Assembly: GCA_040768245.1 (NCBI GenBank)
Contig: JAXGNA010000005.1
Coordinates: forward strand, 36,716-100,715
Length of the DNA stretch: 64,000 nt
Direction of reading: 5' to 3'
Source of the DNA: Methanomassiliicoccales archaeon
GTDB lineage: Archaea; Thermoplasmatota; Thermoplasmata; Methanomassiliicoccales; UBA472
Both the position numbers and the translations under genes were made by a program. Shown in pieces: positions 1 through 64,000 of this stretch. Numbering within the stretch: position 1 is the stretch's first letter; the number at the start of each line of letters is the position of its first letter. The notes under the pieces are model-generated. The model was not told the DNA's origin. It saw only the letters and a list, made by a program, of their open reading frames with translations, and searched no databases.

Positions 1-1
1 T

Positions 2-490
2 CCGGAATCACGCATCCTGGTGTTCACCCATTACCGGGACACCTGCGATCTGGTGGCCAACAAGCTCGGCAAGGTGGAAAGGGCCAAGGTGGCCAAGCTG
101 GTGGGCCAGTCGGACCGCAAGGGCGAGAAGGGATTGCGCCAGAAGGAGCAGGTCGGCGTCCTGCAGCGCTTCCGCGACGGGGAGTTCAATGTGCTGGTAG
201 CGACGTCCGTGGGAGAGGAGGGCCTGGACGTGGCCAGCACCGACCTGGTGATCTTTTATGAGCCGGTCCCGTCGGAGATACGCAGCATCCAGAGGCGCGG
301 CCGCACCGGTCGGTCGCGGGCGGGCAACGTGGTGATATTCATCACCCGGGGCACCCGGGATGAGGCGTACTACTACTCATCGCTGAACAAGGAGAAGGCC
401 ATGCGCCGCCGCCTGGAGACCATGAAGGACGAGCTGAGCGGTACCGCCGGAACTAAGCGGAAGGGGCAGAAGACCCTGGACGGTTTCTGA
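2..490 (+). CDS. hef: Hef/Mph1-type superfamily-2 helicase, C-terminal part (5' end outside window)
   Basis: Frame is open from the window edge. Helicase C-domain motifs visible in translation: ILVFTHYRDT, VLVATSVGEEGLDV, QRRGRTGR. Confidence 0.75.
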   Translation, partial: PESRILVFTHYRDTCDLVANKLGKVERAKVAKLVGQSDRKGEKGLRQKEQVGVLQRFRDGEFNVLVATSVGEEGLDVASTDLVIFYEPVPSEIRSIQRRGRTGRSRAGNVVIFITRGTRDEAYYYSSLNKEKAMRRRLETMKDELSGTAGTKRKGQKTLDGF

Positions 491-523
491 GCAGTTAAAT
501 AGGCGCAAACCGTTCGCATTAGC

Positions 524-2281
524 ATGCTGTTCCGGGAACTGGCCGACACCTACGAGAGGTTGGAGGCCACCTCCTCCAGGCTGGAGATGACCGACATCCT
601 GGCGGAGGCGTTCAAACGCTTCGACCCCTCGGAGATCAGGATGGCGGTGTACCTGACCCAGGGGCAGCTGTACCCTGATTTCAATCCCCTCAAACTGGGA
701 ATGGCCGACAAGATGATCCTGAAGGCCATAGCCTTCGCCTCCGGGGCCGGCGAACCCTTCGTCCAGGACCTCATGCTGAAGGAGGGCGACCCGGGCATCG
801 TGGCGCAGAAAGCGTTCCAGAACAAGAAGCAGACCACCCTGTTCTCGGAGCCGCTGACCCTGAAAAGAGCGTACGAGACCTTGGAGGGCATCGCGCGCTC
901 GGAAGGCGGCGGCTCCCAGGACCTCAAGATCAAGCTGATGTCCAAGCTGCTGAGCGACGCATCATCGTCGGAAGCGAAGTTCCTATCCCGGGTGATCACC
1001 GGGAGGATGCGCTTGGGCGTATCATCAATGACCGTGCTGGACGCTTTGGCCGTGGCGTTCGCGACCAAGGAGGACAGGGACGCCGTCGAGCGGGCGTTCA
1101 ACGTCTCCTCCGACCTCGGACTGGTCGCGGAGGAGATGGCCCTGCACGGGTTGGACGGGGTCAGGACCATCCATGTTCAGGTCAATCGTCCTCTGCGGGC
1201 CATGCTGGCCGAGCGGATGTCCTCCCCGGAGGAGATATTGGAGAAGATGGGCGGGACCTGCGCCTTCGAGTACAAGTATGACGGCGTGAGGCTCCAAGCG
1301 CACATCTGCAAGGGCGAGGTGCGATTGTTCTCACGCAAGCTGGACGAGCTGACCTCACAATTCCCGGACGTGGTGGCCGGTCTGAAACGCACGATGAGGG
1401 CGGAGAGCGCCATCGTGGAGGGGGAATGCGTTCCCGTCGACACGAACACCGGCGAGTTCCTTCCCTTCCAGGAGGTCTCGCATCGTCGCGGGCGCAAGTA
1501 TGGCGTTGAGGAAGCCATCGAAGAGTACCCGGTCAAGCTGTGCCTTTTCGACTGCATCCTGAAGAACGGCGAGGATCTGACGGACCGGCCGTTCCTGCAG
1601 CGCCGCCAGGCCCTGATGTCCATAGTGGAGCCGGACGATTCCGTTACGTTGTCGGAGATACGCGTGCTGTCCTCGGCGGAAGAGGCGCAATCGTTCTTCC
1701 AAGAGGCCATCAAGGACGGGTGCGAGGGACTGATGGCCAAATCCGTGGCCGATACGTCCGTGTATCGCGCCGGCAACCGCGGCTTCCTCTGGATCAAGTA
1801 CAAGAAGGAGTACCGTTCGGAGATGAACGACACGGTCGATCTGGTGGTCGTCGGCGCCTTCGCTGGGCGCGGCAAGCGCAAGGGGTTCTACGGGGCGCTG
1901 CTCATGGCCACCTACGATCCTGACGCCGACCGGTTCGAAACGGTGTCCAAGCTCGGCTCCGGCTTCGATGACGCGAACCTGGCCGCGCTGTTGGACCTGT
2001 TGTCCGCCGACCGCCTTCCAGAGAAGCATCATCTGGTGGAATCGAAGATGGAGGCCGATTTCTGGTTCACGCCGCGTCTGGTGCTGGAGGTCCGCGGGGC
2101 CGAGATCACGTTATCGCCGATCCACACCTGTTCCTTCGGCTCCGTGCGTCCCGATTCGGGGCTGGCCATTCGGTTCCCCCGTTTCACCGGGAAGTTCCGG
2201 GACGACAAGGAGGGAAGGGAGGCCACCACCAGCAAGGAGCTGCTGGCCATGTACCAGGCGCAGCTCAAGCGGGTGGAGTGA
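524..2281 (+). CDS. lig: ATP-dependent DNA ligase
   Basis: 585-aa ORF with adenylation motif EYKYDGVRLQAH (KxDG lysine), later ligase motifs EGLMAK and LWIKYKK, and a C-terminal OB-fold-like region. Confidence 0.95.
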   Translation: MLFRELADTYERLEATSSRLEMTDILAEAFKRFDPSEIRMAVYLTQGQLYPDFNPLKLGMADKMILKAIAFASGAGEPFVQDLMLKEGDPGIVAQKAFQNKKQTTLFSEPLTLKRAYETLEGIARSEGGGSQDLKIKLMSKLLSDASSSEAKFLSRVITGRMRLGVSSMTVLDALAVAFATKEDRDAVERAFNVSSDLGLVAEEMALHGLDGVRTIHVQVNRPLRAMLAERMSSPEEILEKMGGTCAFEYKYDGVRLQAHICKGEVRLFSRKLDELTSQFPDVVAGLKRTMRAESAIVEGECVPVDTNTGEFLPFQEVSHRRGRKYGVEEAIEEYPVKLCLFDCILKNGEDLTDRPFLQRRQALMSIVEPDDSVTLSEIRVLSSAEEAQSFFQEAIKDGCEGLMAKSVADTSVYRAGNRGFLWIKYKKEYRSEMNDTVDLVVVGAFAGRGKRKGFYGALLMATYDPDADRFETVSKLGSGFDDANLAALLDLLSADRLPEKHHLVESKMEADFWFTPRLVLEVRGAEITLSPIHTCSFGSVRPDSGLAIRFPRFTGKFRDDKEGREATTSKELLAMYQAQLKRVE

Positions 2282-2322
2282 TGTCAAAAGGTTTATAGCC
2301 CCCTCCCATATTGGTCCATTTC

Positions 2323-2598
2323 ATGGAGATCGAGCTCTTAGAGAAGGAAAAGGACTCCATCAAGGTCCGCATCAAGGGAGCGGACATGACGCTGATCACC
2401 CCCCTGGTGCAGGGATTGCTGGAGGACAAGGACGTGGCCGAGGTAAAGTACACCATCGGGCACTCCCAGATGGAAGACCCCACCCTCTACATCCGGGTCA
2501 AGACCGGCAAGCCCCAGTCGGCCTTGAAGAAGACGGCGAAGGCCCTGACCAACGAGTTCAAGGAGGCCAGGGACGCTTTGCAGAAGGACCTGAAGTAA
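2323..2598 (+). CDS. rpoL: DNA-directed RNA polymerase subunit L (Rpo11)
   Basis: About 91-aa product MEIELLEKEKDSIKVRIKGADMTLITPL...GHSQMEDPTLYIRVKTGKPQSAL fits the small archaeal Rpo11/RpoL pattern. An alternative ATG lies at 2311. Confidence 0.7.
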   Translation: MEIELLEKEKDSIKVRIKGADMTLITPLVQGLLEDKDVAEVKYTIGHSQMEDPTLYIRVKTGKPQSALKKTAKALTNEFKEARDALQKDLK

Positions 2599-2603
2599 TT
2601 TTC

Positions 2604-3905
2604 ATGGTGCAGCCCAGCGCGCAGCGCGAAAGGGAGATAGGGCTGGAGGTCTTTTTTTCCGACACCGCCGGCAGCGGCGGCAAGCTCAAGGCGGAGGCGG
2701 AGGACTTCATCGTGGACGAGGTGTCCAAGTACCCGCCGGAGAAACCGGATGGCAAGGTCTGCGTGGCTCGGGTCACCGCCACCAACTGGGAGACCAACCG
2801 TCTCGTCCGCCACATGTCCAAATCGCTGGGGATATCCCGCAACCGCATCGGGTTCGCAGGGACGAAGGATAAGCGCGCGGTGACCTCGCAGCTGATGTCC
2901 TTCGAGGCGCCCGTGGCCGACGTCATGGCCCTGCGGCTCTCGCAGGTCAAGGTGGAGGGCGGGTACATGGCCAAGCGCGGCATGACCATCGGAGACCTGG
3001 TCGGCAACAACTTCAGGATAAGGGTCCGGGACACCGTGCTCAGGGGCGAGGAGCTCCGTTCCTCGTTGCAGGGGACCGAATCATCCCTCAGGGAACTTGG
3101 CGGCTTCCCGAACTTCTTCGGGGTGCAGCGCTTCGGGACGGTGCGACCGGTGACCCACCTGGTCGGCAGGGCCATTGTCAAGGGCGACCTGGAACGGGCC
3201 GTGCTTCTCTACATCGGCAATCCAAGCGAGGAGGAGGACGAACGGTCCCGGGCGGCCCGCGAGGCTCTGCAGAGGGATAGGGATTACGCCGCGGCCCTGC
3301 GCGACTTCCCCTGGAAGCTGACGTTCGAAAGGATGGTCATCGGTTTCCTGGACCGCAACCCGGGTGATTTCGCCGGGGCGATATGCGTTCTGCCGCCGAA
3401 CCTGCAGATGATGTTCGTGCATGCCTACCAGTCATACCTTTTCAATCTGATCCTATCGGAACGGATGCGCCGCGGGATCCCATTGAACGCGCCGATCGTC
3501 GGCGACGTGGTGCTCCCGGCGGACAAGGATGGGAATCCCGATCATGACAAGCAGGTGCCGGTCACCAAGACCAACCTGGACCTGGTCGAGCGCCAGGTGC
3601 GGGACCGCCGGGCATTCGTCTCCGCTACCCTGTTCGGCTCGGAATCGGTGCTTGCCGAGGGAGAGATGGGCGAGATCGAGCGGGCGGCCATAGCCAAGGA
3701 AGGCCTTTCGCCAAAGGACTTCCTGGTGCCGGCCATACCGCATTGCTCCTCGCGCGGCTCACGACGCGAACTGGTCTGCGAGTACCGCGACCTTAGATTG
3801 GAGATCGCGGACGATGAGTACACCGCCTCCTTCTTCCTTGGAAAGGGCTGCTACGCCACGGTGCTCCTCCGGGAGCTCATGAAATCGGACATCTCCGATT
3901 ATTGA
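2604..3905 (+). CDS. truD: tRNA pseudouridine synthase D (TruD/Pus7 family)
   Basis: ATG at 2604. The 5' part of track ORF 1968-3905 is a spurious off-frame read-through over lig. TruD signature FAGTKDKRAVTSQ is present; product is 433 aa. Confidence 0.9.
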   Translation: MVQPSAQREREIGLEVFFSDTAGSGGKLKAEAEDFIVDEVSKYPPEKPDGKVCVARVTATNWETNRLVRHMSKSLGISRNRIGFAGTKDKRAVTSQLMSFEAPVADVMALRLSQVKVEGGYMAKRGMTIGDLVGNNFRIRVRDTVLRGEELRSSLQGTESSLRELGGFPNFFGVQRFGTVRPVTHLVGRAIVKGDLERAVLLYIGNPSEEEDERSRAAREALQRDRDYAAALRDFPWKLTFERMVIGFLDRNPGDFAGAICVLPPNLQMMFVHAYQSYLFNLILSERMRRGIPLNAPIVGDVVLPADKDGNPDHDKQVPVTKTNLDLVERQVRDRRAFVSATLFGSESVLAEGEMGEIERAAIAKEGLSPKDFLVPAIPHCSSRGSRRELVCEYRDLRLEIADDEYTASFFLGKGCYATVLLRELMKSDISDY

Positions 3906-6900
3906 TCACAGCCGGCTCCAGTCGCGCTCCTCGGGCTCGGACGGTGCCGGGGCCAGTTCCTCTGGCCTCTGGACCTTCCCGCCGAGCACGAAGCCGCAGC
4001 GAGGACACTTTCCGCCGCTCTGGCATTCCTTGCACAGCATGCTGCCGCAATTGGCGCAGGTCGATACGGCCAGACCGCCATGGAACAGGCACTTGCGCCC
4101 CTGCATGTCGTCCAGCTTCTCCGGCTTCTTCTTCTCCTTGGGAGGGTAGATGGAATCGTAGAGGAATCGTTCCTCCTGGCCGAAGAGACGCACCCCGTCG
4201 CGTTCGTAATGGTCGTTGATGTCAGGGAGCATGACCGCGTCCGGTCCCTTCTCCGGCCTCTTCTTGCGCGGCGGTTCCACGAACAGGTCGTCCGTGGGAC
4301 GCTGCGCCGGGGGCGTCCGCTGACCCTTGGACCGCGGCATCGGCGCCGGGCGCTCCCCGGTCTTCAGGGAACCTATTATCGCCAATATGTTGCGCGCCTT
4401 GTACACCCCGATGTTCAGCCCTTCCATCAACGAGAAGAGGTTGCGCTTCTCCTCTGGCATGTTGAGCGCGGTGCGCAATAGCTTCTCCGTCTCCTGGTCC
4501 GGCATCACGTAGGTGAAATCGATGTCGTTGACCCCTTCGATGTAGCCGAGCACGCGCTTGGCCTGGGCGATGTCCCTCTCCGGGAGCGACGAGTATACGT
4601 CAGAAAGGCCCAGCCCGCCCTGTCCGCTTCTTGCTGAACGGTAATACATCAGCAGGGCGGTGCGGGACTGCACCTCCAGGGAGGCGAACTCCCCGTCGGA
4701 CAGCTGCGCCGGGTCCACGTACTCGCGCTGCTCCAGGAAGGCGAACACCTCGTCCAGCATCTGATACGGTACGTTGGCTTCCCGGAACACCTCCTCCTTG
4801 CTCATCCTCCGTCCGTTGCGGTACTGGAACTCCAGCACCTTCCCGGCCATCTCCGCTATCTGCTTCTCCCTCTGCTTCGCATCGGCCATGCGCAGCCCCT
4901 CGTTGGCCGAGGTCATGTTGGGGTTCAGTTCCAGGGCCTTCTCGAAGCCGCGGCGCGCCTGATCGTAACGTCCTAAGCGCAGAAGGGCGAACCCTTTCCC
5001 GTTCCAGGCCGCCGGGTCGCTGGGATCGAGGCCGATGGCGTTGTCATAGCTCTTCAGCACCTCCTCGTCCCGCTTCAGCTTCTCGGCGATGTCCGCCCGC
5101 TCCATCCAGCCGTGGCGGTTGCGCGGGTCCATGGTCAACGAGCGGTCCAGCAGCTCCATGGCCTTGCCCGGGTTGCCGAGCTTGTCCTCGATGAGCGCCA
5201 TGCCTTCCAGTACCGAGGGCTCGTTGGGCTCCTTCTCCAGCGCTTTGGCGTAGGAGTCCATGGCGTCCTCCAGGCGTCCGAGCTCCTCCATGACCCGGCC
5301 GCGCATCTTGAATATCGAGAACTCGTCCGCGCCCAGGTCCAACGCCCGGTTCAGGCAGATCATGGCGTTCTCCATCTCCCCCAGGCGGAACAGGGCGTTT
5401 CCCTTGTACTTCCAGGTCTGGGCGTCATTGCGGTCCAACGCCAGCGCTTTATCGAACGCCCCCACCGCATCCTCCAGGCGATTGAGGGACGCCAAGGTCC
5501 GTCCGCGGTCGCTGTGGTAGCGGGGCACGGTGCTGTCCATGCTGATGCATTGATCGAACACGTTCAGCGCCAGGTCGTAGTTGCGCATCATCAGCAGCGC
5601 CCGGCCCTTTTGCGACAAAGCGTCCACATCGTGGTTCAGCTGGAAGGCGGTATCGTACGTCTCCGCCGCCTCGCCGTACTTGCCCAGGGACATGAGCACC
5701 CGGCCCTTGCCCTTGTGCGGCAGCGGGTCGGACTCGTCCAGCATTATGACCGCGTTGAAGGTGGACAAGGCCTCCTCCAGCCGCACCAGCTTCTCCAGCG
5801 CCCCGGCCTTGTCCAGCAGGGCGGACTTGTTGCGCGGGTCCAGACGCAGGATGTCCTCGCAGACCTTCAGTATCTCCCCGGGATCGCCCTTGGCCACTAC
5901 GGCGGACCTCTTGAGCTGCAGGACGCTCATGTCCCCCGGCTCGACCTCCAGAGCCCGGTCGTACGAACGCACCGCCTCCAGGAAGTTGCTGAGGCGGAAC
6001 TGGGCCATGCCGCGGTCCACCCAGGCCTGCTTGTTCTTGGGCTCGATCTTCACGATGCGATCGCATACCTTTACGATGTCCTCGTATCGGCCCAATGACT
6101 TCAGGCTGTTCTTCTTGGCCGTCAGGACCTCGATGTCCTTGGGCCCCATCTCCAGCGCTTTGTCGAAGGACCCTACCGCCTCCTCGTGCCGCGATAGTTT
6201 GGCCAGCACCTGGCCGCGCCGGGCGTGCACGAAGCGCCCCTCCTTGTCCAGGGAAAGCGCGTGATCGTAGCAGGCCAGGGCCTCCTCGTGCCTCTCCAGC
6301 CACTCCAGGGCGATGCCCTTGGATATCCAGACGTTCTTGTCCTTGGGGTCCAACGTTATGGCCTGATCGTAGCAGACGATGGCCTCCTCGAAGCGACGCA
6401 GGCTTTCCAGGCATAGCCCCTTCTGATAGACCAGCTTCTGCTCCTGCGGCGACAGGGCGATCGCCCTCTCATAGGCCTTGACCGCCTCCTCGAAGCGTTT
6501 GAGCATGAACAGCGAATCGGCCTGGATGCGCCAGAAGACCAGCCTGTCCGGGTCGTGCAGGGCGCCCTGCGCCGCTCTGGCCAAGGCCTCCTCGTACTTC
6601 TCCAGCGAGAAAAGCGCCACGGATATACCGGTGGAGGCGTCCACGTCGTTGTGGTCTATGGCGAGAACCTGACCGTAAAGGCTTATGGCCTCCTCCTTCC
6701 GCCCCAGCCGGTCGACGGCCACCGCCTTGTCGAAGAGGGCGGACTTGTCGTTCGGCTTCACTCGCAGCAGGCGGTCGCTCACCTCGGCCACGTCCTTGTC
6801 CCGGGCGGCCCGCTTGAAACACTCGCGCAGCGATTCTAACATGATGGCGTCGTCGGGCCAGATCTTCAACCCCCGTTCGAAGGTCTTGATGGCCTCCACC

Positions 6901-8198
6901 ACGTTGCCCAGGCCCAACTGGGCCTGCCCCAGGTCCTGGAAGGCCGGAAGGTGCTCGACCCTGATGGCCAGCTGGGCCTCGCTGATGGTGATGACCTCCT
7001 GGAACCGCTTGTGCTTGGCGTGCAGGGAACGCCGGCGGTCCAGCACCTCCAGGTCCTTCGGGAAGGCCGTCTGGGCCTTGTCCAGATATGCTTCGGCCTC
7101 CTTCTCAGCATCCAGCCCGAGGAAGGTGTCGATGATGAACAGAAGGGTGGAGGGGTCATTGGGTGCGAAATCGATCATCTCCTGCGCCGCCGCGTCCAGG
7201 CCGGCGAGGTCCTTCAATGCCGCCAGCACGTTCATTCTTCCCTTGAGCGCGGGGACATCGTCAGGCATGATCTCCTTGAGCCTCTCGTAGGAACGGAGGC
7301 TCTCCTCGTACCTACCCAGGTCCATCAGCAGACCGGCCACCTCGGACCAGCCGGCGACGCTCTCCGGGTCCGATCGCAGGACGTTCTTGTAGTGCTCGAT
7401 CGCTTTCGTCCCATCGCCGGCGGCCCGCGCCTTCCTGGCCATGGTCAGGTTGGCCGTGCGGTTGAAGGGGTCCCGCTGCAGCACCTCGTCCAGCAGGTCG
7501 TCCGCCTCCTCCTGTTTCTCCAGCGCCTGCAGGGCCTCCACCTTGATCATCATCAGGGTGAGGTCGTTCGGTGAGATCTTGAGGGCGGCGTCCAGTTCGT
7601 AGAGCGCCGATTCCGCCCGGTCCTTATGGATGAGGGCGGAGGCCTTTCTGCCCAGCCATAGAGGCCGGTCATCCGTCATCTCCAGTATCATGTCGTAGGT
7701 TTCCTCGTGGAGCGGATCGGCGTCCAGTGCCTTGAGGAGGGCCTGCATGGCCTCCCCCCGTCGGTCCAGCTTGATCAGGAGGTCCTTTCTCTGGATGTGG
7801 GCGTCGCGGTCGTTGGGGAAGCTGGCCACCAGCTCGTCCAGCAAGGCCAGGGCATCCTCGGGACGGCCCATCTTACGCAACGCGGAGACCTTCAGTTTTA
7901 TGCCCGGCACATCCTTCGGCAGGGCCTTGATGAAACGGTCCAGGACCTGCAACGCTACTGTGTTCACCCCTAGTTCCAGGTAAATATTGGTAAGGCGGGA
8001 TAATGCGGCCCTGTAATCGTTCAGGTTGGAAACGGTCTGGGGGTCCAGACCTTCCAGGGCGAGCCGGGCCCTGTCGGCTTCCGCCACGGCCTTGTCCGTC
8101 TCCTTCAACTGCAGGTGCTTGTCGGCCGCGTCCAATGATCTCACGGCCTTCTTGACGGCCCTCGCCTCCGCATCCAACAAGCTGTTCAACAGACCCAT
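3906..8198 (-). CDS. Giant TPR-repeat protein with C-terminal Cys-rich zinc ribbon
   Basis: 1430-aa ORF. About 1000 aa are contiguous 34-residue TPR-like units (e.g. EEALACYDHALSLDKEGRFVHARRGQVLAKLSRHEEAVGSFDKALEMGP). A basic/Pro-rich linker follows, then the terminal cluster CANCGSMLCKECQSGGKCPRCG. Confidence 0.85.
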   Translation of the reverse strand: MGLLNSLLDAEARAVKKAVRSLDAADKHLQLKETDKAVAEADRARLALEGLDPQTVSNLNDYRAALSRLTNIYLELGVNTVALQVLDRFIKALPKDVPGIKLKVSALRKMGRPEDALALLDELVASFPNDRDAHIQRKDLLIKLDRRGEAMQALLKALDADPLHEETYDMILEMTDDRPLWLGRKASALIHKDRAESALYELDAALKISPNDLTLMMIKVEALQALEKQEEADDLLDEVLQRDPFNRTANLTMARKARAAGDGTKAIEHYKNVLRSDPESVAGWSEVAGLLMDLGRYEESLRSYERLKEIMPDDVPALKGRMNVLAALKDLAGLDAAAQEMIDFAPNDPSTLLFIIDTFLGLDAEKEAEAYLDKAQTAFPKDLEVLDRRRSLHAKHKRFQEVITISEAQLAIRVEHLPAFQDLGQAQLGLGNVVEAIKTFERGLKIWPDDAIMLESLRECFKRAARDKDVAEVSDRLLRVKPNDKSALFDKAVAVDRLGRKEEAISLYGQVLAIDHNDVDASTGISVALFSLEKYEEALARAAQGALHDPDRLVFWRIQADSLFMLKRFEEAVKAYERAIALSPQEQKLVYQKGLCLESLRRFEEAIVCYDQAITLDPKDKNVWISKGIALEWLERHEEALACYDHALSLDKEGRFVHARRGQVLAKLSRHEEAVGSFDKALEMGPKDIEVLTAKKNSLKSLGRYEDIVKVCDRIVKIEPKNKQAWVDRGMAQFRLSNFLEAVRSYDRALEVEPGDMSVLQLKRSAVVAKGDPGEILKVCEDILRLDPRNKSALLDKAGALEKLVRLEEALSTFNAVIMLDESDPLPHKGKGRVLMSLGKYGEAAETYDTAFQLNHDVDALSQKGRALLMMRNYDLALNVFDQCISMDSTVPRYHSDRGRTLASLNRLEDAVGAFDKALALDRNDAQTWKYKGNALFRLGEMENAMICLNRALDLGADEFSIFKMRGRVMEELGRLEDAMDSYAKALEKEPNEPSVLEGMALIEDKLGNPGKAMELLDRSLTMDPRNRHGWMERADIAEKLKRDEEVLKSYDNAIGLDPSDPAAWNGKGFALLRLGRYDQARRGFEKALELNPNMTSANEGLRMADAKQREKQIAEMAGKVLEFQYRNGRRMSKEEVFREANVPYQMLDEVFAFLEQREYVDPAQLSDGEFASLEVQSRTALLMYYRSARSGQGGLGLSDVYSSLPERDIAQAKRVLGYIEGVNDIDFTYVMPDQETEKLLRTALNMPEEKRNLFSLMEGLNIGVYKARNILAIIGSLKTGERPAPMPRSKGQRTPPAQRPTDDLFVEPPRKKRPEKGPDAVMLPDINDHYERDGVRLFGQEERFLYDSIYPPKEKKKPEKLDDMQGRKCLFHGGLAVSTCANCGSMLCKECQSGGKCPRCGFVLGGKVQRPEELAPAPSEPEERDWSRL

Positions 8199-8310
8199 TC
8201 GCCCACCTATCCTGACTTGAATGGAGCCCGGACAATTAATATGTTTGTTGAGCTCTTGTTTTTTCAGATCGTCATACGTTTATTTGCTTTTTGTCTGACC
8301 ACTGTTCTTT

Positions 8311-8610
8311 TTGAAAAACCGGTCGACAAAGATGGTACGTAGCGATGCTGGATATGGTGAAGATAAGTTATATATACCCTGTGACACAATAACATTATTT
8401 GTCCGACGAAAGTCGGACGGACGGGATGCAAAAATGAGGCGAAATGAGGGTTCGCTCTCGGAACAGATGTTGGATGGTCACGCTGTTGAGTGGATGAAGA
8501 CCCACACCATCAGGGACCTGAAGCTGATGGCCTTCGAATTGGACCAGCAGGGACAGGAGACCATGGAGCTGTGGGACCTCATCAATGACCTGAAGATCAT
8601 GAGCCGTTAG
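8311..8610 (+). CDS. Hypothetical small protein (weak call, AT-rich flank of tRNA-Gly)
   Basis: ORF only. No recognisable motif; the first half has non-coding-like composition. An internal Met (MRRNEGSL...) is a more plausible start. Confidence 0.3.
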   Translation: MKNRSTKMVRSDAGYGEDKLYIPCDTITLFVRRKSDGRDAKMRRNEGSLSEQMLDGHAVEWMKTHTIRDLKLMAFELDQQGQETMELWDLINDLKIMSR

Positions 8611-8760
8611 GTTCGTGTGTTCCTGGAACGACTCTAGTGGAGAGTCCCCCCCCCCTTACACTTTCCACTAGCCTCTACCTTTTATTTTTTCTTCGCGCCG
8701 CCAGCTATTTTCCCCTTATGGAAGGGTTAAAATATTGAATCTCTATTATGACGGCACCGC

Positions 8761-8835
8761 GCAGGTGTAATCTAGCGGTCAGGATTTTAGCCTTCCAAGC
8801 TAACTACTCGGGTTCGAATCCCGACACCTGCACCA
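8761..8835 (+). tRNA. tRNA-Gly (anticodon UCC), CCA encoded
   Basis: Hand-folded cloverleaf. Acceptor GCAGGTG/CACCTGC, D stem ATCT/GGAT, anticodon stem TTAGC/GCTAA with loop CTTCCAA (TCC), T arm TCGGG-TTCGAAT-CCCGA, discriminator A at 8832, CCA at 8833-8835. Confidence 0.9.
8814..8833. repeat. attL: 20-bp direct repeat (3' end of tRNA-Gly)
   Basis: TCGAATCCCGACACCTGCAC is identical to 15027-15046. Confidence 0.85.
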
Positions 8836-16053: not shown

Positions 16054-17712
16054 TTACTTGCGTTTGTGCCTCACCTTCACCGCCTCGCCGCGGCGCATCT
16101 CCACCATCTCCCGTCCGCCCATGACCGCCACTCCTACTCCGGCGATCTTGCCATTGCGCATGATGGCCACCTCCTCTCCGGCCCGTATCGAGGGGTCGGC
16201 GTCCATGACCCCGACGGCGAACAGGCTTCCCTTGAGCTCGAAGTCGCCCATGGTGACCTTGGGGATGAGCGGGAGCAGTGCCTCCGCCCCCTCCACGGTC
16301 AAGGAGATCATCCCCCGCTCGGGATTGAGCATGCCCAGCTGCTCCTTGTGGCGCATGATCTTCATGAACGGATAGTTGCCCAGGACGTGCGCCCCTTCCA
16401 GCAGCGCCTCGCCGCCGGGACCGAACTGGTAGCCGGCCACCGACGACATGGCGGCCCAGCGATCTAATGATGGGTCCACGCGTTCGTACTTTGAGCACAG
16501 CTCCTTAAGGGTCTCCTTCAACATTCCAAGCGACTCGTTGGAGGTCGGGGAGCCGTTGGAGGTGATCGTACCGTCGAGGACCTCATGGATGATCGGTCCC
16601 TCGTCCCCGAGGTGAAGTATCACATGGTCGTAGCCCTGGGAGGCCATGGAGAGCACCATGTCCTGCACCATCGCCTCCTCCTCGCGGTCCCAGTGACCGG
16701 TGACCGGGATATCGTACTGCGCCGCCGGGTAGAATAGCTCCAGCTCCCTGGGCACGGTTCCCAGCGGAGAGGTCACGATCATCTCCTGGACCACCTGCGA
16801 GTTCGGGACCTCCCAGAGCACCTGCCGGAACAGCTGGTGGCTCTTCGAGGTGTAATAGGGCTTCTTGGCCGAGCAGGGGATGAGCAGCAATATCCTGCGG
16901 TGCTCCGGCCGGTGGAAACGAGATTTGACCATCTCCCGGAAGCGCTTGACGTCAGGTCGGACCAGTGATTGCTTGGCGTTGCAGTAGAACCGGGGACCGG
17001 TCACCGCGAAATCCATCTCCTGGTGAGCGTAATGCTCATCGTCGAAGATGCGCAGGGCGGCCACGTTCCAGGGCGTGGAATGACAGCGCAGCTCGGCGAA
17101 CTCCCTCATCCGTCCGGAGGAGATCATGCTGCGGACCAAGGCCAGTTCTCGTAACATCGTCTCCCGGTTCACCGTCCGAAGGTCGGAGCCTTCCGATGTC
17201 CAGGAAGCTTTGGCGGCGTCCATGGTCCCCTCGACCAGCGAGAGCTGCCCGAGGGCGGCCCGATGGTCGACGAGGGACGTATCGAAGAGGTCGACGCCGA
17301 GATAGGCGAGGATGGCCACATTGGAAGGCTCGGCGATCCCGGGTGCGTAGATCAACTTGGAACGGCCCACCGTAGATCGGAGCTCGACGATCGCCCTGAC
17401 GAACGCGCGGGCGTCCCGGCGTAGCTCGAAGGCCCCGTCCAGAACGGCGATCTCCTCTGATCCGGCCGACGTCGGGAGGCAGCTGTCCTTCACCCCGCTT
17501 CGCGCCTTGAGCGGAGGGAGCAGCCCATTGCCCTTCATCTCCAGGACGGCGCGCCCGTCCATGCGCAGGACGAGGGGATCCCCGTTCGAGACCAGGGCTA
17601 GACCGTCAGCTCCCCCTTCCACGACGAACGTTCCGGGGGTCTCGGCCCTGGACCCTTCCAGGGACCAGAGGCAGCGGCGGGCGGTCCCCGACCTGGCCAG
17701 CAGTTCCAACAT
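16054..17712 (-). CDS. arcS: Archaeosine synthase ArcS-like protein (TGT-like N-domain, DUF5591-type core, PUA domain)
   Basis: 552 aa. The N-terminus MLELLARSGTARR resembles tRNA-guanine transglycosylase. It has the LLLIPCSAKKPYYTSKSH motif and a C-terminal PUA-like segment GDFELKGSLFAVGVMDADPSIRAGEEVAIM. Confidence 0.65.
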   Translation of the reverse strand: MLELLARSGTARRCLWSLEGSRAETPGTFVVEGGADGLALVSNGDPLVLRMDGRAVLEMKGNGLLPPLKARSGVKDSCLPTSAGSEEIAVLDGAFELRRDARAFVRAIVELRSTVGRSKLIYAPGIAEPSNVAILAYLGVDLFDTSLVDHRAALGQLSLVEGTMDAAKASWTSEGSDLRTVNRETMLRELALVRSMISSGRMREFAELRCHSTPWNVAALRIFDDEHYAHQEMDFAVTGPRFYCNAKQSLVRPDVKRFREMVKSRFHRPEHRRILLLIPCSAKKPYYTSKSHQLFRQVLWEVPNSQVVQEMIVTSPLGTVPRELELFYPAAQYDIPVTGHWDREEEAMVQDMVLSMASQGYDHVILHLGDEGPIIHEVLDGTITSNGSPTSNESLGMLKETLKELCSKYERVDPSLDRWAAMSSVAGYQFGPGGEALLEGAHVLGNYPFMKIMRHKEQLGMLNPERGMISLTVEGAEALLPLIPKVTMGDFELKGSLFAVGVMDADPSIRAGEEVAIMRNGKIAGVGVAVMGGREMVEMRRGEAVKVRHKRK

Positions 17713-17769
17713 GAACGGTTATTGGCATCCCTATTAAAAAAGAATGGTCAGAAGGGGTTTGTAGGCGTT

Positions 17770-18138
17770 TCAGAAGGTGGTGACCATGTCGTGCTCTTCG
17801 ATGATCTGCCTCGCCTTCTCCCAATCGATGACCTCCACCCCTTCCATGAGCGGAACGTCCCCGACCAGGTGCAGGAGGTCCTCCTTGACCACGTACACCT
17901 TCGCCTCGAAGTCCAGCAGGTCGTTGATGGCCTCCATGTTGGAGGGCATGCGCACCGCTTCCGGCCTCTGCGCGGCGACGGCGTTCAGCGTCCCCTCGCC
18001 CACCAGCAGCGCGTTGGAGACCGGGACCTGTCCCGACGCCAGCATTCCCAGTCCAGCGCGGAGCCCGGCGAAGGCCTCCTCGTAACCGTACGGGGGCTTC
18101 GTGACCAATATCAGCAAGCTTTCGGCCATCTTGATCAC
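17770..18138 (-). CDS. DsrF/TusC-like sulfur-relay protein
   Basis: 122 aa. LLILVTKPPYGYEEAFAGLRAGLGMLASGQ...LLVGEGTLNAV matches the DsrE/F-fold pattern without an active-site Cys. The start overlaps the upstream gene by 4 nt. Confidence 0.7.
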   Translation of the reverse strand: MIKMAESLLILVTKPPYGYEEAFAGLRAGLGMLASGQVPVSNALLVGEGTLNAVAAQRPEAVRMPSNMEAINDLLDFEAKVYVVKEDLLHLVGDVPLMEGVEVIDWEKARQIIEEHDMVTTF

Positions 18139-18491
18139 CTCGCGATGGTCACCATGCGGTCGCCCTCGGCCACGAACCTGGAAAGGTCGTTGGTCAGGCT
18201 GCCGATCTTGGTGCCTTCGATCTCCTCTCCCCTGGCCACGCCCCGGGCCTTGCAGCAGGTCTCACATACCACGACCTCCAGGCCCTTCGGGAGCATCTCC
18301 TTCGTCTCGTTCCCCACGTTCGGGAAGCGCTTGGGGTCCTGACCCTTCTTGATCAGGGTGACCCCCTCGCCGTAGCCGAAGATGCGCACCCCGTACCCTT
18401 TGTCCAGGGCGGCCTGCGCCAGCTTCACCGCGACGTTGGAGTCCATGTTCATCATGGTGCCGGTCCTCAATTGGATAACCATTGTCTTCAT
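18135..18491 (-). CDS. DsrE/TusD-like sulfur-relay protein
   Basis: 118 aa with a DsrE-fold pattern and a Cys cluster VVVCETCCKARG at the position of the persulfide-carrying Cys. Confidence 0.7.
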   Translation of the reverse strand: MKTMVIQLRTGTMMNMDSNVAVKLAQAALDKGYGVRIFGYGEGVTLIKKGQDPKRFPNVGNETKEMLPKGLEVVVCETCCKARGVARGEEIEGTKIGSLTNDLSRFVAEGDRMVTIAR

Positions 18492-18500
18492 GTTCTCGCC

Positions 18501-18800
18501 TCACACCGTGATGGTCTGCTCGTATCTCTCCATGATCAGCTCGACCGCTTCCGGATAGTCCACGATCTTGAACTCGGGAACCGCAAGCGGCAGACCGCGG
18601 GCCTCCCAGTCGTCCTTCATGATGTAGACCTTTTGCACCGCGGATAGCAGCTCCCTGCCCCTCTTGGCGTTGGCGGCGAAGATCACCGCGTCCTCGAAGA
18701 GGAGCAGGGCGCTCTGGGCCCCTTTGGCGGACGCACGCATCAGTTCCAAACCGCCGAACTCGTGCGGCGACTTCAGCGTTATGAACAGCTTGGACTTCAT
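18501..18800 (-). CDS. DsrH/TusB-like protein
   Basis: 99 aa. ALLLFEDAVIFA...KVYIMKDDWEARGL...IVDYPEAVELI matches the DsrH pattern (LxxDGV ... Dl.aRGl ... vdy..fv.l). Confidence 0.65.
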   Translation of the reverse strand: MKSKLFITLKSPHEFGGLELMRASAKGAQSALLLFEDAVIFAANAKRGRELLSAVQKVYIMKDDWEARGLPLAVPEFKIVDYPEAVELIMERYEQTITV

Positions 18801-18810
18801 GGGACCACCT

Positions 18811-19230
18811 TCAGCCGATGAACAGCTGCATGTCCGAGTCGGTACCTATGTCCAGGAAGGCCGCGGCGCCGAGAACGGTTATTCCGTCCACCAGGTCCTC
18901 CTTCTTGATGCCCATCATCTCCATGGAGGTGCTGCAGGCGTAGATCTTGATCCCCAGCTCCTTGGCCATCTCCAGCTGCTCCTGGAAGCCCTCGATCCCG
19001 ATGCCCTTCATCTTCTTCTTCATCATGCCGGTGAAGAAACGGTATATTCCCGGCATCTTCGGATTGGCTCCCTTCTTCAGCAGGTTCAGCCCGAAGAAGG
19101 TGAAGAAGATATGAGTCTCGATGCCCATGCTGGCGGCCGTGTTGCCCATCATCATGGACATCATGGCCTTGTCGAAGGTGCCCTCGGACACCACCATTGC
19201 GAACTTCTTGGTCTCTGCCATTTTATTCAC
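18811..19230 (-). CDS. DsrE2-like (DsrE/DsrF/DsrH-like family, COG2044-type) protein
   Basis: 139 aa. KFAMVVSEGTFDKAMMSMMMGNTAASMGIETHIFFTFFGL ... IKIYACSTSMEMMG, with a conserved Cys in the ACST motif. Confidence 0.6.
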   Translation of the reverse strand: MNKMAETKKFAMVVSEGTFDKAMMSMMMGNTAASMGIETHIFFTFFGLNLLKKGANPKMPGIYRFFTGMMKKKMKGIGIEGFQEQLEMAKELGIKIYACSTSMEMMGIKKEDLVDGITVLGAAAFLDIGTDSDMQLFIG

Positions 19231-19244
19231 CTCTATGACCTATC

Positions 19245-19487
19245 TCACTGGACCTTTTTTATGTAGAAGTAGAACGCCCCGCCCTCTTCCTTCTGGCCTA
19301 CGAGCTGGTTGCCGGTCCTCTTGCACCAGGCCGGCACGTCCTCCTTGGAGCCCACATCGTCCGCGATCAGCTCCAGGACCTCTCCGACCTTCAGTTCCTT
19401 CATCTTCTTGGCCAGCTTCACGATGGGCATTGGGCACATCAAGCCCTTGGCGTCAAGTGTATCGTTCTTGTCCATAATGATCACCAT
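19245..19487 (-). CDS. tusA: TusA/SirA-family sulfur carrier
   Basis: 80 aa with the signature LDAKGLMCPMPIVK (CPxP active-site Cys). Confidence 0.85.
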   Translation of the reverse strand: MVIIMDKNDTLDAKGLMCPMPIVKLAKKMKELKVGEVLELIADDVGSKEDVPAWCKRTGNQLVGQKEEGGAFYFYIKKVQ

Positions 19488-19565
19488 AACGGTTTTGCAC
19501 GGTTGTGCAACAATTATATATAACTGTTAGTTTATAAGCTTTTCTTAGGGAAGGAGCGGGATAGA

Positions 19566-19925
19566 ATGCCGGAGTCCATCAAGGACGTGAACAGCTGCCA
19601 GGACCTGGTCCAGTGCGCCTACAGCCTCAACGGGTTCGAGGTCGAGGTGTACGAACGATTGCTGGAGGCCGGGCCGGTGAACGCCAACGACCTCGCCGAT
19701 CAGATGGGCAAGGACCGCTCGACCGTGTACCGAGCATTGCAGAAGATGCTCAGCTGCGGCATGGTTTTACGGGAGACCTGCAGCATACCCCGCGGTGGAT
19801 ACTTCCATGTCTACCGGGCCATAAGCCGGAGGGAGCTCAGGGAGAAGCTGGAGAGCTGCGTGGAGAACTGGTACCGCAAGATGCAGGACGCCTTGGAGCA
19901 GTTCGGCGCCGCGGACGGCGATTGA
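19566..19925 (+). CDS. Winged-helix (TrmB-like) transcriptional regulator, divergent from the sulfur-relay operon
   Basis: FEVEVYERLLEAGPVNANDLADQMGKDRSTVYRALQKMLSCGMVLRE is an HTH plus wing. Five Cys residues are present. Confidence 0.6.
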   Translation: MPESIKDVNSCQDLVQCAYSLNGFEVEVYERLLEAGPVNANDLADQMGKDRSTVYRALQKMLSCGMVLRETCSIPRGGYFHVYRAISRRELREKLESCVENWYRKMQDALEQFGAADGD

Positions 19926-20010
19926 TCCCTTTTCCTTTATTTATTGACGCGGTCCAATCCCGCTCAGACAGCTGTTGTTGGGCCATGCCAAGAGTCAAAT
20001 ACGGTCTTGA

Positions 20011-21419
<1,409 letters not shown>

Positions 21420-21424
21420 GCGAT

Positions 21425-21955
21425 ATGGGCGTTCTTATCTTGACGGGAATGCCCGGGGCGGGCAAGGAGGAGCTGGTGTCCGTAGCCCTCGAGCTTGGAT
21501 ACCAGGTCCGCAGGATGGGAGACGTGGTTCGTGCGGAAGCCGCTAAGAACAACGTCCAGCCACAGGACGTGGGCAGGTTCGCGCATGAGGAGCGGCAGCG
21601 CCACGGTTACGACATCTGGGCCAAGAGGATCGTGCCTTTGGTCGGTGGGGACGACACGCTGATAGACGGCTGCCGCGGCATGTCCGAGGTGAACGTCTTC
21701 CGTTCGGCGTTCGGGAAGAACGTCAAGATCGTGGCGGTGCACAGCGCCCCTTCCACCAGATTCCCCAGGTTGGTCGACCGGGCAAGGTCCGACGCCCCTC
21801 GTGACCGCGAGGAGTTCGACGGACGGGACAGGAGGGAGCTTGGATGGGGATTGGGAGAGACGATCGCCCTCGCCGACGCCCTGATCGTGAACGAGGGTAC
21901 CTTGGAAAGCTTCCGGAAGGACGCGTTCGCCCTGCTCGAGGAGCTGAAGGGATGA
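21425..21955 (+). CDS. P-loop nucleotide kinase of the archaeal UPF0200 / dephospho-CoA-kinase-like group
   Basis: Start MGVLILTGMPGAGKEE (Walker A). The upstream part of track ORF 21377 overlaps pyrI and is rejected. Confidence 0.6.
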   Translation: MGVLILTGMPGAGKEELVSVALELGYQVRRMGDVVRAEAAKNNVQPQDVGRFAHEERQRHGYDIWAKRIVPLVGGDDTLIDGCRGMSEVNVFRSAFGKNVKIVAVHSAPSTRFPRLVDRARSDAPRDREEFDGRDRRELGWGLGETIALADALIVNEGTLESFRKDAFALLEELKG

Positions 21956-22221
21956 AGTTCCGTGTCGAACGCATCTGCCGCAGCGACTCCATGTCCGCGA
22001 TACCGTTGGAGAAGGTGCGGTTCGATCTGACCCGGTCCTGTGATTCATTGCGGTCCAAGGGATACGAGGTGGAATCGCACGAGCTCTACCTGGTCACCAA
22101 GATCGGACCGTTGGACCTGACCATCTACGGCAGCGGGAGGGTGCTGGTGCATCCTCTGAACGACAAGAAGAAAGCGAAGGAACTGGCGGAGACGGTCTTC
22201 GAGCACTTGGTGCCGGAGTGA
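21952..22221 (+). CDS. Small conserved-looking hypothetical protein (89 aa)
   Basis: ATG at 21952 overlaps the preceding stop (ATGA), so the gene is operonic. Sequence ...YLVTKIGPLDLTIYGSGRVLVHPL...; no family assigned. Confidence 0.4.
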   Translation: MKFRVERICRSDSMSAIPLEKVRFDLTRSCDSLRSKGYEVESHELYLVTKIGPLDLTIYGSGRVLVHPLNDKKKAKELAETVFEHLVPE

Positions 22222-22317
22222 CCCCTTCTTCCTTTTTCAAGCAGTATAAAACCGAATTGCCCGTCCAGTGATAGCCAAATTATTTATCCGCATAGATGAA
22301 TATCACTCGATAAAGGG

Positions 22318-25300
22318 GTGGGCATGAGACGTTCAGCGGTAGCCGTGCTGTTATTCCTATTCGTCATCAGCGCGGTCGCTCCATCCCTAGCGGTCCCTTC
22401 CTGGCCTACCGAACCGACCGCCCTCTATGAACATACTGGCATCGATGATGGGTCATCACTTTTCGACGAGTTCGCTCAGACCCTGATCATACCGGGAGAG
22501 CCGAGGGATAGTGTGCTGGCCGACCTGAACAACGACACGCGCGAGGACCTTGCGGTCATTTACAAGGGCTCGACCTCCCTGGACGTGTTCTTTTTCGACC
22601 CGGCGATCGGGTTTTCGAACTCCAACCGGACCAGGATCGCGCTCCCTTACGAGATCACGGACCTGGCCATCGGGGACATGGATGGAGATACCAAACTGGA
22701 CATCGTGCTCGTTCTCAACGTCACCGCCCTCACCAACCTGGTCGTGCTATACCAATCCTCCAACTTCCAGATGGGAAGTTCATTCACGAAGCCCATCGAT
22801 TACCGCCCGTTGACGGTGAACGTGGGCAATTTCACTGGGTCCTCCCTACCGGAGATCGCGTTGACCGTAATGGCGGCCGGTGGTCCCAGGTTCCTGATCT
22901 ATGAGTGGTCGATCGGCACATACCAGTATTGGGTCGAACCATTGCCTCTGAATCCCGCACCTTTGAGCATGGTCAGGCCGAGCATGACCGAGATAGGCGA
23001 CCTGAACCAGGATGGGTTGAACGACCTGGTGATCGGAGACCGTACCTCAGGAAAGGTGGCCGGGTTCCTTAACCCGGGACATGGGGCGTGGGGTGCAAAC
23101 TATAGCACGTCCCGAAACCTTCCAACGACCCTTATGCTGGGCGACCTGGATGGCGACGGCTCATTGGAACTCACTGTGGCCGAAGAGGGTTTGGAGGACC
23201 CCCTGGTGACCGTTTGGGACTGCACGCCGACCGGATTCAGCGCCATCACGAACATTGATACAATATCGACGATGAACTCGCTCGCCGCCTTGAAATTGAA
23301 CACCGACCTAAGAATGGAGATAGCCGCCGCTTCGGCTGACAATAATGATATCAGCATTTTCAAGGCCGCCGCCTCCGGTAGCCTATCCTACCCGGAATCC
23401 ATCAATTTCCCTGTGCCAAGAATGCCGGTGAGCATCTTCGCCGCGGACATGAACGGGGATGGCGAAGATGATATCTTGCTTACATCCTGCCCATCGAACG
23501 GCTACGGCGCGATCTCCGTATACCTCCAGAGCGGGGACACGCTGTCCAACGCTAATGACAATCAACCGCTTCCTGTCACCCAGGTCAACTCGGCCACCGT
23601 CGGCGACATGGATGGGGACGGAGGCAACGAGATCATCACCTATGACGGATCGGGGCCGATCATATGGTTCTCCAGGGAAGGCTTCCCGGAGCTGAGGTGG
23701 GTCCCCGCCCCGCTCAACGTTTCGGTCATGGAATGCGTGGACCTGAACGGGGACGGGCGAGAGGACCTGGTCATGGTCCAATCGGCTCCGGCGCAGGTTA
23801 CTGTCTGGTATGGCGATCCGGATGTGCTGAAAACCGATCACGCGATAACCAGCGTCTCCCTGGCATATTCGATGTCCCAGGGACTGTCGATGACCGCGGG
23901 GGACCTGGACGGTGACGGTGACCTGGACCTGGCGATCGGAGGGGACGGGGCGGTGGACATTTTCTGGAATTCCGGGACCGCTGCGGCATACTCTCAAGGG
24001 CAGCGATTCACGCTTACGCTTGCCGGGGCTTCAGTGACGTCATTGACCACCATCCGGATACAGGGATCCGCCCACAATGACGCCCTGCGGGACCTGGCCC
24101 TGGTCAACGGGACAACTTCGAGAACGGAGATCTACTTCCAGCAGACGACAGGGGCCAGGTTCGTTACCAGTGACCGCTTGTTGCTAACGCCTGCGGCCGG
24201 CCTGTTCGGTTTGACCGCAAAGGACCTGAGCGGGGACGGCAGAGAGGACCTGTTGGCCGGGATCTCTCAGGCGTTGCGCCTCCTGGTCCAGAACCCTGGG
24301 TACACCAAGGGATTCCTGGATGGACAGACCCCGGAGGACCTGCCGGTGCCGGAAAGGCCCCGTTCTTTCACCATAGGCGATCTGGACGATGACGGTGCAC
24401 CGGAGATCGGTCTGATGACCGCCAATTCCACGATCGAGGCTTATGAGAGGACCGGCATGGGTTTCGTGCTCTTGACCAGGCAGACCGCAGGCTCCTCCCC
24501 GGCATTCCTTTCATTGGCGGACATGGACGATGATGGCAAGCAGGATATCGTGGTGGTCTCCTCCTTGTCACGGACGACCTCCATTTACTACCAGAACAAC
24601 TTCGCCCCGACGGCCAAGGGTTCCGTGGACGGCAGCGGACATCTGGAAGGGGATTACCTGACGTTCAACGCCACCCTCAGTACGGATGGCCGGTCCGATC
24701 GGGACCGCCTTACCTACATCTGGGACTTCGGGGATGGAGGCACCAATACCACCACCGAGAAGCTGACCACGCATCGTTACCTGCGCAACGATACCTTCCA
24801 AGTGGTCCTGACCGCAAGGGACCCCGCCGGCCTGACGAACCATACATCCTTCCAGGTGAGCGTGGGCGATAAAGGACCCTCGGCCTCGCTGACCTATGAT
24901 GGGACGACCTTGTTCGAAGGAACCCCGGTCCAGTTCAGGGACAACAGCACCTCCTTTCCGGATACGATAGACAAATGGCGATGGGCGTTCGGGGACGGAG
25001 GTACGTCTGAGCTAAGGAACCCCTCGCACACCTATGCCCATAACGGCAATTACACCGTCACCCTGACGGTCTGGGACAAGGATGGGACGAACGATACTGC
25101 CAGCATCGCGGTCATCATCTTAGATACCGCCCCCACCGCCCAGTTCTCCTTTTCCCCTTCATCGCCTTTGGAGGGACAGAACGTCACCTTCACTGACGCT
25201 TCCTCGCCCGGGGTCGACAGCATAGAGAGCTGGTACTGGGACTTCGGGGATGGCCGAACTTTGACCGCTTACGGTGGGTCGGTGCAGCACATCTATACCG

Positions 25301-26742
25301 ATAACGGGACCTACCTGGTGAGCCTGACCATAACCGACGCGGACGGTAGCAACGATACCATCACCAGAACCGTTGTGGTCCTGGACACCAGCCCGGTCAT
25401 CTCGAGCCTTTACGTGGTCGGCGGTTCCACCTCGTTCAAGGAGGGGGACGACGTGGAGTTCAAGGTGAACGCCTCGCCGCTGTTCGGGACGATCGTCCGT
25501 TACCAGTGGGATTTCCAGACCGAGACCTTCCAGGCAGATGAGACGACGAACGTGTACACGGCCATCCACTCCTACAACTTCTCGGGAACGTATCGCGTGA
25601 CCGTGCGGGTCTGGGACATCGATAGCTACACCGATACCTCCATTCAGATCACCATAACCGATCCAGCCCCCGTGCCGGATTTCACTGCGTCCACCAACGC
25701 CGCCAACCGTACCGTTTCCTTCTCCGCCGCCCTGACCCTGGACACGGAGAACGACATGCCCTTGCTGGAGTACCGCTGGTTCTTCGGTGACGGGGAGCAG
25801 AGCGAGTGGTCCAATTCGTCCAAGGCCAAACATACCTATGATTTGGATGGGATCTACTCCGTGCGTCTAGAGGTGCGGGACGACCACAACCCCGCGGTCA
25901 TGCGCACCAAGAACGTGACCATCGACCTTCTTCCGCCAATAATATCCATGGACGATCCGGTGCTGAAGGCTATCGTCGGCGAGCCCACCCTGGTCCGGGT
26001 CAACGTGACCGACCTGGTGGGCATCGGCTCGGTCAAACTGGAGTACACCATCGGAAATGTCACTCGTACCGTGGTAATGACCCATGAGGGCGGCGGCATC
26101 TACTTCGCCCAGATCCCCGCGCAGAACCGCACCATGGAGCTTCAGTATCGCATCATCGCCGAGGACATGGCAGGTCACTCCGCCACCACCGAGCAGTTCA
26201 CCCTTGCCCTGGAATACGAGGACCCCTCGCTGTTCATCTACACGTCCCTGATACTGCTGACGGCCTTCCTGGTCATCATAATCTACCTGTTCCTGTCCCG
26301 GCCGATCGTGGACGAGGTGTTCGTGATGTACCATGATGGAACGCTCCTAGCGCATCAGACCAGGCGCCTCAAGCCGGGGATGGATGACGAGATATTGGGC
26401 GGAATGCTCATCGCCCTGCAGAACTTCGTGCGCGATTCGTTCAAGGACGAGAACTCGACCGTGCTGAGGCGCATGGACTTCGGAGAACGGAAATTGCTGG
26501 TGGAGCGCAAGGACGACTTCTTCATGGCCGTGGTGCTCAGCGGCAAGCGCGCCGGGAACGCCGCGCAGCGTATGCTCAGGGTCCTCGACAACATCGAGGA
26601 GGGCTACGCCCCGGTGCTCAGGGAGTGGGACGGAGACCTGGAGAAGGTGCGCGGCATAAGGGATGAAACGAAGCCGATGTTCTCCCGCGCCAACCCCCTG
26701 GACCTTCTGAAACGCAAGGAAGGGGAAGACGATTCGATTTAA
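22318..26742 (+). CDS. Giant surface protein: FG-GAP/VCBS repeats, PKD modules, one TM helix, cytoplasmic Roadblock/longin-like tail
   Basis: Signal/anchor MRRSAVAVLLFLFVISAVAPSLA. At least 11 Asp-rich FG-GAP-type loops (GDMDGDTKLDIV, GDLNQDGLNDLV, ADMNGDGEDDIL, VDLNGDGREDLV, GDLDGDGDLDLA, ADMDDDGKQDIV ...). Five PKD-like modules (WDFGDGGT.., WAFGDGGT.., WDFGDGRT.., WDFQTETF.., WFFGDGEQ..). TM helix LFIYTSLILLTAFLVIIIYLFL (about 26224-26295). 148-aa tail. Confidence 0.85.
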   Translation: MGMRRSAVAVLLFLFVISAVAPSLAVPSWPTEPTALYEHTGIDDGSSLFDEFAQTLIIPGEPRDSVLADLNNDTREDLAVIYKGSTSLDVFFFDPAIGFSNSNRTRIALPYEITDLAIGDMDGDTKLDIVLVLNVTALTNLVVLYQSSNFQMGSSFTKPIDYRPLTVNVGNFTGSSLPEIALTVMAAGGPRFLIYEWSIGTYQYWVEPLPLNPAPLSMVRPSMTEIGDLNQDGLNDLVIGDRTSGKVAGFLNPGHGAWGANYSTSRNLPTTLMLGDLDGDGSLELTVAEEGLEDPLVTVWDCTPTGFSAITNIDTISTMNSLAALKLNTDLRMEIAAASADNNDISIFKAAASGSLSYPESINFPVPRMPVSIFAADMNGDGEDDILLTSCPSNGYGAISVYLQSGDTLSNANDNQPLPVTQVNSATVGDMDGDGGNEIITYDGSGPIIWFSREGFPELRWVPAPLNVSVMECVDLNGDGREDLVMVQSAPAQVTVWYGDPDVLKTDHAITSVSLAYSMSQGLSMTAGDLDGDGDLDLAIGGDGAVDIFWNSGTAAAYSQGQRFTLTLAGASVTSLTTIRIQGSAHNDALRDLALVNGTTSRTEIYFQQTTGARFVTSDRLLLTPAAGLFGLTAKDLSGDGREDLLAGISQALRLLVQNPGYTKGFLDGQTPEDLPVPERPRSFTIGDLDDDGAPEIGLMTANSTIEAYERTGMGFVLLTRQTAGSSPAFLSLADMDDDGKQDIVVVSSLSRTTSIYYQNNFAPTAKGSVDGSGHLEGDYLTFNATLSTDGRSDRDRLTYIWDFGDGGTNTTTEKLTTHRYLRNDTFQVVLTARDPAGLTNHTSFQVSVGDKGPSASLTYDGTTLFEGTPVQFRDNSTSFPDTIDKWRWAFGDGGTSELRNPSHTYAHNGNYTVTLTVWDKDGTNDTASIAVIILDTAPTAQFSFSPSSPLEGQNVTFTDASSPGVDSIESWYWDFGDGRTLTAYGGSVQHIYTDNGTYLVSLTITDADGSNDTITRTVVVLDTSPVISSLYVVGGSTSFKEGDDVEFKVNASPLFGTIVRYQWDFQTETFQADETTNVYTAIHSYNFSGTYRVTVRVWDIDSYTDTSIQITITDPAPVPDFTASTNAANRTVSFSAALTLDTENDMPLLEYRWFFGDGEQSEWSNSSKAKHTYDLDGIYSVRLEVRDDHNPAVMRTKNVTIDLLPPIISMDDPVLKAIVGEPTLVRVNVTDLVGIGSVKLEYTIGNVTRTVVMTHEGGGIYFAQIPAQNRTMELQYRIIAEDMAGHSATTEQFTLALEYEDPSLFIYTSLILLTAFLVIIIYLFLSRPIVDEVFVMYHDGTLLAHQTRRLKPGMDDEILGGMLIALQNFVRDSFKDENSTVLRRMDFGERKLLVERKDDFFMAVVLSGKRAGNAAQRMLRVLDNIEEGYAPVLREWDGDLEKVRGIRDETKPMFSRANPLDLLKRKEGEDDSI

Positions 26743-26760
26743 ATATCTCGTAATTCTAGG

Positions 26761-27489
26761 GTGGGCGGAATGATCACCGTGGAGCAGGCGGTCATAGTGC
26801 TAGTGCTTTGCGCGGCGCTCTCTGCGCTATCGTGGAAGCTGGGGCTGTTGACCGCCGATGGCAGCTTGGCCTCGTTCGGAGTGGGCATGGTCCTCGGCGT
26901 CTTGGGGGGCATAGGGTGGCTCCTGCTGCTGGTCCTCTTCGCCTTCATCGGGTTCCTGGTCACCAAGTTCAAGATGGAACTGAAGATCAAGAAGGGGGTG
27001 CAGGAAGGCAAGAAGGGAGAGAGGAACTACCGTAACGTCCTGGCGAACGGAGCGGTGCCCATGGCCATCGCCTTGTTGACGTCCCTGGTGGGCTGGGAGG
27101 GCGAGCTTCCCGCGTTGATCTACATGAGCGCCGTCTGCGTCGCCGCCGCGGACACGACGGCAAGCGAGCTGGGCGTGCTCTCCGACCGGACGTACATGAT
27201 CACCAATTTCAAGCGCGTGCCGCCGGGAGTGGACGGCGGGGTCTCGCTTTACGGAACGGGATGGGCCATCGCCGCCTCGGCGTTCGCCGCCCTGGCCGGA
27301 TGGATAGTGATACTGGGAACCTGGCCTTCGCTCCTGCTCCTCATACCGGTATCCATGGGCGTCCTGGGATGCTTCATCGACAGCGTGATCGGCGCTACGC
27401 TGGAAACGAGGGGATGGGTGACCAAGCTGTGGAACAACATCACCTCCATGGCCTTGGGCGCGGCCATCGCCCTGCTCGTTCTTTTATAA
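26761..27489 (+). CDS. Integral membrane protein, DUF92/TMEM19 (TIGR00297-like) family
   Basis: 242 aa, multi-pass. Motifs KKGERNYRNVLANG, AAADTTASELG and GVDGGVSLYGT are typical of DUF92. Confidence 0.7.
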   Translation: MGGMITVEQAVIVLVLCAALSALSWKLGLLTADGSLASFGVGMVLGVLGGIGWLLLLVLFAFIGFLVTKFKMELKIKKGVQEGKKGERNYRNVLANGAVPMAIALLTSLVGWEGELPALIYMSAVCVAAADTTASELGVLSDRTYMITNFKRVPPGVDGGVSLYGTGWAIAASAFAALAGWIVILGTWPSLLLLIPVSMGVLGCFIDSVIGATLETRGWVTKLWNNITSMALGAAIALLVLL

Positions 27490-27537
27490 AGAAACCATTA
27501 ATAGAGCCAGGCCGCCTATTGTCACCAGGGGTTTCGG

Positions 27538-27996
27538 TTGGCGGAAAAGGAAGCCTTCGGCGCGTACCTGGTCTTGAAGGGCAACGCCCATTCCGCGTCC
27601 GAATACCTTCGCGAACTGGTCAGACAGGGCTTCGACCCCATCCTGGTGTCCCCGGTCGATGCGGAATTGCCCGCCGATCCCGAGATAGAGGTCCTGGAAC
27701 CGGAGAGGTCCGACCGGGAGGTCCATACGGGGAACAAGGTCCAGCTCCTGCGTGCCCTCCTGGCGCACATTCAGAGAGGTGAGAAGAAGGCGGTGGTCAT
27801 CCTCGACCTGCAGGTGCTTAAGCAAGGTGGAGGATTCCACGACCTCACCGACCTCATAGGAAGGTTGTACGAAGAGGCCTGTGTGAACCGGGGCCTGATC
27901 CTCATGTTCGCAGATCCCACTGGATTCACCAATCAGGAGATGGCCTTCCTGGAAAGGGAGACCTCGGTCATCGAGCGACCGGAGCAGCTTTCCTAG
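27538..27996 (+). CDS. Stand-alone DUF835-like (degenerate RecA/KaiC-fold) protein
   Basis: GAYLVLKGNAHSASEYLRELVRQGFDPILVS ... KKAVVILDLQVLKQGGGFHDLTDLIGRLYEEACVNRGLILMFADPTGFTNQEMAFLERE follows the DUF835 pattern. No Walker A and no membrane domain. Ends with TAG. Confidence 0.6.
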   Translation: MAEKEAFGAYLVLKGNAHSASEYLRELVRQGFDPILVSPVDAELPADPEIEVLEPERSDREVHTGNKVQLLRALLAHIQRGEKKAVVILDLQVLKQGGGFHDLTDLIGRLYEEACVNRGLILMFADPTGFTNQEMAFLERETSVIERPEQLS

Positions 27997-28046
27997 GGGC
28001 TGAGAAACAGTTATATACAATGGTCATTTTCACTGGGCTCAAGGAT

Positions 28047-28169
28047 GGTTTGACGGCCATCGCGGCGGGGATACGCCTGGTCTCGTCCGATCCCAGAAGC
28101 TAAGCCCGCCCGCGTTCCCTGTGTTACTGTGGTGCGCGAGCCCACGGGAAGCCCGGAACGCTGTCAGCC
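28047..28169 (+). rRNA. rrf: 5S rRNA, copy 1
   Basis: GGTTTGACGGCCATCGCGGCGGGGATACGCCTGGTCTCGTCCGATCCCAGAAGCTAAGCCC...GGGAAGCCCGGAACGCTGTCAGCC. Helix I pairing TTGACGGC/GCTGTCAG, conserved CCGATCCCAGAAGCTAAGCC loop C/helix III region, T-rich tract downstream. Confidence 0.85.
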
Positions 28170-28282
28170 TCCTTACTTTTCATCTCATTTTTTCTATAGA
28201 TGTATTCTCATTCAGCGTTCCCGCCGTTCCAGAAAAATGAAAATTTGGGAAAAGGTTTGGAACGAAAGGGTTTGCTGCTCAC

Positions 28283-31200
28283 CTAGGGGTGTATACCGCC
28301 CTCGTTGTACTCGGCCAGCAACTCCGCCAGGTCGTGGGCCATCTGCTGGTCCTCTGCCGAGAGCGGGTCACCGATCTGGTGGACTTCCAGGAAGTCCGTG
28401 GCATCCTCGATGACGCCGACGTACTTCGCCGGGGCCCCCCACATCTCATCGTTCAGCATGGCGGCCATGTACTGGTGCGCCAGGACGATGATCATATCGC
28501 CCGCGGGCGGGGTCCAGAACACCTCCATCCAGGTCATGCCGGAATCGAAGAACATGGCGTCAGGGCTTATTCCGACCCATGCATCCCCGTGGTTCTTCCA
28601 GTATCCCTGGGTGGCGGCGTAGTACCAGATGTCCACGCACACTCTAGCCGTATCGTTCACCCACATGTCCCACTCGACCGGCCCGGCCTGTCCGTAGGCG
28701 GTGGCAACGTTGCAGATCTTGTCGCCCTCATAGTCCTCAGGTATCGTGTACTCGTAGGTGAACTCCCACCACTCTCCGACCTCCAGGATGCCATCCTCGT
28801 ATCCTTCGTAGTCATGGAGCCAGAAGGTCTCATTGAGCAGGGAGTCGTACACGTGCACATTGTACAGAGGCACGTTGCCGCAGTTGGTGACGTTCACCGT
28901 GTAGATCAGTTTACCGCCGGGTATCGCCATTCCGCTGTGGTTGCCCTCATTGTAATCGGTCAGGACTTCCGCCAGCATCAAGGCGTACTCACGGTCCTCG
29001 CCCTGCGGGTTGCTGCCTACGGGGTGCTCCAGCAGGAACTCCTCGGCATCCTCGATGAATCCATCGTAGACGTCCGGGGCGCCCCACTTCAGGTCGTTCA
29101 GCTTGGCCGCCAGGTACTGGTGGGCCAGGATGATCGAGGCATCTCCCTTCGGAGCGGTGTTGAACACCTGGATGAAGCTCAGTCCACCAGGGAACTTAGT
29201 GAAATCAACCGCCTGCGTGCCGCCTATCGAGAACGGTGCATACGGGCAGATCTCCTCCCAGGCGCTCAGGTGGTTCTTCCAGTATCCCTGGGTGTGCGAC
29301 TGATACTCCTCCTCGACGTCCCACCACACGCTCTTGGTCACGTTGATGCACGGCAGCACCTCGAAGTTGGTGAAGTTGAAGGAGTACACAGCTCCGCTGG
29401 TGACCGGTCCGAACTCATGCTCGGTGTCGGTCGTCGGCAGCCATCCGACTATCTCCTCTTCACCTACCTTGTACTTACCAGGCCCGAGATCGAACCAGGT
29501 GTGGCAGCCGCAGGTTCCGGTGTAGTTGGTGTCGATTAGGTCCCAATCCTCGCCGTTCCACTTGTACAGGTAGACCTCCCAACCTTCGATCGGGGAGTCG
29601 TCATCGCTCAGTCCGTCACCGGTGAGGTCCTCAAGCTTGCAGACGGTGATGGCCACCAGCTTGAAGTTCAGGAAGGTGACGGATTCGCACCCACCTGACT
29701 CATCGATGGTAACCATCTGAGTGACACCACCATTGGTGTTGGCCCAGCCATCAGGCAGAACCTCCTCGACGGTGTAGCTGCCCAGCTCCAGGTCCTCGAA
29801 GCAGACCTTTCCGTCCGCTCCAGTGACGCCGGAGTCGATAGGCTCCTCACCCTCGGAGATAGCGCCCATGTACAGGTTGATAGTGACGCCGGATACCGCC
29901 GGTTCGCCCTCGTCCCAGTTACCGTCGCCGTTAAGATCGTCGTACTTGAACACGCAGATCTTGCCGAGGCGGATGTTCAGGAAGGTGACCACTTCGGTTT
30001 CCCCAACAACATCGACGGTGACCTCCTGGGTCAGAGAACCATCGGTGTACCAGCCTTCGAGCATGATCTCCTCGACCGTGTACAATCCGAAATTGAGACC
30101 ATTGAAGCAGACCTTTCCGTCCGCTCCAGTGACGCCGGAGTCGATAGGCTCCTCACCCTCGGAGATAGCGCCCTTGTACAAGTTGACAGTGACGCCTGGC
30201 ACCGCCGGTTCTCCCTCGTCCCAGTTACCGTCGCCGTTAAGATCGTCGAATTTGTATACGCATATATTACCAAGAGGATAGTTGTAGAAGGTCATCGCAA
30301 TCTCTTGGTCGGCGGTGGTCAAAGTAATGTATTTCGGCTCCGCACTAGTATAGTTCGAATTTGGCGCGGATACTTCAACCATCTTGTAATTGCCGAGCAT
30401 CAGGTTCTCCCAGAACTCGGTATATCCATCGGAACCGGTGACCTTGGTGCCCAGAGAGTTCCATGCTCCGTTCTGGTAGAACAGTTCGAACGTCCAGCCA
30501 ACACCCGGAGAACGGTCGGTAGTGGTGGTCAGATCACCATCGTTATCGATGATCTTGTGCGCCCTTATCTTCCCGGGCATGGAGTTACCGAAATCGATCC
30601 CGGTGTGGACGAGCGCTGTGCCATTAACTGTTACGGTGTACGTAGCGTTGGTCGGATAGGTCTGGGTCCACCCTAGTTTCTGAACTTCGGATATAATGTA
30701 TATTCCCCACGGGACCTGAGAGAAACTGTAGCTCCCATCGGATGCCGTGGTGGTTTCCATATGGATCGGGAATCCGCCAAAGGACGTTCCATTGAGTATT
30801 ATGGTCCAATTGGACAGACCACTCTCACCTGGATCCCTTATGTGGTTAGAGTTGGCATCGTTGAACTTCATTCCGGAGATGCTTCCCGCAGCATATGTGA
30901 CAGGGATGCTCTGGGTCTGTGCGCTCGTTCCAGTGAACACCAGGGACAGAGCTACCTGCAGGGACGCCCCTGGGAAGTAAGCCGCACCGTAGTAGTAGCC
31001 CATCGGTACGCCCTGCCCAGGAGTGGTCTGTACATTGCTGTAGAATGCCGTCTCCGCCACATGAGCCTGGAAGTAGATGTATATCGATGTTCCGACCGGC
31101 ACGGTGAAGAAGCCTGCCGAGAACATGTAGTAGTTCTGTATCGTCTGTCCGCTCATTCCGAAGAACTGGTTCGATAATGTCGGTACGATCGGGTCAACCA

Positions 31201-31378
31201 CGTTCATGGTGTTGGTGACCCCTTCGGATTGGGCAGGGAACTGTACCGTCCAGTCCGCCCTGTTGTATCCCCACAGAACTTCAGCATCTATACCATATGC
31301 TGTTTTTCCCTTGTTGAAATGATCATATACGGAATCAAGTTGTGGTGACGAATTATTCGTTCCTGTGTCGTGCGTCAA
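28283..31378 (-). CDS. Large adhesin-like surface protein with SdrD-B/Cna-B-type modules and duplicated C-terminal modules (body of gene; see 31439-31597)
   Basis: 1031-aa ORF beginning at a TTG. Several modules of the form kFnD.NgNG..D.GE.G..GvTv.L...G....tTTd.dG.Y.F..l..G.Y.V.E, e.g. ICVYKFDDLNGDGNWDEGEPAVPGVTVNLY...GADGKVCFNGLNFGLYTVEE. Two TQGYWKNH...LAHQY.AA.LN..WGAP..Y.G.IEDA..FL modules. Confidence 0.8.
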   Translation of the reverse strand: MTHDTGTNNSSPQLDSVYDHFNKGKTAYGIDAEVLWGYNRADWTVQFPAQSEGVTNTMNVVDPIVPTLSNQFFGMSGQTIQNYYMFSAGFFTVPVGTSIYIYFQAHVAETAFYSNVQTTPGQGVPMGYYYGAAYFPGASLQVALSLVFTGTSAQTQSIPVTYAAGSISGMKFNDANSNHIRDPGESGLSNWTIILNGTSFGGFPIHMETTTASDGSYSFSQVPWGIYIISEVQKLGWTQTYPTNATYTVTVNGTALVHTGIDFGNSMPGKIRAHKIIDNDGDLTTTTDRSPGVGWTFELFYQNGAWNSLGTKVTGSDGYTEFWENLMLGNYKMVEVSAPNSNYTSAEPKYITLTTADQEIAMTFYNYPLGNICVYKFDDLNGDGNWDEGEPAVPGVTVNLYKGAISEGEEPIDSGVTGADGKVCFNGLNFGLYTVEEIMLEGWYTDGSLTQEVTVDVVGETEVVTFLNIRLGKICVFKYDDLNGDGNWDEGEPAVSGVTINLYMGAISEGEEPIDSGVTGADGKVCFEDLELGSYTVEEVLPDGWANTNGGVTQMVTIDESGGCESVTFLNFKLVAITVCKLEDLTGDGLSDDDSPIEGWEVYLYKWNGEDWDLIDTNYTGTCGCHTWFDLGPGKYKVGEEEIVGWLPTTDTEHEFGPVTSGAVYSFNFTNFEVLPCINVTKSVWWDVEEEYQSHTQGYWKNHLSAWEEICPYAPFSIGGTQAVDFTKFPGGLSFIQVFNTAPKGDASIILAHQYLAAKLNDLKWGAPDVYDGFIEDAEEFLLEHPVGSNPQGEDREYALMLAEVLTDYNEGNHSGMAIPGGKLIYTVNVTNCGNVPLYNVHVYDSLLNETFWLHDYEGYEDGILEVGEWWEFTYEYTIPEDYEGDKICNVATAYGQAGPVEWDMWVNDTARVCVDIWYYAATQGYWKNHGDAWVGISPDAMFFDSGMTWMEVFWTPPAGDMIIVLAHQYMAAMLNDEMWGAPAKYVGVIEDATDFLEVHQIGDPLSAEDQQMAHDLAELLAEYNEGGIHP
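29798..30251 (-). repeat. In-frame 306-nt tandem duplication inside the adhesin gene
   Basis: A 70-nt block is identical at 29798-29867 and 30104-30173 (offset 306 nt = 102 codons). High identity continues for roughly 80 more nt. Confidence 0.8.
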
Positions 31379-31438
31379 GATATACTTGAATCCTATTAGA
31401 TCTCCTTCGTGATAACCAGCCAGGTTTCCATTGACCTA

Positions 31439-31597
31439 GTTCATTTGGACAGGGTCCCAAGCATATAATTCCGAGGTCCACTTGTCTCCTGCGGCCTCCA
31501 CACCTGTGGGTATGGCAACCAGCATTGCAGAAGAGACCATTATAAATGCCAAAATAAGGACAATGGTCTTCGTGAACCTGCGGGTAGTTACACCTAT
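31439..31597 (-). CDS. Upstream in-frame segment of the adhesin gene encoding its signal peptide, separated from the body by one TAG (31436-31438)
   Basis: Translation (ATA)GVTTRRFTKTIVLILAFIMVSSAMLVAIPTGVEAAGDKWTSELYAWDPVQMN-TAG-VNGNLAGYHEGDLIGFKYI-(TTG 31378). Same frame as the 1031-aa ORF, with the upstream in-frame stop TAA at 31622-31624. The only canonical starts in this segment are TTG 31552 and ATG 31540/31525, all inside the h-region. Confidence 0.5.
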
Positions 31598-32039
31598 GTT
31601 AGTATTCGTATAGTTCCCCCCTTAAGCGCTTACTAAGATGTTTTTTATCGGGGTGCGATCCCCCTAAGCTCGACATCGGTGAGAAGTAGGTAAAGCCGGC
31701 ACGTCTGTCGACTTGTAAGTCGGTATCGTTTTTGATATCGAGTTATTGTATGTTATTGCCTTGTAGTTGCGGTATATTAACGTTTTTGGAACAAATGTGA
31801 AATCGTAAATGATAATGTACATCGTCTAATCTTGATGCTGGATGGTTAAAATTAGGCGTGATAACGAGTGTCATTGATAAAGATTATTTTTTCGATCATG
31901 AATAATTTAGTATGATTATTGTAATTGATATCGACAAGGCAAAATTAGCATTAAATATTATAGTATATATTATAATAAATAGAATAATAACTCAATCCTA
32001 AAGATTAAATATCATATCCATAATGCCTTGAATCAGAAT

Positions 32040-32162
32040 GGTTTGACGGCCATCGCGGCGGGGATACGCCTGGTCTCGTCCGATCCCAGAAGCTAAGCCC
32101 GCCCGCGTTCCCTGTGTTACTGTGGTGCGCGAGCCCACGGGAAGCCCGGAACGCTGTCAGCC
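32040..32162 (+). rRNA. rrf: 5S rRNA, copy 2 (identical to copy 1)
   Basis: A 125-nt block at 32038-32162 is base-for-base identical to 28045-28169. The upstream flank differs (AT-rich) and so does the downstream flank. Confidence 0.85.
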
Positions 32163-32354
32163 ATTCTAATTCTTTATCTCCTTCTCGAATACCAGATTTT
32201 TAATCGCTGTGTTCTATCAATGCAATAGGATTAATACCAATCAGGAACCTAGTCCTCTCCGGAGTTGAAGGTGGTATAGCTGGACGCGGACCAGATCTTC
32301 CTGATCGCCCTTCTTGTCGTTCTCGGCATAGTCATCTATCTCGAGCTAAGGTTC

Positions 32355-33080
32355 ATGCGCTCCCGCAACAAGGAGTATATCGAGCGGATGATGGACAAGG
32401 ACGATGCGTACAACACCCTCGCCACCACCAAGGCCATCGCCGCCTCCCTCAAACAAAAGGGGAGGGACACCAAGGAAGCCGACATGGTCATGATCCAGGC
32501 CGATAATGCTTACAAACGCAACAACTACATCGCTGCGAGGGACCAGGCCAAGCGTGCCCGCGAACTCTTGATGAAGGCGCCTATGTTGGAGGTCGCCGCT
32601 CCCAGGTCTGCCGAGACCGTCTCAGAAGAGCAGCCCGAAGAGGAGCATAAGATGGTGCACGAGGTCAAGAAGCTCGAGCCGCACATGCTCGAGTCGCGAT
32701 TTATCATCAATGCCTGCCGTGGTAGGATCGAGACCGCTGAGGGCTCAGGCAAGGACGTCCTCAAAGCCAAGGACGCTCTGGCCAGGGCGGAAAAGTGCTT
32801 TGAGGATAAGAAATACGATGAGGCCCTGCGCGAAGGCCTTCGGGTCCGGAAGATGCTTGGTGAAGAACCGTCGGAACCGGAAGCGGTCAAGGAGGCGGTG
32901 ATCGTCAAGGTCCCCAAGCCAGAGAGGAAGTGCGAGAAGTGCTCCAATACCATCAGCAACGATGATGTTTTCTGCCGCAAGTGCGGCGCGCCGGTGGTAG
33001 TAAAACGCGCCTGTGCCTATTGCCGCGCCGATCTGGAGACTGGCGACATATTCTGTCCAAAATGCGGCCGCAAGGCCTGA
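32355..33080 (+). CDS. Coiled-coil protein with C-terminal double zinc ribbon (probably membrane-anchored; true start likely near 32265-32280)
   Basis: C-terminus CEKCSNTISNDDVFCRKCGAPVVVKRACAYCRADLETGDIFCPKCG, with Lys/Glu/Ala-rich helical repeats before it. The in-frame upstream sequence encodes the TM helix IFLIALLVVLGIVIYL (see finding). Confidence 0.6.
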   Translation: MRSRNKEYIERMMDKDDAYNTLATTKAIAASLKQKGRDTKEADMVMIQADNAYKRNNYIAARDQAKRARELLMKAPMLEVAAPRSAETVSEEQPEEEHKMVHEVKKLEPHMLESRFIINACRGRIETAEGSGKDVLKAKDALARAEKCFEDKKYDEALREGLRVRKMLGEEPSEPEAVKEAVIVKVPKPERKCEKCSNTISNDDVFCRKCGAPVVVKRACAYCRADLETGDIFCPKCGRKA

Positions 33081-33133
33081 AGGCCACAGGCTGTAACATT
33101 AATACATCAAGACCAATTATCCCGCGGAATCAA

Positions 33134-33904
33134 ATGATCCTGGTGAAATTGGGCGGAAGCGTCATAACCGACAAGGGCCGGTACCGCACCTTCGATCCGG
33201 AGACCGCCGGTCGGCTGGCGGAGGAGATCGCCAGGACCGGGCAGGACGTGATGGTCGTTCACGGCGCCGGGTCCTTCGGGCACATGCTGGCCAAGGAGCA
33301 CCGGCTCCATCTGGGCATAACCGATGATTCTCAATTGCTGGGTGCGTCGCTGGTCATGTCCGATGTGCGCGAGCTTGACCTGGAAGTATGTCGAATAATG
33401 TCCGCCAAGGGCCTGCGGGCGGTTCCGTTACCGCCGGCCTCCTGCGCGGTGATGAGCGATGGCCAGCTGAAACATCTGGATCTGAACGTCTTCAAGTCCT
33501 ACCTCGAGCTGAGCATGGTCCCGGTGACCTTCGGCGATGTCGTCCGGGATGAGGTGCGAGGGCTGAGCATATGCTCAGGAGATCAGCTCATGGCCGCCCT
33601 GGCCAAGGAGTTCCGGCCTAGCAAGGTGATATTCGTTACCGACGTCGATGGCGTGTTCACCGCCGACCCCACGCAAGATCCCCAGGCGGAACTGATAGGG
33701 ACGGTCGACCAGAAGGTGCTTGATTCTTTACCACGAACCGAACGGAACGTGGACGTCACCGGAAGCATATTCGCCAAGATACGTTACATGATCGACATGG
33801 CGTCGCTGACCGGTGAATGCCTTGTACTGAACGGAAAAGTGCCCGGAAGGCTGGAGGCGGCCGTCCGCGGTGACGATGTGATCGCCTCCAGGGTGATTTC
33901 ATGA
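33134..33904 (+). CDS. ipk: Isopentenyl phosphate kinase
   Basis: Starts MILVKLGGSVITDK (amino-acid-kinase fold), with VVHGAGSFGH and FVTDVDGVF motifs. The 5' extension of track ORF 32981 overlaps the previous gene and is rejected. Confidence 0.85.
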   Translation: MILVKLGGSVITDKGRYRTFDPETAGRLAEEIARTGQDVMVVHGAGSFGHMLAKEHRLHLGITDDSQLLGASLVMSDVRELDLEVCRIMSAKGLRAVPLPPASCAVMSDGQLKHLDLNVFKSYLELSMVPVTFGDVVRDEVRGLSICSGDQLMAALAKEFRPSKVIFVTDVDGVFTADPTQDPQAELIGTVDQKVLDSLPRTERNVDVTGSIFAKIRYMIDMASLTGECLVLNGKVPGRLEAAVRGDDVIASRVIS

Positions 33905-34959
33905 AGAAGATCGAGAGGCGCAAATCGGACCACATCGAAGTGACGCTCAGGGAGAAGGTAGTGCCTGATTACGACTACTGGTCGGACGTCAAGCTGGTCC
34001 ACCGCGCTTTACCTGAGGTGAACATGGACGACATCGACACTTCGGTGACCCTGTTCGGGAAGAGGCTGGAGATGCCCCTGGTCATTACGGCCATAACTGG
34101 CGGGTTCCCCCTGGCCAAGAAGATCAACCAGAACCTGGCGGAAGCATGCGCTGAAGCGGGCGTGGGACTGGGCGTGGGCAGCCAACGGCCGGCCATCGAG
34201 AACGGGGACGACGGGACGTATTCCGTGGTCAAGGATTACGACGTTCCGCTGGTCATCGGCAACGTAGGAGCGCCCCAGCTGGTGAAGCAGAAGAGAAAGA
34301 AGGCGTTCAGCGTGGAGGACGTGCTCCGGGCGCAGGAGGTGGTCGGAGCGGACATCATGGCCGTGCATCTCAACTTCCTCCAGGAGGTGGTCCAGCCGGA
34401 GGGCGACCTCAACGCCGAAGGATGCCTTGATGGCATACGAGCGATAGCACGGGAGGGTCCGACCATGGTCAAGGAGACCGGGGCCGGGATATCCAGGGAG
34501 ACTGCGCTATTGCTCAAGGGCACCGGCATAAGGGGGATGGACGTCTCCGGGGTCGGGGGTACCAGCTTCGCCGCGGTGGAGATGTATAGGGCCGAATCGC
34601 AGGATAACCGGATGGCCTCCGCATTGGGAAGGACGTTCTTCGACTGGGGCATTCCCGCGCCGGCCGCGGTGCTGGAAGCGGACGTCGGCCTGGAGATCGT
34701 CGCCAGCGGCGGGGTGGACGACGGACTTCGCATGGCCAAGGGATTGGCCATCGGGGCAAATGCCGCCGGTTGCGCACGGGCGGTCCTGGCGGAGGCCATG
34801 GAATCCAGCCAGGCCGTGCTGGAAAAGATCAATGTCATGAAGGCCGAACTCAAGGCGGCCATGTTCCTGACCGGCTGCGCCAGCGTGGACGAGCTGCGCC
34901 AGCGCCGGGTCATCATTAGCGGGCGGACCGCCGACTGGCTGACCGCCTCGGAGGACTGA
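33901..34959 (+). CDS. fni: Isopentenyl-diphosphate delta-isomerase, type 2 (FMN-dependent)
   Basis: RKSDHIEV N-terminus, TIM-barrel FMN motifs ITAITGG, VKETGAGIS, ASGGVDDG. ATGA overlap with ipk. Confidence 0.9.
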   Translation: MKKIERRKSDHIEVTLREKVVPDYDYWSDVKLVHRALPEVNMDDIDTSVTLFGKRLEMPLVITAITGGFPLAKKINQNLAEACAEAGVGLGVGSQRPAIENGDDGTYSVVKDYDVPLVIGNVGAPQLVKQKRKKAFSVEDVLRAQEVVGADIMAVHLNFLQEVVQPEGDLNAEGCLDGIRAIAREGPTMVKETGAGISRETALLLKGTGIRGMDVSGVGGTSFAAVEMYRAESQDNRMASALGRTFFDWGIPAPAAVLEADVGLEIVASGGVDDGLRMAKGLAIGANAAGCARAVLAEAMESSQAVLEKINVMKAELKAAMFLTGCASVDELRQRRVIISGRTADWLTASED

Positions 34960-35951
34960 TGCTCATGGACCATCAAGAGAGAACCAAAGAGATGATCAAG
35001 GAGGTCGACCGCGCTTTGATGAAGTACGTGGAGCGCGGCAAGCACGAGAAGCTGATCCGGGCCATGCGCCATTACCCGGAAGCGGGCGGAAAACGCATGA
35101 GGCCGGTAATGGCCATGCTGGTGGCCGAGGCGGTGGGCAAGCGCGGAAAGGAAGCGCTGTCCTTCGGATGCTCCCTCGAGCTGATACACAACTTCACGCT
35201 GGTGCACGACGATGTCATCGACAAGGACCCGGTGCGGCGAGGCCGCCCGGCGGTGCATATCGCCTTCGACGAACCGACGGCCATAATAGCCGGCGACGCT
35301 CTCTTCGCCATCGCCTACGATGTGCTGGCAACTACGGACGTGGACGGCGAGCGCCTGAGAAGGCTGCTGCACACCGTCTCCGACACCGTGTTCCTGGTGG
35401 CCGAGGGGCAGCAGATGGACGTGGACAACGAGGACCGTCCCTCGGTATCCAGGGAGGAGTACCTGGACATGGTGGAGAAGAAGACCGCGGTGCTCTTCGC
35501 CTGCGCTGCTGAAGGTGGAGCGATAATCGGCCACGGGACGGAGAGGCAGATCGCCGACATGAAGGAGTATGCGAGACTCCTAGGCATAGGATTCCAGATC
35601 TGGGACGATGTTCTCGGGATCAAGGGCGACACCAAGAAGGTCGGCAAGCCGGTCGGCTCCGACATTCGGAACGGCAAGCGCACCCTGATCGTGCTGGACG
35701 CCCTGGAGAAGCTGGAGAAGGACAAACGCAGGCATGTGCTGACGGACGCCCTGGGCAATGAGACGGCCAGTGATGAGCAGGTCAAGGCGGCCATCAAACT
35801 GCTGGATGACCTCGGCTCGATCGAACGCGCCCGCCAGTTCGCCCTGGATTACGCGAAACGGGCCAAGGACCTGCTCTCCTGCCTCAGGGAATCGGAAGAG
35901 AAGGAGATGCTGCGGGAGCTGGTCGATTACGCGGTGGGGCGGGAGCTCTGA
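34959..35951 (+). CDS. idsA: Polyprenyl (geranylgeranyl) diphosphate synthase
   Basis: First Asp-rich motif LVHDDVIDKD and second FQIWDDVLG. The start overlaps the fni stop. Confidence 0.85.
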   Translation: MLMDHQERTKEMIKEVDRALMKYVERGKHEKLIRAMRHYPEAGGKRMRPVMAMLVAEAVGKRGKEALSFGCSLELIHNFTLVHDDVIDKDPVRRGRPAVHIAFDEPTAIIAGDALFAIAYDVLATTDVDGERLRRLLHTVSDTVFLVAEGQQMDVDNEDRPSVSREEYLDMVEKKTAVLFACAAEGGAIIGHGTERQIADMKEYARLLGIGFQIWDDVLGIKGDTKKVGKPVGSDIRNGKRTLIVLDALEKLEKDKRRHVLTDALGNETASDEQVKAAIKLLDDLGSIERARQFALDYAKRAKDLLSCLRESEEKEMLRELVDYAVGREL

Positions 35952-36637
35952 GGCTCCGCCTCTATGCCCTTGTCGGTCAGATAGAAGACACCGAACCGGC
36001 CCTCGGCCAGATGGCGGTGCTTCATCAGCACCGCCCGGCGCTTGCTGGGGGCCAGCCTTTCCACTTTTATTATCGTCTTGGCGTTGTGATGCAGCACGTT
36101 CCCGCCCAAGGCCTCGAAGGCGCCCGTTTCAACGTCAGTGTATACCTGGGAGGTCACCACCACCGGGAGGTTGAGCTTCCTGGCCGCGGTCAGAAGTTTG
36201 GCGCTCTGCCCGGCTAGCACTCGGCGTTCCGCCCTCTCATCATCCTTGCTGGCCAGCCGATAGAACATGGTCATGGAGTCGACCACGATCAGCCCGACGT
36301 CCGGGTTCCCCTCGGCCAGTTTTATCGCTTTTCCGATCATGCGGTCCTGGTCCTCCAGACTGTGCACCTCGCTGACCAGCACCTCCTTGAGCACCTTCTC
36401 CTGGTCCTCCCCGGCGATCATGCGCAGCCTGAGCAGCGAGACACCCTCCGAATCCACATACACGGTCTTGCGGCCCTCGAGGGCCAGGTTCTTCGCCAAC
36501 GTCAAACAAAGATTGGTCTTGCCGGTCCCCGCCTCCCCGTAGATCAGGGTGAGGCATCCGCTCTCTATGCCCCCGGACATCATCTCGTCCAAGGGCCGGC
36601 AGTTGAAGGGGACCAGCTTGAGCTCTTCCAAGTTCAC
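35927..36637 (-). CDS. radB: DNA repair and recombination protein RadB
   Basis: Walker A LIYGEAGTGKTN, Walker B LIVVDS, about 236 aa with no HhH N-domain. GTG start at 36637 forms GTGA with the upstream gene's stop. The 299-aa track ORF has a spurious Gly/Arg-rich extension. Confidence 0.8.
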   Translation of the reverse strand: MNLEELKLVPFNCRPLDEMMSGGIESGCLTLIYGEAGTGKTNLCLTLAKNLALEGRKTVYVDSEGVSLLRLRMIAGEDQEKVLKEVLVSEVHSLEDQDRMIGKAIKLAEGNPDVGLIVVDSMTMFYRLASKDDERAERRVLAGQSAKLLTAARKLNLPVVVTSQVYTDVETGAFEALGGNVLHHNAKTIIKVERLAPSKRRAVLMKHRHLAEGRFGVFYLTDKGIEAEPQSSRPTA

Positions 36638-36888
36638 TTCCTCTCCTGGTCCTTGGGGTCCTTGATCTGCTCCAGGGTGTACGATCCAGGCTGGGAGTCC
36701 CGACCACGCTTGGCGAAGTAGTACGGAATGACCGCCAGCCCGCCCAATATGGCGACCAGGGCCAGGATGAGGAAGGCCGCGGCCACCAGAACGATGATGG
36801 CCGCCAGCACCCACTCCAGATACCACACGGCCAGCAGGGCCACGGCTATCACCGCTATTGTCAGCAGCGCCACGATGGTGGCGTCCAT
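36634..36888 (-). CDS. Small two-TM membrane protein
   Basis: 84 aa. IVALLTIAVIAVALLAVWYL and AAIIVLVAAAFLILALVAILGGLAVI, followed by a charged tail. Confidence 0.5.
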   Translation of the reverse strand: MDATIVALLTIAVIAVALLAVWYLEWVLAAIIVLVAAAFLILALVAILGGLAVIPYYFAKRGRDSQPGSYTLEQIKDPKDQERK

Positions 36889-36904
36889 GGCCTTGGACGT
36901 TCGC

Positions 36905-37582
36905 TCACCCCCGGTTGGGCAGATACGGAACTAGGGAATTGGCCAGCTTGGACATGGTCATGGACTGCAGCACGATGCGTCCCGGTCCCGTCAGGGTGGT
37001 CACGAACAGCCCCTCGCCCCCGAACAGCGCGGTCTTGATGCCCAGGCTCTGGATGTCATACGATACGCTGGACTCCCAGGCCGCGACGTTGGCGGTGGAG
37101 ACCTTCATGACCTGCCCCGGGAGCAGGTTGTACTCGATGAAGTCGCCAGAACCGGAGATGAACACGGTGCCCTCGCCCTGCACCTTCTGAAGCACCAGTC
37201 CCTCGCCTCCGAAGAGCGCCGCCCCGAACTTTCTCTGGAAGGCGATGTCCAGGTTGACCTGGGCCTCCGCGGCCAGGAACGCCGTCTTCTGCAATATCCA
37301 CTGCCTTCCGCCCCGCAGGTCGATGGCCATGACCTTCCCGGGCACGTTGCCGCCGAAGCCCACCAGCCCCGGTCCGCCGTCAGCGTAGAAGTTGGTGACG
37401 AAGAAGGATTCCCCGGACACCGCTCTCTTCAGACCGCCCATGATGCCCCCGGCGGCCTTGGTCTCCAGGCGGACGTTGCCGCTCATGTAGATCATGCTGC
37501 CCGCCTCGGAATAGATCATCTCCCCCGGCATGAACTCGACGTTCACGAACTGCAGGTTATCCCCAGTGATGCTGTACTTCAT
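36905..37582 (-). CDS. AIM24/TIGR00266-family protein
   Basis: MKYSITGDNLQFVNVEFMPGEMIYSEAGSMIYMSGNV...GESFFVTNF...GGEGLVLQKVQGEGTVFISG is the typical AIM24 (DUF124) pattern. Start moved to the internal Met at 37582. Confidence 0.7.
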   Translation of the reverse strand: MKYSITGDNLQFVNVEFMPGEMIYSEAGSMIYMSGNVRLETKAAGGIMGGLKRAVSGESFFVTNFYADGGPGLVGFGGNVPGKVMAIDLRGGRQWILQKTAFLAAEAQVNLDIAFQRKFGAALFGGEGLVLQKVQGEGTVFISGSGDFIEYNLLPGQVMKVSTANVAAWESSVSYDIQSLGIKTALFGGEGLFVTTLTGPGRIVLQSMTMSKLANSLVPYLPNRG

Positions 37583-37696
37583 CGTATCACTGCTGATGGT
37601 TACGTGTTTGATGATATTTCCACTTATTCGGTATGCCCGTGGACGTAGGTTCACCGTAACGGTAACCGCCTACCTAGACGACGGTGATGGAAGCGC

Positions 37697-39394
37697 ATGA
37701 ACATTGACATGGACCTCTTCCCGTTTCCCTCCGCTCGACGGGGACAGGCCGATCTGCTGCGCGACGCGCGGGAGTGCGCCACGGCTGGAAAAGTTCTCGT
37801 GGCCCACGCCCCCACCGGACTGGGGAAGACCGCGGTGGCCCTGACGGCCTCCCTGGAGGCCTCCCTGGCCGACGGCGGGAGGACGGTCTTCCTCACTCCT
37901 AGGCAATCGCAGCACCGGGCGGTGATCGAGACGGTGAAGATGATGCCCAGGAACATTGCGACCGTAGACCTGCTTTCCCGGGAGAGCATGTGCCCCCACG
38001 GTTCCCGGTCCCCCTGCCTGGAGGGTAGGAACTGCCATCTTCAGGCGGACGGGAGGATCACCCAGTGCGCCAAGGAGGTCCTGACCAGGCCCATGCACGC
38101 CCAGGAGCTGGTGGCCCTGTGCCTGAGACGGGGGGCTTGTCCGTATCTCGCGGCCAAGATGGCCTCGGGCGGGGCCGACCTGGTGGTGGGGGACGTTTCC
38201 CGGGTCTTCGGGAACCTGCCTGACGTCATCCGCTTCCGCTCCTCCTCCAGGAAGCAGCATCTGGTGGCGGACGAGGCGCACAACCTTCCATCAAGGATCA
38301 TGGACGCCTTCAGCCGGGACCTGGTCCTGGAACGGTGTCCGGAGGGGCCGCTGCAGGCGGTATGGCGGGACATGCTGTCCCGGGGCCACCGGACCGTTCC
38401 GTTGGGCGAGCTGCGCTCCCTGCTGGACCGCCACGGGCTGCCGGAGCCGGAGGAGCTGGTGGACCTGGACCCCATGGTGGGAGACTGGATGCGCCTGGGC
38501 GAGGCGGCCGTTCGCGTCGCCTACCCCAACGAGGGAAGGATATCGCTGCGCTTCCTGGAACCGGACCTGGTGGCCAAGAACGTGGTCCAGGAATGCCGGG
38601 GCGCCATATTCATGAGCGGGACGCTGCACCCCCCAGAGGTGTTCGCCACCCGGATGGGATTGTCGGACGCCTTATGTCGTTCATATCCCTCGCCGTTCGA
38701 TCCCGCCAGACGCCTCGCGCTGATCGTCCCTGACGTGGGCACCCGGTTCCGTGACCGCTGCCGACGGACCACCATGGAGATGGCCTTGCGCATCGGGGAG
38801 CTCAGCGAGCCGGTCCCGGGCAACGTGATGGTGTTCCTGCCCTCGTACACCTACATGAGCGCGGTCCACCGTACCCTGAGGCGGTTGGGGCAGCGCAAGC
38901 TGCTGTTATCGGAAGGTCCGCTCATGACCAAGGCCGACCGGGACGGGCTGGCCGACCTTCTCGGCGGAGGGAGGGAGATACTGATGCTCTGCAACATCCG
39001 GGGCTCGTTCTCCGAGGGCGTGGACCTTCCGGCGGGATGCCTGTCGGCGGTGATGGTGGCCGGGCTACCGTTGACGCCCCCGAGCCTGGAGCGCAAGGAG
39101 ATGATGCTCCGCGCCTCCAGCAGGATCGGCGACAGCTACGACCTGGAGACCTACGAGACGCTGAGCCGGGTGCTGCAAGCGTGCGGTAGGGCGATCCGGA
39201 GAGAGGAGGACCGGGCGGCGGTGGTGCTGATGGACCCTAGGTACCTGGAGGGGAAGGTGCGGAGGATGCTCCCTCCGGACCTGAACTTCGCGGAGGGCGA
39301 TCCCACGGAACTGCTGAGCGAATTCTTCGGCGCCCCCCTGGAAAACGTTTGGAAGCTCCAGCAGGAGGGTGAAAGGATAATAACCGGGTATTGA
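37697..39394 (+). CDS. xpd: XPD/Rad3-family Fe-S DNA helicase
   Basis: Walker A AHAPTGLGKT, DEAH box VADEAHNL, four-Cys cluster (CPHG..C..C..CPY) between motifs I and II, C-terminal GSFSEGVDLPG and QACGRAIRREEDRAAVVLMD. Confidence 0.8.
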   Translation: MNIDMDLFPFPSARRGQADLLRDARECATAGKVLVAHAPTGLGKTAVALTASLEASLADGGRTVFLTPRQSQHRAVIETVKMMPRNIATVDLLSRESMCPHGSRSPCLEGRNCHLQADGRITQCAKEVLTRPMHAQELVALCLRRGACPYLAAKMASGGADLVVGDVSRVFGNLPDVIRFRSSSRKQHLVADEAHNLPSRIMDAFSRDLVLERCPEGPLQAVWRDMLSRGHRTVPLGELRSLLDRHGLPEPEELVDLDPMVGDWMRLGEAAVRVAYPNEGRISLRFLEPDLVAKNVVQECRGAIFMSGTLHPPEVFATRMGLSDALCRSYPSPFDPARRLALIVPDVGTRFRDRCRRTTMEMALRIGELSEPVPGNVMVFLPSYTYMSAVHRTLRRLGQRKLLLSEGPLMTKADRDGLADLLGGGREILMLCNIRGSFSEGVDLPAGCLSAVMVAGLPLTPPSLERKEMMLRASSRIGDSYDLETYETLSRVLQACGRAIRREEDRAAVVLMDPRYLEGKVRRMLPPDLNFAEGDPTELLSEFFGAPLENVWKLQQEGERIITGY

Positions 39395-39406
39395 CTTCCC
39401 TAAGGC

Positions 39407-40018
39407 GTGATCATAAGAAGAGGGGCGGAGGCGGAGATCCGCCGGGACACGTTCATGGGGCGCAGCGTCCTGGTCAAAAGCCGGGTGCCCAAGTCCTACC
39501 GCCATCCCGCGTTGGACCAGTCCCTCCGGGCCCACCGCACCAAAGTGGAGGCCAGATTGCTCCAGGAGGCCCGCTCCTGCGGAGTACCAACGCCAATAGT
39601 GTACGTTATCGACACGGTCAACGCGGAGATCTGGATGCAGGAGATCGTGGGTCCTAGGGCCAAGGACGCCCTGATGAAGGCCGGGTCGGACGAGGTCCGC
39701 GAGATATCCCAGGAGATCGGCCGGATGGTGGCCAAGCTCCATTCCCATGGCATGACCCATGGCGACCTGACGACGTCCAACATGATCCTCCGCGACGGCA
39801 GGGTGTTCTTCATCGACCTCTCGCTCGGCAGCAAGGCCGCCAGCCTGGAGGAGATGGGGGTGGACCTGCATCTGCTGCGCGAGGCGTTCCAGTCCGCCCA
39901 TTCCGACCTGATGTACGCTTATGACATCATCGCGGAGACGTACGTCCGCGAATACGCGGGCGGGAAAGAGGTCCTGGCCAAGGTGAAGGACATCGAGGAG
40001 CGGGGGCGGTACGCGTGA
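39407..40018 (+). CDS. bud32: KEOPS-complex Bud32 (RIO-type) kinase
   Basis: RGAEAEI N-lobe, KSYRHPALD...RTKVEARLL, catalytic loop HGDLTTSNMIL, FIDLSLG; about 200 aa. Confidence 0.8.
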   Translation: MIIRRGAEAEIRRDTFMGRSVLVKSRVPKSYRHPALDQSLRAHRTKVEARLLQEARSCGVPTPIVYVIDTVNAEIWMQEIVGPRAKDALMKAGSDEVREISQEIGRMVAKLHSHGMTHGDLTTSNMILRDGRVFFIDLSLGSKAASLEEMGVDLHLLREAFQSAHSDLMYAYDIIAETYVREYAGGKEVLAKVKDIEERGRYA

Positions 40019-40581
40019 AGCTCGGACTGGTCACCTCCAACAAGCACAAGCTGGAGGAGTACCGTCACGGCCTGGAGCGGCTGGGCGTGGACATCGAACT
40101 GGTCAAGGCGGACTGCGAGGAGATCCAGACCGACACGCTGCAGAAGGTGGTGCGGTCCTGCATAGAGCAGCTCAAGGACCAGGGATACCGCAACTTCATG
40201 CTGGACGACTCCGGGCTGTTCGTCCCGTCGCTGAACGGGTTCCCTGGCGTGTACTCAGCATACGTCATGGACACCATCGGCTGCCAGGGCATGCTGCGCC
40301 TCATCGACGGGTTGGACCGCGGAGCGCGCTTCGAGTGCTGCATCGGGGTCTGCTCGGACGAGCTGGGGGAGTTCTCGGTGACCGGGGTGTCCCCAGGGCG
40401 CATCATTTACGAGGAAAGGGGGAACGGCGGCTTCGGCTACGACCCCATATTCGTGCCTGACGGCGAGGAGAGGACCTTCGCCCAGATGGACATGCTGTCG
40501 AAGAACCAGCATTCCCACCGGGGCAAGGCCATGGTGCTCCTGGCCGCGGAGATAAGGAGAAGGATGGGGAAACTGAAATGA
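40015..40581 (+). CDS. rdgB: Non-canonical purine NTP pyrophosphatase (RdgB/HAM1/ITPase)
   Basis: LVTSNKHKLEE, FPGVYSA, GFGYDPIF, SHRGKA motifs. Confidence 0.85.
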   Translation: MKLGLVTSNKHKLEEYRHGLERLGVDIELVKADCEEIQTDTLQKVVRSCIEQLKDQGYRNFMLDDSGLFVPSLNGFPGVYSAYVMDTIGCQGMLRLIDGLDRGARFECCIGVCSDELGEFSVTGVSPGRIIYEERGNGGFGYDPIFVPDGEERTFAQMDMLSKNQHSHRGKAMVLLAAEIRRRMGKLK

Positions 40582-41540
40582 AGATAAGAGGAAGCAACAT
40601 AGTGGTGACCGGATGCGCGGGGTTCATCGGAAGTCATTTGACGGACGCGTTGCTGGCCATGGGCAATCACGTGGTGGGCGTGGACAACCTCAGCGCCGGA
40701 CGCCAGGAGTTCCTGGAGAACTCCAGGGGATACCAGGACTTCCGGTTCGTGCAGGCCGACCTGTTGAACGATGACCTGCGGCCGATATTCAAGGGCGCGG
40801 ACGCGGTGATGCACCTGGCCGCCAATCCTGATGTGCGTTCCGGGGCCAAGGACACACTGTCGCACTATAAGCAGAACATCGAGGTCACCTACAAGGTGCT
40901 GGAGGCCATGAAAGAGACCGGGGTGAAGGACATCCTTTTCCCGTCGACCTCCACCGTCTATGGCGAGACCACGGTCATCCCGACCCCGGAGGAGTACGGC
41001 CCATTGGTGCCCATCTCCGTCTACGGGGCGACGAAGCTTGCCTGCGAGGCGCTGATCTGCTCCTACGCCCATTCCTTCGATATGGGCGCGGTGATCTTCA
41101 GGTTCGCCAACGTGGTGGGGACCAGGAGCACTCACAACGTCCTGCACGACTTCATAAAGAAGCTGAGGGCCGACCCCGGCCGGCTGGAGATACTCGGCTC
41201 CGAACCGGGCACCACCAAATCGTACGTGCACGTGGAGGATTGCGTGCGCGGCATGATCATCGGCGCGGAGTACGCCAGGAACAAGGTCGAGATCTTCAAC
41301 CTTGGCTCGAACGACCGCATGTCGGTGAAGGATATCGCCGACACGGTGGTCGAGGTCATGGGGCTGCGCGGAGTGCGTTACGAGTGGACCGGCGGCGTCC
41401 AGGGCGGACGAGGCTGGATCGGGGACGTGAGGAACATGCTGCTCTCCTCGGACAAGCTGCGCTCCTACGGCTGGGAGCCGACCATGAACAGCTCGCAGTC
41501 CATCAAGAAGGCGGTGCGGGAGATAGTTCAGAGCGCTTAG
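40578..41540 (+). CDS. NAD-dependent sugar epimerase/dehydratase (SDR family)
   Basis: VVTGCAGFIGSH Rossmann motif and catalytic YGATK. Ends with TAG. Confidence 0.85.
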   Translation: MKIRGSNIVVTGCAGFIGSHLTDALLAMGNHVVGVDNLSAGRQEFLENSRGYQDFRFVQADLLNDDLRPIFKGADAVMHLAANPDVRSGAKDTLSHYKQNIEVTYKVLEAMKETGVKDILFPSTSTVYGETTVIPTPEEYGPLVPISVYGATKLACEALICSYAHSFDMGAVIFRFANVVGTRSTHNVLHDFIKKLRADPGRLEILGSEPGTTKSYVHVEDCVRGMIIGAEYARNKVEIFNLGSNDRMSVKDIADTVVEVMGLRGVRYEWTGGVQGGRGWIGDVRNMLLSSDKLRSYGWEPTMNSSQSIKKAVREIVQSA

Positions 41541-42673
41541 AACAGCAGGAAGACCGTCTCCCCGGTGACATCGATCAGCCTTATCCAATCGCCATCGTCG
41601 AAGTTCCAGTTCACCCCGCCGGTATCGCCGACAGGGGACGTGGCGGCGGGATAGCCGCCGACGTACGGTATGCCATTGGTATCGATGACCAGCCAGTAAC
41701 CTAGACCATCCACCGTGTAATGCACCGGCACCGGGTTCCCGTAATAGGTCTGGATGGCAGCTACGACGTCACCGATGGCCGAGGCGTTCCCCACGTACAC
41801 CGTCGGGAAGGCGTGCCCGGCGATGAGGTTCACCCGGCAGGTCCCGCCCAGCTCGGTGATCAGGGAGACCAGAAGAAGGGAGTGGTCCTCGCAGTCCCCG
41901 GAACCTAGGGCGATGGTCTCGGAAGGGGATTGCCAATGGTTGTCCTCGTCCTCGGCGTACGCTATCCTCTGGCTGACCAGCTCGTACGCCTCTATCACCT
42001 GCAATAGACTGTAGTTCCCGGGAACGGCGGATCGCACCTCGTCGGCCAGCGATCCAACGACCTCCAGGTCGATCAGCTCGTTCACCTTGTTGTAGTAATT
42101 CACGGGATTCCTTTCCACGTCCCATTCCCGCAGGGCATCCTCGTCGACCACATCTAATTCGATCGTGCCGACGGATATCTCGCCCTGGTCGTCCCACAGC
42201 TCGCCGTCCGACGAGGATGTCCATATCTCGGCCCATACCTCCAGGGTGGCCGGTCCGGCCTTCCCCGGCCCGGCGAAATAGAGCTTGCCCAGCTCCTCCA
42301 GGCCACCGGAGGATACCAGGCGGGAGCAGTTCACCTGGAACCGTTCATCTCCACCTTCCCAGACCGCGTAGTAATGGTGCACATAGACCTCGTTGTTCCC
42401 ATCGTTGACTAGTTCCAGCTCCAGTACACCTCCGAAGGTAGTGTAAACCGTGAGAACGTAGCTGACCGCGGACTGTATCTGCATGGGATAGTTCATCCCG
42501 CTGAGCGGTCCCGGGTATTCCTCGTTCCGGACGATGTCGTTGATGAAAGGGGCGTTGAGATCGCCCTCATCGAACCCGGAAGCGGTCTGGACGAAGCCTT
42601 GGAAGATAAAAATGGCCAAGAGCATGACGACCACCGCTGCCGCCAGCGCGATGGCCGTCCAGGTCTTCTTCAT
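41537..42673 (-). CDS. Membrane-anchored transglutaminase-like (papain-fold) protein
   Basis: N-terminal anchor MKKTWTAIALAAAVVVMLLAIFIF and transglutaminase core GSGDCEDHSLLLVSLI with downstream His/Asp. Start moved to the internal Met at 42673. Confidence 0.7.
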   Translation of the reverse strand: MKKTWTAIALAAAVVVMLLAIFIFQGFVQTASGFDEGDLNAPFINDIVRNEEYPGPLSGMNYPMQIQSAVSYVLTVYTTFGGVLELELVNDGNNEVYVHHYYAVWEGGDERFQVNCSRLVSSGGLEELGKLYFAGPGKAGPATLEVWAEIWTSSSDGELWDDQGEISVGTIELDVVDEDALREWDVERNPVNYYNKVNELIDLEVVGSLADEVRSAVPGNYSLLQVIEAYELVSQRIAYAEDEDNHWQSPSETIALGSGDCEDHSLLLVSLITELGGTCRVNLIAGHAFPTVYVGNASAIGDVVAAIQTYYGNPVPVHYTVDGLGYWLVIDTNGIPYVGGYPAATSPVGDTGGVNWNFDDGDWIRLIDVTGETVFLLF

Positions 42674-42755
42674 GGACGGTGTTTGACCTTGGTGATTATT
42701 TATTCCTTGCCAGGTCAGCAACTATTTATTACCGGACATTCCATCCCGCCGCCGA

Positions 42756-42830
42756 GGGGCCGTGGGGTAGCTTGGTCCATCCTTCGGGCTTTGGGAGCCT
42801 GAGACTCCGATTCAAATTCGGACGGCCTCA
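42756..42830 (+). tRNA. tRNA-Pro (anticodon UGG), no encoded CCA
   Basis: Acceptor GGGGCCG/CGGCCTC, D loop with A14, G18G19 and A21, anticodon stem CGGGC/GCCTG with loop TTTGGGA (TGG at 42792-42794, G37), T arm TCCGA-TTCAAAT-TCGGA, discriminator A. Confidence 0.9.
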
Positions 42831-42913
42831 CTCATTCCTATTATAATTGTTCATTTTTATTGGTACCAAAATTCATCAAATTGGATACTTTTATATCCCC
42901 GAAATGAAAAGCG

Positions 42914-44287
42914 ATGACGATGAACGGATCGACGGACCGCACCCTGACCAAGGCGCTGATGGAGAGGCCGGAGGACATCGCCGAGCTGTTCAGCTCGGCC
43001 TCCAACCCGGCGAGGGTGAAGATGTTGGCCATGCTCACCTGCGGCGAGCAGGGACTGACGGACCTGATGCGTGCTGCCGGCCTATCCAAGAACGCGGCGG
43101 TGAACCATCTGACCAAGCTCATGGGGATGGGCATGGTAAAACGGGTCAGCCGGGGGCGGTACGCCCTGACCGAGGACGGGCGGGGGCTGATATTGACCGG
43201 CACCCGCCTGTACATGGACTCCAACCAGCGCGGGGAGATGGAGAGGGAGCGGCTGCGCCAGCTGTACATAAGGGGGAGAGAGGAGGGACTGGAGATGGAA
43301 CGGAAGACCGTGGCAAGCAAGGGCAGCTACATGTGCTGCTGGATATCATTCAACGGGGCGGTGGGCGGGGCCCTCCGGGCCCTGGGCGTGGAGTGCGACC
43401 TGGTGGACGTGTCCGGAAGGACCGGTTACGCCTTCCTTTTAAACGTGCCCAAGGGCAGGATGTGCCCGTCGGCGCCGACCGCCCTGGAAGATTCTGTGTA
43501 CCGGGAGATGGTCAAGGGCGCGTGCGAGCTGGGAGCGGAAGGACGCCTGTGGACGGAGCCTGGCGGCTACATGGGGAACGAAGACCCTTCTGAAACGGAC
43601 AAGGAACGCGCCAGACGGTTGTTCGAGCGGGTGCGACAGGAGATCGACACCTTGGGCCGGCCGGTGGTGCTTTGGGGATTGCCGATCCCGGAGTTCGGGA
43701 TTGTGAACGGCTACGAGGGAACGAGGTACGTGGCCAGCACCTACCGCTCCATGGATACCCCGGAGAAGGAGGAGCTGGTGGAGGCGGAGGCCATCCAGGC
43801 CCCAGGCTGCCTCATGACGGTATCTTTCGCTCCCGGGCACGATAAAGAGGGAAGATGGCTGGCCCGGGCGGTGGAGATGGCCTCCGGCACGGTCGAGGTG
43901 TGCCAGGGATACCTGGCCGGTCCGAAGGCCGCCCAGGAATGGTCGGAATGCTTGCTCAAGGCCGATGACGGCGAGTACATAGGCAACTCCTATACGGCCG
44001 CTTGCTGGTCCGAGGGCAGGTCCAACGCCGGGGTGTTCCTGCGGCGGATGGCCAGGAAGCAGCGCGGCCGGGTCAACCGGGAACTGCTGGAGGCGGCCGG
44101 CGCGTACGCCAAGGGGGCGCAGGTGATGGAGGAGTACGTCGGACTGTTCCCCTTCAATTTCCAGGGAAGGATCGGCGACCAGGCCAGGGAAAGGGGGTCG
44201 GCGCTGCTCATGGAGCTGAAGGGATACGAGGAGGATGCGGTCCTGCATATGAAGGAAGCGCTCCTCCACTGGCCCCGGGAAGGATGA
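42914..44287 (+). CDS. ArsR-type wHTH fused to a large uncharacterised (possibly BtrH-N/papain-like) domain
   Basis: N-terminus FSSASNPARVKMLAMLTCGEQGLTDLMRAAGLSKNAAVNHLTKLMGMGMVKRV. C-terminal 330 aa begin MCCWISFNGAVGGALRALGVECDLVDVSGRTGYAFLL. The domain guess is low confidence. Confidence 0.6.
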   Translation: MTMNGSTDRTLTKALMERPEDIAELFSSASNPARVKMLAMLTCGEQGLTDLMRAAGLSKNAAVNHLTKLMGMGMVKRVSRGRYALTEDGRGLILTGTRLYMDSNQRGEMERERLRQLYIRGREEGLEMERKTVASKGSYMCCWISFNGAVGGALRALGVECDLVDVSGRTGYAFLLNVPKGRMCPSAPTALEDSVYREMVKGACELGAEGRLWTEPGGYMGNEDPSETDKERARRLFERVRQEIDTLGRPVVLWGLPIPEFGIVNGYEGTRYVASTYRSMDTPEKEELVEAEAIQAPGCLMTVSFAPGHDKEGRWLARAVEMASGTVEVCQGYLAGPKAAQEWSECLLKADDGEYIGNSYTAACWSEGRSNAGVFLRRMARKQRGRVNRELLEAAGAYAKGAQVMEEYVGLFPFNFQGRIGDQARERGSALLMELKGYEEDAVLHMKEALLHWPREG

Positions 44288-44324
44288 GCAACCTATTATA
44301 ATCAGTTCCAACCCTTCATCTCCC

Positions 44325-44828
44325 GTGACCGAGGACCTGGTTGGAAAGGCCTTTCCAGATTGGACGTTGAGGAACGAGCTTGGCCAGGAGGTGCGCCTCA
44401 GCGAGGAGTGGTCCAAGGGCACCGTCCTCCTGCTGGTGTTCTCCTCGGCCTTTGGGTTCGTATGCAACCTGGAGATGCTCACCTTCACTGCCATGAGGAA
44501 GGCCTTCGCCGAGGCCAACTGTCAGATCTTCGGCGTCAGCAACGACACCCGAAGGTCCCTGGGCGCCTACAGCGAGAACCTCAAGATCGGGTTCCACCTG
44601 CTCAGCGACGAGGGCGCCAGATTGGCCAGGAGCTTCAACGCCATGGAGCCGGACGACGGGCCGTGGCCGGGGTTCCCCAAACGCTCCGAGTTCATGATCG
44701 ACCGTAAGGGCAACCTCCGCTACGTCCACATCCCCCCGGACTCCAACTGGGAGCCGGATTATGACGAGATTTTGGCCGCGGCCCGGATGCTGGCCAGGGA
44801 ATATGAGGAAGAGGACCGGAGGAAGTGA
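44325..44828 (+). CDS. Peroxiredoxin/thioredoxin-fold protein with atypical active site
   Basis: FPDWTLRNELGQEVRLSE...VLLLVFSSAFGFVCNLEM. Prx-like layout, but the PxxxT/SxxC context is degenerate. Confidence 0.6.
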   Translation: MTEDLVGKAFPDWTLRNELGQEVRLSEEWSKGTVLLLVFSSAFGFVCNLEMLTFTAMRKAFAEANCQIFGVSNDTRRSLGAYSENLKIGFHLLSDEGARLARSFNAMEPDDGPWPGFPKRSEFMIDRKGNLRYVHIPPDSNWEPDYDEILAAARMLAREYEEEDRRK

Positions 44829-45322
44829 GGGACGTGGACCTGCAGAAGATGCCCAAGGTCGGGGAGCTGGCTCCTGATTTCCAGCTGCCCGACGACTCCG
44901 GCAACGTCCTGCGTTTGAGCGATCTGTGCCGGGAACATGTGGTCCTGCTGCTCTTCTATCCGGCCGATTTCGGCATGATCTGCAGTGTGCAGATGGGCGA
45001 GCTGAGGGACATGCACCAGGAGTTCCTGGCCGCCGGGGTCATGGTGCTGCCGCTGGGCACCAACAGCATACGGTCGCACGCGGCCTGGAAGGAATCCATG
45101 CGCTTACCGTTCCCGCTGCTGGCCGACGAGGATGGCCTGGTGACCAGGGAATGGCACATGGCCTGCGATGATGATGACCTGCTGAGGAACCGCTCATGCC
45201 GGGGGGCCTTCATCATCGACCGGGACCGGGTCGTCCGCTACCGGTGGATCCCGCCCACCCCTCACCAGGGGCCGGACGTTCCCTCCCTGCTGCGCGAGTC
45301 GGCGGCTATCGCGAAGCGTTGA
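44825..45322 (+). CDS. Peroxiredoxin (Bcp/AhpC-TSA family)-like protein
   Basis: LAPDFQLPDDSGNVLRLSD...VVLLLFYPADFGMICSVQMGEL and a downstream AW..S motif. The start overlaps the upstream stop. Confidence 0.7.
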   Translation: MRDVDLQKMPKVGELAPDFQLPDDSGNVLRLSDLCREHVVLLLFYPADFGMICSVQMGELRDMHQEFLAAGVMVLPLGTNSIRSHAAWKESMRLPFPLLADEDGLVTREWHMACDDDDLLRNRSCRGAFIIDRDRVVRYRWIPPTPHQGPDVPSLLRESAAIAKR

Positions 45323-45974
45323 GCCGGCCGATGCGCAGCTGCCCAGAATCCCTAGCGAACTCCACCAGGATATCGTCCGCCACCAGCGGCGAAAGATGCA
45401 TCGGCGAGTCCAGGACCAGGGTCTCGTACTCCCCGCCCTCGCCGGACACGTTCATCCCTCTCGCTTTGGCCAGGGAGGCGAGCTCATCGACCGAACCGCG
45501 GTCCAGGACTCTCCCCAGCCATTCCCTGCCCAGTCCGTCCGAGTACACACCGACCAGCATTATCCTCATTCCCGCCTGCAGCATGTCGTTCAGAAGGGCC
45601 AGCTGGTCCTTGCGCCAGAGCGGCGAGAATACCCTGAGCCCGAGCTTGTGGCATACCCCGTTGATGCGGTCCCACTGGTAGTCGGAGGCTATCGCCCCGG
45701 TCACCACGCCCTCCACGTCCAGATTCGATAGGGCCGATTCCAGGGCCTCCAGGTCGGCACCCTCCTCACCGCTGGAGGGCACGGCGATGAGGTCCTTTCC
45801 CATCGCCTTCGCCATCTCCGGCAGGTGCTCCAGGTTCAGGGTATGGAACACCCAGGAATGGGGGTCCTCCGGCACCACGGTCACCAGGCATACCACCTCG
45901 TGCCCGGCCTGCTCCATGAGGTGGGCAGCGTACGTGGAGTCCTTACCGCCGGAGAAAAGGCAGGCCAAGCGCAT
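45306..45974 (-). CDS. dph6: Diphthine-ammonia ligase / MJ0570-type PP-loop ATPase
   Basis: MRLACLFSGGKDSTYA (SGGxDS PP-loop), 222 aa. Its 3' end overlaps the convergent gene by 17 nt. Confidence 0.75.
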   Translation of the reverse strand: MRLACLFSGGKDSTYAAHLMEQAGHEVVCLVTVVPEDPHSWVFHTLNLEHLPEMAKAMGKDLIAVPSSGEEGADLEALESALSNLDVEGVVTGAIASDYQWDRINGVCHKLGLRVFSPLWRKDQLALLNDMLQAGMRIMLVGVYSDGLGREWLGRVLDRGSVDELASLAKARGMNVSGEGGEYETLVLDSPMHLSPLVADDILVEFARDSGQLRIGRLNASR

Positions 45975-46058
45975 GAACCTGGAACCGCGTAAGCGGATTT
46001 AATCCATGCGGGGCAAGGATTGAAATTGATTTCCGGGCATAACCCCTCCGGTACGAGA

Positions 46059-46223
46059 ATGCCCTTACACTGCCCACGCTGCAAGAAGAACATCGACAAG
46101 GCCAAGGTCGATGAGATCGACGCCCAGCTGATGAGCGCATATCACAACGACGCCCTGAGACGGGGACTGTGCCCGGTGTGCATGACCCCGCTCATCGATA
46201 CCGATAGGAAGGTGAAGGAATGA
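46059..46223 (+). CDS. Small zinc-ribbon protein
   Basis: MPLHCPRCKKN...GLCPVCMTPL (two CxxC pairs). ATGA overlap with the next gene. Confidence 0.4.
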   Translation: MPLHCPRCKKNIDKAKVDEIDAQLMSAYHNDALRRGLCPVCMTPLIDTDRKVKE

Positions 46224-46927
46224 GGATGGACGAGATGTCCTCCGCTTCGTTCGCCGAAGCGGTGAAGAAGGACCCCATCGTGTTCCTTCCCATGGGCGCC
46301 ATGGAGGCCCACGGGCCGCATCTGCCGTTGGGCACGGACACCTTCCAGCCTGAGCATGTGGTAAAGGCGGTGAGCGATAACGTCGGCGGGATCGTCGCCC
46401 CCACCATCAATTATGGCCAGCATTCCTCGACCAGGAACTTCCCGGGCACCATCGATATCAGCTTCGATACCTTGCGGGCATTGGTCATGGACATCCTGGA
46501 CGCCTTCCAGAGGAACGGCATAAGGAAGGTGGTCATCGTCTCCGGCCATCTGGGCTCGGTCCATCGCGCCGCCATCAAACTGGCCTGCGAGAGGGCGGCC
46601 CGGCAGGGCCTCAAGGTCATGTTCCTCAGCGATTACGAGCTGGCGTACCTGAAGAAACCGGACGTCTGCGAGGGACTGCCGGACGGACATGGCGGGATCA
46701 TCGAAACGTCCAGGATCATCGACATCCGGCCCGACCTGGTGAATGAGGAACGCACTGTCGGGGAGTTCGTGGACACCCGTTTCATGGTCCGGGCGGACGC
46801 GGAATGCTGTCTGCCGCAGGGTTTCGGCGGTGACGCCAGGAGAGCGAGCAAGGAGAAGGGCAGGTTCGTCAATCAGTTCGTCATCGAGGCGCTGACCGAC
46901 CTGGTCCGCCAGAACTTCGAGGGTTAG
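46220..46927 (+). CDS. Creatininase-family amidohydrolase (ArfB-like)
   Basis: FLPMGAMEAHGPHLPLGTD metal-binding motif and VIVSGHLGS. Ends with TAG. Confidence 0.75.
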   Translation: MRMDEMSSASFAEAVKKDPIVFLPMGAMEAHGPHLPLGTDTFQPEHVVKAVSDNVGGIVAPTINYGQHSSTRNFPGTIDISFDTLRALVMDILDAFQRNGIRKVVIVSGHLGSVHRAAIKLACERAARQGLKVMFLSDYELAYLKKPDVCEGLPDGHGGIIETSRIIDIRPDLVNEERTVGEFVDTRFMVRADAECCLPQGFGGDARRASKEKGRFVNQFVIEALTDLVRQNFEG

Positions 46928-46928
46928 G

Positions 46929-47603
46929 ATGAACGAGAAGAAGCGATTGGCCGCGGAGAAGGCCGTGGAGCTGGTGCAGGACGGGATGAAGGTCGGGCTG
47001 GGAACGGGAAGCACCGCCTACTTCGCCATCGAGGCCATCGGCCGGCTGGTGAAGGGCGGGTACAAGATAATCGCGGTACCGACCTCGGTGGCCAGTGAGA
47101 AGCAGGCCCGGGAACTGGGCATACCGTTAGCGACCCTGGAGGAGGCCGGGACCTTGGACATCACCATCGACGGGGCGGACGAGGTGGATGCTAACCTCGA
47201 TCTCATCAAGGGGATGGGCGGGGCGCTGCTGCGGGAGAAGATAGTCGCCCATTCCACTCGCATGGAGGTCATCGTGGTGGACGATTCCAAGATAGTTACC
47301 AAGCTGGGCACCAAGTTCCCGCTGCCGGTGGAGGTGGTGCCGTTCTCTCATGGACGGACGAAGGCGTACATGGAGGAGCTGGGCTGCCAGGCCGACCTGC
47401 GCGGCGGGGATGACCCGTTCGTGACGGACAACGGCAACTACATCTACCATCTGCATTTCGAGCGGGGGATCAAGGACCCCTACGACCTCCAGAGGAAACT
47501 GAAGGAGATACCGGGAGTGGTGGAGACCGGCCTGTTCCTGAACATGGCTAAAAGGGTGATCGTGGCCTCCGATCCCGGGATAAGGGTGATGGAAAGGGTT
47601 TGA
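46929..47603 (+). CDS. rpiA: Ribose-5-phosphate isomerase A
   Basis: VGLGTGSTA, DGADEVD, KGMGGALLREK motifs. Confidence 0.9.
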   Translation: MNEKKRLAAEKAVELVQDGMKVGLGTGSTAYFAIEAIGRLVKGGYKIIAVPTSVASEKQARELGIPLATLEEAGTLDITIDGADEVDANLDLIKGMGGALLREKIVAHSTRMEVIVVDDSKIVTKLGTKFPLPVEVVPFSHGRTKAYMEELGCQADLRGGDDPFVTDNGNYIYHLHFERGIKDPYDLQRKLKEIPGVVETGLFLNMAKRVIVASDPGIRVMERV

Positions 47604-47975
47604 TCACGGGTTCAGGGAAAGCGCCTTGAGCTGATCGATGTTCTTCTCGATCGACTCCATCCGCTTCCTCTCCTCCTTCTCCAAGGTCTCGATGATCTTG
47701 TCGAAGGGGATGGCCAGCTTATAGGCGTGCACCGGCCTGCCTTTCCCTTCTTTCTTGATGTCCCTCTTGATGACCCACTTGCGGCGGCGAAGCTCCTGCA
47801 TAGCGATGGACACCTCGGGCTGACGGAGGGCGGTCATGATCTCAATTTCGACAGATGTCGTTTCTTCCTTCTTGCGCAGGAACGCCAAAGTTTTAGCGAC
47901 GTTCTTGGGCATTCCGGTGTTGACCAGCAGATCCACGAGCGATTCGTCCTTCTTGTTGAAGCCTTTGTCGGCCAT
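47604..47975 (-). CDS. Winged-helix transcriptional regulator (ArsR/TrmB-like)
   Basis: TSVEIEIMTALRQPEVSIAMQELRRRKWVIKRDIKKEGKGRPVHAYKL (HTH plus wing), followed by a coiled-coil tail. Confidence 0.6.
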   Translation of the reverse strand: MADKGFNKKDESLVDLLVNTGMPKNVAKTLAFLRKKEETTSVEIEIMTALRQPEVSIAMQELRRRKWVIKRDIKKEGKGRPVHAYKLAIPFDKIIETLEKEERKRMESIEKNIDQLKALSLNP

Positions 47976-48455
47976 ATCACATCACCCATTTTATTTATTA
48001 TAAATACATATCAATTATTATTTGATTGATATATATTACTTTCTATTCGCATAATATTTTATATTGCTGGCCATATTACTGGCATAGGCATTTTAAGGTC
48101 CGTTAAACTTTAATGGCCTTCAGCGAATATTATGCCGAGAAACCCCCGAGAATTGCGGCCCTATTATAAACTTTCGTTTATTATTTGACCACTGATAAAG
48201 ATTATCACGGAAGACGCGACCCCTCGATCCGCTCCATCGAAAAATTAGATAATTAATAGTCTCGATGAATATATTCATTATATATCACAGAAGAATATTG
48301 GAAAGGAACGATTTCATATAGCAATCGACGAATTGGCACGTGGACCGGAAAGCTATCGGTCCGGGATAACCGACCCAGTATGCTGGGGTGGGGTTTTTTT
48401 CCATGCTAAGGGTTTAAATAGAGAATGAGTATTAAGGCATTTTTGCTCCAATGGG

Positions 48456-48743
48456 ATGAATATTATGAAGATGCCTAGGTCCATCAAGACTTACTGTCCA
48501 TCCTGCAAGACTCATACCGATCACGAGGTCGAGAGGGTTAAGAAGAAGAAGGCCAGCGAGATGAAGTGGGGTCAGAGAAGGTTCCGCAGGGCTACCGCCG
48601 GTTACGGAGGTTTCCCCAGGCCAAAGCCGGAAGGGCGCGAGAAGCCCACCAAGAGGATCTCTCTGAGATACCGCTGCAAGAAGTGCAAGAAGGCCCACCA
48701 GAAGACTTGCTTCAGGGCCAAGAAGTTCGAGCTGACGGAGTGA
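48456..48743 (+). CDS. rpl44e: Ribosomal protein L44e (eL42)
   Basis: [15 protein letters not shown]...[11 protein letters not shown] zinc-ribbon, basic, 95 aa. Confidence 0.9.
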
Positions 48744-48748
48744 TTTTC

Positions 48749-48922
48749 ATGGCCACCACCGGTAAGTTCATAAAAGTGAAGTGCCAGGATTGCGGAAACG
48801 AGCAGATCACCTACAAGAAGCCGGCCATGAACGTGGCCTGCGCGGTATGCGGCTCTACTCTGGTCAAGTCCCGCGGAGGCGAGGGCGAGGTCAGGGGAGA
48901 GCTGCTTGAGGTGGTCGACTAA
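48749..48922 (+). CDS. rps27e: Ribosomal protein S27e (eS27)
   Basis: FIKVKCQDCGNEQITYKKPAMNVACAVCGSTL. ATG at 48749 within track ORF 48566-48922. Confidence 0.9.
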   Translation: MATTGKFIKVKCQDCGNEQITYKKPAMNVACAVCGSTLVKSRGGEGEVRGELLEVVD

Positions 48923-49704
48923 TGGCTAGGGTCGGCGAGTTCCCCGAGGAAGGGGAGCTCGTGGTCTGCACCGTGCAGAACGTCAAGAACTTCGGGGCGT
49001 TCGTAACCCTCGACGAGTATGGCGGCAAGGAAGGCTTCATTCACGTTCGCGATGTGGCGACCGGTTGGGTCAAGTACATCCGAGACTACGTGAGGGAAGG
49101 CCAGAAGGTCGTCTGCAAGGTTCTGGGTGTGGACTCGACCAAGGGACATATCGATCTTTCTTTAAAATCCGTCAACGAGCACCAGCGCCGGGAGAAGGTC
49201 CAGCAATGGAAGAACGAGACCAAGGCCGAAAAGCTCCTGGAGATCGTGGCCACCCGCCTGGGCAAGACCCCTGACGAATGCTGGGAGGAGTTCGGATACC
49301 TTTTAGTGGACGCCTTCGGGACTTTGTACGGAGCGTTCGAGAGCTGCGCCATAGACGATAACGCTCTGGAGGAGGCCGAGCTCGCCGGAGACTGGACGGA
49401 CGCGTTCATAGAGGTGGCCAAGGAGAACGTCACCCCGCCCTACGTCCAGATAGCTGGGATACTGGAGCTGCGCTCCCCCGCCCCAGATGGGGTTGACCGC
49501 ATCAAGGCCGCCCTCAAGAAGGGACAGGAGTCCTCGGAGGAAGAGCTCCAGATCCAGTACATCGGGGCCCCGCGTTACCGTCTGGTAATGAGCGCCCCGG
49601 ACTACAAGACCGCGGAAGAGGCTTTGAAGGAAGTCACCAACCTGGTCATCGCCGAGATCAAGGAGACCGGCGGCGACGGGGCGTTCCACCGGGACGCTAA
49701 GTGA
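48922..49704 (+). CDS. eif2a: Translation initiation factor aIF2 alpha subunit
   Basis: N-terminal S1 domain GELVVCTVQNVKNFGAFVTLDEYGGKEGFIHVRDV...KVLGVD..KGHIDLSLK; 260 aa. Confidence 0.9.
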   Translation: MARVGEFPEEGELVVCTVQNVKNFGAFVTLDEYGGKEGFIHVRDVATGWVKYIRDYVREGQKVVCKVLGVDSTKGHIDLSLKSVNEHQRREKVQQWKNETKAEKLLEIVATRLGKTPDECWEEFGYLLVDAFGTLYGAFESCAIDDNALEEAELAGDWTDAFIEVAKENVTPPYVQIAGILELRSPAPDGVDRIKAALKKGQESSEEELQIQYIGAPRYRLVMSAPDYKTAEEALKEVTNLVIAEIKETGGDGAFHRDAK

Positions 49705-49764
49705 TAGTACGGCAAAGTGATTTATCGAGGTCTAGTCTTATACTGGTCCGCAGGCGATAGGACT

Positions 49765-49926
49765 ATGAAGACCACCCTGAGGATATGCGATAGGTGCCGG
49801 GAGTACACTCTCAAGGACATCTGCCCCAGGTGCGGTTCCCAGACCTCCACGCCCATACCCCCTCGGTACTCACCCGACGACAGATACGGGGAGTATCGCC
49901 GGAGGGCGCGTCAGGAGAACAGGTGA
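49765..49926 (+). CDS. nop10: H/ACA RNP protein Nop10
   Basis: MKTTLRICDRCREYTLKDICPRCGSQTSTPIPPRYSPDDRYGEYRR. Confidence 0.85.
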   Translation: MKTTLRICDRCREYTLKDICPRCGSQTSTPIPPRYSPDDRYGEYRRRARQENR

Positions 49927-49931
49927 TTCAC

Positions 49932-50690
49932 ATGGATAGCGTCATAATGGTCATGCATGAGCGGCCCGAGCTGCGCGCCCCGATACTTATCGAGGGGCTG
50001 CCAGGGGTCGGCAACGTCGGCAAGCTGGCGGCGGAGCACCTGGTGGAACAGGTCAAGGCGGTCAAGTTCGCCGACATATATTCCAAGCATTTCCCGCCGC
50101 AGGTGCTGCTGGATGACGATGGAGTGATCCGTCTGGTCAACAACGAGCTGCATTATTACCGCGGTGAGGGGGACCGGCCGGACATAATCATCATGACCGG
50201 CGATTACCAGGGCATGACCCCCGACGGCCAGTACGAGCTGTCGTATCATGCCATCAAGGTCTGCAAGGACCTCGGCGTCTCCAGGATCTACACCCTGGGC
50301 GGGTACGGGGTCGGCAAGATCGTGGAAAAGCCCAGGGTGCTCGGCGCGGTGACCGAGATCTCCATCTGCGAGGAGATGACCAAGCACGGCGTGATATTCT
50401 CCAAGGGAGAGCCCGGCAGCGGAATAGTCGGCGCCTCCGGCCTCATGCTCGGACTGGGGAAGATGGAGGGCATACCGGCGATCTGCCTCATGGGCGAGAC
50501 GTCCGGATACTTTGTCGACCCCAAGGGGGCGGAAGCGGTGCTCCGCGTGCTGATGTCCCTGATGCACATCGAGCTGGACCTCACCGCGCTCACCGACAAG
50601 GCCGAACAGATCGACCTCATCGCCAGCAAGCTGAAGGAGGCCGAGACCCCGGACGTTCCCAAGCGCGAGGACCTGGGCTACATCGGTTAA
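49932..50690 (+). CDS. PAC2-family proteasome-assembly-chaperone-like protein
   Basis: ILIEGLPGVGNVGKLAAEHLV, typical of the archaeal PAC2/COG1938 family. Start MDSVIMV at 49932. Confidence 0.7.
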   Translation: MDSVIMVMHERPELRAPILIEGLPGVGNVGKLAAEHLVEQVKAVKFADIYSKHFPPQVLLDDDGVIRLVNNELHYYRGEGDRPDIIIMTGDYQGMTPDGQYELSYHAIKVCKDLGVSRIYTLGGYGVGKIVEKPRVLGAVTEISICEEMTKHGVIFSKGEPGSGIVGASGLMLGLGKMEGIPAICLMGETSGYFVDPKGAEAVLRVLMSLMHIELDLTALTDKAEQIDLIASKLKEAETPDVPKREDLGYIG

Positions 50691-50784
50691 ACCTTTTTCA
50701 TCCTTTTAAAAAAAGAAAAAAGAGGGGAGGTTTCTGGGGGGAACCTCGGGCCTGACTAGGTGCATCCCATCCCTTCCTGACAGG

Positions 50785-51039
50785 CTACTTCCTCATATAC
50801 CGCTCTTCGTAGGCTTCCATCTCCGCCAGGACCCTCTCGGCCTCTTCCATCTTTTTCATCTTGTCGGCGACCAGGTCGACCCTAGCGTAAATGAAGTCTC
50901 TGATGGCAGCTCTGATGGCTTCTGATCTGGAGGGGAAGTCGTCTACCTGAACTAGGAAATCCAGAGCCCGGATGTGCCTAGCCGGCAATCGCAACGTGAC
51001 CTTCTCCAGGTCGCCTTCTTCCATCGTACTTCCTGACAA
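50785..51039 (-). CDS. Ribbon-helix-helix (CopG-like) protein
   Basis: VTLRLPARHIRALDFLVQVDDFPSRSEAIRAAIRDFI is a beta-strand plus two helices of the RHH fold, followed by a helical tail. Confidence 0.55.
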   Translation of the reverse strand: MSGSTMEEGDLEKVTLRLPARHIRALDFLVQVDDFPSRSEAIRAAIRDFIYARVDLVADKMKKMEEAERVLAEMEAYEERYMRK

Positions 51040-51212
51040 CGTAGGTCGTTTAGACCTCTATTGTCCGACATCTCTATGACTTGGTCCATATATAATGGTT
51101 GTTTTGTCGGACCTCCTTCGGCGCACATGCCTGGAGGTGTCGAAAGGCATGAAATCGAGCCGCGGGCACACGATAATTGATAAATACGCTATCTGTATTA
51201 TGGTGGCTTACA

Positions 51213-51324
51213 CCCGACTTAGCTCAGTCTGGCTAGAGCGGCTGACTGTAGTGGGATCCCGGCTTGCCGGTCCTCAGCCGCCGATATCAGCAGGTGCCCG
51301 GTTCAAATCCGGGAGTCGGGACCA
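51213..51324 (+). tRNA. tRNA-Tyr (anticodon GUA) with a 34-nt intron at 37/38, CCA encoded
   Basis: C1-G72 acceptor CCCGACT/AGTCGGG (archaeal Tyr identity pair), D arm GCTC-AGTCTGGCTA-GAGC. Anticodon stem GCTGA/TCAGC with loop CTGTAG|intron|A (GTA at 51248-51250). T arm CCCGG-TTCAAAT-CCGGG, A73, CCA at 51322-51324. Confidence 0.85.
51252..51285 (+). other. tRNA-Tyr intron (boundaries inferred)
   Basis: TGGGATCCCGGCTTGCCGGTCCTCAGCCGCCGAT lies between G37 and A38. It contains the internal hairpin CCGG-CTTG-CCGG. Confidence 0.6.
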
Positions 51325-51332
51325 TCCTTTCT

Positions 51333-52631
51333 TCACCTACGCTTGGCGGATATGGCCGCCATGGCCATCTGCCCGTCCTCGATGACCTTGCCCAGGTCCA
51401 AGTTCTGCGGGATGCGGTCCTTGACCACGATGTCGCCGAAGCAGATCACGCTCCTCACATCCCCCCGCCCGGCCGAGTAGACCAGGTTGGAGACGGCGTT
51501 ATCCAGGGTCAGCGGCCGGAGCGTCGGCGAGCGGGAATCCATTATCACGATGTCGGCCCGCTTGCCTGCCTCGATGGAACCGATCTCCTTCTCCAGTCCG
51601 AGCGCCTTCGCCGCGTTCACCGTGGCGAAGTCCAGGGCCTCCTGGGCCTTGACCACCGTGGGGTCCCAGCGACTGGACTTCTGCAACAGCGCCAGGGTCT
51701 TCATCTCCCCGAACATGTCCATGGAATTGTTGGTGGTCGAACCGTCCGTGCCGATGGTGACGTTGACGCCCTCCCTCAGCATCTCCGGTATGGGGGCCAC
51801 GCCCCCGGTGGCGAGCTTCATGTTCGACACTGGACATGAGGAGATGGACGCGCCGGCCTTGGCCAAGGCGCGCACCTCGCTGATGGTGAGCCAGGCGGAG
51901 TGGGCGGCCAGGCACCTCTGGTTCAAGAAGCCGATGTAAGAAAGCCAGTCGCCCGGGCGTTTGCCGGTCTTTTTCTTGTGCTCGTAGACCTCGTCCCTGG
52001 TCTCCGAGAGATGGAAGGTCATGAGGGCGCCGGTGCGGTCCGAGAACTCCCGGGAGGACATGAAGGTCTCCTCCGAGCAGACGTAGACCCCCTGAAGCCC
52101 TATTCCAGGCACGATGTTCCTGTCCCCGGCGAAACGGGAGTGGAAGGACTTGCAGTTGTCCAGCGGGACGCCGTTCTGGGTGGTGTACTGCTGGTCGAGA
52201 ACGGCCCAGCAAAGCACTCCGCGCATCCCGGCCTCCTTGACCGCCTGGGCGATGACGTCCTGGGAATAGTAGAGGTCCACGAAGGTGGTGGTCCCGCCGG
52301 TAAGCATCTCCAGGCACCCCAGGCGCGCACCGGCCAGGAGATCTTCGTCCTTGCGGTCGGAATCGATGGCGAAGACCCGGTTCAGGAAATCACCGAACGG
52401 CAGGTCGTCGGCCATCCCCTTCATGACCGACATGGCCACGTGACAGTGGGTGTTAATGAGCCCGGGCAGCACCGGGGCGCCCCGGGCGTCTATCTCCTCG
52501 TCCGCTCCGCCCCGGACCTTCCCGACCTCGGCGATGATGCCGTCCTCGACCAGAACATCCCCGGTGAACACCCTCCGGGACCGGTCCTGGGTGATGATCG
52601 TCCCGTTCCTGACAAGCACGCTCTTAGCCAT
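51333..52631 (-). CDS. mtaD: 5-methylthioadenosine/S-adenosylhomocysteine deaminase (amidohydrolase superfamily)
   Basis: PGLINTHCHVAMS (HxH metal site), later HLSET and GTDG motifs; 432 aa. Confidence 0.8.
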   Translation of the reverse strand: MAKSVLVRNGTIITQDRSRRVFTGDVLVEDGIIAEVGKVRGGADEEIDARGAPVLPGLINTHCHVAMSVMKGMADDLPFGDFLNRVFAIDSDRKDEDLLAGARLGCLEMLTGGTTTFVDLYYSQDVIAQAVKEAGMRGVLCWAVLDQQYTTQNGVPLDNCKSFHSRFAGDRNIVPGIGLQGVYVCSEETFMSSREFSDRTGALMTFHLSETRDEVYEHKKKTGKRPGDWLSYIGFLNQRCLAAHSAWLTISEVRALAKAGASISSCPVSNMKLATGGVAPIPEMLREGVNVTIGTDGSTTNNSMDMFGEMKTLALLQKSSRWDPTVVKAQEALDFATVNAAKALGLEKEIGSIEAGKRADIVIMDSRSPTLRPLTLDNAVSNLVYSAGRGDVRSVICFGDIVVKDRIPQNLDLGKVIEDGQMAMAAISAKRR

Positions 52632-52735
52632 CGGCCCTGGAAGGTTTTCCGCCGATTATAATTGTATGCCGGGGTCGCAAGTTTAATTTCACAGTTCCTG
52701 CATGGGACCTCACATCGTTATATTGCGGAGCCTCG

Positions 52736-53530
52736 ATGACGAAACTGGTGTTCCTGGGCACGGGGGGAGGGCGTTTCTCCACCATATACCAGATCAGGGC
52801 CACAGGAGGTCTCTATCTCATGGACGGGATCAACATGCATATCGATCCTGGCCCGTCGGCCGCGCACCAGATGCACCGCGTCAAGCTGGACCCGGCCAAG
52901 ACCGATGCGGTGCTGGTCTCACACTGCCATCCCGATCATTACACGGACGCGGAGGTCATGATCGAGGGCATGTCCCGGGGCGGCCTTAAGAAACGAGGCA
53001 CGCTACTGGCCTCCCGCTCCGTACTGGAGGGGTCGCAGCTGCACGGCCCGGCCATATCCAACTATCACCGTTCGCTGCTGGACCGCATCGAGATGGCCTC
53101 GCCGGGGGGCAGCGTCGATGTCGATGGTGTTAAGATCAGGTTCACCAGCACCAGGCACAGCGATCCCACCGGGGTCGGTTTCTCCATAGAGACCCGGGAC
53201 GGCCTGGTCTCCTACGTCAGCGATACCGAGCTGGACGAGCGCGTGACCAAGGAACAGGAGGGAAGCCGCCTGCTCATCCTTCCGCTCACCCGCCCCTGGG
53301 GGGCCAGGATACCTAACCACCTGTGCACCGAGGACGCGCTGGAGTTCGTTAGGGCGATAAGACCGGAAATGGCCATCCTCACCCACTTCGGCGCCAAGCT
53401 CATACATGCCGGGGCGGAGAAGCAGGCGGGCATGATCGAGAAGGGCACCGGGGTGCGCACCGTCGCCGCCCAAGACCTGATGAGCGTACAGCTGGGCAAG
53501 GCCATTCGCATCCACCGTTCGGGGTCCTGA
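52736..53530 (+). CDS. MBL-fold metallo-hydrolase
   Basis: VLVSHCHPDHY (HxHxDH) motif; 264 aa. Confidence 0.75.
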   Translation: MTKLVFLGTGGGRFSTIYQIRATGGLYLMDGINMHIDPGPSAAHQMHRVKLDPAKTDAVLVSHCHPDHYTDAEVMIEGMSRGGLKKRGTLLASRSVLEGSQLHGPAISNYHRSLLDRIEMASPGGSVDVDGVKIRFTSTRHSDPTGVGFSIETRDGLVSYVSDTELDERVTKEQEGSRLLILPLTRPWGARIPNHLCTEDALEFVRAIRPEMAILTHFGAKLIHAGAEKQAGMIEKGTGVRTVAAQDLMSVQLGKAIRIHRSGS

Positions 53531-53652
53531 ACAGTTACTAATATATAGTAGCGCTTACATAGTATGAACTGCAGCGCACGAAGGCCGGTGGATCTTCCTC
53601 CTATAGTTTTGAATCCCCACCACACCGGCCCGCTGCGGATTTTTCCTAAAAG

Positions 53653-55008
53653 ATGATAATGCCCTTCCCCAATGCCCAATCCATGTCCTTGGAGGAGGAG
53701 GTCCTTCGAAAACTGAGCCCGAAGGCCGGAACGGTCCGAAGGCTGGATGAGGCGGTCGGGCAGCTGACCCGCTTGACGGACGAGGCGATCTCCCGTAGCG
53801 GTCTGGAACTCCGTTCCATGCTGGTAGGCTCGGTCGCCAAGGGCACTTACGTTGGCGAGCCGGACATAGACCTGTTCGTCCTCTTCCCGGAAACAGTGGA
53901 ACGAAAGGACCTGGAGAGGGTGGGCCTGAGGATAGGGCAAGAGGTCCTAGGGGGCGAGACCAGATATGCCGAGCACCCTTACACCCACGGGAAGATCGGG
54001 GGGTTCGAGGTGGACCTCGTGCCCTGCTACGCGGTGCAGGACGCCTCAAGGATAATATCCGCCGTGGACCGCACCCCTTTCCACACCCGTTTCGTCCTTT
54101 CCAATCTGGACGAGAGGAGGAGGGGGCAGGTTCTTCTGCTGAAGCAGTTCATGAAAGGCGTGGGCGTGTACGGCGCGGAGGCCCGGGTGCAGGGTTTCTC
54201 CGGCTACCTGACCGAGCTGTTGGTCATCAAGTTCGGGGATATGCTCAGCGTGCTCAGGTCAGCGTCCGCTTGGCGGCCGGGCATGGTCATGGACATGAAC
54301 AGCACGAAAAGGTCGGGCGGAGGCGCCCCGCTGACCTTCTGGGACCCGGTGGACCCCAAGCGCAACGTCTCTTCAGCCCTGTCCCTGGACCAGTTCTGCC
54401 TGTTCGTTCACGCCTCTCGCGAATATCTGCGCTCATCGAGCGAACGCTTCTTCTTCCCCCGGGCGCGCCCTCTGATGGACCTGGAGACCATCGAGGCCAC
54501 GTTCCGGAACCGGGGCACCTCGCCTTTCGTGGTGGTCCTGGACCGCCCGGACCTGGTGGATGACAACCTCTACCCCCAGGTGCAGAAGAGCATGCTGGGA
54601 ATGAAGAAGCTTCTGGAGATGAACGAGTTCCAGGTCCTGGACGTGCGGTGCTCGGTAGGGAAGGACGTGAGAATGGTTTTCGAGCTGTCCTCCACCGAGC
54701 TGCCGCCCTCACGATTGCATCAGGGTCCCCCGGTATGCACCGATAACGCTGACGATTTCGTCAGCAAGTGGAGGAATGCCGGTCTGGGTCAGCCCTTCAT
54801 GGTCGACGGGAAATGGATGGTCTACGTGAAACGGGAACACCGCGACCCTGCCACTCTCCTCACCGTCAAAGGCAAGGAGGCCAGCCTGGGCAACGACCTC
54901 CGAGAGCTCAAGGGACTGAGGTGCTTCTCTGGCCACCGTGCATATAGGGCGGGAAACCGGAGGGCGTTCACCCTTCTACTGGATAGAAGAGAGCCTTGGC
55001 GAGCCTAG
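53653..55008 (+). CDS. cca: CCA-adding tRNA nucleotidyltransferase (archaeal class I)
   Basis: LVGSVAKGTYVGEPDIDLFVLF nucleotidyltransferase motif and RTPFHTRF. The start may be the internal Met at 53683. Ends with TAG. Confidence 0.9.
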   Translation: MIMPFPNAQSMSLEEEVLRKLSPKAGTVRRLDEAVGQLTRLTDEAISRSGLELRSMLVGSVAKGTYVGEPDIDLFVLFPETVERKDLERVGLRIGQEVLGGETRYAEHPYTHGKIGGFEVDLVPCYAVQDASRIISAVDRTPFHTRFVLSNLDERRRGQVLLLKQFMKGVGVYGAEARVQGFSGYLTELLVIKFGDMLSVLRSASAWRPGMVMDMNSTKRSGGGAPLTFWDPVDPKRNVSSALSLDQFCLFVHASREYLRSSSERFFFPRARPLMDLETIEATFRNRGTSPFVVVLDRPDLVDDNLYPQVQKSMLGMKKLLEMNEFQVLDVRCSVGKDVRMVFELSSTELPPSRLHQGPPVCTDNADDFVSKWRNAGLGQPFMVDGKWMVYVKREHRDPATLLTVKGKEASLGNDLRELKGLRCFSGHRAYRAGNRRAFTLLLDRREPWRA

Positions 55009-55673
55009 ACCATCACGATCTCGACCAGCTCGGTGAACTCCTGGATGTTGCCAGCCTCATCTACCGCGGTCACGTAGAAGCGATACATGCCAGGTGCGGT
55101 GAAGTTGTACACGACCTCGTAACGGCCATCATCACCTTTGACCATGTCATATTTCACTGGATCAGAGTCCGGGATGCTGAACTGGACCTTGGAAAGCTCA
55201 CCGTTATCGGTCACGGTGACGTTGAAAGTGACCTCGCCCATGGGAACGTTCCGGTAATTCGAATCTGACTGAATGCCATTCGCCCAGATCTCCAGATCGT
55301 GTATCTGGGGATCGACGGTGTCCCCGAACGGGGGGTTCAGCAACAGGATCCAGATGCCTAGCGCCAAAAAGAAGAACATGGCGCCGTTGCCGATCCAGGT
55401 CTTGTTCTCCACCGCGCTCAGGTCGACCGGCAGGAACTGGAATATCCATTTCAGGGCCACCGCTCCGATGACGATTATCAGTAGACCGATGACGTAAGCG
55501 ACATCGGTGGTGAAGTACGCCACCACTCCGAAGACCGTGGCCAGGAGCGCACTGAGCAGAACCGTCTTGGTGACCGTTATGTCCTTCTCCAAGAACTCCT
55601 TCTCGTTGAAGTCCGGAGGCGTGAAGCTGTATTCCTCCTTGACCTCTGGCTCCTTACGCTTCTTCTGGGCCAT
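55005..55673 (-). CDS. Membrane protein with C-terminal Ig-like extracellular domain
   Basis: Three predicted TM helices (VLLSALLATVFGVVAYF, VIGLLIIVIGAVALKWIF, GAMFFFLALGIWILLL), then a beta-rich domain ...GMYRFYVTAVDEAGN. Confidence 0.55.
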   Translation of the reverse strand: MAQKKRKEPEVKEEYSFTPPDFNEKEFLEKDITVTKTVLLSALLATVFGVVAYFTTDVAYVIGLLIIVIGAVALKWIFQFLPVDLSAVENKTWIGNGAMFFFLALGIWILLLNPPFGDTVDPQIHDLEIWANGIQSDSNYRNVPMGEVTFNVTVTDNGELSKVQFSIPDSDPVKYDMVKGDDGRYEVVYNFTAPGMYRFYVTAVDEAGNIQEFTELVEIVMV

Positions 55674-55844
55674 GGACTTCCCTAATAATAACTCGGTAAT
55701 AAACCCTTTTGATACGCCGAACGCCGATTGTAACCATCATCGATTAATCTCCGATTTGGCATGATTCATTCGGCCGAATCACTTTCGGCATACCCCCAAA
55801 CACCTTTTTAATATGCTCAGGGATAAGGAAGGATAGGTGCAGAC

Positions 55845-56786
55845 ATGGCGAACGCCAACATTGAAGAGTTGCCTGGAGTAGGACCCGCAACTGCCGATAA
55901 GCTCAGGGAAGCCGGATACACAAACCTCATGACCATAGCGGTGGAGTCGCCCAAGACATTGGCCGACGCCTGCGACATAGGGGAGGCCACCGCGATCAAG
56001 ATCATCGATGCCGCCAAGAAGGCCGCCGACGTGGGCGGTTTCGAATCGGGCGACATCATATTCGAGAGGAGGAAGAACCTCGACCGGCTGACCACCAGTT
56101 CAAAGGCTTTCGATGAACTCCTGGGCCATGGCCTGGAATCCCAGGCCATACACGAGTTCTACGGGGAGTTCGGGAGCGGCAAGACCCAGATATGCTTCCA
56201 GTTGGCCGTGAACGCCACCCTGCCCAAGGAGAAGGGCGGATTGGATGGCGATGTGGTGATAATCGACACCGAGAACACCTTCCGCCCGGAAAGGATCGTG
56301 CAGATGGCCAACGGCATGGGGGCGGACCCGGAAGAGGTGCTCAAGCGCATCCACGTCGCCCGGGCCTATAACTCCTCGCACCAGATGCTGCTGGTGGAGA
56401 AGGCCGCGGACGTGAGCAAGCTACACCCGGTACGCCTGTTGATAGTCGATTCCCTGACCGCCCATTTCCGCGCCGAGTTCGTCGGCCGGGGTACGCTGGC
56501 GGAAAGACAGGGGCTGCTGAACAAGCACATGCATGAGCTGCTGGCCTTCGCCGAGGTCAACAACGCGGTGATCGCCGTTACCAACCAGGTTTCCGCGAAG
56601 CCGGACGCCTTCTTCGGCGACCCCACCCGTCCGGTGGGCGGCCACGTGGTCGGGCACGCCTCCACCTACCGGGTGTATCTGCGTAAGAGCAAAGGTACTC
56701 GCAGGATCGCCAGGTTGATCGACTCACCGGACCGGCCGGAGGCCGAAGTGGTCATCAACGTGACCGAGGAAGGCGTCAGGGACTGA
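55845..56786 (+). CDS. radA: DNA repair and recombination protein RadA
   Basis: N-terminal Hh[19 protein letters not shown], Walker [13 protein letters not shown], Walker B LLIVDS; 313 aa. Confidence 0.95.
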
Positions 56787-56794
56787 TCGCCCTC

Positions 56795-57790
56795 ATGCCC
56801 CTTACCCCGGTCCTTTTCGAGCTGTCGGGGGAGCACCCGACCCTGCCTGCAGCGGAAGTGCTGGCCTGCCTTCGGGCGGAGTCCCCTGGCTCCCGACAGC
56901 TGGCCCTGGGTCCGGGATACCTTCTGGCGGCGTGCGATCTCGGTTCCCTTCCCCAGGTGCACGGACGCCTGGGCCTGACCCACCGCTTCGGTCGTTATCT
57001 GGCCTCGTGCGAGCTCGATGAACTGGAACCGGTGTCCTCCCGGCTCGAGCTGCCTTCGGGAAGCGTCTGCGTCCGGGCCCGGAAGGTGGAGGGGTCGTTC
57101 CCTGAGGTGAACACCCACGAGGTGGCCAGGAAGGTCGGGAAGGTCCTCTCCAGGGAACATGAGATCGATCTGACCTGCCCGGAGCTTACGGTCAGAGCGC
57201 TCCTGTCGGAGAAGGTTCACCTTTTCATCTCCGAGCATGAGATCGACCGAAAGCAATTCGACCGCCGCAAGGTGGCCGAAAGGCCGTTCTTCTCCCCTAT
57301 CTCTCTGCACCCCCGCTACGCCAGGGCGTTGATCAACCTTACCGAGGCGAAGAGGGGAGATAGGGTACTGGACCCCTTCTGCGGCACCGGCGGAATAGTC
57401 CTGGAGGCGGCATTGCTGGGAATGAGGGCCTTGGGCTCGGACATCGACCCGCAGATGGTGGAAGGATGCCGGCGGAATCTGGAGCACTTCGGCGTCGAGG
57501 GGGAGGTGCAGGTGGCCGATATCGGGGACGTCCCGTCCATGTTCGGAAAGGTGGGAGCAGTGGCCACCGATCCACCGTACGGAAGGGCGGCCAGCACCAA
57601 GAAGGAGGACATCGATGTTCTTTATCGTCGGGGGATCAAAGCCTCGGCGGAAGTGCTGTCCCCAGGGTGCAGGGCGGGCATCGTCCTTCCCCGGGAAGCA
57701 TTGAGCGGAGAGATGGAGCTCCTGGAACTGCATAGGCAGAGGGTGCATCGCTCGCTGACCCGTCACTACCACATATTCATTCGACGGTGA
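56795..57790 (+). CDS. trm11: THUMP-domain tRNA (guanine-N2) methyltransferase (Trm11/Trm-G10 type)
   Basis: SAM motif I VLDPFCGTGGIVLEA and motif IV ATDPPYG, preceded by a THUMP-like N-terminal half. Confidence 0.75.
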   Translation: MPLTPVLFELSGEHPTLPAAEVLACLRAESPGSRQLALGPGYLLAACDLGSLPQVHGRLGLTHRFGRYLASCELDELEPVSSRLELPSGSVCVRARKVEGSFPEVNTHEVARKVGKVLSREHEIDLTCPELTVRALLSEKVHLFISEHEIDRKQFDRRKVAERPFFSPISLHPRYARALINLTEAKRGDRVLDPFCGTGGIVLEAALLGMRALGSDIDPQMVEGCRRNLEHFGVEGEVQVADIGDVPSMFGKVGAVATDPPYGRAASTKKEDIDVLYRRGIKASAEVLSPGCRAGIVLPREALSGEMELLELHRQRVHRSLTRHYHIFIRR

Positions 57791-59237
57791 ACTTGAGGAG
57801 ATGTTCATCGCTCTGATATACGGACTGGTCACTGTTGAAGGACTTCATATCGATGAGCAGGTCCCAGACCCCGGCCTCTTCCTCATCGGGTACGCTGACC
57901 TTGATGATGACGACCATCCCCTCGTCGTAAGGGACCAGTACCTCCAGCAGGTCGGTGGCGTTATCCTCGTCCCCTCCTTGCAGGAACAGTGAGACGCTCC
58001 AGCCGTGGGGCACCTGCATGGCGTTCAGCTCCATGGTGCTATTGGTGTTCCCGGTGTTGTTGACCAGCATGGTGACGTAGACGGTCGAGCCAGCGAGCAT
58101 GGTGGTCTCGTTGCCACCGGGAAGCTCCACGTTGAAGGAGTGGTCGGGAGCGATCTCCACCAGCGGGATGGGGGAGAAGGTGATCAGGAGTATGGCCATG
58201 GTCACCACTCCCAGCACCTTGGTCTTGTTGCTCAACTTGCTCACGTCGTTCAGGGGGGCGGGGTGACGCAGCCCCAGAAACAGGATCAGCATGGCGAAGA
58301 TGAGCCAGCCGGTGTAGTAAAGTCCTAGCACCAGCAACAGGCCCACCGTGGCGTAGCTGAGATATTTGGCCTTGTCACCAAGCAGCCCGCGGGCCACGTG
58401 CCCGCCGTCCAGCTGGCCGGCGGGGAGCAGATTAATGGCGGTGACCAGAAAGCCCACCCAAGCGGCGAACGCCGTGGGGTGCAGGGTGACGTTCTCCGGT
58501 AACGGCACCAGGAGCGAAAGAAGCGCGTACAGCGGCTGTATGGATATGGCCACGGCGCCGGCGTCCCCCACCATGCCGCTGCTGGGATCGCCCATGGAGG
58601 TCAGCCAGAGTCCCAGGAACGAGACGGGTATGGTCACCAGCAGGCCGCCTATCGGACCGGCGGAGCCGATGATCACCAGGGAGCGTCGGTCCGGGATGGG
58701 GTCCCGCATGGAGATGAAGGCGCCGAAGGTCCCTAACGGCGGGATGGAAGGTATGAAGAAAGGGAGCGAGGCGGCCACGCCGCACTTCTTGGCCGCGAGA
58801 TAATGGCTGAGCTCGTGCGTGCCGAGTATGGTCATCAACGGTACAGCGAAGAACAGCGCGCCCCACAGGTAGTTCTCCGGTCGAGAGAGATCGTTGTTGC
58901 CACCGTAGGAGGCCCATAGGACCGCGCCGGCGATTATGGTGGTGATGAGCGTGACGATCAGCAGGATGCTGTTCAGCCAGAGGCCCCGGGTCCTGAGCTC
59001 GGGCCGCCGCACCACGTTTATGGTGTACTCGCCGCCATGGTAGCGAAGCACCGGTACCAGCATGCGCTCCTTGAACTCGTTGCGCAGCTGGTCGAACTTA
59101 CCCTGGAGGCTGGACTGCTCGGGGGTGATGAAGAAGGTGAGGGAATCGTAGCTCACCCGCACGTCGTAGACCGGGAAATATTTGGATATCGCGGCCTTGA
59201 CGCTCTCCACCTCGGCCGCGGGTCCGGGGGTGGCCAT
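57777..59237 (-). CDS. Site-2 protease (M50 family) with C-terminal extracytoplasmic domain
   Basis: HELSHYLAAKKCGV (HExxH), multiple TM helices, second motif region NLLPAGQLDGGH. Confidence 0.8.
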   Translation of the reverse strand: MATPGPAAEVESVKAAISKYFPVYDVRVSYDSLTFFITPEQSSLQGKFDQLRNEFKERMLVPVLRYHGGEYTINVVRRPELRTRGLWLNSILLIVTLITTIIAGAVLWASYGGNNDLSRPENYLWGALFFAVPLMTILGTHELSHYLAAKKCGVAASLPFFIPSIPPLGTFGAFISMRDPIPDRRSLVIIGSAGPIGGLLVTIPVSFLGLWLTSMGDPSSGMVGDAGAVAISIQPLYALLSLLVPLPENVTLHPTAFAAWVGFLVTAINLLPAGQLDGGHVARGLLGDKAKYLSYATVGLLLVLGLYYTGWLIFAMLILFLGLRHPAPLNDVSKLSNKTKVLGVVTMAILLITFSPIPLVEIAPDHSFNVELPGGNETTMLAGSTVYVTMLVNNTGNTNSTMELNAMQVPHGWSVSLFLQGGDEDNATDLLEVLVPYDEGMVVIIKVSVPDEEEAGVWDLLIDMKSFNSDQSVYQSDEHLLKFTVE

Positions 59238-59357
59238 GAGAGCCTTATTTCAGGAGGACTTATTATTAAATTTTGCCTCCACGGAATACCGAGGACCTTG
59301 GCCAGGAAGACCGGCCATATCGCCAACGCTTTTGTATGGGCATAGCGATGTTCGGAC

Positions 59358-60173
59358 GTGAACCCGCTCCTGCAGCTGTTCCGGATCGGCAACGCCGTGA
59401 TGGGCATAGTCGGGCTCCTGATGGGAGTGCTCATCGCCGCCGGGACCGGAATACTGGACCATTGGCAGCCTGTGGCCTTCGCGGCCGTGGCGGTCTTCTC
59501 GTTCATTGCCGGCGGAAACTCACTGAACGATTATACCGACCGGGAGGTGGACAAGCTGGCCCATCCGGAGCGTCCGCTTCCCTCCGGGCGAATGACCCCG
59601 AGGCAGGTGCTGTTCATATCCATCGCCAGCTTCGTCATATCCTTCGTATCGTCCCTCTTCCTCAACCTGGAATCGATCATCATCGTGGTATTGGCCATCC
59701 TGCTGATGCTCTCCTACGAGGCTAAGCTTAAGAAGGACGCCCTGACCGGTAATCTGGAGATAGCCCTGCTCACCGGAATGCTCTTCCTGTTGGGAGGGGC
59801 GGTGGTGGGCATGATGGAACGGACCTACATCATCGCCTTGCTGGCGTTCCTGGCCATTCTCGGCCGGGAGATAGTCAAGGACATCGAGGACATGGAGGGA
59901 GACTTCGACCGCCTGACCCTCCCGAAGCGGATCGGTAAGCGGAAGGCCGGCCTGTTCGCTAGCCTGTCCTTCCTCATCGCCGTGGCCTTGAGCCCCATAC
60001 CATATTTCGATGGTACTTTCGGCATCTGGTATCTGGCCGCGGTGGCCTTTGCGGATGCAATATTTATATACTGCTCCATTGTTCATTTTGAAAACCCCAC
60101 CAGAGGGCAGAAGCTGGCCAAATACGGCATGCTCCTGGCACTGGTGGCCTTCCTCATCGGAGGGATACTGTGA
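59358..60173 (+). CDS. Digeranylgeranylglyceryl phosphate synthase (UbiA prenyltransferase family)
   Basis: GGNSLNDYTDREVDKLAHPERPLPSG (NDxxDxxxD) and a second Asp-rich region KDIEDMEGD; multi-pass membrane protein. Confidence 0.8.
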   Translation: MNPLLQLFRIGNAVMGIVGLLMGVLIAAGTGILDHWQPVAFAAVAVFSFIAGGNSLNDYTDREVDKLAHPERPLPSGRMTPRQVLFISIASFVISFVSSLFLNLESIIIVVLAILLMLSYEAKLKKDALTGNLEIALLTGMLFLLGGAVVGMMERTYIIALLAFLAILGREIVKDIEDMEGDFDRLTLPKRIGKRKAGLFASLSFLIAVALSPIPYFDGTFGIWYLAAVAFADAIFIYCSIVHFENPTRGQKLAKYGMLLALVAFLIGGIL

Positions 60174-60910
60174 CGGTCAAGGATTACATCTACGAGAAGG
60201 TCAAGAAAGGGACGATGCACATGACGCTCCTGGACCCTGCCAAGCAGAGCCCGGAGCGCGCCGCCGAGATGGCCGCCGTGGCCGAATCCATGGGCACCGA
60301 CGCCATCATGGTGGGAGGTTCCACCGGCGTCACCCAGGAGAACCTGGACGCCACCATCCTGGCCATCAAGAAGAAGGTCAAGCTCCCGGTCATCTACTTC
60401 CCGTCCGGGGCGCATGCCATCTCTCCATACGCGGACGCCATGTACTTCATGAGCATGCTGAACTCCACCACCGTGGAGAACGTCATTTTGCAGCAGGTGA
60501 AGGGCGCCCCCATCGTCAAGAAGATCAACGTCGAGCCGCTCTCCATGGGCTATATCATCGTGGAGCCGGGCATGAAGGTCGGAGAGGTCGGCAAGGCCAG
60601 GCCGATCCCCCGCAATGAGCCGAAGACCGCCGCGGCGTTCGCCCTGGCGGCCGAGTACATGGGCATGGGACTTGTCTACCTGGAGGCGGGCAGCGGTGCT
60701 CCGCAGGCCGTTCCGGAAGAGATGATCGCCACCTGCAAGAAGCTCCTGACCGTTCCGCTCATCGTCGGCGGCGGCATCAGGGACGCGGAGACCGCGGCCA
60801 GGGTACGCAAGGCCGGAGCGGACGTCGTGGTCACCGGGACGGTCGTCGAGGACTCCGATCTGGGCGAGGACCTCAGAAAACTGATCAAGGCGGCCAAGGG
60901 AACCGCCTGA
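60170..60910 (+). CDS. Geranylgeranylglyceryl phosphate synthase (PcrB/GGGPS family)
   Basis: TLLDPAKQ, IMVGGSTGV, YLEAGSGAP, LIVGGGIRD motifs. The start overlaps the upstream stop. Confidence 0.85.
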   Translation: MTVKDYIYEKVKKGTMHMTLLDPAKQSPERAAEMAAVAESMGTDAIMVGGSTGVTQENLDATILAIKKKVKLPVIYFPSGAHAISPYADAMYFMSMLNSTTVENVILQQVKGAPIVKKINVEPLSMGYIIVEPGMKVGEVGKARPIPRNEPKTAAAFALAAEYMGMGLVYLEAGSGAPQAVPEEMIATCKKLLTVPLIVGGGIRDAETAARVRKAGADVVVTGTVVEDSDLGEDLRKLIKAAKGTA

Positions 60911-60915
60911 TCTTA

Positions 60916-61506
60916 TTAAACCAAAGAGAACAAGAGCTGGTGCACCCGGGTGTCGTTCGTCAGCTCAGGGTGGAAAGACAGCGCCAGTATGTTATCCTGT
61001 TTGGCCATCACGGCCTCCCCCTGATGCCTGCTGACCACCTCGCAGCTGCCCCAGGTGCCGGTGATGAGCGGGGCACGGATGAAGACGCCGGGGAACGGTG
61101 AATCCAAACCTGCGATCTCCAGCGGGGCCTCGAAGGACTCCCTCTGCCTGCCGAAGGCGTTGCGGTCCACCGACATGTCCATGAGGCCTAGCAGTTCCGT
61201 TCCCGTGCGTTCGGCCTGCTCTCCGCCCTTCTTAGCCAGGAGCACACAGCCGGCGCAGGTGCCCATTATCGGCACGCCGTCCATGCCCATGGCCACGATG
61301 TCCGCGAAAAGGCCGAACTTACGCAGAAGCTTGGAGATGGTGGTGCTCTCCCCGCCCGGGATTATGAGGCAGTCCACGCTGCGCAGGTCGTCGAGACGGC
61401 GGACGGCTATGGCCTCTCCTTTCCTTCCTATCGCCTCCAGCGCCTTCTGGGACATGTGCAGGTGCTCGGGCACCGCGCCTTGAACTGAGATGACCCCGAC
61501 CTTCAT
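60916..61506 (-). CDS. pdxT: Pyridoxal 5'-phosphate synthase glutaminase subunit
   Basis: MKVGVISVQGAV, LIIPGGESTT, GTCAGCVLL (catalytic Cys), FHPELT. Confidence 0.9.
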   Translation of the reverse strand: MKVGVISVQGAVPEHLHMSQKALEAIGRKGEAIAVRRLDDLRSVDCLIIPGGESTTISKLLRKFGLFADIVAMGMDGVPIMGTCAGCVLLAKKGGEQAERTGTELLGLMDMSVDRNAFGRQRESFEAPLEIAGLDSPFPGVFIRAPLITGTWGSCEVVSRHQGEAVMAKQDNILALSFHPELTNDTRVHQLLFSLV

Positions 61507-61544
61507 CGCCAGGGCGATTCAGGGAATGATAGATAATTCTATTC

Positions 61545-62996
61545 CTAGGAATCGAACCGCTTCCGCTGGTCGATAATGGGCTTCATCTTAGGGGTGAACT
61601 CCAGGGACACTTCCTTCATCTCCACCTCGATGGGGTCCAGGAGGTCGTTCTCCAGCCCGCTGCGGATCTCTTCCAGCTCCGTGATCGCCCGGAGGACCTC
61701 CTCCTTACCCTTCCCCATGTCGCCGTTGTACTCGACGGTGAAGTGCAGATGGTCCCGGAAGGAGGGCTTGGTCAGCACCAGCTGATAGTTGAGCACTCCG
61801 TGCACCTTCATGATCGCCTCGTCGAAAAGGGTTGGGAAGATATGCTCTCCCAGACCGATCTTGGTGGCCGCGTTGCGCCGCCCCTTGGGCTTACCGATCT
61901 TTCCCACGGTCACGTGCCCGCACTCGCAGGGCGGCAGGATGAACTTGGATATGTCGTACGAACGGTAGCGGAGAAGCGGGGAGCCCTGGAAGGACAACGA
62001 GGTCCAGACCAGTTCACCCTCCTCGCCCGGCGGGAGCCTCTTCCCGGTGTCCGGGTCGATGACCTCCACCATGAAATCGGCCTCGTTGATGTGCAGACCC
62101 GTTTGAACGTAGCATTCGATGGTGGTGGCCAATCCCATCTCGGTCAATCCGTACTGGCTAAGGCACTTGCACCCCCAGGCCGCCTCCATCTCATGGCGTA
62201 CGGCCTCGGACAACGGCTCGGAGGAGCAGATGATGGCCTTCAAGCCCAATGAACGAAGGTCATACTTCTCCCGCGCCAGTACCGTTATACGGTAGATGAA
62301 GGAGGTGAGGCCGATGATCACCTTGGTCTGCTGATCCTGCATCACCCTCAACTGTTCATCCACGTTCACATCGGAGCAGACCACGGACTTCAGCCCGGCC
62401 ACCTTGCAAGCGCTCTCCAGCATCAAGCTGGGATCCCAGGCCACCACCGCCGGGAACATGATGTGCAGCGTCTCGTTGCTTTTCAACCCGGCGGAGCGCA
62501 GCGCGGCGGCGATCGAATCGACGATGTTCAGCAGGTCGTCGCTGGTGTAGAACAGCCTCTTCGGCTTACCGGACGTCCCGGACGTGGAGAAGGTCCGGGA
62601 GATCTTGCTTTGGGATAAGCAAAGGAATAGGAAAGGTTCCTCGGCCAGGTCGTCCGGGTCCGTCAGAGGCACCTTGTCCAGGTCGGCCATGGTCCGGATG
62701 TCCTCCGGCCTTATCCCGGCCTCGCCGTACCTCTTCTGGTAGAAGGGGCTGTTCTCCATGACGTAGGCCATCTGCTTGCGGAACTTGTACAGCTGGTACT
62801 CCTCGAAGGTTCGGCGGTCGATATCCCCCAAGGCGTCCCGTCCCAGAGCCTTTCGGAAACCGTCCTCGCGCTTGAAGGCGTTGCGCACCTTGAGCTGAAC
62901 CCAGTCATGCAACGGGTTCTCCACGTCCTCAGATACCTTGCGGGAGGAGAGCTTGGTGCGAGCGTAAGCGACTATTATCCGTTCCTTGAGGCTCAT
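61545..62996 (-). CDS. Adenylate-forming ligase of the phenylacetate-CoA ligase / coenzyme F390 synthetase (PaaK-like) family
   Basis: AMP-binding motif STSGTSGKPK, then YGLTEMG; 483 aa. Confidence 0.75.
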   Translation of the reverse strand: MSLKERIIVAYARTKLSSRKVSEDVENPLHDWVQLKVRNAFKREDGFRKALGRDALGDIDRRTFEEYQLYKFRKQMAYVMENSPFYQKRYGEAGIRPEDIRTMADLDKVPLTDPDDLAEEPFLFLCLSQSKISRTFSTSGTSGKPKRLFYTSDDLLNIVDSIAAALRSAGLKSNETLHIMFPAVVAWDPSLMLESACKVAGLKSVVCSDVNVDEQLRVMQDQQTKVIIGLTSFIYRITVLAREKYDLRSLGLKAIICSSEPLSEAVRHEMEAAWGCKCLSQYGLTEMGLATTIECYVQTGLHINEADFMVEVIDPDTGKRLPPGEEGELVWTSLSFQGSPLLRYRSYDISKFILPPCECGHVTVGKIGKPKGRRNAATKIGLGEHIFPTLFDEAIMKVHGVLNYQLVLTKPSFRDHLHFTVEYNGDMGKGKEEVLRAITELEEIRSGLENDLLDPIEVEMKEVSLEFTPKMKPIIDQRKRFDS

Positions 62997-63073
62997 CGTG
63001 GGCGAATGCCCTCATGCCCATATATTAATTTCAAACCGCAGGGGTATTAAGAACGGACGCTCATTTCCAGGTC

Positions 63074-63850
63074 ATGGCGGACGCTTTGTTGGAGACATGG
63101 GCCAGGGACTTCCGTTCCGAACTGAACCTGGGGACCTATCCGGTCGGCGTCAAGCTCTTCGATAAGGCCTCCGAGGCCATGGCCGTGAAGGGAACTAAGT
63201 TCATGCGCTCTACGGCCACCTGCCACATGGCCGCGCTCGCCCGCCACTACCGGGAGGACGGGATCACCGTCACCACCGCCCAGGGCATGAAATGCCTCTG
63301 GGGGCTGGCCTGCCTCGGCCTGATCGAGACCCCGGAACGCCTGGCCAGGGGTGATCTGAACCTGCCTTTCACCAAAGACCAGGACGCCGCCCGTAAGCTC
63401 CAGGACAACATCTTCATGCTCGGCAATGACGGACGAAGGTTCAACGGTGTGTTGATGGCCCCCCTGGACCTGATGCCGGTGCGGCCAGACGCCATTATCG
63501 CCTACCTGACGCCCGGACAGTCGCTCAAGGTTCTGTTGGGATACGAATTCAAGGAAGGCCGGGTGCTGAAAGGGACCACGCTCACCGGCCAATCCACGCT
63601 ATGCTCGGCGATCGCCCGGATAGTGAACGGGGAGGACCTGGTATTGGACATACCGTGCGTGGGAGATCGTACCTGGGGTCTCGTTCCTGACCAGGAGCTG
63701 GTGGTGGCCATCTCACCGAACATCTTCGGTGAGGTGCTGGAAGGGATGAAGGCCACGGACAGGTTCGCCGCCCACCCTTTCCGTCCCTTCCTCAACTGGT
63801 CGGTCATCTTCCCACCGGACATGGAGCCCCGCCCGAAGGAGCTGGACTGA
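63074..63850 (+). CDS. DUF169 (COG2043, ArCR)-like protein
   Basis: YPVGVKLF...TCHMAALARHYREDGITVTTAQGMKCLWGLACLGL resembles the DUF169 Cys-containing core. Assigned by pattern recall only. Confidence 0.5.
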   Translation: MADALLETWARDFRSELNLGTYPVGVKLFDKASEAMAVKGTKFMRSTATCHMAALARHYREDGITVTTAQGMKCLWGLACLGLIETPERLARGDLNLPFTKDQDAARKLQDNIFMLGNDGRRFNGVLMAPLDLMPVRPDAIIAYLTPGQSLKVLLGYEFKEGRVLKGTTLTGQSTLCSAIARIVNGEDLVLDIPCVGDRTWGLVPDQELVVAISPNIFGEVLEGMKATDRFAAHPFRPFLNWSVIFPPDMEPRPKELD

Positions 63851-63926
63851 CGAAAGTTCCTTATAGAAATGTAAACGGGGGAAAAGAGATATATCTTGAG
63901 CGTGGTTATGCTGCCAGAGTGATAAT

Positions 63927-64000: not shown

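Follow-up and report, generated by a model that had tools for sequence, protein, structure and literature searches.

A giant surface protein with a conserved longin-like tail and a candidate iKaiC partner in Methanomassiliicoccales

What is a folded, highly conserved domain doing beneath the membrane at the end of a giant, rapidly changing archaeal surface protein? The question is raised by one gene in the window, by which we mean the whole 64-kb stretch of Methanomassiliicoccales DNA analyzed here. Our preferred answer, to which we give slightly less than an even chance, is that a Methanomassiliicoccus-like archaeon uses the product as a receptor or adhesin at its surface, with the longin-like tail serving as a dock for an iKaiC adaptor.

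Layout and Topology of the Protein

The gene, its parts and the two genes that follow it are listed below, with the evidence for each.

22318..26742, + strand: whole gene, 1474 aa, type-I membrane protein (ORF, Pfam, hydropathy)
22318..22392, + strand: Sec-type signal peptide, aa 1-25, with MRR, a hydrophobic core and APSLA/VP(S) (hydropathy, sequence)
22495..24627, + strand: FG-GAP beta-propeller region, aa ~60-770 (Pfam, loop count)
24640..25902, + strand: five tandem PKD domains forming a stalk, aa ~775-1195 (Pfam, signatures)
25903..26217, + strand: membrane-proximal Ig-like domain, aa ~1196-1300 (co-conservation with the transmembrane helix and tail)
26230..26295, + strand: single transmembrane (TM) helix, aa 1305-1326, LFIYTSLILLTAFLVIIIYLFL (hydropathy)
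26305..26691, + strand: core of the cytoplasmic juxtamembrane domain, aa 1330-1458, unannotated family (homologues, profile search, model)
26761..27489, + strand: DUF92 polytopic membrane protein, starting 18 bp past the receptor stop codon (Pfam, synteny)
27538..27996, + strand: DUF835-like protein, 152 aa, RecA/KaiC-type fold ('iKaiC') (Pfam, homologues, model)

From N- to C-terminus, the protein consists of a signal peptide, 14 FG-GAP blades, five PKD domains, an Ig-like domain, a TM helix and a 148-aa cytoplasmic tail. The ORF opens with GTG; the ATG at 22324, two codons into it and with GGGGTG just upstream, is likely to be the true start instead. Pfam matches FG-GAP_3 over 10 stretches (E=2.2e-45) and FG-GAP over 6 stretches (E=4.3e-23). 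A regex count gives 12 clear DxDxDG-type loops spaced ~50 aa apart, and two gaps in that spacing fit degenerate blades, for a total of 14 that probably form two seven-bladed propellers. The region has the repeated units, DxDxDG loops and multiple of seven blades by which FG-GAP proteins are recognized. The stalk carries both marks of PKD domains, the profile match (PKD_4, E=2.5e-69, and PKD, E=6.4e-58, five stretches each) and the WDFGDG signature, present as WxFGDG at aa 802, 889, 974, 1064 and 1154 (n=5). No Pfam family was found for the Ig-like domain at aa ~1196-1300.

Two segments are strongly hydrophobic, aa 1-25 and aa 1305-1326, and 148 aa follow the second; a marginal hydrophobic segment, aa 126-147, lies within the FG-GAP region. 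Of the 27 N-x-S/T sequons, 26 lie N-terminal of the TM helix, which fits an ectodomain on the outside, and the protein is probably heavily N-glycosylated. Could the TM segment be a cleaved C-terminal sorting signal of the PGF-CTERM/archaeosortase type, in which a signature motif and a TM helix are followed only by a few basic residues at the very C-terminus? We rule this out because the protein has no NCBIfam match to sorting-signal families of the PGF-CTERM type and because 148 highly conserved residues, including a globular domain, follow the helix. A sequence-only reading of this DNA had described the same topology, with a signal peptide, FG-GAP and PKD modules outside, one TM helix and a globular cytoplasmic domain that is retained. 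Pfam and hydropathy uphold that description, as they do its five PKD domains; its figure of at least 11 Ca-binding-type loops agrees with our 12 clear and two degenerate ones, and it quoted the tail sequence correctly. The additional Ig-like domain between PKD5 and the TM helix was overlooked in that reading.

In comparison with relatives that share ~86% identity in the flanking DNA, the outer part of the ectodomain retains 22-50% amino acid identity, the FG-GAP region being hypervariable even among these close relatives, whereas the Ig-TM-tail module is 87-96% identical, the Ig-like domain being conserved together with the helix and tail. These comparisons show strong purifying selection on the tail and a hypervariable ectodomain.

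The Cytoplasmic Tail

The tail belongs to no annotated family. Pfam returned none at E<=1 (Robl_LC7, Longin PF13774 and Clat_adaptor_s PF01217 included), NCBIfam gave no match, and no PDB sequence matched below E=0.98. In 17 word-indexed homologues, positions H, RR, KPGMD, SFK, FG, WDG and RG are invariant. A profile search detected 4596 clusters at E<=1e-3 and 2820 at E<=1e-10. All taxonomically labeled members are Thermoplasmata/Methanomassiliicoccales; as far as these labels go, the family appears specific to Thermoplasmatota. The dominant architecture is a signal peptide, a large ectodomain, one TM helix and the C-terminal tail. With family members in the thousands, this arrangement is not rare. 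The other ectodomains ahead of the tail include DUF11, CARDB, He_PIG, Big_9, Glucodextran_C (SLH-like) and PQQ/WD40 propellers. The domain is also found in soluble proteins that lack a TM helix, in fusions to DUF835 and to TPR modules, and as tandem pairs in polytopic proteins; the pairs fit a domain that may work as a (pseudo)dimer. Next to the membrane lies a basic invariant loop, HQTRRLKPGMDD, which is modeled with low confidence and whose motif is limited to a subfamily rather than family-wide. The acidic end of the tail, aa 1459-1474, is likewise of low model confidence.

What fold does this domain adopt? The AlphaFold (AF2) model (pLDDT 79.4, pTM 0.74) has the order b-b-a-b-b-b-a, and four of the five AF2 models score alike (mean pLDDT 76.8-79.4). 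Foldseek against the PDB returned 30 matches at E<=1e-3, and longin and Roadblock-type domains make up all of the best 50 matches, with no PAS or GAF structure among them. Longin domains lead, namely AP sigma/mu-N, zeta-COP and Mon1-Ccz1 (E 1e-5 to 1e-3, TM ~0.45-0.55), with TRAPP and CPLANE longin domains just past the 1e-3 cut-off. Roadblock-type domains rank after them: LC7 and Asgard Roadblock2, then MglB/C and LAMTOR just past E 1e-3. The model has no helix a1, and the remainder superposes on LC7, MglB, MglC and LAMTOR (E ~4e-4 to 2e-3, TM 0.35-0.41). The prediction places the tail in the longin/Roadblock group, as a longin-type fold, and the order of elements in the model matches the longin topology (b-b-a-b-b-b-a-a, an a/b/a sandwich). 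The resemblance to Roadblock and longin modules noted from the sequence therefore stands for the fold, by strand order and by Foldseek matches that are all longin and then Roadblock, but not as a sequence relation: Pfam gave nothing at E<=1, and when hhalign compared the tail profile with the Roadblock proteins encoded at related loci, the probability was 1.6% (E=0.032).

The Locus and the DUF835 Neighbor

Which genes accompany the receptor gene? The gene is near-universal and syntenic across Methanomassiliicoccales and Thermoplasmata, in a conserved housekeeping block: pyrBI and a kinase, then DUF92, IPK, IDI2, GGPPS and RadB. Since the locus lies within this block, adjacency may in part be synteny inherited within one class. 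The DUF92/DUF835 neighborhood that the sequence-only reading had singled out for a check proved to be conserved. DUF92 directly follows the receptor gene in 80 of 82 related genome loci; because it also abuts the isoprenoid gene block, a functional tie to the receptor is uncertain. In the window DUF835 stands two genes downstream of the receptor, after DUF92, and a same-strand DUF835 gene follows DUF92 in 27 of 85 loci, with more cases among metagenome loci.

The 27538-27996 product is assigned to DUF835 by PF05763, which is carried by homologues 53-99% identical to it, by a model with the RecA/FlaH/KaiC fold (Foldseek top matches RecA, FlaH, Elp456 and KaiC) and by loss of Walker A, as GxxxxGK[ST] was not found in its sequence. 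Six proteins, in three arrangements, join the tail and DUF835 in a single chain; at one locus (L143) the fused receptor is complete, with signal peptide, ectodomain, TM helix, tail and DUF835. By adjacency and these fusions, DUF835 is a recurrent putative cytoplasmic partner of the tail. The recurrent linkage and fusion of a conserved tail to an iKaiC domain suggests a previously undescribed transmembrane signal relay in these archaea.

Possible Functions

How might such a relay work? Outside, two FG-GAP propellers would sit atop a stalk of five PKD domains and one Ig-like domain. The tail would form a juxtamembrane platform for dimerization and docking, a role that longin and Roadblock domains have in other systems, and would recruit the product of the DUF835 gene two genes downstream, a small, inactive KaiC/RecA-like protein. 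When the variable ectodomain binds or clusters, this event might then be relayed to a KaiC/REC-DUF835 signaling network, the direction and the ligand being conjectural. Several observations argue against this reading: of 71 orthologous loci with sufficient sequence downstream, only 24, about a third, have DUF835 adjacent, the paralogue group of the DUF11 type has none nearby, and the window's DUF835 copy scores 27.8 bits, under the Pfam gathering threshold of 33.1, though close homologues pass. It is more doubtful still that fast-evolving ectodomains, a membrane-tethered longin-like domain and DUF835 adaptors make up a new type of transmembrane signaling throughout Thermoplasmatota. If true, this would provide a non-GTPase counterpart of the longin/Roadblock-NTPase pairing, join cell-surface sensing to the KaiC-centered network proposed for archaea, and place membrane-anchored longin-type platforms outside Asgard archaea and eukaryotes as well.

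Why invoke signaling at all? The protein could be a structural envelope component, a glycocalyx or S-layer-like glycoprotein of the mostly wall-less Thermoplasmatota, whose tail only anchors or oligomerizes under the membrane for lattice or cytoskeletal attachment. The near-universal, syntenic gene, the 26 ectodomain sequons, the one tail found behind many adhesin or S-layer-type ectodomains, the hypervariable outer part typical of exposed coat proteins and the lack of a nearby DUF835 gene at most loci all agree with this. However, ~25 invariant polar residues and 87-96% identity beneath an ectodomain at 22-50% exceed the needs of a pure anchor, and the domain's occurrence in soluble form and in fusions to DUF835 and TPR, typical signaling and scaffolding partners, speaks against it; we regard the structural role as unlikely, though worth serious weight. 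Could the tail instead sense a small ligand or lipid headgroup in the manner of PAS or GAF domains, either controlling the ectodomain from inside or sensing membrane or isoprenoids with DUF92? Longin folds are regarded as relatives of GAF/PAS folds, and the plant phytyl-phosphate kinase VTE6 is a DUF92 member. The basic loop by the membrane, with the low model confidence of a ligand- or partner-dependent segment, and the order DUF92, IPK, IDI2, GGPPS downstream point the same way. But the 50 best Foldseek matches are free of PAS and GAF structures, DUF92 is never fused to the tail within the family and the loop motif is subfamily-specific, which leaves a sensor improbable.

The sequence-only reading had coupled the tail to a small GTPase in integrin-like outside-in signaling; in such a model the tail would act as GAP, GEF or platform, of the MglB, LAMTOR or longin type, for a Ras/Arf/MglA-like enzyme. 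Binders of Arf, Rab, Rag and MglA GTPases are indeed among the fold matches (MglB, MglC, LAMTOR, Mon1-Ccz1 and AP/COPI longin subunits), and 12 related loci have a Robl_LC7 gene 6-7 kb upstream. Yet the 64-kb window contains neither a gene with G1 and G4 GTPase motifs nor a Robl gene, no GTPase cluster recurs among the conserved neighbors of 85 + 80 loci (~150 related loci), the tail lacks the Pfam and hhalign relations described above, and the fusions seen go to DUF835, never to a GTPase. Within the window and these loci the GTPase coupling finds no support, and we consider it very improbable.

Relation to Known Systems

Longin domains of the SNARE-like fold (AP sigma, mu-N, zeta-COP, Mon1/Ccz1, TRAPP Bet5/Trs23, CPLANE) share the tail's order, b-b-a-b-b-b-a(-a), and act at membranes as dimerizing platforms onto which NTPase-fold partners dock. 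Sequence comparison detects no relation between them and the tail, and, unlike those systems, the tail is covalently tethered to the TM helix of a giant surface protein, is linked to a RecA/KaiC-type fold rather than a small GTPase, and has its labeled relatives in Thermoplasmatota, not in eukaryotes or Asgard archaea. The Roadblock/LC7/MglB family (PF03259; MglB, MglC, LAMTOR, dynein LC7, Asgard Roadblock2), reportedly proposed by Koonin and Aravind in 2000 as NTPase regulators, has in common with the tail model an a/b sandwich with a five-stranded sheet. Roadblock domains begin with helix a1, whereas the tail domain is preceded by the TM helix; Pfam does not match it to PF03259, and the window has no gene for the cognate small GTPase (MglA-, Rag- or Arf-like) that often neighbors Roadblock genes.

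The label 'integrin-like' is apt as an analogy of layout: as in integrin alpha, an FG-GAP propeller with Ca loops stands on an Ig-like stalk, followed by one TM helix and a putatively adaptor-recruiting cytoplasmic segment. It does not extend to integrin-specific parts. Integrin alpha has a single 7-bladed propeller, a thigh/calf stalk and a short tail with GFFKR; here there are two propellers (14 blades), a PKD stalk and a folded ~125-aa domain in a 148-aa tail without GFFKR. Integrin_alpha2 is not among the Pfam matches at E<=1, and no vWA gene, the type of a beta-I partner, is among the annotated neighbors.

Galperin et al. (2018, PMC5847659) list DUF835 under the name 'iKaiC' among the output domains of archaeal response regulators, with the REC-DUF835 combination in Methanomicrobia and Thermoplasmata; they relate NitrOD3, another such output domain, to Roadblock/LC7. 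Linkage of DUF835 to a transmembrane receptor tail was not found in the literature searched. REC-DUF835 regulators (PMC5847659) and the present system have in common PF05763, a RecA/KaiC/FlaH-like fold and the lack of Walker A; they differ in that DUF835 is linked there to a REC receiver domain and here to the tail of a transmembrane receptor.

Architecture of the proposed receptor

The receptor gene and its landmarks are as follows.

22318-26742 (+): receptor ORF, 1474 aa by translation
aa 1-25: Sec-type signal, ending APSLA/VP, by hydropathy
aa ~1196-1300: extra Ig-like domain between PKD5 and the TM helix
aa 1305-1326: TM helix, followed by 148 residues, by hydropathy

Judged from the sequence, the ATG at 22324, behind GGGGTG, is the likelier start codon. 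Pfam searches returned FG-GAP_3 (E=2.2e-45, ten stretches), FG-GAP (E=4.3e-23), PKD_4 (E=2.5e-69) and PKD (E=6.4e-58), each PKD family matching five stretches; the WxFGDG signature occurs five times, once for each PKD unit. A pattern count gave 12 clear DxDxDG-type loops spaced by about 50 aa. Since the series has two gaps compatible with degenerate blades, it would comprise 14 FG-GAP blades, probably arranged as two seven-bladed propellers. Hydropathy reveals two strongly hydrophobic segments and a marginal one (aa 126-147) within the FG-GAP region, and 26 of 27 N-x-S/T sequons lie N-terminal to the TM helix. Pfam, loop count and hydropathy thus agree with the ectodomain of FG-GAP loops and five PKD modules, the single TM helix and the 148-residue tail described in the sequence-only reading. 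The component domains of the ectodomain are ordinary.

Is the tail retained? The possibility that the TM segment is a cleaved C-terminal sorting signal, raised in that same reading as a point on which it could fail, was rejected: no PGF-CTERM-type model of NCBIfam matches the receptor, and what directly follows the TM helix is the best-conserved stretch of the entire protein. In L083/L084, a 92%-identical relative, a frameshift at 9900-10010 falls within the TM-coding segment of the orthologous gene, and as a result the tail is called as its own 136-aa ORF beside an ectodomain ORF of 1362 aa. The frameshifted sequence is identical in contigs of two different samples; it could be a lesion particular to the strain or an error of assembly. 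In the window the gene is intact.

The two ends of the receptor evolve very differently. Flanking DNA is about 86% identical between the window and its closest relatives, L003 and L005, and blastn similarity to them ends near 22375, just past the signal peptide, restarting at 25026 or 25573. The lost similarity spans the FG-GAP region and the first PKD domains and has sharp edges, the inner one inside the PKD stalk. At the protein level, identity between the receptor and its relatives is 22-50% across aa 100-1100 and 87-96% in the C-terminal 300 aa. It follows that the Ig-TM-tail module is strongly constrained, whereas the outer ectodomain is either hypervariable or swapped as a cassette; the difference across 22376-25573 points to replacement of a cassette or to strong diversifying selection. 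Methanomassiliicoccales are gut and sediment methanogens. The hypervariability of the ectodomain makes the receptor a likely point of contact with viruses, hosts or substrates.

A tail family with a predicted longin-like fold

The tail alone yielded nothing usable from Pfam or NCBIfam and a best E-value of 0.98 against PDB sequences, and a six-frame translation contained no tail paralogue elsewhere in the window. A word-indexed search identified 17 homologues (48-95% identity), all from Methanomassiliicoccales or metagenomes, whose alignment contains about 25 invariant positions, including H20, R23, R24, K26-P27-G28-M29-D30, S48-F49-K50, F62-G63, E70, W111-D112-G113 and R119-G120. When a tail profile was run against 1.84 billion cluster representatives, 4596 proteins passed E<=1e-3, of which 2820 reached E<=1e-10 and 377 reached E<=1e-30; a word-indexed profile search with a diverse tail alignment returned short fragments only. 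Where taxonomic labels are present, they read Thermoplasmata, Methanomassiliicoccales or 'Thermoplasmatota' only, and members carry public names such as 'PKD domain-containing protein', 'PKD repeat protein', 'TIGR01451 repeat protein' or 'hypothetical'. The family is missing from Pfam (2025 copy), NCBIfam (2026) and PDB, and a non-exhaustive literature search returned no description of it.

The commonest architecture across the 148 best representatives and 80 metagenome loci is that of the receptor: a signal peptide, an ectodomain of 1,000-2,500 aa, one TM helix and a C-terminal tail. Ectodomain types include FG-GAP/PKD, DUF11, CARDB, He_PIG, Big_9, Glucodextran_C and PQQ/WD40 propellers. Other members are polytopic proteins carrying two tandem tail domains, tails joined to a long coiled coil, tail-DUF835 fusions, and giant soluble proteins in which a CARDB-like plus tail unit occurs two or three times. 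The giants (P0018, P0088, P0064 and similar) have 1300-2400 aa and no predicted TM helix; in each unit a CARDB-like Ig domain precedes the tail domain, and DUF5915 stands at the end.

What fold does the tail adopt? An AlphaFold2 model built from a 16-sequence alignment reached pLDDT 79.4 and pTM 0.74, with four of the five models close together in score (mean pLDDT 76.8-79.4). The predicted elements are strands 4-12 and 17-22, helix 31-50, strands 59-62, 65-71 and 75-82, and helix 89-109 with short helices after it; in the model this is the longin order. Foldseek against PDB gave 30 matches at E<=1e-3. The 50 best form two groups: longin domains (E from 1e-5, TM ~0.45-0.55; AP-1/2/3 sigma and mu-N, zeta-COP, Mon1-Ccz1, TRAPP, CPLANE and GATOR1) and Roadblock-type domains (E 4e-4 to 2e-3; dynein LC7, Asgard Roadblock2, MglC, MglB and LAMTOR). 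By hhalign, the tail profile aligned in register with Roadblock proteins of related loci at a non-significant probability of 1.6%. The Roadblock/longin likeness first proposed from the sequence alone is therefore upheld by the predicted fold and not by Pfam or hhalign.

Genomic neighbourhood and the DUF835 link

Gene context was counted in 82 loci from GTDB species genomes. A DUF92 gene lies directly downstream of the receptor in 80 of them, starting in the window 18 bp past the stop codon. Genes kept upstream in 23-34 loci are pyrB-pyrI, a kinase-like gene of the AAA_17/18 type and a small ORF. Farther downstream, the genes that turn up repeatedly encode a double-zinc-ribbon protein, isopentenyl-phosphate kinase (AA_kinase), IDI2 (FMN_dh), polyprenyl synthase and a RadB/KaiC-like ATPase. 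These conserved genes on both sides place the receptor gene inside a conserved housekeeping block. A sigma-70 promoter and terminator scan was uninformative; the host is an archaeon.

The neighbourhood with DUF92 and DUF835 genes also recurs outside the window: in 27 of 85 loci (24 of the 71 with enough downstream sequence), and in 8 of the metagenome loci, a gene of DUF835 type comes after DUF92 in the same orientation. The window copy is:

27538-27996: DUF835-like protein, 152 aa; PF05763 27.8 bits, below the gathering threshold of 33.1

Its homologues (53-99% identity) carry PF05763. An AlphaFold2 model (pLDDT 81.6, pTM 0.79) structurally matches RecA, FlaH/ArlH (TMq 0.62), Elp4/5/6 and KaiC, and the sequence lacks a Walker A motif. 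DUF835 has been described as 'iKaiC', an inactivated KaiC-like domain, which REC-DUF835 response regulators of Methanomicrobia and Thermoplasmata use as output domain (Galperin et al. 2018, PMC5847659).

Of 295 tail-domain proteins pooled for this purpose, six combine tail and DUF835 in one chain.

Tail-DUF835 fusion proteins
P0107: DUF835, then tail; 110.7 bits
P0150: DUF835, then tail; 93.4 bits
L096: DUF835, then tail, with TPR repeats
L140: DUF835, then tail
P0159: TM, tail, DUF835
L143: complete receptor with signal peptide, ectodomain, TM (aa 1860-1881), tail (1894-2015) and DUF835 (2285-2396)

That the fusions occur in both orders indicates independent events, and nothing else in this analysis speaks as strongly for joint action of the two domains.

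A helical double-zinc-ribbon protein (32355-33080, +), with a zinc ribbon at its end, recurs downstream in 51 related loci. Zinc ribbons also stand straight after the tail domain in some orthologous receptors, with P0004, P0006, P0014 and P0080 as cases. The idea that C-terminal zinc ribbons substitute for the DUF835 gene was rejected, as the counts (5/10/19/37) show no complementarity. Beside a DUF11-type paralogue group, 'genes' of 149 and 277 aa resemble antisense shadow ORFs, a 172-aa neighbour could not be related to DUF835, Roadblock or the tail, and a divergent Lhr helicase gives no functional clue.

How might the receptor work?

Tentatively, and a little short of an even chance, we favour a receptor or adhesin at the cell surface, with a longin-like tail that would form a platform next to the membrane. 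The iKaiC-type DUF835 protein would dock there, and surface events would thereby pass into the KaiC/REC-DUF835 network. The analysis shows the architecture, the fold prediction, the conservation and the linkage; from these we infer that tail and DUF835 touch, that dimers form and which way the signal runs. A rather unlikely alternative is a coat protein of purely structural role whose tail is just an anchor; the tail-DUF835 fusions speak against it.

Could the tail sense a ligand or lipid in connection with DUF92? The near-constant adjacency of the two genes would fit, yet DUF92 may go with the isoprenoid genes and not with the receptor; we consider this improbable. A literature search for DUF92 returned unrelated DUF92x terms only. 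Slightly less probable still is the integrin-like model of the sequence-only reading, with the tail as partner of a small GTPase. Although the predicted fold is akin to Roadblock domains, the model fails local tests: a motif scan found no gene with G1 and G4 GTPase motifs in the window, and a Roadblock HMM found no Roadblock gene there. In 12 related loci a Roadblock gene lies 6-7 kb upstream on the opposite strand.

To our knowledge, little is known of archaeal transmembrane information transfer beyond two-component and chemotaxis systems. The tail family, with thousands of members, would put a longin/Roadblock-like fold under the membrane behind large, fast-diversifying ectodomains, and is linked to DUF835/iKaiC, a domain already suspected as signalling output. 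Judged from sequences and models, the family with this fold and its receptor architecture appear to be new, and the proposed partner is no GTPase but has an NTPase fold. If the tail-iKaiC contact is real, it provides a testable receptor-adaptor pair in Methanomassiliicoccales and wall-less Thermoplasmata and a first upstream partner for DUF835, and extends longin-type platforms beyond GTPase regulation and the Asgard-eukaryote line.

Other features of the window

A low-GC island (8761-15000; GC 0.46-0.50 versus ~0.62) begins at tRNA-Gly (8761-8835) and is probably an integrated mobile element. It contains:

8836-10128 (-): tyrosine integrase
10452-11117: unannotated ORF
11527-11958 and 11966-12733: IS110-family transposase, split into two ORFs
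13534-14784 (-): unannotated ORF

A second large surface protein (28283-31378, -; 1031 aa, TTG start), with SdrD_B, SpaA and DUF7507 repeats, sits between the DUF835 and zinc-ribbon genes, which are close neighbours in most related loci. It looks like a variable adhesin insertion; its L083 counterpart exceeds 3175 aa, and window GC falls to 0.48 at 30-32 kb. A 1430-aa protein (3906-8198, -) consists almost throughout of TPR repeats; such repeats are also present in the multi-copy soluble giants (P0018) and, behind the tail domain, in L096. Upstream of pyrBI and beside a TrmB-type regulator lies a sulfur-relay cluster of DsrE/DsrF/DsrH-like and TusA-like genes (17770-19487, -, and 19566-19925, +), annotated from the identical gene order in L083.

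Follow-up and report, generated by a model that had tools for sequence, protein, structure and literature searches.

Organisation of the locus

The window analysed in the present study, a 64,000-nt (64-kb) stretch of a Methanomassiliicoccales genome (GCA_040768245.1), contains two 5S rRNA genes in direct orientation on either side of a single adhesin-like gene. The features of the locus are the following, with positions counted from the first base of the window:

26761..27489, plus strand: DUF92 membrane-protein gene of the left flank (Pfam PF01940, E = 2.7e-53), syntenic in all related loci
27538..27996, plus strand: DUF835-like gene directly upstream of 5S copy a (weak match to Pfam PF05763, 27.8 bits, below the 33.1-bit cut-off)
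28011..28017, plus strand: TATA-like box TTATATA of 5S copy a, read from the sequence, with the flank helix starting ~27 nt further downstream
28041..28048, plus strand: 5' leader of pre-5S a, AAGGAUGG, pairing with the 3' trailer in the minimum free energy (MFE) fold
28049..28169, plus strand: 5S rRNA gene copy a (Rfam RF00001, 82 bits, full length)
28170..28194, plus strand: 3' trailer of pre-5S a, UCCUU, pairing with the leader, then T-runs forming a likely terminator
28283..31426, minus strand: adhesin-like gene, part downstream of an in-frame TAG (1,047 codons plus a TAG stop; Pfam)
31427..31429, minus strand: in-frame TAG interrupting the adhesin frame, with a conserved Trp (TGG) at this codon in four orthologues
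31430..31609, minus strand: N-terminal part of the adhesin with the signal-peptide-like segment TTRRFTKTIVLILAFIMVSSAMLVAIPTGVEAAG (orthologue comparison)
31610..32004, no strand assigned: AT-rich intergenic region with the putative 5' leader and promoter of the adhesin, facing away from 5S copy b (GC content; conserved blocks)
32005..32011, plus strand: TATA-like box TTAAATA of 5S copy b, kept in copy-b orthologues
32035..32041, plus strand: 5' leader of pre-5S b, AGAAUGG, pairing with the 3' trailer (fold and flank comparison)
32042..32162, plus strand: 5S rRNA gene copy b (Rfam RF00001, 82 bits, full length)
32163..32185, plus strand: 3' trailer of pre-5S b, AUUCU, pairing with the leader, then T-rich sequence
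32355..33080, plus strand: double zinc-ribbon protein gene, first of the right flank (Pfam DZR and Zn_Ribbon_1)
33134..33904, plus strand: isopentenyl-phosphate-kinase-like gene (IPK; AA_kinase), followed by IDI2 and GGPP synthase genes

Sequence comparison across the window identified a 125-nt block at 28045-28169 that recurs without mismatch, in direct orientation, at 32038-32162; a repeat search scores the pair as 128 nt with 99% identity, starting at 28042/32035. Both copies match RF00001 over model positions 1-120, scoring 82 bits where the gathering score is 38 (E = 6.7e-16), and their MFE folds, computed with flanks, adopt the Y-shape of 5S rRNA (a three-helix junction) with helix I extended into the flanking sequence. 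A preliminary description of this DNA had reported two base-identical 5S genes around a single adhesin gene, with flanks diverging at the very next base on both sides, and both statements hold, the adjacent bases being g at 28044 versus a at 32037 and t at 28170 versus a at 32163. The Rfam search of the whole 64 kb returned no further rRNA match, 16S and 23S included, which fits unlinked rRNA genes. These observations are consistent with the scattered rRNA genes of Methanomassiliicoccales, for which 5S, 16S and 23S copy numbers of 2-1-1 are given in Table 1 and the related text of Borrel et al. (2014, PMC4153887), and with the two 5S copies stated for the MALP genome by Speth & Orphan (2018, PMC6147122) and for MXMAG1 (PMC7824343). 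The closest matches of the IPK and DUF92 proteins are found in Methanomassiliicoccales genomes assembled from metagenomes (89-91% identity).

The 3,868 bp between the 5S copies comprise one long minus-strand reading frame, from 28283 to about 31609, followed at 31610-32037 by an AT-rich stretch whose GC content is 33-44%. The interval averages 53% GC versus about 58-62% in the flanks, so the earlier claim that only a minus-strand adhesin and its AT-rich leader lie here, with a composition unlike the surroundings, is borne out. Blocks of the AT-rich region are conserved across the window and three related loci (L005, L004 and L003), and include two conserved hairpins at about 31650-31664 and 31693-31714 with three covarying pairs; no Rfam match was obtained for this region at E <= 1.

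Flanks of the 5S rRNA genes

Both features that had been ascribed to each 5S copy, a promoter-like upstream sequence and a T-rich downstream sequence of its own, are present. As the TATA-like box, either GTTATATA or GTTAAATA is kept at equal distance in all copy-a orthologues, and the promoter regions differ between copies a and b and are orthologous from one species to the next. Pairing of the copy-a flanks extends over 5-6 bp in all 15 copy-a sequences, and 26 of 27 5S copies have a flank helix of at least 5 bp, with differences between flanks being compensatory (AAGGA/UCCUU, AGAAU/AUUCU and CGCGAAU/AUUCGCG) and a bulge being repaired in L025. The leader-trailer helix is probably a processing stem. 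Judging from position and conservation, the TATA-like boxes may act as 5S promoters and the T-runs may terminate 5S transcription, and we infer that the copies, each of which has a TATA box and a pairing stem to itself, form two small transcription units independent of one another. In each, the TATA box precedes a short 5' leader by ~27 nt, the pairing of leader and trailer lengthens helix I, and T-runs follow the trailer.

The adhesin-like gene and its in-frame TAG

The adhesin-like protein matches the Pfam families SdrD_B (2.8e-34, three stretches), SpaA prealbumin-like (3e-27, three stretches), CarboxypepD_reg and DUF7507, and holds internal domain repeats (D1, D2 and D4 of the repeat search). 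At its C-terminus a 'YWKNH' domain, so far unclassified, is present twice, and no anchor could be recognised there. By inspection, its N-terminus consists of a charged n-region, a hydrophobic core and then 'VEAAG', all conserved in the orthologues, which vary in length from about 1,000 to over 3,175 aa. The gene is predicted to encode a secreted surface protein of repeated beta-sandwich domains. None of the codons ATG, GTG and TTG precedes the charged n-region; a G6-N6-ACG motif is conserved at the 5' end, and the ACG at 31609-31607 may serve as the start codon.

The TAG interrupting the frame, which does not appear in the preliminary description, lies directly after the putative signal peptide, and the change from TGG to TAG probably inactivates the adhesin in this genome as a nonsense mutation. 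Reading the codon instead as pyrrolysine, which would leave the adhesin intact as a Pyl-containing protein, draws on the Pyl machinery common in Methanomassiliicoccales, some of which have many extra genes with in-frame TAG according to the text of PMC4153887. We regard this as improbable: the orthologues carry Trp at the position, and TAG is not depleted as a stop in the window, where it ends about 12 of 58 ORFs (about 20%), Pfam-confirmed genes among them. Furthermore, pyl and methylamine methyltransferase genes were not found among the window ORFs checked, and according to PMC6147122 Pyl is missing altogether from part of the order. Decoding of UAG as pyrrolysine, should it occur in this organism, would still allow some adhesin of full length to be produced.

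Conservation of the locus among relatives

Using the IPK gene as the synteny anchor, we compared 18 ingroup loci drawn from genomes and metagenome contigs (consensus assemblies), four of which span both 5S copies and 14 of which contain one 5S copy with the adhesin adjoining. The gene order DUF92 - DUF835 - 5S - adhesin - 5S - zinc-ribbon gene - IPK was found in all 18 related loci that reach far enough. The two 5S genes around the minus-strand adhesin are 3.8 kb apart in L003, 5.4 kb in L004, 6.5 kb in L009 and 8.1 kb in L102, and only one long ORF lies between them in all five complete loci. The DUF835-like gene holds an equal position in five of the ingroup loci (L004, L009, L017, L097 and L102) and in the single-5S outgroup L100, and the zinc-ribbon gene lies directly downstream of a 5S gene in ingroup and outgroup loci alike.

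Ingroup DUF92 proteins are 69-91% identical, and the adhesin is absent only in outgroups, with DUF92 identities of <=60%. Ten loci (L011, L043, L049, L065, L072, L086-L088, L099 and L100) have a single 5S and no adhesin between DUF92, or DUF835, and the zinc-ribbon gene, with b-type flanks (GAAUGG...AUUC) on the single copy of the outgroup. Whether related genomes have a single 5S without adhesin here had been posed as a question, and this is the case for distant relatives and for none of the 18 ingroup loci. The single-5S state of these distant relatives argues that the adhesin-5S module was gained once, long ago, and on this comparative evidence the arrangement is old and stable. An ancient, stable arrangement in relatives is what the preliminary description had named beforehand as speaking against its own proposal, although the intervening gene is a fast-evolving adhesin and not a housekeeping gene.

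Evolution of the 5S pair and of the intervening gene

Copy a equals copy b in all five genomes that span both. The 121-nt 5S sequence is identical in the window and in seven other loci (L003, L004, L005, L017, L018, L020 and L097), so the identity of the copies says nothing about the age of the duplication. Both L009 copies differ from the window 5S by G75T, T76G and G107C, and both L102 copies by C70T, T72C, G75T, T76G and C106T; these three or five substitutions, shared by both copies in two diverged genomes, indicate that gene conversion probably homogenises the paralogues, a possibility that had been raised as an alternative to recent duplication and which the comparative pattern supports. 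Copy a and copy b each keep a distinct promoter and stem of their own from species to species, placing the duplication before the species split.

We consider it probable that the locus consists of two separate 5S units, in a genome with unlinked rRNA genes, around an anciently acquired adhesin gene, inherited vertically, with 5S bodies homogenised and flanks evolving separately. The ancestral locus would have been DUF92 - DUF835 - one 5S - zinc-ribbon gene - IPK. A clade at the level of a genus or family would descend from an ancestor in which a second 5S unit and a minus-strand surface-protein gene had come to be placed upstream of this old 5S, next to DUF835. The DUF92-to-IPK layout with the adhesin would have been passed on vertically since. 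Strong purifying selection and short-tract gene conversion would keep the 5S bodies identical as the flanks diverge separately, and the intervening gene would evolve fast through domain-repeat gain and loss and mosaic divergence.

The perfect identity of the copies might also be read as a recent tandem duplication or as an assembly artefact duplicating the 5S gene. Against an artefact, which is unlikely, stand L003, L004, L009 and L102, independent assemblies of related species that all span both copies in the same arrangement, and a recent duplication, one of the two alternatives raised earlier, conflicts with a layout common to relatives of such divergence, with copy-specific flanks that are orthologous across species and with a 5S sequence that is just as identical between species. 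Short-read contigs moreover tend to break at the repeat (L002, L007 and L098) and not to duplicate it, and we give either reading almost no credence. The proposal that recombination between the 5S repeats deletes and re-inserts the adhesin cassette, switching a surface protein on and off, has in its favour that direct, identical 125-nt repeats 4 kb apart are physically capable of recombining, that archaeal genetics routinely makes use of pop-out between direct repeats, and that the intervening gene does encode a surface protein. It appears very unlikely nonetheless, since the deleted form DUF835-5S-zinc-ribbon gene occurs in none of the 18 related loci at the level of consensus assemblies, no recombinase lies between the repeats, and the arrangement is retained across the full range of ingroup DUF92 identity. 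Pop-out would also cost the cell one 5S and would be irreversible, since nothing on the excised circle evidently provides for its replication or re-integration; the gene disruptions seen are a point nonsense mutation in the window and a frameshift in L102, not deletions.

How the module arrived is a separate matter. In the ancestor of the clade, a circular DNA carrying a 5S gene and the adhesin could have entered the chromosome by recombination within or beside the resident 5S, as suggested by outgroups in which the equivalent site has just one 5S and lacks the adhesin, by added DNA bounded precisely by the 5S copies and of lower GC content (52-57% versus about 60%), and by the b-type flanks of the outgroup 5S, which suggest that copy b is the resident and that copy a came with the adhesin. 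We nevertheless hold such an origin to be rather unlikely: integrase and mobile-element genes are absent from all five complete intervals, recombination inside the 5S predicts hybrid flanks where the actual flanks are mutually complementary in each copy, and a rearrangement bringing the usual second 5S of the order to this site explains the data equally well. Copy a may be either a new duplicate or that second 5S, found elsewhere in other members of the order, after a move to this site. The related claim that the 5S gene serves as an integration scaffold is likewise not sustained, as both copies are complete, with their own TATA box and mutually complementary flanks, and no partial att-type copy is present. 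A similarly doubtful reading is that the invariant 5S copies act as homology arms by which whole adhesin alleles are swapped between strains or species, in the manner of capsule and O-antigen loci exchanged between conserved flanking genes, or that the module came by 5S-targeted integration. In its 5' part, the adhesin shares 64-85% identity (mostly 77-85%) with that of L005 and only 14-78% with those of L003 and L004, despite roughly equal identities of 78-92% in the locus flanks, and this unevenness hints at an allele swap.

Comparison with known systems

The locus resembles four known systems, each in part. Stand-alone 5S genes in two copies, unlinked to 16S and 23S, are shared with other members of the order, for which the rRNA passages of PMC4153887 and PMC6147122 give copy numbers only; here, the pair is 4-9 kb apart, direct, placed around one adhesin-like gene and found in one subclade, with other order members having a single 5S at the present site.

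Prokaryotic rRNA paralogues undergo concerted evolution by gene conversion, and the within-genome identity and simultaneous substitution of both copies in L009 and L102 agree with this, although the tract is only about 125 nt, covers one 5S gene and ends at copy-specific processing-stem flanks. The locus is in this respect a clean small case of concerted evolution, bounded by flanks that need mutual complementarity. As in tRNA/tmRNA islands, a stable-RNA gene is repeated in direct orientation around an accessory surface-protein gene that distant relatives lack, but no integrase is present, both repeats are complete and presumably independently promoted, and the module is clade-fixed and not patchy.

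Adhesin-like proteins known from gut methanogens, such as Methanobrevibacter smithii and Methanosphaera (PMC11532034), are also large, repeat-rich, predicted secreted surface proteins of highly variable length with Ig-like or prealbumin-like beta-sandwich domains; the present protein differs in its combination of SdrD_B, SpaA, CarboxypepD_reg, DUF7507 and 'YWKNH' domains, and its role in adhesion is putative.

The locus opens no new mechanism and is an ordinary but tidy case. An identical 5S pair is conserved and expected in these archaea, should not be annotated as a mobile island or a misassembly, and explains the frequent breaks of short-read contigs here. The locus also provides a fixed chromosomal site for a rapidly diversifying surface protein, which could serve as a marker for strain typing or for host or particle interaction in environmental Methanomassiliicoccales.

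One further locus, L001, carries an a-type stem in the b position, possibly reflecting a longer conversion tract.

The 5S rRNA gene pair and its interval

The block at positions 28045-28169 recurs at 32038-32162 with every base matching over 125 nt, and a repeat search gives the same pair as 128 nt at 99% identity. Both copies are full-model matches to the Rfam 5S rRNA model on the plus strand, scoring 82 bits each against a gathering score of 38 bits, and no 16S or 23S rRNA gene was detected by the Rfam scan in the 64 kb. The intervening 3,868 bp comprise one long minus-strand frame, which encodes an adhesin-like protein, and an AT-rich stretch (33-44% GC), the mean GC content of the interval being 53% versus ~58-62% outside. 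The feature is real: sequence comparison, Rfam and GC content all agree with the preliminary description as to the identical repeats, their identity as 5S genes, and the content and composition of the interval. The genes of the locus are as follows.

22318-26742, plus strand: FG-GAP/PKD repeat surface protein (1,474 aa)
26761-27489: DUF92 protein
27538-27996: DUF835-like protein
28049-28169, plus strand: 5S rRNA, copy a
28283 to ~31609, minus strand: adhesin-like frame, with the AT-rich leader beyond
32042-32162, plus strand: 5S rRNA, copy b
32355-33080: zinc-ribbon protein
33134-33904: isopentenyl-phosphate-kinase-like protein (IPK)

The proteins closest to the flanking IPK and DUF92, at 89-91% identity, are encoded in Methanomassiliicoccales metagenome-assembled genomes obtained from sediments, sludge and digesters; the protein and genome collections gave no match at 100%, 91% being the highest identity. 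The rRNA genes of this order are unlinked, with a 5S-16S-23S count of 2-1-1 (Borrel 2014, PMC4153887), and the MALP (PMC6147122) and MXMAG1 (PMC7824343) genomes are likewise reported to have two 5S copies; the passages of the three papers that give these counts do not state where the two copies lie. The local arrangement appears to be undescribed so far, but it belongs to well-known kinds of phenomena.

Gene order in related loci

Related loci were gathered using IPK as anchor in a species-representative genome collection and a DUF92 alignment anchor in metagenome contigs, together with exact-protein look-ups, and the 5S genes and the proteins of the window were then mapped onto them. Loci with DUF92 at least 69% identical were assigned to the ingroup and those at 42-60% identity to the outgroup. 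The order FG-GAP/PKD protein - DUF92 - DUF835 - 5S copy a - adhesin-like gene (minus strand) - 5S copy b - zinc-ribbon - IPK - IDI2 - GGPPS holds in every ingroup locus reaching past a 5S copy. Four loci contain both copies, separated by 3.8 kb in L003, 5.4 kb in L004, 6.5 kb in L009 and 8.1 kb in L102, and in 14 further ingroup loci the adhesin gene adjoins the single 5S copy reached. It is the sole long ORF in all five complete intervals, and no integrase or other mobile-element gene lies between the repeats in these five loci. Contigs L002, L007 and L098 break off within a 5S copy, the usual repeat signature in short-read assemblies, and assemblies of this clade repeatedly break at the 5S pair.

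Outgroup loci, including L099 (a 2.45-Mb contig), L100 (GCA_014361295.1) and the Thermoplasmata contigs L011, L043, L049, L065, L072 and L086-L088, have the order DUF92 - (DUF835) - one 5S - zinc-ribbon - IPK, without the adhesin. The earlier suggestion that relatives might carry one 5S gene and no adhesin here is therefore borne out in the outgroup but not in the close relatives, where synteny gave no such case among 18 ingroup loci. Since the outgroups have one 5S gene and no adhesin, the single 5S is the ancestral state, and a module of 5S gene plus adhesin was gained a single time, in the common ancestor of the ingroup.

The FG-GAP/PKD gene, just upstream of DUF92, is syntenic in ingroup and outgroup loci, and a second large surface protein is thus a stable neighbour of the locus. 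In L003 the DUF835 gene upstream of copy a (979-1140) seems truncated, with a match limited to the first 54 aa.

Anatomy of the 5S units

A TATA-like box (TTATATA at 28011-28017 for copy a; TTAAATA at 32005-32011 for copy b) is centred ~27 nt ahead of a short leader in both copies. The leaders, AAGGAUGG in copy a and AGAAUGG in copy b, are complementary to their own trailers (UCCUU and AUUCU, respectively), and in the computed fold this pairing adds at least 5 bp to helix I, an extension found in 26 of the 27 copies examined. T-runs follow both trailers. The flank differences are compensatory, giving an a-type and a b-type stem; outgroup L100 has the stem CGCGAAU/AUUCGCG, L008 an 8-bp version and L025 a repaired bulge. 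The flanks do diverge at the very next base, as previously described, but they do so in a coordinated manner, with leader and trailer complementary within each copy, which points to a pre-5S processing stem. From sequence, we infer promoter, terminator and processing roles for the 5S flanks. A scan for sigma-70 promoters and intrinsic terminators gave counts near shuffle expectation, these models not being meaningful for an archaeon.

Origin and maintenance of the identical copies

The window, L003, L004, L005, L017, L018, L020 and L097 share a single 121-nt 5S sequence while belonging to different species whose flanking DNA is only 78-92% identical, so that identity of the copies is uninformative on recency. 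Each copy has its own promoter region and immediate flanks, kept copy by copy across species, which indicates that the 5S duplication predates these species and argues against the recent duplication first considered. The alternative offered at the time, gene conversion, agrees with paralogues that have changed together: G75T, T76G and G107C are present in both copies of L009, and C70T, T72C, G75T, T76G and C106T in both copies of L102. Three more haplotypes are common to a copy-a and a copy-b contig (L019/L006, L025/L010 and L028/L008), each pair probably from the same species. Given flanks that remain copy-specific across species, these sequence patterns indicate that the shared substitutions spread by gene conversion. 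In L001, the 5S gene in position b (5769-5917, beside the zinc-ribbon gene) has an a-type flank stem (UUAGGA/UCCUAA) and a b-type promoter, and may retain the trace of a conversion tract reaching a few bases past the gene.

Recombination between the 125-nt direct repeats, as in the on/off cassette initially proposed, is physically possible. As a switch, however, it would remove a 5S gene as well and produce an excised circle without visible means of return; no recombinase lies between the repeats, and the deletion junction DUF835-5S-zinc-ribbon occurs in 0 of 18 ingroup loci. The 5S gene had also been viewed as an integration scaffold. The single outgroup 5S has b-type flanks, suggesting that copy a came with the adhesin. 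Within each copy, the two flanks are complementary to one another, which argues against a simple crossover inside the gene. We consider it unlikely that a 5S gene once served as the entry point for the module, and a rearrangement that brought the order's usual second 5S copy to this site fits equally well. Our reading is of an ancient, stably inherited 5S pair on either side of a hypervariable adhesin-like gene, with selection and gene conversion keeping the two copies the same.

The adhesin-like gene

The adhesin has Pfam domains of the SdrD B-like, SpaA prealbumin-like, CarboxypepD_reg and DUF7507 families, and its DNA contains tandem domain repeats (families D1, D2 and D4). The predicted N-terminus looks like a secretion signal, and no C-terminal anchor was seen in the sequence. 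A C-terminal domain of ~110 aa ('...GYWKNH...') without a Pfam family occurs twice in 28286-29300 (minus strand), and many bacteria have homologues of it, among them Pontibacter, Nannocystis and Nocardioides; tracing the adhesin's origin via this module was uninformative, yielding mostly unrelated bacterial proteins that share the uncharacterised domain. Compared with L004 and L003, the flanks of the window have 78-92% nucleotide identity and the interval is a mosaic, from 14-32% at gained or lost repeats up to ~82%. Adhesin length varies across loci from ~1,000 aa to >3,175 aa (2,931 aa in L097, >3,175 aa in L103). This mosaic and length range argue for an orthologous, fast-changing surface protein rather than a foreign cassette subject to gain and loss.

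No ATG, GTG or TTG precedes the conserved signal-peptide n-region in the adhesin frame. The sequence TAA-GGGGGG-N6-ACG (window 31607-31624, minus strand), with ACG in frame, is common to all orthologues (window, L003, L004, L005 and L097), protein-level conservation and a 9-nt in-frame indel start just past the ACG, and this codon may be a non-canonical start. The 5' leader has two hairpins (~31650-31664 and ~31693-31714, minus-strand sense) that are conserved across five species and include three base pairs that covary; the AT-rich leader including the hairpins had no Rfam match at E <= 1.

In-frame TAG codons

An in-frame TAG at 31427-31429, overlooked in the preliminary description, directly follows 'DPVQMN' in the window adhesin, where the codon in L003, L004, L005 and L097 is TGG, encoding the Trp of the motif W-x-NGNLAGYHEGD. 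The simplest reading is a nonsense mutation truncating the protein right after the signal peptide, and the adhesin is probably broken in this genome. Pyrrolysine was rejected as the main reading because Trp occupies this position in the orthologues and TAG is frequently used as a stop in the window, where it ends ~12 of 58 ORFs, including those for the CCA-adding enzyme, an AMP-binding enzyme and the adhesin itself. A passage in PMC6147122 describes pyrrolysine as absent altogether from some members of the order. In L102 (GCA_026394395.1), a frameshift divides the orthologous adhesin (11508-18991) into two frames, of 887 and 1,643 codons; this is either another disrupted copy in the clade or a misassembly inside the repeats. 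On the basis of the TAG and this frameshift, the inactivation observed is mutational, not recombinational.

At 56366-57832 (minus strand), one TAG separates two in-frame ORFs of 388 and 99 codons, a pattern that read-through, a nonsense mutation or coincidence could explain; a Pyl-type methyltransferase was rejected, neither ORF having a Pfam match. Elsewhere in the window, ARAGORN reports a tRNA-Pro at 42756-42831 that the Rfam gathering list lacks, and Rfam gives a tRNA match at 51213-51321, missed by ARAGORN, whose 109-nt length suggests an intron.

Follow-up and report, generated by a model that had tools for sequence, protein, structure and literature searches.

The window, by which we mean the whole 64-kb stretch of DNA analysed here, contains a typical archaeal set of housekeeping genes, including those for ATP-dependent DNA ligase, TruD, archaeosine synthase, isopentenyl-phosphate kinase, IDI-2, GGPP synthase, RadA, RadB, XPD, GGGP synthase, aIF2-alpha and the CCA-adding enzyme. 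The initial annotation had noted a resemblance to Methanomassiliicoccales, which is supported by several proteins of the window that are deposited in identical form as "Methanomassiliicoccales archaeon" or "anaerobic digester metagenome". A 6.2-kb element of low GC content (46–50%) is integrated at the 3' end of the tRNA-Gly(TCC) gene (positions 8814–15046); its ends are identical 20-nt direct repeats TCGAATCCCGACACCTGCAC (8814–8833 and 15027–15046), its cargo includes a tyrosine integrase (8836–10128) and an IS110-family transposase (11966–12733), and its integration site is empty in the conspecific contig L013.

A long adhesin-like gene lies between two 5S rRNA genes, on the strand opposite to them. 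The 5S genes are on the plus strand at positions 28049–28169, downstream of the adhesin gene, and 32042–32162, upstream of it (Rfam RF00001, 82 bits each), and they are 99% identical to each other over 128 nt. The same arrangement is found with both 5S copies at loci L002, L003, L005 and L006 and with the upstream copy at L004, L007 and L008. The two copies in the window carry the same strain-specific change of two bases (CCCTGTGTT versus CCATGTGGT), a pattern suggestive of concerted evolution.

On the minus strand, a 1031-aa ORF runs from a TTG at 31378 to a TAG stop at 28285–28283, and upstream of this TTG, which is a mechanical call and no real start, the frame stays open as far as a TAA at 31624–31622, with a sole in-frame TAG at 31438–31436. 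It had been proposed that this TAG separates a signal peptide from the 1031-aa adhesin body, and all the features involved are indeed present. In the direction of reading, they are a signal peptide of 39 codons counted from a probable ACG start (31493–31609, minus strand), the first 18 codons of the mature protein (AGDKWTSELYAWDPVQMN, 31439–31492, minus strand), which are all that truncation would leave of it, the TAG itself (31436–31438, minus strand), in which a Trp codon has been lost through a G>A change at 31437, and a gene body of 1050 codons followed by the terminal TAG stop (28283–31435, minus strand).

The peptide encoded upstream of the in-frame TAG reads GGNYTNTNIGVTTRRFTKTIVLILAFIMVSSAMLVAIPTGVEA up to the predicted cleavage site and AGDKWTSELYAWDPVQMN after it (...TTRRFTKTIVLILAFIMVSSAMLVAIPTGVEA and AGDKWTSELYAWDPVQMN from the n-region on), and the peptide 3' of the TAG codon (...PVQMN-X-) is VNGNLAGYHEGDLIGFK, i.e., VNGNLAGY.... 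By inspection, we recognise a basic n-region (RRFTK), an h-region TIVLILAFIMVSSAMLVAIP whose hydrophobic core is some 20 residues long, and a c-region TGVEA↓AG with a V-E-A↓A site, which appears across orthologues in the AxA-type variants VEA↓A, VDA↓A, TQA↓A and AEA↓A. The signal peptide, including its n-region, is kept in the homologous loci, where the changes are synonymous and the indels are multiples of three, and this conservation indicates that the upstream open frame is not a chance frame. Judged by inspection and conservation, the upstream part can be read as a Sec-type signal peptide, and in strains with TGG its processing by signal peptidase is predicted to yield a protein that begins with AGDKWTSELYAWDPVQ....

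The initial annotation had also pointed out that no ATG, GTG or TTG precedes the n-region, with only an ATA at 31597–31595. This observation is correct, but the missing start is not a lesion, since a conserved ACG (31607–31609, minus strand) occupies the position at which other homologues have ATG. The ACG is present in seven of the nine Methanomassiliicoccales loci (the window, L002, L003, L004, L005, L007 and L008), with ATA at the same position in L006 and ATG, or Met, in L001, P0001 and P0300. In the window it stands 6 nt after a GGGGGG run resembling a Shine-Dalgarno sequence (31616–31621, minus strand), which follows directly on the in-frame TAA at 31624–31622. The G-run is conserved in all the Methanomassiliicoccales loci, and those with ACG share the order of a run of six or seven G, AAC or AAT, xAT and ACG, with an in-frame TAA just 5' of the G-run except in L007; in L001, the ATG lies 7 nt past the run. 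For comparison, other genes of the window have GGTG- or GGAGG-type motifs 5–9 nt before their starts. From the ACG to the n-region, the frame is open in all loci, with length differences that are multiples of three, and the beginning of P0300 (M-T-A-S-V-E-S...) can be set against L003 read from its ACG (T-T-A-S-N-D-S...).

Taken together, these comparisons suggest that ACG is probably the initiation codon of this adhesin family in most of these lineages. Loss of an ATG as a second lesion specific to the window was considered and rejected, as the ACG is conserved across lineages. The called starts of homologues fall inside the signal peptide (MVSSAM... or MLVAIP...), and an ACG start would lead gene callers to truncate these adhesins and to miss the signal peptide. 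Among the papers searched, none reported ACG starts in archaea.

Upstream of the coding region lies a conserved leader of about 140 nt (31622–31790, minus strand) with a TATA-like box TTAATATA (31780–31773, minus strand). The helices predicted in the leader are CTCGATATC/GATATCGAG, AAGTCGAC/GCCGGCTT and GGGGG/CCCC, with compensatory changes in 3 of the 29 predicted pairs, and no Rfam family matched the leader.

According to Pfam, the body of the protein comprises three SdrD_B stretches, three SpaA stretches and one DUF7507 domain (PF17210, 117 bits against a cut-off of 29.7; PF17802, 94.6 bits against 23.1; PF24346, 33.3 bits against 27). In NCBIfam, similarity to MSCRAMM and pilin models is weak and below threshold, with the named MSCRAMM models far under their cut-offs. 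Sequence profile searches of the N-terminal ~250 residues of the body gave no match in Pfam or PDB, and an AlphaFold2 model of the N-terminal domain of the homologue P0002, built from a three-sequence alignment, had a pLDDT of 34.6, which is too low for use. The C-terminus ...LAELLAEYNEGGIHP has neither a hydrophobic tail nor an anchor motif, and no cell-surface anchor (LPXTG, PGF-CTERM or a C-terminal transmembrane segment) was detected in Pfam, in NCBIfam or by inspection.

Tandem repeats occupy positions 29744–30292 and 28388–29181 (minus strand) within the gene body. The SdrD_B units are about 306 nt long and differ in number among strains (1084 versus 1186 aa), and an uncharacterised C-terminal module of about 215 aa is present in two copies with the motif QGYWKNH...AHQY.AA.LND..WGAP. 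In its Sec signal peptide, its SdrD_B and SpaA domains arranged in tandem and its strain-to-strain variation in repeat number, the protein resembles adhesins of the SdrD-type B-repeat and SpaA-fold (prealbumin-like) kind, such as MSCRAMMs and the adhesin-like proteins of methanogens. It differs from these adhesins in having no LPXTG or recognisable anchor, and in its N-terminal domain of ~250 aa, which has no sequence match in Pfam or PDB.

The comparison of homologues at the codon of the in-frame TAG gives a uniform picture: all 13 homologues examined have Trp here, and each of the nine homologous loci read as DNA (L001–L009) encodes it with TGG. Three near-identical copies from the same species, P0094 (L002), P0096 (L003) and P0097, read DPVQKN-W-VNGNLAGY and are ~99% identical to the window downstream of the codon; the Trp is also present in P0001, a 73%-identical fragment from L001, and in P0002 from Desulfurococcaceae. 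A scan of GTDB species representatives added five loci, from USCA_maxbin.116, an uncultured Methanomassiliicoccus sp., UBA8940, UBA472 and a Desulfurococcaceae MAG, and one metagenome scan added a single, more distant locus (L004), all with TGG. The search of a representative library at 50% identity was dominated by SdrD_B repeats and yielded four extra full-length homologues of the N-terminal domain (P0292, P0300, P0360 and P0429), in which the Trp is likewise kept, even at 35% identity (P0429, G-W-V-K-G-N-L). The surrounding motif is W-V/E/S/T-x-G-N-L, mostly GNLAGYxEGDL, and W35 is invariant in alignment A3.

In relation to its homologues, therefore, the window differs at this codon by one transition, G>A at 31437 (TGG>TAG). 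The homologues are single ORFs that run through the Trp, and the orthologue ORFs are intact and long (892 to >1216 codons), in agreement with the earlier view that the functional unit spans the TAG. The alignment of orthologues that the initial annotation had proposed as a check thus returned a sense codon, TGG or Trp, at this site in every case. A programmed pyrrolysine (Pyl) site would be expected to stay TAG across orthologues, and TGG throughout does not support a programmed site here.

Two readings of the TAG had been offered, a recent nonsense mutation and decoding as Pyl or by readthrough. The first is favoured by the TGG in nine of nine loci, the single G>A transition and the lack of any further decay, and we assign a probability of about 0.6 to a strain-specific TGG>TAG null allele, i.e., a young nonsense allele present in one strain.

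In the second reading, tRNA-Pyl or another form of readthrough would decode a neutrally acquired amber codon, so that the full-length exported protein persists. Pyl also occurs in Thg1 of Methanosarcina acetivorans. The supposition that Pyl is essentially limited to methylamine methyltransferases does not hold in this order, as 16 non-methyltransferase genes with in-frame TAG are predicted to encode Pyl proteins in Ca. Methanomethylophilus alvus (Borrel et al. 2014, PMC4153887), and for this reason readthrough here would be less novel than had been implied. Methanomassiliicoccales generally encode pylTSBCD, and in-frame TAG mutations have been argued to be stable under active suppression (PMC4153887). 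Also in favour of readthrough, the frame is undamaged both before and after the TAG, with no sign of decay. Since the host order is known for Pyl, leaky suppression is possible, and we counted this against the null-allele reading.

The use of TAG elsewhere in the window points the other way. Among the 38 Pfam-supported ORFs, the stop is TAG in 6, TAA in 7 and TGA in 25, i.e., TAG accounts for ~16%, and genes ended by TAG include those for an epimerase, creatininase, the CCA-adding enzyme and an AMP-binding ligase. Most of the TAG-ended genes have no back-up in-frame stop within 15 codons. Of the five other TAG stops listed previously, those at 41538, 46925, 55006 and 27994 do end called genes (epimerase, creatininase, the CCA-adding enzyme and a 152-aa DUF835-like gene, respectively), but the stop at 8608 belongs to nothing more than an unsupported ORF of 99 aa. 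At the terminus of the adhesin gene itself, CCC-TAG in the window and in L002 is replaced by CCC-TAA in L003 in the same local context. TAG is thus a working terminator in this genome, interchangeable with TAA at the adhesin terminus.

No stable or PYLIS-like RNA structure was found at and after the in-frame TAG (126 nt, −26.1 kcal/mol, z = −1.08 against shuffles), although such a downstream element is not obligatory for Pyl recoding. The window has just three tRNA genes, for Gly(TCC), Pro(TGG) and Tyr(GUA), the last of them with an intron, and none of the pyl genes (pylT, pylS, pylBCD) lies within the 64 kb. A candidate suppressor tRNA at 51213–51321 (plus strand) was rejected; it is the tRNA-Tyr(GUA) gene with a 37-nt intron and does not encode a CUA suppressor. 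This gene was found by Rfam and missed by ARAGORN. Searches with two PylRS queries, that of Ca. M. alvus (a 100% match to P0111) and P0224 of the Methanomethylophilaceae type, returned 3453 and 4738 matches, and among the best 120 of each none lay on the relatives' contigs of 1.29–1.89 Mb, i.e., those that carry close orthologues of the housekeeping genes of the window.

The affiliation of the host also bears on Pyl. The MALP population ("Lake Pavin cluster") is reported to be without the pyl biosynthesis operon, PylRS, tRNA-Pyl and Pyl methyltransferases, and it represents the same population as UBA248 and a close relative of UBA472 (Speth and Orphan 2018, PMC6147122). Over the shared flank, the window has ~81.6% identity to the orthologous 5S-adhesin locus of UBA472 and only 72% to that of the uncultured Methanomassiliicoccus sp., which would place the window nearer to the Pyl-less lineage.

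With TAG at this site in no homologue, a common TAG terminator that swaps with TAA, no downstream structure and a closest described lineage reported without pyl genes, we regard decoding of the TAG as improbable. The stronger proposition that the full-length adhesin is still made, through initiation at ACG and suppression of UAG by Pyl-tRNA or another suppressor in a lineage reported to be Pyl-less, seems to us most improbable; if true, one would be seeing, at its origin, a new extracellular protein that contains Pyl or is recoded in some other way.

The predicted Pyl proteins of Ca. M. alvus resemble the window gene in having an in-frame TAG where homologues have a sense codon, within an ORF that is homologous on both sides. 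However, Ca. M. alvus avoids the TAG terminator (1.6% of stops, PMC4153887), which implies constitutive suppression, whereas TAG ends ~16% of the supported genes in the window and the nearest lineage is reported without pyl; M. luminyensis, with 11.3% TAG stops, has no extra Pyl proteins predicted (PMC4153887). The programmed UAG sites of mtmB, mtbB and mttB are comparable in that UAG lies within an ORF of a member of Methanomassiliicoccales, but there the TAG is conserved in orthologues and catalytically required, whereas every homologue examined has TGG or Trp at the position of the TAG in the window.

The state of the gene body bears on the age of the lesion. Changes private to the window, relative to both L002 and L003, comprise 14 synonymous and 4 non-synonymous ones in the body, roughly the opposite of the ratio expected under neutral decay, and this indicates purifying selection on the gene up to the very recent past. 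Further decay of the body, as frameshifts or a relaxed dN/dS, was not found, and the frame is open for 1050 codons, which leaves three readings of the TAG: a very recent origin, an error or tolerance. Only a single contig carries the TAG allele: the 1031-aa ORF is confined to the source contig, searches for exact matches to the truncated peptides of 34 and 38 aa came back empty, and no other assembly was found that covers 31437 with the 5' haplotype of the window.

The initial annotation overlooked where the TAG stands relative to strain variation, namely on the border of a haplotype or recombination block. To the left of the gene (22283–28282), the window is 99.7% identical to L002 (21 mismatches), and over the gene body (28283–31435) the identity is 99.2% (26 mismatches in 3153 nt). 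Within 31436–31621, 47 of the 186 positions differ; in the intergenic region (31622–32000) identity is 31–72%, and over 32200–34800 it is ~95%. The divergent 5' haplotype block (31437–31621, minus strand) has the A of the TAG as its last variant, and this A ends a dense run of mismatches, after which the next 250 nt are 100% identical to L002. The segment 31445–31621 is 88.7% identical to UBA8940, another species, compared with 80.2% to L002 and L003. From 31447 downstream, all informative sites are of the L003 type save two private changes, AAG>ATG at 31443 and TGG>TAG at 31437.

The 5' block itself corresponds to a real haplotype, since contig L011 (like L002 from ERZ27257492, another assembly record) is 100% identical to the window over 31467–33177. 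It ends 29 nt before the TAG, and the strain-B contigs L010–L012 all end before the site. In the same record, the L002 contig, k141_267377, matches the window at 99.5–99.7% to the left of the junction and at ~95% over 32200–34800, and other contigs match the right side of the window at 99.96–100%. Both strain types co-occur in the ENA sample ERZ27257492. The TAG would be at or beside a recombination junction, and the 5' end of the gene appears, from these alignments, to be a hotspot at which strains, and even species, exchange haplotypes. The switch of k141_267377 at 31436/31437 would reflect either a large tract recombined between strains that co-occur or a contig that is a chimera of strains.

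The lack of decay, together with the sharp switch in similarity beside the TAG, would also fit a sequence error, either in the base call or consensus at 31437 or in a join of two strains at the haplotype junction, with a true gene that has TGG and is intact. The singleton status of the TAG allele, the purifying selection on the body, the co-occurrence of both strain types and the break of L011 so close to the TAG all agree with such an origin. On the other hand, assemblers based on de Bruijn graphs join k-mers that are present in the reads and invent no bases, and as no known haplotype has A at 31437, mixing could not have yielded it. Contigs in ERZ27257492 that are merged on the left and separate on the right are what is expected of a real genome close to a sister strain on the left only; the junction pattern as such fits both a real recombinant genome, related to the sister strain on its left and diverged on its right, and an assembler join of two strains. 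Both 5S copies in the window, including the one inside the L002-like tract, are of one two-base type unlike that of L002 and L003, which mildly favours a single real genome. On balance, we consider an artefact possible but rather unlikely.

The L002 locus shows a change of its own at the 5' end. At positions 3337–3343 of L002 (~31548 of the window), there is a T7 tract instead of T6 in the h-region of the signal peptide, so that signal peptide and body are in different frames, and the Shine-Dalgarno-like run of L002 has G7 instead of G6. As read from the contig, the T7 tract is an independent 5' disruption, and loss of the adhesin would thus recur.

Two independent 5' lesions within one species (the TAG and the T6/T7 frameshift of L002), a hypervariable 5' region of mosaic ancestry with a block shared across species, and a variable repeat copy number (1084 versus 1186 aa) could be read as signs of recurrent switching-off of the adhesin under selection, which would be advantageous in digesters, for example as an escape from viruses or grazers, with recombination restoring intact alleles. 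We find this highly improbable, as there are just two cases, T6/T7 is a short tract for slippage, and a point nonsense mutation is no reversible switch.

Returning to the young nonsense allele as the preferred reading, we propose the following course of events. A Methanomassiliicoccales archaeon of anaerobic digesters would, in one of its strains, have undergone a single G>A transition at 31437 that turned the conserved Trp codon TGG into an ordinary stop within a gene for a Sec-secreted adhesin-like protein. Translation would start at the conserved ACG, 6 nt past the G6 run, and, given the use of TAG in the window, would terminate after 57 codons, giving a product composed of the signal peptide and an 18-residue remnant. 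The 1050-codon body would either be unmade or be re-initiated yet not exported. The result would be a very young null allele segregating in the population, in which other strains of the species keep TGG.

In this respect, the gene resembles other nonsense null alleles of prokaryotic surface-protein genes, with a single-base early stop, intact conspecific copies and no other decay. It differs from typical cases in that its TAG borders on a recombined 5' haplotype block and in that the order to which the host belongs can in principle suppress UAG.

Overall, none of the candidate explanations amounts to a new kind of biology, and the finding is an ordinary one. In itself it matters little: an accessory surface-protein gene has acquired a nonsense codon in one strain, or its sequence contains an error. 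For the order, it means that the TAG at this locus should not count as evidence for Pyl outside methyltransferases and that, where a lone in-frame TAG is met in a Methanomassiliicoccales MAG, orthologues should be compared before recoding is invoked. Of more use are two by-products: the ACG start, if confirmed, would rank among the few documented examples of near-cognate initiation in archaea, and the 5S-adhesin-5S cassette, conserved across several species, appears to harbour a hotspot of 5' haplotype exchange.
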